Below are positions 1 through 24,298 of a stretch of DNA of 24,298 bases, piece after piece. Both the position numbers and the translations under genes were made by a program. Source of the stretch: Candidatus Hodarchaeaceae archaeon (GTDB taxonomy: Archaea > Hadarchaeota > Hadarchaeia > Hadarchaeales > Hadarchaeaceae). Numbering within the stretch: position 1 is the stretch's first letter; each line of letters opens with the position of its first letter. The stretch spans positions 1-24,298 of the forward strand of contig JASEGJ010000015.1 in the NCBI GenBank assembly GCA_030018135.1. Reading direction: 5' to 3'. The notes beneath the pieces are model-generated. The model was not told the DNA's origin. It saw nothing but the letters and a program-made list of their open reading frames with translations, and ran no database searches.

Positions 1-180
1 CAGAGATTTTTCAAAAGGAAAAAATCATCCTAACTCACGGATTCCGAGGAAAACCTCCCATCTCCACCTCCACATCCTCAACACCGAGCAGACGCATATA
101 CGTCTTGATCGGCGCCGCCTAGCAAGGGGACGCGATTCAGGGGGCTGGAGAAGTTAAGCGGAAACACTTCAGATATGAAA

Positions 181-612
181 CTACTCGAGCCTCTTGACGA
201 TCCCATCGAAGCTGCGGTCAAAGCTGATCAGGCTTTCGATTCCCTCTTCCTTCATCAGCGCGATGGTCGTACAGTCGGTGAAGCTGAGTCCCTTGGCCGA
301 GTAGCGCTTGAAGAGAGCCCAAGCCCTCGCGAAGGTTTCATCGTCGACATGCAAGAGTTCGATAAATCTGGGAATGCCACGCGGCGGGTTGCCCAAAATC
401 AGCTCGCCAATCTCGATCGCTGTGGCTGGTTTCTTGGTTCGCATCAACGCAAGCGTCACCGCTTCGTCGAACACGTAGTCTGAGGTAAAAACTGATCTAT
501 GCTCTCCACTCATAGCCCGCTGCAGGATTTCGATTGCCCTAGCGTGATTTCGATCATCGACATTGTTGAATGCGACGAAGACACCCGTGTCGATGAATGC
601 AGTCATCTTCAC
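181..612 (-). CDS. vapC: PIN-domain ribonuclease toxin (VapC family)
   Basis: 143 aa with PIN acidic motifs FIDTG, FDEAVT, SFTDC, SFDRSFD. GTG start overlaps the antitoxin stop (GTGA); ATG at 606 is an alternative start. Confidence 0.9.
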   Translation of the reverse strand: MKMTAFIDTGVFVAFNNVDDRNHARAIEILQRAMSGEHRSVFTSDYVFDEAVTLALMRTKKPATAIEIGELILGNPPRGIPRFIELLHVDDETFARAWALFKRYSAKGLSFTDCTTIALMKEEGIESLISFDRSFDGIVKRLE

Positions 613-893
613 CCCTTGCCGTAGAGGTACTTGTTGATGTCATCCTCGCATGTGGCGACGCCCCAGCTCTTCGGCAGGTTGAGGAGGCGCTTGATCTCCG
701 CTTCGCCGAGCGGGACCCTCGGACGTTTGGAAATTTTTGAGATGAGTTTTTCCTTCCTCTCTTTCGCGTCGGCGAGCAGCAACTCCAACAGCTCCTGCTG
801 TGAAACCTTCTTACCCGCCTTAAGCGTTGCCTCTGCCTGCAAAGCATCTAGCACTCGCTTGCTCCGCTCGCTTAATTTGACCGATGTCACCAT
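609..893 (-). CDS. vapB: Putative VapB antitoxin (ribbon-helix-helix-like N-terminus)
   Basis: Small basic ORF directly upstream of and overlapping vapC. N-terminus MVTSVKLSERSKRVLDALQ resembles an RHH strand-helix. ATG 893 is preferred over TTG 908 because GGATGA precedes it. Confidence 0.7.
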   Translation of the reverse strand: MVTSVKLSERSKRVLDALQAEATLKAGKKVSQQELLELLLADAKERKEKLISKISKRPRVPLGEAEIKRLLNLPKSWGVATCEDDINKYLYGKG

Positions 894-913
894 CAGATCA
901 TCATCCAATTTTG

Positions 914-939
914 AATACTTTTCTACTTTTAATACTTTT
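914..939 (-). promoter_or_regulatory. vapBC promoter (TATTAAAA) embedded in three AAAAGTA(TT) direct repeats, likely an autoregulatory operator
   Basis: Plus strand AATACTTTT at 914-922 and 931-939, TACTTTT at 924-930. Minus-strand TATA-like TATTAAAA at 934-927. Confidence 0.5.
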
Positions 940-954
940 TACCGATCGATTTGT

Positions 955-984
955 GGATCATTTGACCCAACGGATCATTTGACC
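955..984. repeat. 13-bp direct repeat GGATCATTTGACC x2 (17-bp period)
   Basis: Exact copies at 955-967 and 972-984. Each contains the near-palindrome GATCA-TT-TGACC. Confidence 0.85.
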
Positions 985-1007
985 TCACATTAAGTTGGCC
1001 AAGGCGG

Positions 1008-1015
1008 TTTATAAA
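1008..1015. promoter_or_regulatory. Consensus archaeal TATA box TTTATAAA (direction uncertain)
   Basis: Palindromic TTTATAAA in the vapB-yunC intergenic region. Confidence 0.4.
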
Positions 1016-1052
1016 GAAGAAAAGGGAAAGGGGGCACGTTTTTGGCTCGCGT

Positions 1053-1103
1053 GATGTCACAGGTGTGACATCCACGGTGCCGCCTCAACGTCACAGCTGT
1101 GAC
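1053..1103. promoter_or_regulatory. Two palindromic operator-like sites GTCACAG(G/C)TGTGAC
   Basis: GATGTCACA-GG-TGTGACATC at 1053-1072 and GTCACAGCTGTGAC at 1090-1103, 34 bp apart. The second abuts AATTAAA. Confidence 0.6.
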
Positions 1104-1262
1104 AATTAAACGATATTCCAGCAGAGAAGCCGCACGCGTGCCAAACCCTCCTTCAAGCTAGCTGAATACGCACGAAAATTGCTTATGTATTTGGCTACTG
1201 GGGTCAGAACTTGTTTTTTGACAGTTGGCCCCAAATTGAAATCGTCATCGGAGGTGGGGGCG

Positions 1263-1553
1263 ATGATCGAAAAACGGAATGTAAAGATCGATGGAAAGGA
1301 AGCGTTCGGTCTGAAGGTCGAGTTGCCGGGAGCACCGATGTTGTTGCTCGTGGCTCCCAGGGGCTACGTCATGTGTGGGTACCTGAACATAGAAACCGCG
1401 GAAAGGCTGGGGCAGGTCGCCGCGGTGGTGACGGGCGTCAAGAGCTTTGAAGATGTGCTCGGCGCGGAGGTCGCGAGGGTCACTGCCCAAGCGAGGCGGC
1501 TCGGGGTCAAGGAGGGCATGCTGGGCAGAGAGGCGCTGAGGCTAATGTTCTAG
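1263..1553 (+). CDS. DUF1805 / YunC family protein
   Basis: 96 aa with motifs GYVMCGYLN, AAVVTGVKSFEDVL, LGVKEGM. GGAGGTG ribosome-binding site precedes ATG 1263, so the ORF-track start at 1179 is too far upstream. Confidence 0.8.
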   Translation: MIEKRNVKIDGKEAFGLKVELPGAPMLLLVAPRGYVMCGYLNIETAERLGQVAAVVTGVKSFEDVLGAEVARVTAQARRLGVKEGMLGREALRLMF

Positions 1554-2354
1554 CTTGGTAGCTGCCTTCATGGCCCTTCCAAATCCGTCGAGTTCCCTCA
1601 GCATTTTCCGCTCATTTTCACGATATCTTGCGACGATGTCGACGAAGGCGCTACCGACGATTGCGCCGTCCGCCCCCCACCTGAGCACCTCGCTGACGTG
1701 CGCGGGCTTGGATACCCCGAAGCCCACGGTGAGCGGCAGTTTGCCCCCCGAGGAGGCGCGCGCCCTAGCTATCAGCCCCCTGACCTCGTCGGACAGGCCC
1801 CTGCGCGCCCCCGTCACGCCGAGCAGCGAAACCAAATAGAGGAAGCCGCTCGAAAGGCTGCAGATTCGCCTCAGGCGCTCCGGCGTGGTGGTGGGCGAGG
1901 CCAGAAGGATGAGGTCGATGTCTTGATTTTTTGCGGCATTCAGCACCTCGCCCGACTCCTCCACCGGCAGATCGGGTATGACGATGCCATCGCCGCCCGC
2001 CGCGGCCAGCCTGCGCACGAAGTTCTCCACGCCAGGTCTGAACACGATGTTGCAATAGGAGAGCACCACCAGCGGCACATCGCTTCCGCTACGGATTCGC
2101 TCGATGATCTCGAAAACCGTCTCTGGGGTCGTGCCCGCCGAGAGCGCCCGGTCGTCCGAGGCTTGGATGGTCGGACCATCCGCGATCGGGTCGGAGAAGG
2201 GAAGGCCGAGTTCCAGGATATCCGCATGTTCGACGAGCACCTCGGCTATTCTCGGGGTCAGCGAGGGCCTGGGGTCGCCAGCCGTGACGAACGCGATCAA
2301 CGCGCCCTCCCCTCGTCCGCGCAGCTCGGCAAATTTCGCGGCTATCCTGCTCAA
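1542..2354 (-). CDS. trpA: Tryptophan synthase alpha chain
   Basis: [50 protein letters not shown] start overlaps the trpB stop (TTGA). Confidence 0.95.
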
Positions 2355-3547
2355 GTCTCGACCCCCATGTAGCGCGCCGCGATCTCCACATCCTTGTCGC
2401 CCCTGCCCGACAGGTTGATCACGACGAGCGCCCCCTTGCCCAGCTCCCGCCTCAGCCTCGGCAGGTACGCTAGCGCGTGCGCGGATTCCAGCGCCGGCAG
2501 GATGCCCTCGGTCTCGCACAGCAGCCTGAAAGCTTTCATCGCCTCGTCGTCGCCGACGCATCCATACTTGACGCGACCGCGCAGCTTCATGAACGCATGC
2601 TCCGGGCCGACGCCGGGGTAGTCCAGGCCAGCCGCTATGCTGTGCGTCCGCATGACCTGCCCGAACTCATCCTGCAACACGTAGCTGCGCGCGCCGTGCA
2701 GGACGCCCTCCGATCCGGCGCAAAGCGTTGCGGCATGCTTTCCCGTGCGAAGCCCCTCGCCGGCGGCCTCGACGCCGTAGAGCTTGACATCATCGTCGAG
2801 GAAATCGTAGAAGATGCCGATCGCATTGCTCCCGCCGCCGACGCAGGCGACGATGGCATCCGGCAGGCGACCCTCCTTCTCCAAGATCTGCTCCTTGGTC
2901 TCCCGCCCTATCACGCGCTGAAAGTCGCGCACGATCATGGGGTAGGGATGTGGGCCGACTATCGAGCCGAGCAGGTAGTACGTGGTGCGGACGTTTGTCG
3001 TCCAGTCCCGCAGGGCCTCGTTGATCGCGTCCTTGAGCGTGCGGGAGCCAGCCCTCACCTCGTGCACCTCAGCGCCGAGCAAGCGCATCCTAAACACGTT
3101 GAGGCGCTGCCGCTGCGCGTCCTTGCTACCCATGTATATCTCGCATTTCAGCCCAAGCATCGCGGCGGCCGTCGCGGTGGCCACACCGTGTTGGCCAGCA
3201 CCGGTCTCAGCGATGACACGTTTCTTGCCAATGTATTTGGCGAGCAGGCACTGCCCGAGTGTATTATTGAGCTTATGTGCACCTCCGTGCAAAAGGTCTT
3301 CTCTTTTCAAATACACCTTCAATCCCACTTCGGCCCCAAGCCGTTTGGCGCGGTAAAGAGGGGTCGGCCTACCGCCAAAATCTCCCAGCAATTTTTGAAG
3401 CTCCCTCTGAAACTTTGACCCCCTACTCACCTTTAGATAAGACTTCTCGAGTTCTTTGAGCGCGGGCATGAGCGTTTCAGGGACGAATTTTCCCCCGAAT
3501 TTTCCGAAGTATCCATGTTCGTCCGGGTATTTACCAACAAGGGACAT
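2351..3547 (-). CDS. trpB: Tryptophan synthase beta chain (TrpB1 type)
   Basis: [12 protein letters not shown] (PLP lysine), [39 protein letters not shown]. Confidence 0.97.
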
Positions 3548-3548
3548 G

Positions 3549-4202
3549 TCAAAACGCCTCCTTCACCACCTCGACGAAAGCCCTCATCAACGCCGGGTCC
3601 TTTTTGCCGGGGCTCGATTCGACGCCGCTCGACACGTCCACGCCGTAGGGTCTCACGGCCTCGATCGCATCCCCCACATTGGCCGGGTTCAAGCCTCCAG
3701 CCAGAAACACCGGTTTGGAAACGGCATCCCGGATCATCCGGCTAATCCTCCAATCGTGCGTTAAGCCAGTGCCCCCGCCGGACGGCCCCTTGGTGTCGAG
3801 CAAGAGATAGTCGACAAACTCGCCAGCTTCGAGTGCACGGCTGAAAACTCCCTCCGGGTCTTCAACCCTTTGCGGCACCCCGACCACGCCGATCAGTTTG
3901 GCCCTCGTGATCCTCCTCGCCTGCTCAAACCGCTCAGCCGGAAGGCCCGAATGAATCTGCAGGTAATCCGGCTTCAGCTTCCGGGTTATCCTCCTGATCT
4001 CGATTGGACCATTGGGCACGACGACCACCACCTTCTCGACGGACTCGGGGACAACGCGCAGGATTTCGATCGCCCGCTCGAGTGCGACGTTCCTCGGCGA
4101 AGTTGGAGTTCCGACTAGCACGCCGATCATGTCCGCGCCGAGTTCGCAGGCGATCCTCGCGTCCTCGCCGTTCGTGAAGCCGCATATCTTGACCACGACC
4201 AC
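3549..4202 (-). CDS. trpF: Phosphoribosylanthranilate isomerase
   Basis: [44 protein letters not shown] 4202 follows a GAGGTGA ribosome-binding site. Confidence 0.93.
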
Positions 4203-4206
4203 GAGC

Positions 4207-4977
4207 TCACCTCGCACTGACGAGCGATCGCACCTTACTCGCAACCTCGCTGGAGCGCATCAATGCGGTGCCGACGAGCACGGCATCCGCGCCCGCCTCG
4301 AGCACGGCCCTTACATCACCCGGCCCACTTATGCCGCTTTCGCTCACGAGCATCACATCGTCGGGCACCAGGGGGGCAAGTCGCCTGGTGCGACCGATGT
4401 CGACCCGCATGGTCCTCAGGTCGCGGTTGTTTATGCCGATGATTTCGGCTCCGGCCGAGGTGGCCAGTTTTACCTGCCCCTCGTCGCCGACCTCGACCAG
4501 GCTCTCCATCCCGAGCTCTCGAGCCAGCCCCATGAATCTGGGGAGCCTCCTCCCCAAGAGCTCGGTTATCAGCAGGATTGCATCGGCGCCCAGCTCGCCC
4601 GATTCATAAAGTTGGTACTCCTCGACGATGAAATCCTTCCGCAAGACGGGCACGTCCACGATTTTTCGTATCCTCGGCAGGTAGCTCGGGTCCCCCTTGA
4701 AGTACTTTGGCTCGGTCAACACCGACAGAGCGATCGCACCTCCGTCGACCATCGCCCGCGCCACCTCGAAAACATCAGCGTCAAGGTTGATGTCCCCGGC
4801 GGAAGGCGCCGCCCGCTTCACCTCGGCGATCAGCGGTACCTCGGGCGCCCCCTCGATGGCTTTTCGTAGGCTGCGCTTGGGTGAGCGATCGATGATCATC
4901 TCCCCGGCGGGCTTAACGCTGGCCCGCTGTCTTACCGCAGCCCGCACATCCCTCACGATTTTTTCGAGGACGTTCAG
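4207..4977 (-). CDS. trpC: Indole-3-glycerol phosphate synthase (probable CTG start; first standard start codon is GTG 4956)
   Basis: IAEVKRAAPS, LSVLTEPKYF, LRKDFI, GINNRDL, VSESGI, LVGTALM. In-frame extension (M)NVLEKIV is a typical TrpC N-terminus and is preceded by GGAGG. Confidence 0.92.
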   Translation of the reverse strand: MNVLEKIVRDVRAAVRQRASVKPAGEMIIDRSPKRSLRKAIEGAPEVPLIAEVKRAAPSAGDINLDADVFEVARAMVDGGAIALSVLTEPKYFKGDPSYLPRIRKIVDVPVLRKDFIVEEYQLYESGELGADAILLITELLGRRLPRFMGLARELGMESLVEVGDEGQVKLATSAGAEIIGINNRDLRTMRVDIGRTRRLAPLVPDDVMLVSESGISGPGDVRAVLEAGADAVLVGTALMRSSEVASKVRSLVSAR

Positions 4978-6049
4978 AGGATCGCCTCCAGTGCCCTCAA
5001 CTTTTGCATATCTCCGCCCGTGGCCTCGACGAGCCGGACGAGTTTCTCGTAGCTCCTGCCTGAGTCGATGGCCTCCTCCGCGGCCTCCAAGCCCTCCCGC
5101 ATATCGTTTGCCTTGCCGCCGACCACGATGGCGGCCGCCGCGTTGAGCAGAACTCCGCCGCGTTGAGCAGAACTATATCCCGCTTCGGTCCCTCCTCGCC
5201 GCGCAGCACCCTGAGCATCGTCAGCGCGTTTTCCGCCGCGTCCTCGCCGGCTATTGCGTGTGGACTCGCGCGCCGGATGCCGAAATCTTCCGGCGATATC
5301 GTATAGCTCCTGACGCCGCCATCGAAGACCTCCGAAATTTGGGTTACCCCAATCGTCGAAATTTCGTCCAAGCCACCCAAGCCATGGACGACCATGGCAC
5401 GCTCGCAGCCGAGCCTCGCCAACACGTGCGCGAGTTTTTCCGCCAAGGCGACATCGTAAACCCCCACCACCTGCGCCTGCGCGCCGGCGGGATTTGTGAG
5501 TGGGCCAAGCACGTTAAAAACGGTCCTCACGCCCATCTCCCTGCGCGGCCCTATCGCGTGCTTCATCGCACCGTGGAAGACTGGCGCAAACATGAAGCCG
5601 ATGCCGGTGCCCTCGATGACCCGCTTGACCTCCCGCGGCTGTAAGTCTATGCGCACGCCCAGGGCTTCGACCACATCGGCACTCCCCGCTCTGCTCGTTA
5701 CGGAACGGTTTCCATGTTTTGCTATCACGACCCCAGCGCCGGCCGCGACGAACGTGGCTGCCGTGCTGATGTTGAAGGTCTTGATCTTATCGCCGCCCGT
5801 GCCGCAGGTGTCGACCAGCAACCCATTCACGTTTGGATTTATCCGCGCAGCGAACTCCCGCATGACTCGGGCGAAGGCCGTGATTTCCGCGATGGTCTCG
5901 CCCTTCATGCGCAGGGCCGTCAGGAATGAGCCTATTTGAGCCGGCGTGGCCTCGCCGGACATTATGCATTTCATCGCGCCCTCGGCTTCTGCGTCCGTCA
6001 AATCTTTGCGATCGATTAGCTTCCCAATTATGGCATGCATGACGTTCAC
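4974..6049 (-). pseudogene. trpD: Anthranilate phosphoribosyltransferase, frameshifted as assembled by a 20-bp tandem duplication
   Basis: [35 protein letters not shown]. Removing one repeat copy restores the C-terminus [26 protein letters not shown]...LEAIL* ending at 4974 (351 aa). Identity is certain; pseudogene status is not. Confidence 0.8.
5135..5174. repeat. Perfect 20-bp tandem duplication CCGCCGCGTTGAGCAGAACT x2
   Basis: Copies at 5135-5154 and 5155-5174. Confidence 0.97.
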
Positions 6050-6621
6050 GCGACCATCTCAAGAAAATTCTTTACGATGAGTTTTCCCTGCAGCGTCAGC
6101 ACGGACTCCGGATGAAATTGGACCCCTCAGATGGGGTATCGCTTGTGCCTGAGCCCCATGATCTCGCAATCCTCGTCGACGGTCTCCGCCACCACCTGCA
6201 GACAGCTCGGCAGGGTTGCGCGGTCGACGGCCAATGAATGGTAGCGCGTTGCCCTGAAGGGGTTCGGCACCCTTTCGAAAAGCCTGCTGTCGTCGTGTCT
6301 TATGAGCGAGGTCTTGCCGTGCATCAAACGCTTTGCCTGCACCACCCTTCCGCCAAATGCATAGGCGATTGCTTGGTGCCCGAGACAAACGCCCAGGGTC
6401 GGCACCCTTTTGCCCAGCCTCTTGACGACGTTCACGGAGACGCCGGCATCCTTCGGGGTCTTCGGGCCAGGGGAGATCACCACCCCGTCCGGCTTTGCCT
6501 CGATGATCTTTCGCAGGGAGATATCGTTCGTGAAGATCACAGGCTCGGCGCCGAGCTCGCCCAAATACTGCACGAGATTGTAGACGAAAGAGTCGATGTT
6601 ATTTATCACGGCGATACGCAT
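6046..6621 (-). pseudogene. trpG: Anthranilate synthase component II (class I glutamine amidotransferase) with an internal in-frame TGA at 6129-6127
   Basis: DSFVYNLVQY, ISPGP, GVCLGHQ, TRYHSL. The frame continues past the TGA as [26 protein letters not shown] to 6046, overlapping the trpD GTG. Identity is certain; status (nonsense mutation, readthrough or error) is not. Confidence 0.8.
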
Positions 6622-8124
6622 TTAAACACCCGCCGCCGCGAGCAAAGATCTCGCCTTGTTCTCGGTTTCATAATATTCCTTCCATGGCGTGGAATCCGCG
6701 ACTATGCCCGCGCCGACCTGAATGTAGCCCACGCCGCGCTCGGCCACCAAAGTCCTTATGGTGATCGCGAGATCGGCTTGGCCGGCGTAGTTCAGCGAGC
6801 CTATCGCCCCGGCGTAAATTCCGCGCCTCGTCGGCTCGAGCTCCTCAATTATCTCCATCGCCCGAACCTTTGGCGCGCCGGTGACGGTACCGGCGGGAAA
6901 GGTTGCCCGCAGCGCGTCGAGTTCACCCTCGCCTTCCCGCAGCCGCCCGGCCACCGTACTCACGAGGTGTTGGACGTGACCATACTTCTCGATTTTCATG
7001 AACTCCGTGAGCCTGACCGAACCGAACTCGCAGACGCGCCCGATATCGTTCCTCCCAAGGTCGACGAGCATGACGTGCTCCGCCCGCTCCTTTTCATCCG
7101 CCAGCAGACCTTGTTCGAGAGCCCTGTCCTCCTGCTCATCCTTACCCCTTCGCCTGGTGCCAGCGATTGGCCTCGTCACCACCTCCCGGCCGTCGACCTT
7201 CACGAGGATTTCCGGGCTTGAGCCGACGATGCTTCGCCTCGGGAAGTCCAAGAAGAACATGTATGGAGAGGGGTTGATCCGCTTGAGGTTCATATAAAAT
7301 CGCCCGAGCGGCGGCGCTGGTTCGAGCCTGATCCTCCTCGAAAGTACGACTTGAATGATGTCGCCTGCGCGGATGTAGTCCTTAGCTACCTCAGCGCTTC
7401 TCTCGAAGTCAGCCTTTTCGACGTTCGACTTAAACGTTATTCTTGAGTCGGCCTCGGCTCTAGGGGTGGGTTTCATCGCCTTGAGCCACTTGATATTGGC
7501 GAGCGCTCGCTCGTATGCCGTTCGCACATCGAAGCCGTCTGTGAGCAACATCAGCGAGTAGCAGTAGGTGCGGCGCTCCAAGTGGTCGAAGATCATCGCT
7601 CGCTCGGGCAACATGAATTCCACATCTGGGTGGCGAAGGTCGTCGATAGCATGGTTGTCTAGGTCGACGACGGAGCGGATGAAATCATAGCTGATGTAAC
7701 CCACAGCACCGAGCATGTAACGCGGGCCCAGTATTCGAGGCACTTGCATGCTCTTGAGGAACATGGCCTCCTTCAGCACCTCGAGTGAGTCGGAACCGTG
7801 TCTAACACGCTCCGCGCGGCTCCTAGCGAGTTCGACAACGTCTGGCCTACCGCTGACCTCCAACACGCAGTCTCGGACAGCGACGTATAGCAGCGGGTCG
7901 CATCCCATGACCGAGTACCTCGCGGCATGCTGCGGTCCCTCGGCCGATTCGAGCAGGTAGGACGAGCGATGCAGTCGCCTGATGCGCAGGTACGTCTTGG
8001 CCGGATCCGTGCAGCCTCCAATCGCGATGGCAAGCGGAATTAGGCAGGGCCTGCCGAGTTCATCGGCTAGTTGGCTGGCCTCCTCGATGCTTGGGGTCGG
8101 CTTCGATGGTTTTTCTCCCTTCAA
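6622..8124 (-). CDS. trpE: Anthranilate synthase component I (start uncertain: TTG 8124 or TTG 8136)
   Basis: LLES and NPSPYM Trp-feedback motifs, GSSPE, PIAGT, EHVMLVDLGRND, FPAGTVTGAPK, GAGIVADS. The ORF-track ATG 8181 lies among the TRP boxes, upstream of the TATA box. Confidence 0.93.
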   Translation of the reverse strand: MKGEKPSKPTPSIEEASQLADELGRPCLIPLAIAIGGCTDPAKTYLRIRRLHRSSYLLESAEGPQHAARYSVMGCDPLLYVAVRDCVLEVSGRPDVVELARSRAERVRHGSDSLEVLKEAMFLKSMQVPRILGPRYMLGAVGYISYDFIRSVVDLDNHAIDDLRHPDVEFMLPERAMIFDHLERRTYCYSLMLLTDGFDVRTAYERALANIKWLKAMKPTPRAEADSRITFKSNVEKADFERSAEVAKDYIRAGDIIQVVLSRRIRLEPAPPLGRFYMNLKRINPSPYMFFLDFPRRSIVGSSPEILVKVDGREVVTRPIAGTRRRGKDEQEDRALEQGLLADEKERAEHVMLVDLGRNDIGRVCEFGSVRLTEFMKIEKYGHVQHLVSTVAGRLREGEGELDALRATFPAGTVTGAPKVRAMEIIEELEPTRRGIYAGAIGSLNYAGQADLAITIRTLVAERGVGYIQVGAGIVADSTPWKEYYETENKARSLLAAAGV

Positions 8125-8154
8125 GTTTAAGCCCAAAGAGGTTTCTAGGGCTTT

Positions 8155-8210
8155 TGTACTATTTAAGGCTTTGTTGTACATAATTGTACGGAGAAGAAAA
8201 AGCCTCTACA
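8155..8210 (-). promoter_or_regulatory. trpE promoter: TATA box TTAAATA (8166-8160) flanked by TRP boxes (TrpY operators)
   Basis: Plus strand TGTACT 8155-8160, TGTACA 8175-8180, TGTACG 8185-8190, TCTACA 8205-8210, all on a 10-bp grid. TGTACA is the TrpY consensus described in Methanothermobacter thermautotrophicus. Confidence 0.8.
8191..8201 (-). terminator. Possible U-rich terminator of the aroC-aroK-CM/trpY transcript
   Basis: Minus strand TTTTTCTTCTC downstream of the trpY stop and just upstream of the main TRP box pair. Confidence 0.3.
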
Positions 8211-8287
8211 ACCACACCGTCACTGAGAAAATCAGATGTATTGATTGAGTCCCGTCAACTTTGATTTTTTGTCCGCTGTCATGCTCG

Positions 8288-9076
8288 CTAATAGACGATG
8301 ACGCTCTGCACGCTCGGCAGCTTGCGGAGCGCCTCGATTACTTCCCCCTTGACTGGCTCGTCGGTGATGATCGTCAGCTTGGGCTGCGGCACAAAATACG
8401 GGTCGTCAGCAATCGCCTGTCTGATGCTTATGCCAAACCTTGAGATCGCGCCAGTGACCTCGCTTATTATGCCCGGCCGAGTGGCATCCCTGGGCAGGAT
8501 CTCCACCACGCCAAGCCCGAGCCGCCGAGACACGCCCTTGAGGTAGGCGATCGGTTCGAGGTTTGCAAACACCTCCCGCAGTTCCCTGTTCTGGAGGATT
8601 GCCCTAGCCGCTGCATCGACGACGCGCCTATCGACGCCAGCTTCCTTGGCGATTTGAACGGCGGGGATGCGGATGTCCCCGCACGCGATCTCGCCGTCAT
8701 CGCGGACGCGCAGGCCATATTTAAACAGCACTCGAACGACGTTTAGTTGCGCGGGATGGCCCTCGAATGCCCCTTGAACTTGGGCCCACATCCCCGCCCC
8801 GCCCGCGCGCTCGATCTGAGCACCAGCCATCTGGGCAATGGTCAGCCTCATCAGGCTCTCGATGAACGCCGGGTCTAAGCCCTTCTTCTTCGCCCTCTCC
8901 TTCGCCAAAGCCACAATCGCCCGTTCCCTCGCCTCATCGCGGATGCCCGCGCCCAGCTTTTTCTTTAGGGCGACCAAGTCCTCGACGAGCCTCAGCCTTT
9001 GAGCGAGCAGGTCTATCAGCTGCTCATCGATCCGATCTATCTCGCGCCGCAGGGCCCCCAATTTCCTCTCGCTCAT
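8288..9076 (-). CDS. trpY: Fusion protein: N-terminal AroQ chorismate mutase plus C-terminal TrpY-family regulator (HTH + ACT)
   Basis: aa 1-90 carry the AroQ pattern LRREIDRIDEQLIDLLAQR...K...IRDEARE...Q. Linker AGGAG. aa 96-262 (MWAQV...GLRV...IACGDIRI...AGVDRRVV...GISIRQA...LTIITDEP...V.VY) follow the TrpY pattern. Confidence 0.85.
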   Translation of the reverse strand: MSERKLGALRREIDRIDEQLIDLLAQRLRLVEDLVALKKKLGAGIRDEARERAIVALAKERAKKKGLDPAFIESLMRLTIAQMAGAQIERAGGAGMWAQVQGAFEGHPAQLNVVRVLFKYGLRVRDDGEIACGDIRIPAVQIAKEAGVDRRVVDAAARAILQNRELREVFANLEPIAYLKGVSRRLGLGVVEILPRDATRPGIISEVTGAISRFGISIRQAIADDPYFVPQPKLTIITDEPVKGEVIEALRKLPSVQSVIVY

Positions 9077-9945
9077 GATTTAACCTCCATGCGCGCCCCT
9101 TCTATCGACGGCCTAGTAACTACTATCCTACCCGGTCTCTTTTGCCATATCCTTTTTACTCTGCCGACGTCGCCCGGCCTAGCTATTGCCACAACTGCTG
9201 GCCCGGTGCCAGTCAGGCCAGCTGCGAGGGCACCCATCTTCAGCGCATCTAGCGCGATGTCCTGATCGTGTCCGAGCGCACAGGAGTAGAGCAAACCGTT
9301 GAGCGTCAGGGCGCCCAAGATGTCCCCTCCCAACGCTTGTTTGTGGGCAGCTTCGACAAATTTTGACAGGAGTTTAGTCCTCTCGACATCGACCCGAGCG
9401 GTGTGAAGTTTGGCAGGTGGCACGTGGATAAGCACCCTCAGCTTTGGGTCGACCCTGAAGCGCTTCAGTACGCGCCGCTTGAAATTGTCCGTTATCACGC
9501 CGCCGCCAAAAAAGGAGGCAGCGGCATCGTCAAGCGCGCCCGTGATTGTAACGCCCGCCTCCAGGGCTGCGTCTATGCCCAAGTTTACGGCGACCTTGGG
9601 CTGAGGCTTTTCGCCAAGCGCGGCAAAGGTCGCCAAGATTGTGGCGTTGGCTGCGGCGCTGCTGCTGGACAGGCCAACGGCTATTGGCACCTCGGAGGTC
9701 GTCGATATCTTTGCGCCATAGGTGCGATCTAACCCGAGGTGTTCGAGAACCCTCCGCGCGCAAACCTCTATCAGGCGCGGGCTTTCAGATGGCTCGTCAG
9801 CTATTCGCCCCACGATCTCGCCAGCCCGATCCGTAAGCTCAACTTCCGCTCGAACGCGCAGGTCGACGGCGAATGCGGCCCCCTTGCCAGTCGCGATGGC
9901 GTTGACCACGGTCGCGGAGCCGCAGGCGGAGGCGATGCCCCTCAC
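9073..9945 (-). CDS. aroK: Archaeal (GHMP-family) shikimate kinase
   Basis: [48 protein letters not shown] and ATGA overlaps with its neighbours. Confidence 0.93.
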
Positions 9946-11048
9946 TTTCTTACCTCGAACCGATTGGGATCTATTTTGCCAGCGCGGAGCATTTGGTCGG
10001 CCAGCACGATCGCGAGCATGGCCTCAGCTACGGGGACTATGCGCGGGCAGATGTTGGGATCGAATCTTCCCTTGAGTTTCAGCTCGACCTCCTCCATGCG
10101 CGCGATGTCGACCGTGCGCTGGGGCTTGGTTATGGACGGCGTGGGTTTGACCGCTATTCTGGCGACGATCGGCATGCCCGTGCTTATCCCGCCGAGAATT
10201 CCTCCCGCGTTATTTGTCAGGCTCACGATCTTCCCCCTCCTCAGCGCCAGAGGATCGTTCATCTCGGAGCCCCGCATCCTCGTTGCCATGAAGCCAGCGC
10301 CTATTTCAACTCCCTTGACCGAGCCGATCGACATCAGTGCGTGAGCAATCTCAGCGTCGAGCTTATCGAACACTGGATCGCCGAGCCCGGCTGGCACGTT
10401 GAGCGCGAGCACCTCGACCACGCCGCCCGTGCTATCGCCCGCCTCGCTCGCCTTCAGCACCTCTTCCTTCATCCTTTCGGCAACGCCCAGGTCGGCGCAC
10501 CTCATCGGATTTTTTTCAACATTTTTTCTGATCTCGTCCGGCTTGACCTCTCGTCCAACCGCCACGCCGGCCGCCTCGACGGTATGCCCAAGGACCTCGA
10601 TGCCGTGCGCGGCCAGGAGCTTCTTGGCGATAGCACCGGCCGCGACCCGAGCGATGGTTTCCCTCGCCGCCCCCCTGCCACCTCCACGGTGGTCGATGTG
10701 CCCGAACTTCAGCCAATAAGGGAGTTCGACATGCCCAGGTCTGGGCTTGGTCTTTATCGCCTCATAGGGGCTTGAGTCGACATCGACGTTGCGCACGAGC
10801 ATGCAGATCGGCGTGCCCAAAGTTTTGCCTTCGAACACGCCCGATAGGATCTCAACGCGATCCCTCTCGGCCCTTGGGGTCGTGACGATCGATTGACCCG
10901 GGCGGCGACGGTCAAGCTCCCGTTGCACATCGGCCTCGCTCAGGGGCATGCCCGCTGGCACGCCGTCCACGACTACGCCGATGGCGACGTTGTGCGATTC
11001 TCCGAACGACATCATGCGAAAAATCTTTCCAAAGGTGTTTCCGCCCAT
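9942..11048 (-). CDS. aroC: Chorismate synthase
   Basis: [59 protein letters not shown] 11048 follows GGGGTGG; the ORF-track start at 11207 lies inside aroA. Confidence 0.93.
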
Positions 11049-11078
11049 AATGCCACCCCATCTGAGCTTTAACATGCC

Positions 11079-11086
11079 TTTTAAAA
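11079..11086 (-). promoter_or_regulatory. Putative TATA box for aroC-aroK-CM/trpY
   Basis: TTTTAAAA 31-38 nt upstream of the aroC ATG, with a purine-rich BRE-like stretch 5' of it, in a 115-bp intergenic gap. Confidence 0.5.
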
Positions 11087-11163
11087 TCCTCCATTTTTCA
11101 ATGTTTTCGGCTGAATGTATATCTCCATGTTGCTTTTGTAACCTTTGGCCCCAGAGGTAAACG

Positions 11164-12453
11164 TCACCACACAAGTTCCAGCCGACCACCCAATTTTCGC
11201 ATGTCATCGATGAAGTTTGGGTAAGACACTTTAACGCTCTCCGCCCCGTCTATGACCGTCTCCCCCTTTGCGACCAGACCAGCGACCGCTAGCGCCATGG
11301 CCATGCGGTGGTCGCCGTAGGAGGTAAGGCTGGCGCCCTTGAGCTGCTTTACCCCCCGCAGGTGGAGTTCGCCGGGCAACTCCTTCACCCGGGCCCCCAA
11401 TTTGTGCAGCTCGCTGGCGAGCGCGCGGAGACGGTCCGTCTCCTTGTACCTGAGGTGTGGGATGTTTGTGAGTGCCGTCCGACCATCGGCGACCGCCCCG
11501 AGCACCGCGAGCACCGGCACTAGGTCGGGGTTGTCGCCGCAATCCGCTTCAATCCCGGTCAGCCCTCCGGCGCCGGTGACCTCTACGGTCCTGCCCCGAA
11601 CCCTCAAATCAACCCCAAACTCGCGGAGCATGTCGACTATGCGCTTGTCCCCCTGCGCCCCGCGGACATCGAGGTTGTTCACCCTGACTTCAACCCCGGT
11701 CAGCGCCGCAGCCCCGAGGACAAATGCTGCGGATGAAAAATCGCCCGGGATGCTGAATCGGGTTGCCTTGAAAACTTGCCTTCCCGGGATCCAGAATTCC
11801 GTGAGGGCCCGATTGTGCTTGATCTTTGCCCCAACCGCGTCCAGCACCTCGAGCGTTATCTCGACGTAGGGCCTGGAGCGCAGTTCCTCGGTTATCGATA
11901 GCTCGACGCCGCCCTCGGAATACGGACATGCGAGCAGCAAAGCTGAGATGAATTGTGAGCTGACCGCGCCGGTGATCTCGACCTCCCCCCCTTTGAGCCC
12001 GCCCCCCACAACGACCGGCGGTCTGCCCCTCGGTCCCTCGCACCTCGCCCTGGCGCCCAGCTTCGCCAGGGTTTCTATGAGCTGCCCCATCGGGCGCGCG
12101 CGAATCGAAGCGTCGCCCGTCAGGTGCACGGAACTCGGCGACAGCGCGGCGATCGCGCTCATGAAGCGAAGCGTGGTGCCGGAGTTGCGCACATCGATGA
12201 GGTCGGCTCTTGGCTCGAGGTGCCCCGCGGTGCCGACAATCCGCCAAGTCGTCCCTTCTTGTTTGACCTCAGCGCCGAGGATTCGAGAGGCATCGATGGT
12301 GGCCAGAGTATCAAAACTCAGAAGCGGGTCGATGACTCTACTTTCGCCGCGCGCGAGCAGGCCTATGGAAAACGCCCGATGCGTGTAGCTCTTCGATGGT
12401 GGGGCGGTGACCTCGCCAGCAAGCGTCGATGGCTTGACCCTTAGGATGGCCAT
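11164..12453 (-). CDS. aroA: EPSP synthase (3-phosphoshikimate 1-carboxyvinyltransferase)
   Basis: [50 protein letters not shown]. Confidence 0.96.
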
Positions 12454-12484
12454 GAACTTCCCGCTAAACAGTCTTCAAAAGCCC

Positions 12485-12491
12485 TAATATA
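12485..12491 (-). promoter_or_regulatory. Putative aroA TATA box (TATATTA)
   Basis: Minus strand caaacgc-TATATTA, 32-38 nt upstream of ATG 12453. Confidence 0.4.
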
Positions 12492-12627
12492 GCGTTTGAT
12501 AACTCAATGATTAGCCAACGGTGAAAAACATGGGGAAGGCAGGGTGCTGCGCGGAGCCCTGTTGCTTTTATTGCTGGAGTAGCCCCTGTTTCAGTAGATG
12601 GAACCTTTTTTGCCAATTCGGCATGCA

Positions 12628-12641
12628 TTTTAACATGTACA
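12628..12641 (+). promoter_or_regulatory. Putative aroA' operon TATA box with an abutting perfect TRP box
   Basis: TTTTAACA 12628-12635 immediately followed by TGTACA 12636-12641. TTG start at 12667. Confidence 0.5.
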
Positions 12642-12666
12642 TTCTTAACTCGGAAGGGGTGGTTGA

Positions 12667-13467
12667 TTGTCAGAGATAGGTAAACAAATTCGGCTCGAGC
12701 GTATAACCAAACGCGAGACCCACCGCACTGTGATAGTACCCATGGATCATGGCTTGAGCATGGGCCCGATCGCTGGGCTGGAGGACATGGCAGCGATCGT
12801 GAACAAGGTTGCGGATGGTGGAGCAAATGCGGTCGTGCTTCACAAGGGCATCGTGCGGGCTGGCCACAGGGGTTACGGGCGCGATATAGGCTTGATCATA
12901 CACATCTCTGGCAGCACCGCGCTGGGCCCGGACCCGCACAGCAAGGTGTTGGTGACCTCCGTAGAGGAGGCGATTCGTCTTGGTGCCGACGCGGTGTCCG
13001 TGCACATCAACATTGGTGCGGCAAATGAGCCAGAGCAGCTTCGAGCCCTCGGCACGGTGGCCGAGACCTGTGCGGGGTGGGGCATGCCCCTGCTCGCCAT
13101 GATGTATCCCCGCGGCCCAAAAGTTAAAAGCGAGCACGCGCTCGAGATGGTGGCGCACGCAGCCCGCGCCGGGGCAGAGCTTGGCGCAGACATCATCAAG
13201 ACCAACTACACGGGCGACATCGACTCATTCAAAAAGGTCGTCAAGGGTTGCCCGGTGCCCGTCGTGATCGCCGGTGGTCCTAAGATGACGACCGACAGGA
13301 ATGTGCTCGAGATGGCTGCCGATGCGATCAAAGCTGGTGCGGCAGGAGTTTCGATAGGTCGGAATGTATTCCAGCATCGCAACCCGACCGGCATGATTAG
13401 GGCGCTCTCTCGGATAGTGCATGAGGAGGTCTCCGTCGAACGGGCCATGCGTGAGCTAAAGCGGTGA
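12667..13467 (+). CDS. aroA': 2-amino-3,7-dideoxy-D-threo-hept-6-ulosonate (ADH) synthase, MJ0400-like DhnA-type aldolase
   Basis: [54 protein letters not shown]. Adjacent to DHQ synthase II. Confidence 0.92.
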
Positions 13468-13471
13468 GGGG

Positions 13472-14587
13472 TTGCGAAGGAGCATTTGGGTCAGGGCGGA
13501 CTGGGTTGAGCCCTGGGAGCAGCGAAAGCGCTTCGTGACGGCCGCGCTCGAAGCCGGCGCTGATGCGGTCGTGGTGCAGCCAAGTGAGGCAGCCGTTGCG
13601 CGCGGACTTGGCGCAATAACAATCGTCGCGGGCGGACCAGCGCCAGGGGTAGATGTGGTGATGTTGAGCGCGAGCACGGTGGCTGATGTCGAGCGGGCAG
13701 TGGCATCCGCGAGGGAACTTCGGGAGCAGGGGGGAAAGACGGCGATATGCGTCGAGATAGTCGACAAGGAACTTGAGCGAGCAGCGGTCAGGGCCGGAAG
13801 GGCGTCCGATTTCATCGTCGCGATAGGGCACGATTGGAAGGTGATACCGCTCGAAAACCTGATAGCCGAGCTCCACCGCGCAAACGTCAAAATCCTTGCA
13901 GGCGTGAAGGATGCGGACGAGGCCAAGACGGCGGTTGGGACCCTCGAGATCGGTGCGGACGGCGTGCTTTTGGATCCTCGTGAGAGGGGCCCCGGGGAGG
14001 TGCGCAGGGTTTGCGAGGCGCTCGAGAGCTTGGCGATGGAAAAGCTTGAGCTCGTACCAGCTAGGGTCGTATCTGCCAGGCCAGTGGGCATGGGCGACCG
14101 CGCCTGCGTCGACACCTGCTCGCTCATGACGCTCGGGGAGGGTATCCTAGTCGGTAGCCAAGCAGACGGCATGTTCCTCGTTCATTCCGAATCGCTCGTC
14201 AGCAAATACGTTGAACCCCGGCCCTTTAGGGTGAATGCAGGCGCAGTACACGCGTACGTGCGACTGCCGGAGGGCAAGACCAAGTATCTTTCTGAATTGC
14301 GCGCGGGCGATGAGGTATTGCTCATAAATGCCCGCGGTGAGGCCCGCGTTGGCATCGTCGGCCGCGTCAAAATAGAGCGCCGTCCCCTGCTGTTAGTTGA
14401 GGCGGAGCGCGAGGGGCAGGTGTTCAAGGTGTTGCTGCAAAATGCCGAGACCATAAACCTCGTCGCAAAGGATGGCAACCCGATATCCGTCACCTCGCTC
14501 AGGCAGGGCGACGAGGTGCTCGTCCGAGTGGAGCGCGTGGGGCGTCACTTCGGTGTCAAAGTGGCGGAGACCATCGTCGAGAGGTAG
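13472..14587 (+). CDS. aroB': 3-dehydroquinate synthase II (MJ1249-like)
   Basis: DWKVIPLENLIA, GDRACVDTCS, RPFRVNAGAVHAY, GRVKIERRP, LQNAETI, RHFG. Confidence 0.94.
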   Translation: MRRSIWVRADWVEPWEQRKRFVTAALEAGADAVVVQPSEAAVARGLGAITIVAGGPAPGVDVVMLSASTVADVERAVASARELREQGGKTAICVEIVDKELERAAVRAGRASDFIVAIGHDWKVIPLENLIAELHRANVKILAGVKDADEAKTAVGTLEIGADGVLLDPRERGPGEVRRVCEALESLAMEKLELVPARVVSARPVGMGDRACVDTCSLMTLGEGILVGSQADGMFLVHSESLVSKYVEPRPFRVNAGAVHAYVRLPEGKTKYLSELRAGDEVLLINARGEARVGIVGRVKIERRPLLLVEAEREGQVFKVLLQNAETINLVAKDGNPISVTSLRQGDEVLVRVERVGRHFGVKVAETIVER

Positions 14588-14591
14588 CTCC

Positions 14592-15314
14592 ATGCTGAAG
14601 CTCGGCAGGCACCAGCTGCGGACGCCGGCGGTCTGTGGATCCGTCATAGGCGAGGAAATAGGTAATATGGCGGCAGGCATGTCTTTGGCCCTCGAGCAGG
14701 GTGCCGACCTGATCGAACTCAGGCTGGATGGGTTGCGTGGGCTGGTGGGCTGGAAGAAGCTGCTGCGCACCGACTCGCCAATCATTCTAACCAACCGGGC
14801 GGAGCGCGAGGGTGGACGGTTCGGCGGAGAGGAGCGGGAACGCGTTGAGCCATTGTTGGAGGGCATCGTCGAGAAAGTTGCATGCGTCGATGTGGAGCTC
14901 TCGACTCCAAGACAATTGCTTGGCGAGGTCGTGTCCGAGGCAAGGAAGCGTGACGTGAGTATATTGATGTCTTACCACGACTTCGCCGCGACGCCGAAAG
15001 TTGACGCCATGATGGGAATCGCCGAGCACATGGTGCGTGCTGGCTGCGACGTGGCCAAAATTGTCACCTTCGCAAGGGAGCCGCGGGACTCGTTGACGGT
15101 GCTTGACTTCCTGATTCGGGCATCGGATGAACTGGGCGCGCCGGTTGTGACCTTCGCGATGGGTGAAGCTGGCAGGCTATCGCGGATCGCTGCCCCGATA
15201 CTGGGCTCGCCGATAGCTTACGCGGCGGTTGGCGAAGCCACCGCGCCCGGACAATTCGATGTCGCTACCACCAAGCGACTGTTGCGCGAGCTTGGCCTTG
15301 GGGACGAATCATGA
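14592..15314 (+). CDS. aroD: Type I 3-dehydroquinate dehydratase
   Basis: IELRLD, LTNR..REGG.F, VDVEL, SYHDF, AKIV, FAMGEAGRLSR, APGQ. ATG 14592 follows GAGGT. Confidence 0.93.
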   Translation: MLKLGRHQLRTPAVCGSVIGEEIGNMAAGMSLALEQGADLIELRLDGLRGLVGWKKLLRTDSPIILTNRAEREGGRFGGEERERVEPLLEGIVEKVACVDVELSTPRQLLGEVVSEARKRDVSILMSYHDFAATPKVDAMMGIAEHMVRAGCDVAKIVTFAREPRDSLTVLDFLIRASDELGAPVVTFAMGEAGRLSRIAAPILGSPIAYAAVGEATAPGQFDVATTKRLLRELGLGDES

Positions 15315-16177
15315 TATCGGGTAAAACAAAACTTTTCGCGCTGATGGGCGATCCCGTGGAGCAAAGCCTCTCGCCGGCGATGCACAACGCAGCCTTTAGG
15401 GCGCTCGGGCTCGATTGCGTGTATCTCGCGCTCAGGGTACAAAGGGCGATGTTGGCGGATGCCATAGCTGGCGTCCGTGCATTGGGCATAACTGGCCTAA
15501 ATGTCACACACCCGCACAAGGTCAATGTCTTAAATTTGCTCGATGAACTGGATGAATCGGCGAGCGCGGTTGATGCAGTCAACACCATCAAAAATGATAG
15601 GGGCAAGCTCGTAGGCTTCAACACGGACGGGCCTGGCGCCGTTCTAGCGCTCGAGCGAGAGGTCGGTAAGCTAGCTGGTCGTAGAGTTTTATTGCTCGGC
15701 GCTGGAGGGGCGGCTCGATCCATAGCTTTCTCGCTGGCCAAAGCGCGGGCGGAGTTAACTATCGCGAACCGCACCGCCCTCAAGGCGCAGGGACTGGTCG
15801 CCGCGATCAAACAGAGGCTGGGGGTGGACGTGGGGCAAATAGGAATAGGGCGCAAGGAGCTTGCGGGTGCCATAAAGCGGGCGGATATCCTCATAAATGC
15901 GACGACGATCGGCATGCGCCCGAACATCAACCGAACCCTCGTGACGGCGAGCATGATGCACCGCGATCTAGTGGTCAACGATATAGTTTACGAGCCAGTT
16001 CAGACGAGGCTGCTCCGAGAGGCAAGAAAAGCTGGCGCTAGGACGGTAACAGGTTTAGGGATGCTTGTGCATCAAGGGGTATTGGCGTTCGAAATATGGA
16101 CGGGCAGGAGGGCGCCGATTAAATTTATGAGGACAGCAGTTAAACGTGAGCTGCGCAGACGGGGTGAGAAGGTTTGA
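15311..16177 (+). CDS. aroE: Shikimate dehydrogenase
   Basis: SLSPAMHN, NVTHPHK, AVNT, NTDG, GAGGAA, NRT, DIVY, GMLVHQ. ATGA overlap with aroD. Confidence 0.96.
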   Translation: MISGKTKLFALMGDPVEQSLSPAMHNAAFRALGLDCVYLALRVQRAMLADAIAGVRALGITGLNVTHPHKVNVLNLLDELDESASAVDAVNTIKNDRGKLVGFNTDGPGAVLALEREVGKLAGRRVLLLGAGGAARSIAFSLAKARAELTIANRTALKAQGLVAAIKQRLGVDVGQIGIGRKELAGAIKRADILINATTIGMRPNINRTLVTASMMHRDLVVNDIVYEPVQTRLLREARKAGARTVTGLGMLVHQGVLAFEIWTGRRAPIKFMRTAVKRELRRRGEKV

Positions 16178-17040
16178 GGTTCGCGATCATCGGCGCGGGC
16201 GCGATGGGTAAATGGTTTGCCAGCTTTGCGAAGCAAAACTTGGGCGAGGTCGAGGTAGCAGACGTAAGTGCCGCAAAGGCTAGGCAGGTCGCTGATGAGC
16301 TGGGCGTGAAAGCAGCGGAGACGGGCGCCGAGGCAGCTGCTCGGGCGGATGTCGTCATAGTCGCAGTGCCAATCACCAAAACTCCGGATGTTGTTAAATC
16401 GCTCGCGAAATGCATGCGGAAGGGCTCGCTCATGATGGACATCGCGTCGGCGAAGAGCGATGTGGTGGGCACGATGCGTGAACTCGATGTTGAGCTTGAG
16501 CTCGTTTCGATTCATCCGCTCTTTGGCCCAGGAGCGGCGACCATGAGCGGAAAAGATTTTGTGGTCGTTCCCGTAAAGCCGGGGAAACTCTACGCCGAGT
16601 TTAAACGGCGTTTGGTGGAGCTAGGCGCACGTGTAACCGAAATGGAGGCGGAGGAACACGACCGCATAATGGCGATCTCTCAATGTCTAACGCACTTTGT
16701 GCTCCTTTCGTACCTCTCCGCACTTAATTCGATGAAGGACTCGAGGCGCGCGAAACAACTATGCACGCCCATGTCCGAAGCCCTGCTCAATCTGGCCAAA
16801 TCCGTCCTAGCTGGAAACCCGGACCTTTACGGCGAGGTTCAAGTCCTAAATAGGTATGCGCAACTTACGCGCAGCAAGTTGATGGAGGCCTGTCACTCGC
16901 TAGATGTGGCATTCGCGGCACGCGATATCAAGGTAGCTCGCAAGATCTTCAGCGATTCGTTGAAGCTATTGGGTCGGGCGGATGCGCAAGCCGCATATAA
17001 GCAATTGTACAAGTACCTAGAGAGCGGGGAAGGAACATGA
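16174..17040 (+). CDS. tyrA: Prephenate (cyclohexadienyl) dehydrogenase
   Basis: IIGAGAMG Rossmann motif, VAVPI, DIASAK, SIHPLFGP, EHDRIMA.SQ.LTH. TTGA overlap with aroE. Confidence 0.9.
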   Translation: MRFAIIGAGAMGKWFASFAKQNLGEVEVADVSAAKARQVADELGVKAAETGAEAAARADVVIVAVPITKTPDVVKSLAKCMRKGSLMMDIASAKSDVVGTMRELDVELELVSIHPLFGPGAATMSGKDFVVVPVKPGKLYAEFKRRLVELGARVTEMEAEEHDRIMAISQCLTHFVLLSYLSALNSMKDSRRAKQLCTPMSEALLNLAKSVLAGNPDLYGEVQVLNRYAQLTRSKLMEACHSLDVAFAARDIKVARKIFSDSLKLLGRADAQAAYKQLYKYLESGEGT

Positions 17041-17858
17041 AGGTTGCCATACTTGGTCCACGCGGCACATACGCGGAGATCGCTGCCCGCTTGAGGTTTG
17101 GTAGCAGCGCCGAAATCGCGCCGTATTCGATGATTACAGATGTGGCTGAGGCAGTGGCGCGCGGTGAGGTCGACGCCGGCATCATACCAGTCGAAAGCCT
17201 ACGCGAGGGCTCGGTGGGCGAGGCACTGGATGCGCTCGCTTGGACGGATATAAAGGTTCAGGCGGAGATTGTGGTGCCGATATCTCATTGCCTGATCGGC
17301 GTGCCGGGTGCAAAACTCGAAAATATCACGCAGGTGCTCTCCCACCCCCAGGCACTGGCGCAGTGTCGGGATTTCCTGCGCAAAAATCTACCAAAGGCTG
17401 AGCTGATCGAAATGACGAGCACGGCGAGGGCCGCTGAACAAGTGGGCAAACTTAAACAGCCATATATGGCGGCGATAGGACCTAGAGCGCTGGCGGACAC
17501 CTACGGGCTGGAGGTGTTGCGGGGAAACATACAAGCAAGCGAGATGAATATAACCCGGTTCCTGTGTCTGGCCAAAGAGGACAGCAGGCCAACTGGCCAC
17601 GACAAGACATCGATAGTCTTTTACACCGCGGAGGATAGGCCGGGCATATTGTATGAAATTCTGCGGGAGTTCGCGGTGCGGAACATCAACCTGACGAAGA
17701 TAGAGTCGCGCCCCTCCAAGAGGGTATTGGGCGATTATCTATTCTTCATAGATTTTGAGGGTCACCGTGAAGATGCTCGGGTGCGCGAGGCCCTAGAGGC
17801 CCTGCAGACCAAGGTAGCGATGCTCAAGGTCGTCGGATCGTATCCAAAACGCTTTTGA
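17037..17858 (+). CDS. pheA: Monofunctional prephenate dehydratase with C-terminal ACT domain
   Basis: LGPRGTY, SHPQALAQC, STA.AA, TRF, INLTKIESRP, FFIDFEGH, GSYP. No chorismate mutase domain. Confidence 0.94.
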   Translation: MKVAILGPRGTYAEIAARLRFGSSAEIAPYSMITDVAEAVARGEVDAGIIPVESLREGSVGEALDALAWTDIKVQAEIVVPISHCLIGVPGAKLENITQVLSHPQALAQCRDFLRKNLPKAELIEMTSTARAAEQVGKLKQPYMAAIGPRALADTYGLEVLRGNIQASEMNITRFLCLAKEDSRPTGHDKTSIVFYTAEDRPGILYEILREFAVRNINLTKIESRPSKRVLGDYLFFIDFEGHREDARVREALEALQTKVAMLKVVGSYPKRF

Positions 17859-17867
17859 GCGGGTAGA

Positions 17868-18671
17868 ATGGATGCTGCGGCAAGAATAAAACAGGCGTTG
17901 AAGATAAATCCTCCAGCTGTTAAGCGCAAGTTAACGACGTTTATCAAACAGAGGGTCGAGGAGGCGGGCGCTGAGGGCCTCGTATTGGGCCTGAGCGGTG
18001 GGATGGACTCCTCAACCATCGCATTCCTCTGTGTCGAAGCTCTAGATGCAGGTCGAGTGTTAGGGGTTTCGATGCCCGAGGCGGGGGTGACCGACCCGCG
18101 AGATGTGGCAGACGCTCGCGAGGTGGCCAACAAGCTCGGCATCCATTTTAGGGTCGTGGACATCACACCAGCCGTTGAGGGCGTGCGCAAAAATTTGACG
18201 GATTTTAAAATAGGTGCGTTTCTCCCGGCCGCCAACATAAAACCTAGGGTGAGGATGACGATCCTCTACTATTACGCGAACTTGCTCAACCGCCTAGTTG
18301 TTGGAAGCAGCAATCGGAGCGAGCTTCGGGCAGGTTACTTCACCAAATATGGCGACGGCGCAGCCGACATAGCGCCGCTCGGTTGCCTGTACAAAACACA
18401 GGTCAGGCAACTGGCAGAACACCTTGGAGTACCGGAACAGGTAATTCGGAAAGTGCCTTCGGCAGGCCTTTGGCGGGGTCAAACCGATGAAGCGGAGCTA
18501 GGCCTGCCGTATGAGAAGCTCGATATGGTTTACGTCGGCTTGGATCTGGGGCTCGAGCCAAACGTCATAGCTGAAGCCGCCAGTGTAAGGAGGGAGGACG
18601 TAAGCCGATTTACGGAGCGCGAGCGAAGGTCGGCCCATAAGCTTAGGGCTCCGGAGATTCCAGCTTTGTGA
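17868..18671 (+). CDS. nadE: NH3-dependent NAD+ synthetase
   Basis: GLSGGMDS, NIKPRVRM, GYFTKYGDG, LYKTQV, PSAGLW.GQTDE. No glutaminase domain. Confidence 0.95.
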   Translation: MDAAARIKQALKINPPAVKRKLTTFIKQRVEEAGAEGLVLGLSGGMDSSTIAFLCVEALDAGRVLGVSMPEAGVTDPRDVADAREVANKLGIHFRVVDITPAVEGVRKNLTDFKIGAFLPAANIKPRVRMTILYYYANLLNRLVVGSSNRSELRAGYFTKYGDGAADIAPLGCLYKTQVRQLAEHLGVPEQVIRKVPSAGLWRGQTDEAELGLPYEKLDMVYVGLDLGLEPNVIAEAASVRREDVSRFTERERRSAHKLRAPEIPAL

Positions 18672-19916
18672 CTATTTTGCCGGCACCAAATCGATGCACA
18701 TGCCAGCGGCCACGGTTTGTCCCCCGTGGCGCATCGCAAATCTGGCGAGCGATGGTATCTCACCAACACGTTCGATTACCATCGGCTTGCTTGGCACTAT
18801 TCTGATGACCCCCGCTTCGCCCCTGCGCAGGGAATCGGGCCTTTCTTCCACCACAGCCCCGGTGCGCGGGTCGATCTTTTGCAGGATCTCCTCGATTCTA
18901 CCGGGGATGTGTGCGGCATGACAGTGGAAAAGCGGTGCAAAACCAGGCGCAATGGCGGTAGGCACGGCGAGCGCGATGATCTTTGCCGTGAACTCCCGTG
19001 CAACAGTAGGCGGCGCTTCGGGGTGTCCAGCGACATCTCCCCGTTTCACGTCGCCCTTTGCGATGCCCCTGACGTTGAAGCCGATGTTATCACCTGGTTC
19101 GGCGCGCCAGAGGGGCTGGTGGTGCATCTCTATCGATCTAACCTCGCCCCTCACGCCGGATGGCTCAAAGACGACGACATCGCCGACCTTCAGCACGCCA
19201 GTTTCAACTCGACCGATCGGCACCGTACCCACGCCGGAAATGGAGAACACATCCTGCACGGGGATGCGCAGGGGCTTGTCGATCGGCTTTTCGGGCTCCT
19301 TTAAGACATCAAGCGCCTGTATGATTGTCGGCCCATCATACCATGGCATCCTCGAACTCGGCTTAGTGATGTTTTCGCCGTGAAATGCAGCAATTGGCAG
19401 GTAGAGGAAACCGCCCGCATCCCTGTAGCCGATGCCGCTGAGCAATGCAACGAGATCCTGCTTAATTTTTTCATAGGCGGCGCGCTCAAAATTCACCAAG
19501 TCCATCTTGTTGATCGCGATGATGAGCTGGTCGACGCCGAGCGTGAAGGCAAGCGCGGCGTGCTCTCGGGTTTGGGGCATTATTCCGTCGTCCGCCGCAA
19601 CGACGAGCACGGCGGCATCCGCCTGGCTGGCGCCCGTAATCATATTTTTGACGAAGTCCCTGTGGCCAGGAGCATCGATAATAGTTATCTCATTCTTCGA
19701 GGTTTCAAACTTTCCGTAGGAAAGATCTATTGTTAATCCGCGTTCCCGCTCCTCCCTAAGCCTGTCCATCACCCAGGCGAACTTAAACGATCCGGCTTCT
19801 TCACGCAACTCCTTTTCCGAGATCAAGCCAGTCTCGAATAATAGCCTGCCTATCAGTGTGGACTTGCCATGGTCGACATGGCCTATGAAAACTAGGTTAA
19901 TGTGTGGTTTTGCCAT
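18672..19916 (-). CDS. tuf: Translation elongation factor EF-1alpha homologue (divergent, probably a paralogue)
   Basis: GHVDHGKST, RERGLTI, DAPGHRDFVKNMITGASQAD, NKMD, GVGTVPIGRVETG, PGDNIGFNV. 414 aa, not in a ribosomal-protein operon. Confidence 0.88.
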   Translation of the reverse strand: MAKPHINLVFIGHVDHGKSTLIGRLLFETGLISEKELREEAGSFKFAWVMDRLREERERGLTIDLSYGKFETSKNEITIIDAPGHRDFVKNMITGASQADAAVLVVAADDGIMPQTREHAALAFTLGVDQLIIAINKMDLVNFERAAYEKIKQDLVALLSGIGYRDAGGFLYLPIAAFHGENITKPSSRMPWYDGPTIIQALDVLKEPEKPIDKPLRIPVQDVFSISGVGTVPIGRVETGVLKVGDVVVFEPSGVRGEVRSIEMHHQPLWRAEPGDNIGFNVRGIAKGDVKRGDVAGHPEAPPTVAREFTAKIIALAVPTAIAPGFAPLFHCHAAHIPGRIEEILQKIDPRTGAVVEERPDSLRRGEAGVIRIVPSKPMVIERVGEIPSLARFAMRHGGQTVAAGMCIDLVPAK

Positions 19917-19930
19917 CCTGCCACCGAGCG

Positions 19931-20623
19931 TCAGGAACCAGCCTGCGGCGCTGCAGCGCCCCTCGTGTAGTTACCCAAGTTGGTCGCCACTAGCCTAAGG
20001 TCACGAGATAGTTTTTCTGCGGCCCTGCGCAGGGGCTCGGTATACGCTCGCACGATTTCCGGTTTTTCTCGCTGAAAGTCGTAAAGTTTATTGGCGATCC
20101 GATCAGCTTGAGCTGCACACCCCTCAAGCCCCTCCAGCACCCGCTGTATACCTTCGCCAGACCAGTTCTCGCGCAACCCAAGCTTCTTGACCATGGCGCG
20201 AAGGTCGGCCGCGAGATTGTATGCATGCCTATGCGATTTCTCCCTCGTCAGCTCGTCAAAGCCATGCTTGCCGACGAGCACGGATAAACGCTCGCTTAGC
20301 AACTCAGCGTTTGAAGCGAGCGAGCCCATATCCGCGCTGGCTATCTGGATAGCTGAATCTATCTCTTGTGGACCAAGGCGTCGTAGCTCAGCGGCTGGTT
20401 CTCCGACATCCATCCACAAACTGAAGTCCTCGATGGGCATGCGTGCAACATCAGCTGAAGGTTTCGTATATTGAAAGAGTGTGGCGATGGCGACCAAAGC
20501 CGCTGCCGCCGCGAGCATGATCATAAAGGGCAATATCTCCTCTTCGGCACCGATGGCGACAATCAACGCGACAAAAGCTAGGACAAGTGCTACGATGGCT
20601 ATGGGGGATATGCGCATGTTCAT
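19931..20623 (-). CDS. Hypothetical membrane protein: two N-terminal transmembrane helices plus a soluble alpha-helical domain
   Basis: Hydrophobic runs IAIVALVLAFVALIVAIG and ILPFMIMLAAAAALVAIATLF, then amphipathic charged helices. Fills the gap and ends 14 nt before the EF-1alpha ATG. Confidence 0.75.
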   Translation of the reverse strand: MNMRISPIAIVALVLAFVALIVAIGAEEEILPFMIMLAAAAALVAIATLFQYTKPSADVARMPIEDFSLWMDVGEPAAELRRLGPQEIDSAIQIASADMGSLASNAELLSERLSVLVGKHGFDELTREKSHRHAYNLAADLRAMVKKLGLRENWSGEGIQRVLEGLEGCAAQADRIANKLYDFQREKPEIVRAYTEPLRRAAEKLSRDLRLVATNLGNYTRGAAAPQAGS

Positions 20624-20640
20624 CGTTTTTCAGGTAGTTT

Positions 20641-20692
20641 TGTTGTTCAAAAAGCTTTCCGTAGTTAAGGTTTAATTCCTGTTGGTCAAAAA
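20641..20692. repeat. 13-bp direct repeat TGTTG(T/G)TCAAAAA in a divergent promoter region
   Basis: TGTTGTTCAAAAA 20641-20653 and TGTTGGTCAAAAA 20680-20692. Confidence 0.6.
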
Positions 20693-20718
20693 CAATTGGT
20701 ATCCCCTTAGGTGGTAAA

Positions 20719-21480
20719 TTGAGCGACATTTTGCCGACCCACCCCAGAGCTGAGTCGTTGCGCATCCGAGAACGCCTCGCGGATGGTTTTAGGGCAGGTC
20801 TGGTGGCCCCGGAGGGGCTGGCTGCGCACGGGCGAGGCGAGGCGTTCGATTACATCTTAGGTGAGCAAACCACGGTTCAAGCCCGCCGAGCGGTGGAGGC
20901 GGCGGTTGCGATGTTGTTATCCGCTAGGCGGCCGGTAATTTCCGTGAACGGCAACGTCGCAGCGCTCGTGCCTTCAGAGGTGGTCAGGCTAGCTAGAGCT
21001 GTCGATGCGGCCCTCGAGGTTAACCTTTTTCACAGCTCTGCTGAGAGGGAGGAGGCGATAGCTGGACACCTGCGCGAGCACGGTGCCGAAAGGGTACTTG
21101 GCGTAGAGCCAAAATTCTCGATCCAAATATCCGAGGTGCATAGCAATAGGCGCAAGGTCGACAGGAGGGGCATCGCGGCGGCCGATGTCGTGCTCGTCCC
21201 GCTTGAGGACGGGGACCGCACGGAGGCCCTTAAAAAGCTAGGTAAGGGGCTCATAGCGATCGACTTAAATCCGATGTCGAGGACCGCTCAAGCGGCGGAC
21301 ATCACCATCGTGGACAATATCGTCAGGGCTCTCCCACTCATGGTTAAAACCGCCGAGCGCCTGTCGCGAAAATCGCGCGTCGAGCTTAGAAAAATCCTTA
21401 AAAGTTTCGACAATTCCGCCAACCTAAGGGCGACGCTTGGATTTATGTTTGAGAGGCTGGAAAGGTTATCTCGTGGGTGA
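20719..21480 (+). CDS. pps: Phosphopantothenate synthetase (4-phosphopantoate--beta-alanine ligase, archaeal CoA pathway)
   Basis: HPRAESL..RE, AHGRGEAFDY.LGE, ISVNGN, EVNLF, VPLEDGDR, IDLNPMSRT, DNIVRA. Confidence 0.93.
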   Translation: MSDILPTHPRAESLRIRERLADGFRAGLVAPEGLAAHGRGEAFDYILGEQTTVQARRAVEAAVAMLLSARRPVISVNGNVAALVPSEVVRLARAVDAALEVNLFHSSAEREEAIAGHLREHGAERVLGVEPKFSIQISEVHSNRRKVDRRGIAAADVVLVPLEDGDRTEALKKLGKGLIAIDLNPMSRTAQAADITIVDNIVRALPLMVKTAERLSRKSRVELRKILKSFDNSANLRATLGFMFERLERLSRG

Positions 21481-21484
21481 TGGC

Positions 21485-22132
21485 TTGAAGCCGGTTGTCC
21501 AAGTTGCACTCGATGTGGTCGAGCTCAAACAGGCGATTGAAATAGGTAAGCAAGCCGTGAGCGGAGGGGTCGAGTGGGTGGAGGCAGGGACACCGCTGAT
21601 AAAGTCGGCTGGGCTTGAGGCGATTAAACAGCTCAGGCGTGCATTTCCAGCCAAAACAATAGTTGCGGATATGAAGACGATGGATGCGGGTGCGCTTGAG
21701 GTTGGGCTCGCCGCAAAGGCCGGCGCCGATGTGGTTTGCGTGTTAGGAGTGGCGGCCGACCCCACGATATCCGAGGCTGTCAGGGCCGCGGGGGAGCACG
21801 GGGTTAAGGTGCTCGTTGACCTACTTGCAACAGCCGATCCCCGTACGAGGGCAAAACAAGTCGAGCAACTGGGCGCCAGCTACGTCGGCGTGCATGTTGG
21901 CATAGATCAACAAAAGTTGGGCATCAGCCCACTTGAACAATTGCGCGCAGTCGTGCGGGCAGTTAAGATACCGGTGGCGGTTGCGGGCGGCATAACGGCC
22001 GAGACCGCACCTGAGCTGGTTAGGTGCGGCGCATCGATCATCGTGGTCGGAGGCGCGATCACCAAGGCGAAGGATGTGATGCGCGCGGCTAGCGATGTCG
22101 TGGATGCGGTCAAAGCAGTTAAACGATGTTAA
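21485..22132 (+). CDS. hxlA: 3-hexulose-6-phosphate synthase (HPS/KGPDC, OMP-decarboxylase superfamily)
   Basis: QVALD, EAGTPLIK, ADMKTMDAG, HVGIDQQ, VAVAGGI, VGGAITKA. TTG 21485 follows GGTGA; GTG 21473 is an alternative start. Confidence 0.85.
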   Translation: MKPVVQVALDVVELKQAIEIGKQAVSGGVEWVEAGTPLIKSAGLEAIKQLRRAFPAKTIVADMKTMDAGALEVGLAAKAGADVVCVLGVAADPTISEAVRAAGEHGVKVLVDLLATADPRTRAKQVEQLGASYVGVHVGIDQQKLGISPLEQLRAVVRAVKIPVAVAGGITAETAPELVRCGASIIVVGGAITKAKDVMRAASDVVDAVKAVKRC

Positions 22133-22175
22133 ATAATCCGCGCGAAAAACTGTATCACGTTTGTGGGGAACGCAT

Positions 22176-23042
22176 ATGGAGAGGAAAAAGGTCACGACCA
22201 CCGTGCTAAAAGAGATGAAGGGTAAGAAGGAGAAAATAACCATGCTTGCCGCCTACGATTACCCGACGGCGAGGATGATAGATGAGGCGGCAATTGAGGC
22301 AATATTAGTAGGCGATTCCCTAGGCAATGTCGTTCTGGGCCATCGGGACACCCTGTCGGTGACCATGGACGAAATGATTCACCATACTAAGGCAGTTGCG
22401 AGGGGGACGAAATATGCCCTATTGGTCGGCGATATGCCATTCCTCTCGTATCAAGCCAGCATTGAGGACGCGATCAGAAACGCTGGTCGCCTCGTTAAGG
22501 AGGGACAGGCAGAAGCGGTGAAAGTGGAGGGGGGCCGCAATGTGGTCGACAAGGTGGAGGCGATCATACGGGCGGGGATTCCCGTCATGGGCCATCTGGG
22601 CCTGACCCCCCAGTGGGTCCATCAATTCGGCGGTTTTAAGGTTCGGGGAAAGACCGAGACGACCGCTCGTTCGATAATCGAGGATGCCAAGGTGCTTGAG
22701 GAAGCTGGCGTTTTTAGCATTGTTTTGGAGTGCGTGCCATGGCAGTTGGCCAAGATGATTACCGAAAGCGTTAGCGTTCCGACAATAGGTATCGGGGCTG
22801 GCCCCTATTGCGATGGACAAGTGTTGGTCCTGCACGACCTGCTTGGGCTCTCGGGGCAGCATATCCCAAAGTTCGTCAAGCGCTACACTGATATGGAGGG
22901 CATCGTAGCGAAAGCGTTGGCCAATTTCAGGGAAGAAGTAAAATCATGTAAATTCCCATCCATCGAACACAGCTACGCGATGGAGGACGAAGAGCTGAAG
23001 AAGTTATTAAGGCATCCCTTCAGAGCCAGAAAATCTGCATGA
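22176..23042 (+). CDS. panB: Ketopantoate hydroxymethyltransferase
   Basis: AYDY, LVGDSLG, DMPFLSY, VKVEGG, GHLGLTPQ, LECVP, IGIGAG, DGQVLV.HD.LG. Confidence 0.96.
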   Translation: MERKKVTTTVLKEMKGKKEKITMLAAYDYPTARMIDEAAIEAILVGDSLGNVVLGHRDTLSVTMDEMIHHTKAVARGTKYALLVGDMPFLSYQASIEDAIRNAGRLVKEGQAEAVKVEGGRNVVDKVEAIIRAGIPVMGHLGLTPQWVHQFGGFKVRGKTETTARSIIEDAKVLEEAGVFSIVLECVPWQLAKMITESVSVPTIGIGAGPYCDGQVLVLHDLLGLSGQHIPKFVKRYTDMEGIVAKALANFREEVKSCKFPSIEHSYAMEDEELKKLLRHPFRARKSA

Positions 23043-23078
23043 ATTTTTGCTCACAAATCTGCAGCACGGGTGGCATGA

Positions 23079-23771
23079 ATGAGGCGAAAGGTCGTCCTCG
23101 AGCTTATCGATAGGTTGGGACAGCCCTATCACCGAGCCCTGGGCATCGACCTGAGTAAACGCGATGGCGGCGAGATGTTCAAATGGTTTATCGCATCGGT
23201 GCTCTTTGGCGCGCGGATATCCGAACGCATCGCGATGAACACCTACGAGCAATTTGAGCGCGATGGTCTGCTCACCCCTCACCGGATGATTGCGCGTGGT
23301 TGGTCCCGCCTCGTGGAGAGTTTGGACCGCGGAGGGTATGTCCGTTATGACTTCAGCACCGCGGATGAGCTTCTGGCACTCGCTGACTCCCTCTTGCGCA
23401 GTTATGGCGGCGACCTCAACCGCCTGCACGACAGCGCTAGGGATGCGGCTGACCTCGAGGCTCGCCTAAAAGAATTCAAGGGCGTAGGTGATGTTACAGT
23501 AAACATATTTCTCCGCGAACTCCGCGAAATTTGGCCCAAAGCCAAGCCATTGCCACAGGAACATGTTTTTGTCGCCGCGCGAAACCTCGGCCTAATTAAG
23601 TTGGGAGGGGGGGCTCCGGAGTTCGATGAACTCCAGCGGGTTTGGCGAGCAAACGCTCCGCCACATAGAAGCTTTGTGGAATTTGAAGTTGCCCTTTCTC
23701 GCTTGGGGAGGCTTTACTGCAGGAAGTCAAATTGTCGAGCTTGCCCGGTCAGCAAGTGGTGCAAACGCTGA
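23079..23771 (+). CDS. HhH-GPD / endonuclease III-like protein with a C-terminal four-Cys (Fe-S) motif
   Basis: Helix-hairpin-helix LKEFKGVGDVTVNIFL and C-terminal CRKSNCRACPVSKWC. Confidence 0.7.
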   Translation: MRRKVVLELIDRLGQPYHRALGIDLSKRDGGEMFKWFIASVLFGARISERIAMNTYEQFERDGLLTPHRMIARGWSRLVESLDRGGYVRYDFSTADELLALADSLLRSYGGDLNRLHDSARDAADLEARLKEFKGVGDVTVNIFLRELREIWPKAKPLPQEHVFVAARNLGLIKLGGGAPEFDELQRVWRANAPPHRSFVEFEVALSRLGRLYCRKSNCRACPVSKWCKR

Positions 23772-23793
23772 GCTTTTAAGGCGGGCGGAATCC

Positions 23794-23831
23794 TTTTATT
23801 TGTCATCTAACCGCTAAAATCTGGGAGGTGA
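23794..23831 (+). promoter_or_regulatory. Histone gene TATA-like element and strong ribosome-binding site
   Basis: TTTTATTT 23794-23801 and GGAGGTGA 23824-23831 before ATG 23836. Confidence 0.5.
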
Positions 23832-23835
23832 GGGA

Positions 23836-24030
23836 ATGGTAACCGAACTACCGAAGGCGACCGTCCTCAGGATATTCAAAGAAGCTGGCGCTGTACGCGT
23901 CTCCGGCGATGTCGCCGATGCGGTTAATAAGGTTGTGGTCGCGCTAGCGAAGGAGGCAGTTAGATCCTGTAAGGCTGCCGGCCGAAAGACGGTAACTGCG
24001 GATGATGTCAGGTGCGTGGCGGTTAAGTAA
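23836..24030 (+). CDS. Archaeal histone (atypical, shortened alpha-2 helix)
   Basis: ELPKA...RI.KEAGA.RVS and AGRKTV...D histone-fold motifs. 64 aa with a perfect ribosome-binding site. Confidence 0.9.
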   Translation: MVTELPKATVLRIFKEAGAVRVSGDVADAVNKVVVALAKEAVRSCKAAGRKTVTADDVRCVAVK

Positions 24031-24039
24031 ACCGCCCGC

Positions 24040-24056
24040 CCTTTCCGCTTTTTTCT
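24040..24056 (+). terminator. Pyrimidine/oligo-T archaeal terminator after the histone gene
   Basis: CCTTTCCGCTTTTTTCT 10-26 nt after the stop codon. Confidence 0.5.
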
Positions 24057-24298
24057 ACAAACAAAGTGTGCCACTAAATAGCGTGGTAAGTCCACTTTTC
24101 CGGAATTGACCAGTTAGCTGGCCCGTTTGGTTCGGACCGCTGAGAGGAGAGGGGGCAGCAAAAGCTGAGGTCTTGATCGCTGATGGGCCCGTGAACGGAT
24201 CCTTGGTGCCTTCAAAAGGGAACACATGGCCTGCATGCAGCTTATTTAAGTCATTTCCCACAAGTCACGCCGTAGTTTAAAAACATCGGAGTCCCAGA

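What the first reader, a model, noticed from the sequence alone, without database searches (positions are those of the whole stretch)
8288..9076. Chorismate mutase fused to the tryptophan repressor TrpY: a candidate enzyme-regulator at the chorismate branch point
Seen: one uninterrupted 262-aa ORF. aa 1-90 keep most AroQ active-site residues (R10, R27, K38, D47, R50, E51, Q87, matching E. coli R11, R28, K39, D48, R51, E52, Q88; the S84 equivalent is Met). An AGGAG linker leads into a complete TrpY-like HTH+ACT domain beginning MW. It is the only chorismate mutase domain in a cluster that also holds monofunctional tyrA and pheA, so it is probably the working enzyme. Known: TrpY is a stand-alone Trp-sensing repressor of trpE in M. 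thermautotrophicus, and AroQ fusions usually involve PheA, TyrA or DAHP synthase. I do not know of a characterised CM-TrpY fusion. Inference: Trp bound at the ACT domain could both repress trp genes and tune mutase activity toward Phe/Tyr (logic convergent with Trp-activated yeast CM), or chorismate/prephenate occupancy could tune DNA binding.
Basis: partly seen in the sequence, partly recalled or inferred. Interest (0 to 1): 0.88.

Follow-up and report, generated by a model that had tools for sequence, protein, structure and literature searches.

The report
Chorismate mutase fused to TrpY regulator
In a whole order of uncultured archaea the only chorismate mutase is permanently fused to a tryptophan-type gene regulator, and the tryptophan genes carry what look like that regulator's docking sites, so one protein probably both feeds Phe/Tyr synthesis and switches Trp synthesis off.

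Summary
Window 8288-9076 (minus strand) is one 262-aa ORF. Residues 9-82 match AroQ chorismate mutase, and 97-259 match the whole TrpY-family model above NCBI's cut-off. It is the only CM and the only TrpY-family gene in this 1.1-Mb, 93%-complete Hadarchaeal genome.

The fusion is not an artefact. 60 of 66 genomes of the phylum hold a full-length copy without stops. Among the best 150 hits from 1.84 billion protein representatives, one cluster covers both domains at full length; nearly all other TrpY-part hits are stand-alone ~166-aa proteins, most starting at the fusion's M96. All six core catalytic residues and the HTH/ACT motifs are invariant in 41 fused proteins.

New here is a conserved ~45-bp block with two TGTACA-like boxes 10 bp apart, a BRE/TATA, then a third box. 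It lies before trpE in 46 of 50 regions and before trpB2 in 9 of 30. In this genome only those two promoters carry it. That matches the regulon reported for M. thermautotrophicus TrpY; the box consensus is recalled, not verified.

Best reading: a bifunctional enzyme-repressor. Cross-talk between the two domains is untested. It is a new variant of known kinds, and I found no paper describing it.

The parts
8288..9076 (-). CM-TrpY fusion gene, 262 aa plus TAG stop
   Evidence: Full-length copies without stops are in 60 of 66 genomes of the phylum.
8807..9076 (-). AroQ chorismate mutase domain (aa 1-90), three long helices
   Evidence: Pfam CM_2. EcCM alignment. Helices 2-41, 48-64 and 69-91 in the model. 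Foldseek to EcCM 5vht gives TMt 0.84, rmsd 1.3. R10, R27, K38, D47, R50 and E51 are invariant in 41 of 41 proteins.
8792..8806 (-). Short linker A-G-G-A-G (aa 91-95)
   Evidence: Residues 92-95 have pLDDT below 50. Mean pairwise identity over aa 91-96 is 0.39.
8516..8791 (-). N-terminal half of the TrpY-family part (aa 96-187): M-W start, helical and winged-HTH-like region with the invariant D149-R150-R151
   Evidence: NF053754. Stand-alone relatives mostly start at query residue 96. W97 is present in 41 of 41 proteins; mean pairwise identity is 0.67. Foldseek matches to Lrp/AsnC-type regulators 2cyy and 2e1c.
8291..8515 (-). ACT domain of the TrpY-family part (aa 188-262), with the invariant R219-Q220 and D224-D225-P226
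   Evidence: Pfam ACT. A beta-alpha-beta-beta-alpha-beta layout in the model. Foldseek matches to ACT domains. Mean pairwise identity is 0.71.
9073..9088 (-). Translation signals: GGAGG at 9084-9088, 7 nt before the ATG (9074-9076). The ATG overlaps the aroK TGA stop (9073-9075) as ATGA.
   Evidence: Read from the sequence.
8197..8201 (-). T5 run between the fusion gene's stop and box 1; a possible archaeal oligo-T terminator of the aro operon
   Evidence: Read from the sequence. T5-T6 runs stand at the same place in L015, L016 and L020. The terminator role is an inference.
8146..8197 (-). trpE promoter/operator block: box 1 GTACA at 8185-8189, box 2 TGTACA at 8175-8180, BRE/TATA at 8160-8174 (TTAAATA at 8160-8166), box 3 GTACA at 8155-8159. 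Box starts are 10 and 20 bp apart.
   Evidence: Score 22 of 22, the top site among 2.2 million positions of the genome. It is the only TGTACA-N4-TGTACA site with at most 1 mismatch in the genome.
6622..8136 (-). trpE (anthranilate synthase I). The real start is probably TTG at 8136 or 8124, not the ATG at 8181, which lies inside box 2.
   Evidence: Pfam. In-frame starts. tblastn matches of relatives begin at about residue 21.
9073..12453 (-). Upstream genes of the same operon: aroA 11164-12453, aroC 9942-11207, GHMP-type aroK 9073-9945
   Evidence: Pfam. aroK is followed by CM-TrpY in 20 of 20 loci.
1542..6621 (-). Rest of the trp operon: trpG, trpD, trpC, trpF, trpB, trpA
   Evidence: Pfam.
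16174..17858 (+). Monofunctional tyrA (16174-17040) and pheA (PDT+ACT, 17037-17858), the consumers of prephenate
   Evidence: Pfam.

Best explanation
The gene encodes a bifunctional protein found throughout the order Hadarchaeales.

(1) The N-terminal AroQ domain is the cell's working chorismate mutase. It probably acts as an intertwined homodimer and supplies prephenate to the monofunctional TyrA and PheA.

(2) The C-terminal TrpY-family HTH+ACT module is a DNA-binding regulator. It recognises three phased TGTACA-like boxes that bracket the BRE/TATA of the trpE operon promoter, just downstream of its own gene. It recognises the same block at the trpB2 promoter elsewhere in the genome. By analogy with M. 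thermautotrophicus TrpY, it would repress these promoters by occluding TBP/TFB when tryptophan occupies the ACT domain.

The gene is the last one of the aroA-aroC-aroK operon. Its ATG overlaps the aroK stop (ATGA) and it has its own GGAGG, so the regulator is made in step with chorismate-pathway enzymes. The fusion arose once, by joining an aroQ gene to a complete trpY gene at the latter's start codon (M96).

Shown: the architecture, its conservation and uniqueness, intact catalytic and family motifs, and the conserved cis-block and its genome-wide specificity.

Inferred: enzyme activity, DNA binding to the boxes, Trp as effector, and repression rather than activation. By default the two modules act independently. 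Coupling between them is possible but has no evidence.
For: Architecture.

Sole copy: this is the only CM_2, the only TrpY_fam and no CM_1 in a 92.94%-complete genome.

Conservation of the fusion:
- 61 of 66 genomes of the phylum match. 60 are full-length, 1 is cut by a contig end, and no row has a stop inside.
- The 5 genomes without a match also lack any CM_2.
- Contigs from runs X1, X2 and X3 carry the ORF without gaps.

Uniqueness: of the best 150 among 1,779 hits in 1.84 billion representatives, only P0046 covers both domains at full length. P0157 is a short fragment across the junction. Nearly all other TrpY-part hits are stand-alone proteins of about 166-172 aa, most beginning at query residue 96.

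Enzyme competence:
- R10, R27, K38, D47, R50 and E51 are invariant in 41 of 41 fused proteins. Position 87 is E in 30 and Q in 11.
- The fold matches EcCM (TMt 0.84).
- tyrA and pheA are present.

Regulator competence:
- The HTH half (mean pairwise identity 0.67) and the ACT half (0.71) are more conserved than the CM half (0.49).
- The family-wide D-R-R and R-Q...D-D-P motifs are invariant.

Dimer: complex prediction scored 0.67 against 0.00 for the best of 3 controls. In the tool's calibration that mark was reached by 20 of 30 proteins solved as pairs of one chain and by 1 of 23 solved as single chains. The runs agree in at least 91% of contacts, and the partner's pLDDT is at least 78. The interface covers residues 2-82 and also 116-145, 165-186 and 199-225. 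AroQ dimers are solved, so the CM part may pass by likeness.

Operator:
- A fixed-register score of 17 or more out of 22 was found in 29 of 30 and 17 of 20 trpE upstream regions. These include loci where trpE is unlinked to the fusion gene.
- The control, 30 other loci totalling 106,138 bases, reached at most 15.
- Conservation is confined to a block of about 45 bp.
- In the whole genome only two sites score 17 or more: the trpE promoter (22) and the trpB2 promoter (19).
- The block stands 25-34 nt before trpB2 in 9 of 30 loci.

Literature:
- MtTrpY binds TRP boxes in the trpY/trpE promoter region and represses with Trp (PMC6737238, passages).
- The title 'TrpY regulation of trpB2 transcription in M. 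thermautotrophicus' was seen in a reference list.
- The TRP-box consensus TGTACA, and W2 as the only Trp of TrpY, are recalled from the abstract of Xie & Reeve 2005, which is not held.
Against: - Nothing biochemical exists for any Hadarchaeal protein.
- The TGTACA consensus for MtTrpY is recalled; the paper could not be read.
- The T. kodakarensis TrpY homologue does not bind or regulate the trp promoter, and TrpY homologues fall into at least three groups. I could not place the fused domain among labelled groups.
- The closest stand-alone relatives found (Methanosarcinales, 44% identity to the fused domain) showed no TGTACA upstream of trpE in 5 genomes. They also have no aro or trp genes beside trpY in 33 loci. 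The box-TrpY link is therefore not general.
- The boxes are degenerate. Exact GTACA is present in 28, 19 and 25 of 46 sites for boxes 1, 2 and 3.
- Only 9 of 30 trpB2 loci pass the threshold, and 14 of 30 show nothing at the start.
- Another factor could bind the block.
- There is no box before the aroA operon, so there is no TrpY-style autoregulation.
- In this particular genome trpG carries an in-frame TGA and trpD a frameshifting 20-nt duplication. The regulated operon may therefore be damaged here, or the assembly may be at fault.
Confidence: 0.68

Rival explanations
1. The TrpY-like part no longer binds DNA. It serves only as a cis allosteric (ACT) module that tunes the fused mutase, as the ACT domain does in the E. 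coli P-protein. The conserved trpE/trpB2 block would then be read by some other regulator.
For: ACT domains are classic allosteric modules of aromatic-pathway enzymes; pheA in this window has one. The TkTrpY homologue has no trp-promoter role. No direct link between the protein and the boxes was shown here.
Against: The HTH half is as conserved as the ACT half (0.67 against 0.71) and more conserved than the enzyme half (0.49). It keeps the family-wide D-R-R motif in 41 of 41 proteins. The full 163-position TrpY profile is matched above the cut-off. This is the only TrpY-family protein in the genome. The two sites of the genome-wide block are the two MtTrpY targets named and in the title seen.
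Confidence: 0.12
2. The AroQ domain is not the working enzyme. It is a ligand-sensing or dimerising module for the regulator, as the AroQ domain regulates fused DAHP synthases. The cell would get prephenate, or Phe and Tyr, elsewhere.
For: AroQ domains do act as regulatory domains in DAH7PS-CM fusions; PDB entries 5j6f and 3nvt appear among the sequence hits, but their mechanism is recalled. The CM half evolves faster than the regulator half. The genome is 93% complete, so a second CM could lie unassembled.
Against: All six core catalytic residues are invariant in 41 of 41 proteins, and position 87 is Q or E. As recalled, Q is the residue at this site in E. coli CM and E the one in yeast CM, both working enzymes. 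No other CM_2 or CM_1 is in this genome. None is in the 5 genomes of the phylum that lack the fusion. tyrA and pheA, which need prephenate, are kept.
Confidence: 0.07
3. The protein binds the boxes but works differently from MtTrpY. It could be an activator, as Tar is in Thermococcus. It could also answer to a ligand other than Trp, for example chorismate, prephenate, Phe or Tyr.
For: Tar, the regulator embedded in the aro operon of Thermococcales, is an activator. The effector of the ACT domain cannot be read from sequence.
Against: Box 3 lies directly after the TATA and box 2 directly before the BRE. These positions fit occlusion of TBP/TFB rather than recruitment; this is an inference. The predicted regulon is Trp-specific: only the trpE operon and trpB2. 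The aro promoter carries a different conserved palindrome.
Confidence: 0.12
4. The fusion is an assembly or gene-calling artefact, and there are really two adjacent genes.
For: This MAG has two apparent lesions in neighbouring trp genes, so errors are conceivable.
Against: 60 genomes in 19 genera carry the same uninterrupted frame. The best 120 protein clusters listed from several sources are nearly all 259-264 aa and cover at least 95% of the query. Contigs of three runs have 0 gaps across the ORF. Position 96 is I or F in 3 of 41 proteins, so it is not kept as a start codon.
Confidence: 0.01

Closest known systems
TrpY of Methanothermobacter thermautotrophicus (stand-alone Trp-sensing repressor of trpEGCFBAD and trpB2)
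   Same: The C-terminal 167 residues match the TrpY family model end to end above the cut-off. They start with M-W and have an HTH half and an ACT half. TGTACA-like boxes flank the trpE BRE/TATA, and the same element stands before trpB2. This mirrors the reported targets (passages; title seen; the box consensus is recalled).
   Different: Here the regulator is fused behind a chorismate mutase. Its gene lies co-directionally at the end of an aro operon, not divergently from trpE. No boxes stand before its own operon, so TrpY-type autoregulation is not apparent. Among the best 150 library hits, all other complete TrpY-part hits but one odd chimera (P0200) are stand-alone.
Tar (TK0271) of Thermococcus kodakarensis
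   Same: It is a regulator of aromatic amino-acid genes whose gene sits inside the aro operon (PMC6737238, passages).
   Different: Tar belongs to an unrelated (MarR-like) family. [quoted passage not shown]
E. coli P-protein and T-protein, and archaeal CM-PDT(-PDH) fusions
   Same: An AroQ domain shares one polypeptide with an ACT domain, or with other aromatic-pathway modules. These are the CM fusions listed in the archaeal fusion survey (PMC11237513, passages).
   Different: Those partners are enzymes or purely allosteric domains. None carries a DNA-binding HTH. In this window tyrA and pheA are separate genes.
DAH7P synthase-AroQ fusions (PDB 5j6f, 3nvt/3tfc)
   Same: An AroQ domain is fused to a protein whose output it may control. 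They appear among the sequence hits to the CM part.
   Different: The partner is the first pathway enzyme, not a transcription factor. The regulatory role of AroQ there is recalled, not tested here.
Trigger enzymes / enzyme-repressor fusions such as PutA, BirA and NadR (recalled)
   Same: One polypeptide combines a metabolic enzyme with a sequence-specific DNA-binding regulator of the related pathway.
   Different: The folds and pathways differ. In those cases coupling between catalysis and DNA binding has been demonstrated; here it is unknown.

Membership tests
AroQ chorismate mutase (Pfam CM_2) | Profile match above the curated cut-off | tested here: met
   66.5 bits against 27, aa 9-82. The NCBIfam equivalog CM models all score below their cut-offs; for example PRK06285 scores 55.7 against 77.
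AroQ chorismate mutase (Pfam CM_2) | Active-site residues equivalent to EcCM R11, R28, K39, D48, R51, E52 and Q88 | tested here: met
   The ungapped alignment to 1ecm gives R10, R27, K38, D47, R50, E51 and Q87. The first six are invariant in 41 of 41 fused proteins, and position 87 is E in 30 and Q in 11. The S84 position is T, M, S or A and is not conserved.
AroQ chorismate mutase (Pfam CM_2) | Three-helix fold forming an intertwined homodimer | tested here: inconclusive
   Three helices in the model. Foldseek to EcCM 5vht gives TMt 0.84. The homodimer prediction scored 0.67 against 0.00 for the best control. This is a prediction only, and likeness to solved AroQ dimers may explain the pass.
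AroQ chorismate mutase (Pfam CM_2) | Catalyses chorismate to prephenate | not testable with these tools
   Needs an enzyme assay. Indirect support: it is the only CM in the genome, and tyrA and pheA are present.
TrpY family (NCBIfam NF053754) | Full-length profile match above the curated cut-off | tested here: met
   206.2 bits against 180. Profile positions 1-163 of 163 fall on aa 97-259. The genome-level match scores 207.1 bits.
TrpY family (NCBIfam NF053754) | HTH-containing N-terminal half plus C-terminal ACT domain; family motifs | tested here: met
   Pfam ACT, model secondary structure, and ACT and Lrp/AsnC-type structural matches. The D-R-R and R-Q...D...P motifs are at least 90% conserved in 45 family members and invariant in 41 fused proteins.
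TrpY family (NCBIfam NF053754) | Starts M-W, with W2 the only tryptophan (feature recalled from Xie & Reeve 2005) | tested here: met
   M96-W97. W97 is present in 41 of 41 proteins and is the only W in 33 of 41. Most stand-alone relatives shown start MW.
TrpY family (NCBIfam NF053754) | Stand-alone protein of about 165 aa | tested here: not met
   It is fused behind 95 residues of CM plus linker. The other complete hits to the TrpY part are, with one odd exception (P0200), stand-alone proteins of about 166-172 aa.
TrpY family (NCBIfam NF053754) | Binds TGTACA TRP boxes overlapping the trpE (and trpB2) promoters | tested here: inconclusive
   The cis-elements are present and highly specific. 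Binding itself cannot be tested here, and the consensus is recalled.
TrpY family (NCBIfam NF053754) | Gene divergent from trpE, with autoregulation through shared boxes | tested here: not met
   The gene is co-directional with trpE and is the last gene of aroA-aroC-aroK. In the divergent region 12454-12666 the only TGTACA (12636-12641) lies next to the plus-strand operon's TATA, about 180 bp from the aroA start.
TrpY family (NCBIfam NF053754) | Tryptophan is the effector | not testable with these tools
   Needs binding, EMSA or transcription assays.
Trigger enzymes (enzyme that also regulates transcription, with coupling between the two activities) | Catalytic state or substrate occupancy changes DNA binding | not testable with these tools
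   The model shows a flexible linker and no confident inter-domain contact (pTM 0.44; residues 92-95 have pLDDT below 50). This is neither for nor against.

The most novel reading that the evidence does not exclude
The fusion is a true 'trigger enzyme' at the chorismate branch point, in which the two halves talk to each other. Tryptophan bound at the ACT domains would close the TrpY dimer onto the trpE and trpB2 operators. Through the shared AroQ dimer it would also raise mutase activity, pushing chorismate toward Phe and Tyr. This would be convergent with Trp-activated yeast CM. Alternatively or additionally, chorismate or prephenate in the mutase site would change operator affinity. One protein would then measure both the substrate and the end product of the competing branches. 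That would be the first enzyme-coupled transcription factor known for archaeal amino-acid metabolism.
Probability: 0.2. Interest if true: 0.85.

Novelty: new variant of a known kind. Interest (0 to 1): 0.64.

Why it matters
Very few archaeal amino-acid regulators are understood. For tryptophan there are essentially two: TrpY in one methanogen and Tar in Thermococcus.

This finding gives a third, uncultured lineage with a complete and testable circuit:
- a named regulator domain;
- a sharply defined operator, present in 46 of 50 trpE regions examined across the order;
- a two-promoter regulon, the trp operon plus trpB2, that matches the methanogen's.

The regulator is welded to the enzyme that opens the competing Phe/Tyr branch. 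The wider question of whether such fusions couple flux partitioning to gene control can therefore be tested with one recombinant protein and a 60-bp probe.

There is also a practical point. NCBI-derived names call these proteins plain 'chorismate mutase', which hides the regulator. The automatic ATG start of trpE lies inside the operator.

Tried and rejected
- Homodimer job: see the For line. It supports binding but does not show it.
- Other tandem-box sites: I looked for further TGTACA-N4-TGTACA sites in the genome. With at most 2 mismatches there are 11 sites. I examined two of them (C43, C13), and both lie inside long ORFs, so I treated them as chance. The other 8 non-trpE sites were not examined.
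- aro promoter as a target: the ADH-synthase/DHQS operon promoter carries one TGTACA at 12636 in this window. In 30 relatives that position is a different conserved palindrome (CACAC, a TATA-like T/A run, GTGTG), so I do not count it as a TRP box.
- Generalising the box-TrpY link to the nearest stand-alone relatives (Methanosarcinales) failed. There is no consistent TGTACA near trpY in 7 loci, none upstream of trpE in 5 genomes, and no CM, trpE or aroK beside trpY in 33 loci.
- Odd architectures in the representative search were set aside. P0200 is a partial DeoC aldolase plus the C-terminal part of TrpY and is probably a chimera. P0233 is a tandem CM_2.
- Internal translation start at M96: rejected as a conserved feature. 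Position 96 is M in 25, V in 10, L in 3, I in 2 and F in 1 of 41 proteins.
- Sequencing runs: no RNA holder was listed, and all 8 holders have small shares of at most 0.12. The uncovered stretch 8206-8256 in the laid contigs is a replaced, non-conserved spacer.
- Rows dropped before counts: for I fetched 20 of the trpE rows that had no locus. I left out duplicate contigs (G059:C18, G032:C19), G029:C150, rows cut by contig ends or partial (G002:C22, G063:C3, G057:C5), G011:C23 (already seen as L020), and all rows with E of 1e-84 or weaker, which are likely paralogues. Alignment A3 uses 41 of the 121 proteins, chosen to spread identity.
- Literature: no paper describing a CM-TrpY fusion turned up in searches. 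The archaeal fusion survey PMC11237513 does not mention one in the passages I saw. Its Table S2, and Fig. S7 of PMC6737238 (the TrpY tree), are supplements that I could not open and that may bear on novelty and on group placement.
- I did not build a labelled TrpY tree.
Full report
**Observation.** Window 8288-9076 holds one open frame of 262 codons plus TAG on the minus strand.
- Pfam places CM_2 on residues 9-82 (66.5 bits, cut-off 27) and ACT on residues 200-254.
- NCBIfam places the whole 163-position TrpY_fam model on residues 97-259 at 206.2 bits, above its 180-bit cut-off.
- The HMMER alignment to E. coli chorismate mutase (1ecm) is ungapped with an offset of one.
- Residues 91-95 read A-G-G-A-G and are followed by M96-W97.
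- The TrpY part has no relative of solved structure by sequence (best E 0.39).

**Genome context.** Names attached to close homologues identify a Hadarchaeales/Hadesarchaea archaeon. The genome held is 1,108,398 bases in 45 contigs and 92.94% complete. It has one CM_2 match, one TrpY_fam match (the same ORF) and no AroH-type CM.

On the minus strand the window reads as follows:
- aroA, aroC and GHMP-type aroK.
- The fusion gene. Its ATG overlaps the aroK stop as ATGA, with GGAGG 7 nt upstream.
- A 106-nt spacer.
- trpE, trpG, trpD, trpC, trpF, trpB and trpA.

The plus strand carries a DeoC-family aldolase (probably ADH synthase), DHQS-II, aroD, aroE, tyrA and pheA (PDT+ACT). The fusion thus sits exactly between the chorismate-making genes and the Trp genes. 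The prephenate users are separate, monofunctional genes.

**Is the fusion real and how wide is it?**
- With the protein as query, 61 of the 66 genomes held for the phylum match. 60 matches are full-length, one is cut by a contig end, and no row has a stop inside. They span 19 of 20 genera and five families of one order.
- The five genomes without a match also have no CM_2 at all. The one from a different order also lacks trpE and the aldolase. No split version was seen.
- The best 120 protein clusters listed are nearly all 259-264 aa and 55-96% identical over at least 95% of the query. They are named 'chorismate mutase' by NCBI or 'predicted regulator of amino acid metabolism with ACT domain/chorismate mutase' by JGI.
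- Contigs of three public runs (X1, X2, X3), about 93% identical, cover the ORF with 0 gaps.
- In the profile-free search of 1.84 billion representatives, only one of the best 150 (P0046, 263 aa) covers both domains at full length. P0157 is a short fragment across the junction.
- Nearly all other matches to the TrpY part are stand-alone proteins of about 166-172 aa, most aligning from their residue 1 to the fusion's residue 96. Two odd hits are a probable chimera and a tandem CM.
- The closest stand-alone representative (P0122, 44% identical to the fused domain) belongs to Methanosarcinales/ANME-2.

The simplest history is one fusion of aroQ to a complete trpY at its start codon, in the ancestor of the order.

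**Are both halves intact?** I aligned 41 fused proteins, chosen from the 121 and 55-82% identical to the query.
- R10, R27, K38, D47, R50 and E51 are invariant. Position 87 is Glu (30) or Gln (11). The S84-equivalent position varies.
- W97 is invariant and is the only Trp in 33 of 41 proteins.
- The D149-R150-R151 and R219-Q220...D224-D225-P226 motifs are invariant. They are at least 90% conserved among 45 TrpY-family members.
- Mean pairwise identity is 0.49 for the CM half, 0.67 for the HTH half and 0.71 for the ACT half. The regulator half is under at least as much constraint as the enzyme half.
- The AlphaFold model (mean pLDDT 81.7, pTM 0.44) shows three long helices, a low-confidence linker (92-95), a helical/winged-HTH region and a beta-alpha-beta-beta-alpha-beta ACT fold.
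- Foldseek finds EcCM (5vht, TMt 0.84, rmsd 1.3), many ACT domains, and Lrp/AsnC-type HTH-plus-ligand-domain regulators.
- A homodimer prediction scored 0.67 against 0.00 for the best of three controls. In the tool's calibration the mark was reached by 20 of 30 proteins solved as pairs of one chain and 1 of 23 solved as single chains. Runs agree in at least 91% of contacts, and the partner's pLDDT is at least 78.
- That interface includes the CM helices (2-82) and also residues 116-145, 165-186 and 199-225 of the TrpY part. AroQ dimers are solved, so the CM part may pass by likeness. The result supports a dimer but does not show one.

**The cis-element.** This is the main new evidence. In all six loci where trpE follows the fusion gene, the short spacer keeps one block. 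The block reads (T)GTACA, four or five bases, TGTAC(A), a BRE/TATA-like CTAAAG-N-CTTAAATA, then GTACA directly after it.

I scored a fixed 52-nt register: three GTACA boxes plus TTAAATA, maximum 22.
- 29 of the 30 best trpE loci of the phylum score 18-22, while the next-best site in each locus scores 13-15.
- 17 of 20 further trpE upstream regions score 17-22 on the gene's strand. Two more show the block shifted by one base by eye. G025 accounts for the two clear misses.
- Most of these trpE genes are not linked to the fusion gene, and both trpE paralogue types carry the block.
- Thirty control loci (106,138 bases) never exceed 15, and information content is confined to about 45 bp.
- Box starts are 10 and 20 bp apart, which is one and two helical turns.
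- The boxes are degenerate. Exact GTACA is present in 28, 19 and 25 of 46 sites for boxes 1, 2 and 3.

In the window the block is 8146-8197 (score 22). The ATG that ORF listing gives for trpE (8181) lies inside box 2, so the true start is probably TTG at 8136 or 8124.

**Regulon.**
- An exact-pattern scan of the phylum (TGTACA-N4-TGTAC) gave 48 strand-hits in 31 of 66 genomes. The reversed-pattern control gave 11.
- The hits not at trpE led to a second recurrent gene: a TrpB-like PLP enzyme of the family I recall being called TrpB2 (NF009057, 753 bits). It is present in 57 of 66 genomes.
- The block scores 17 or more at 25-34 nt before this gene in 9 of 30 loci, including this genome. Seven more loci score 15-16 at the right place, and 14 show nothing there.
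- Scanning all 2.2 million positions of this genome, only two sites reach 17: the trpE promoter (22) and the trpB2 promoter on contig C2 (19). The next best score is 16, at two sites.
- The aro promoter before the aldolase gene carries a different conserved palindrome around its TATA.
- No box lies near the aroA start.

**Link to TrpY.**
- Passages of PMC6737238 state that MtTrpY binds TRP boxes in the overlapping trpY/trpE promoters and represses trpEGCFBAD with Trp.
- The title 'TrpY regulation of trpB2 transcription in Methanothermobacter thermautotrophicus' stands in a reference list.
- The primary papers are not held. The consensus TGTACA, TBP occlusion, and 'W2 is the only Trp' are recalled from the abstract of Xie & Reeve 2005.

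The Hadarchaeal operator uses the recalled hexamer, sits on the BRE/TATA, and marks the trp operon and trpB2, the two targets that and the title seen name for MtTrpY. The fusion is the only TrpY-family protein in the genome.

**Cautions.**
- The same paper shows that the T. kodakarensis TrpY homologue neither binds nor regulates the trp promoter, and that homologues fall into three or more groups. I could not place the fused domain among labelled groups.
- In Methanosarcinales, which hold the closest stand-alone relatives found, I saw no boxes before trpE and no aro or trp linkage.
- Nothing here shows binding, the effector, or the direction of control.
- Nothing bears on cross-talk between the halves.

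**Verdict.** This is a real, clade-wide enzyme-regulator fusion with one full-length cluster among the best hits in the libraries searched. It comes with a sharply defined candidate operator and a two-promoter Trp regulon. It is a new variant of known kinds (AroQ, TrpY). I found no description of it in ten literature searches or in the main-text passages of an archaeal fusion survey.

Noticed in passing
window 8124-8181 (minus strand): The ATG that mechanical ORF calling gives as the trpE start (8181) lies inside TRP-like box 2 and upstream of the TATA. Relatives' matches begin at about residue 21. The in-frame TTG codons at 8136 and 8124 are likelier starts, so trpE would have a short leader or none.
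   Followed up: partly
window 6127-6129 (minus strand), trpG: There is an in-frame TGA inside trpG, before the conserved G-V-Q-F-H-P-E-S, and the frame continues to a normal C-terminus. At this position 27 relatives have F (22), Y (2), W (1), L (1) or M (1). The W is in L027 (G009), whose fusion protein is the closest to the window's. A TGG-to-TGA change or a sequencing error is therefore plausible.
   Followed up: partly
window 5135-5174 (minus strand), trpD: A 20-nt unit is repeated in tandem and shifts the trpD frame. The proper C-terminus continues in another frame. This is either a real lesion or an assembly error. Together with the trpG TGA it raises the question of whether this genome's trp operon still works.
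   Followed up: partly
own genome contig C2, about 23179-23230 (minus strand), outside the window: The second and only other genome-wide site of the trpE-type operator (score 19 of 22) lies about 32 nt before trpB2, a TrpB-like PLP enzyme at C2:21808-23157.
   Followed up: yes
window 12620-12645; loci L089-L117: The promoter before the DeoC-family aldolase/DHQS-II/aroD/aroE/tyrA/pheA operon keeps a different palindrome in most of 30 relatives: CACAC, a T/A-rich TATA-like run, then GTGTG. In this window the corresponding stretch contains a TGTACA at 12636. This is a candidate operator for an unknown regulator, or a weak variant site.
   Followed up: partly
loci L023-L052 and L118-L137: The order has two trpE paralogue types, at least 54% and about 48% identical to the window's TrpE. 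Both usually carry the operator. Neither of the two long trpE-type copies of genome G025 carries a complete block (L030, L125).
   Followed up: partly
window 8154-8187, runs X1 and X2: Separate short contigs in two runs match only the 34-bp core of the operator, with 2 differences, and diverge on both sides. The block therefore recurs in other genomic places or organisms of those samples (records 3 and 6).
   Followed up: no
window 17006-17011: A TGTACA lies 31 nt before the pheA start, inside the end of tyrA. It is one of only four TGTACA in the window. Its conservation was not checked.
   Followed up: no
protein P0200 (representative library): This 285-aa protein joins a partial DeoC-family aldolase (profile positions 3-147 of 229) to the C-terminal part of a TrpY-like protein. 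It is probably a chimera or a frameshift product. It hints that in some organism trpY lies next to the ADH-synthase gene.
   Followed up: partly
locus L144 (genome G009, contig C20): An exact tandem box (TGTACA, AAAG, TGTAC) with a weak TATA-like stretch stands about 20 nt before an ORF that starts M-C-G-I-V-G, which looks like a class-II glutamine amidotransferase start. The fixed-register score is only 14.
   Followed up: no
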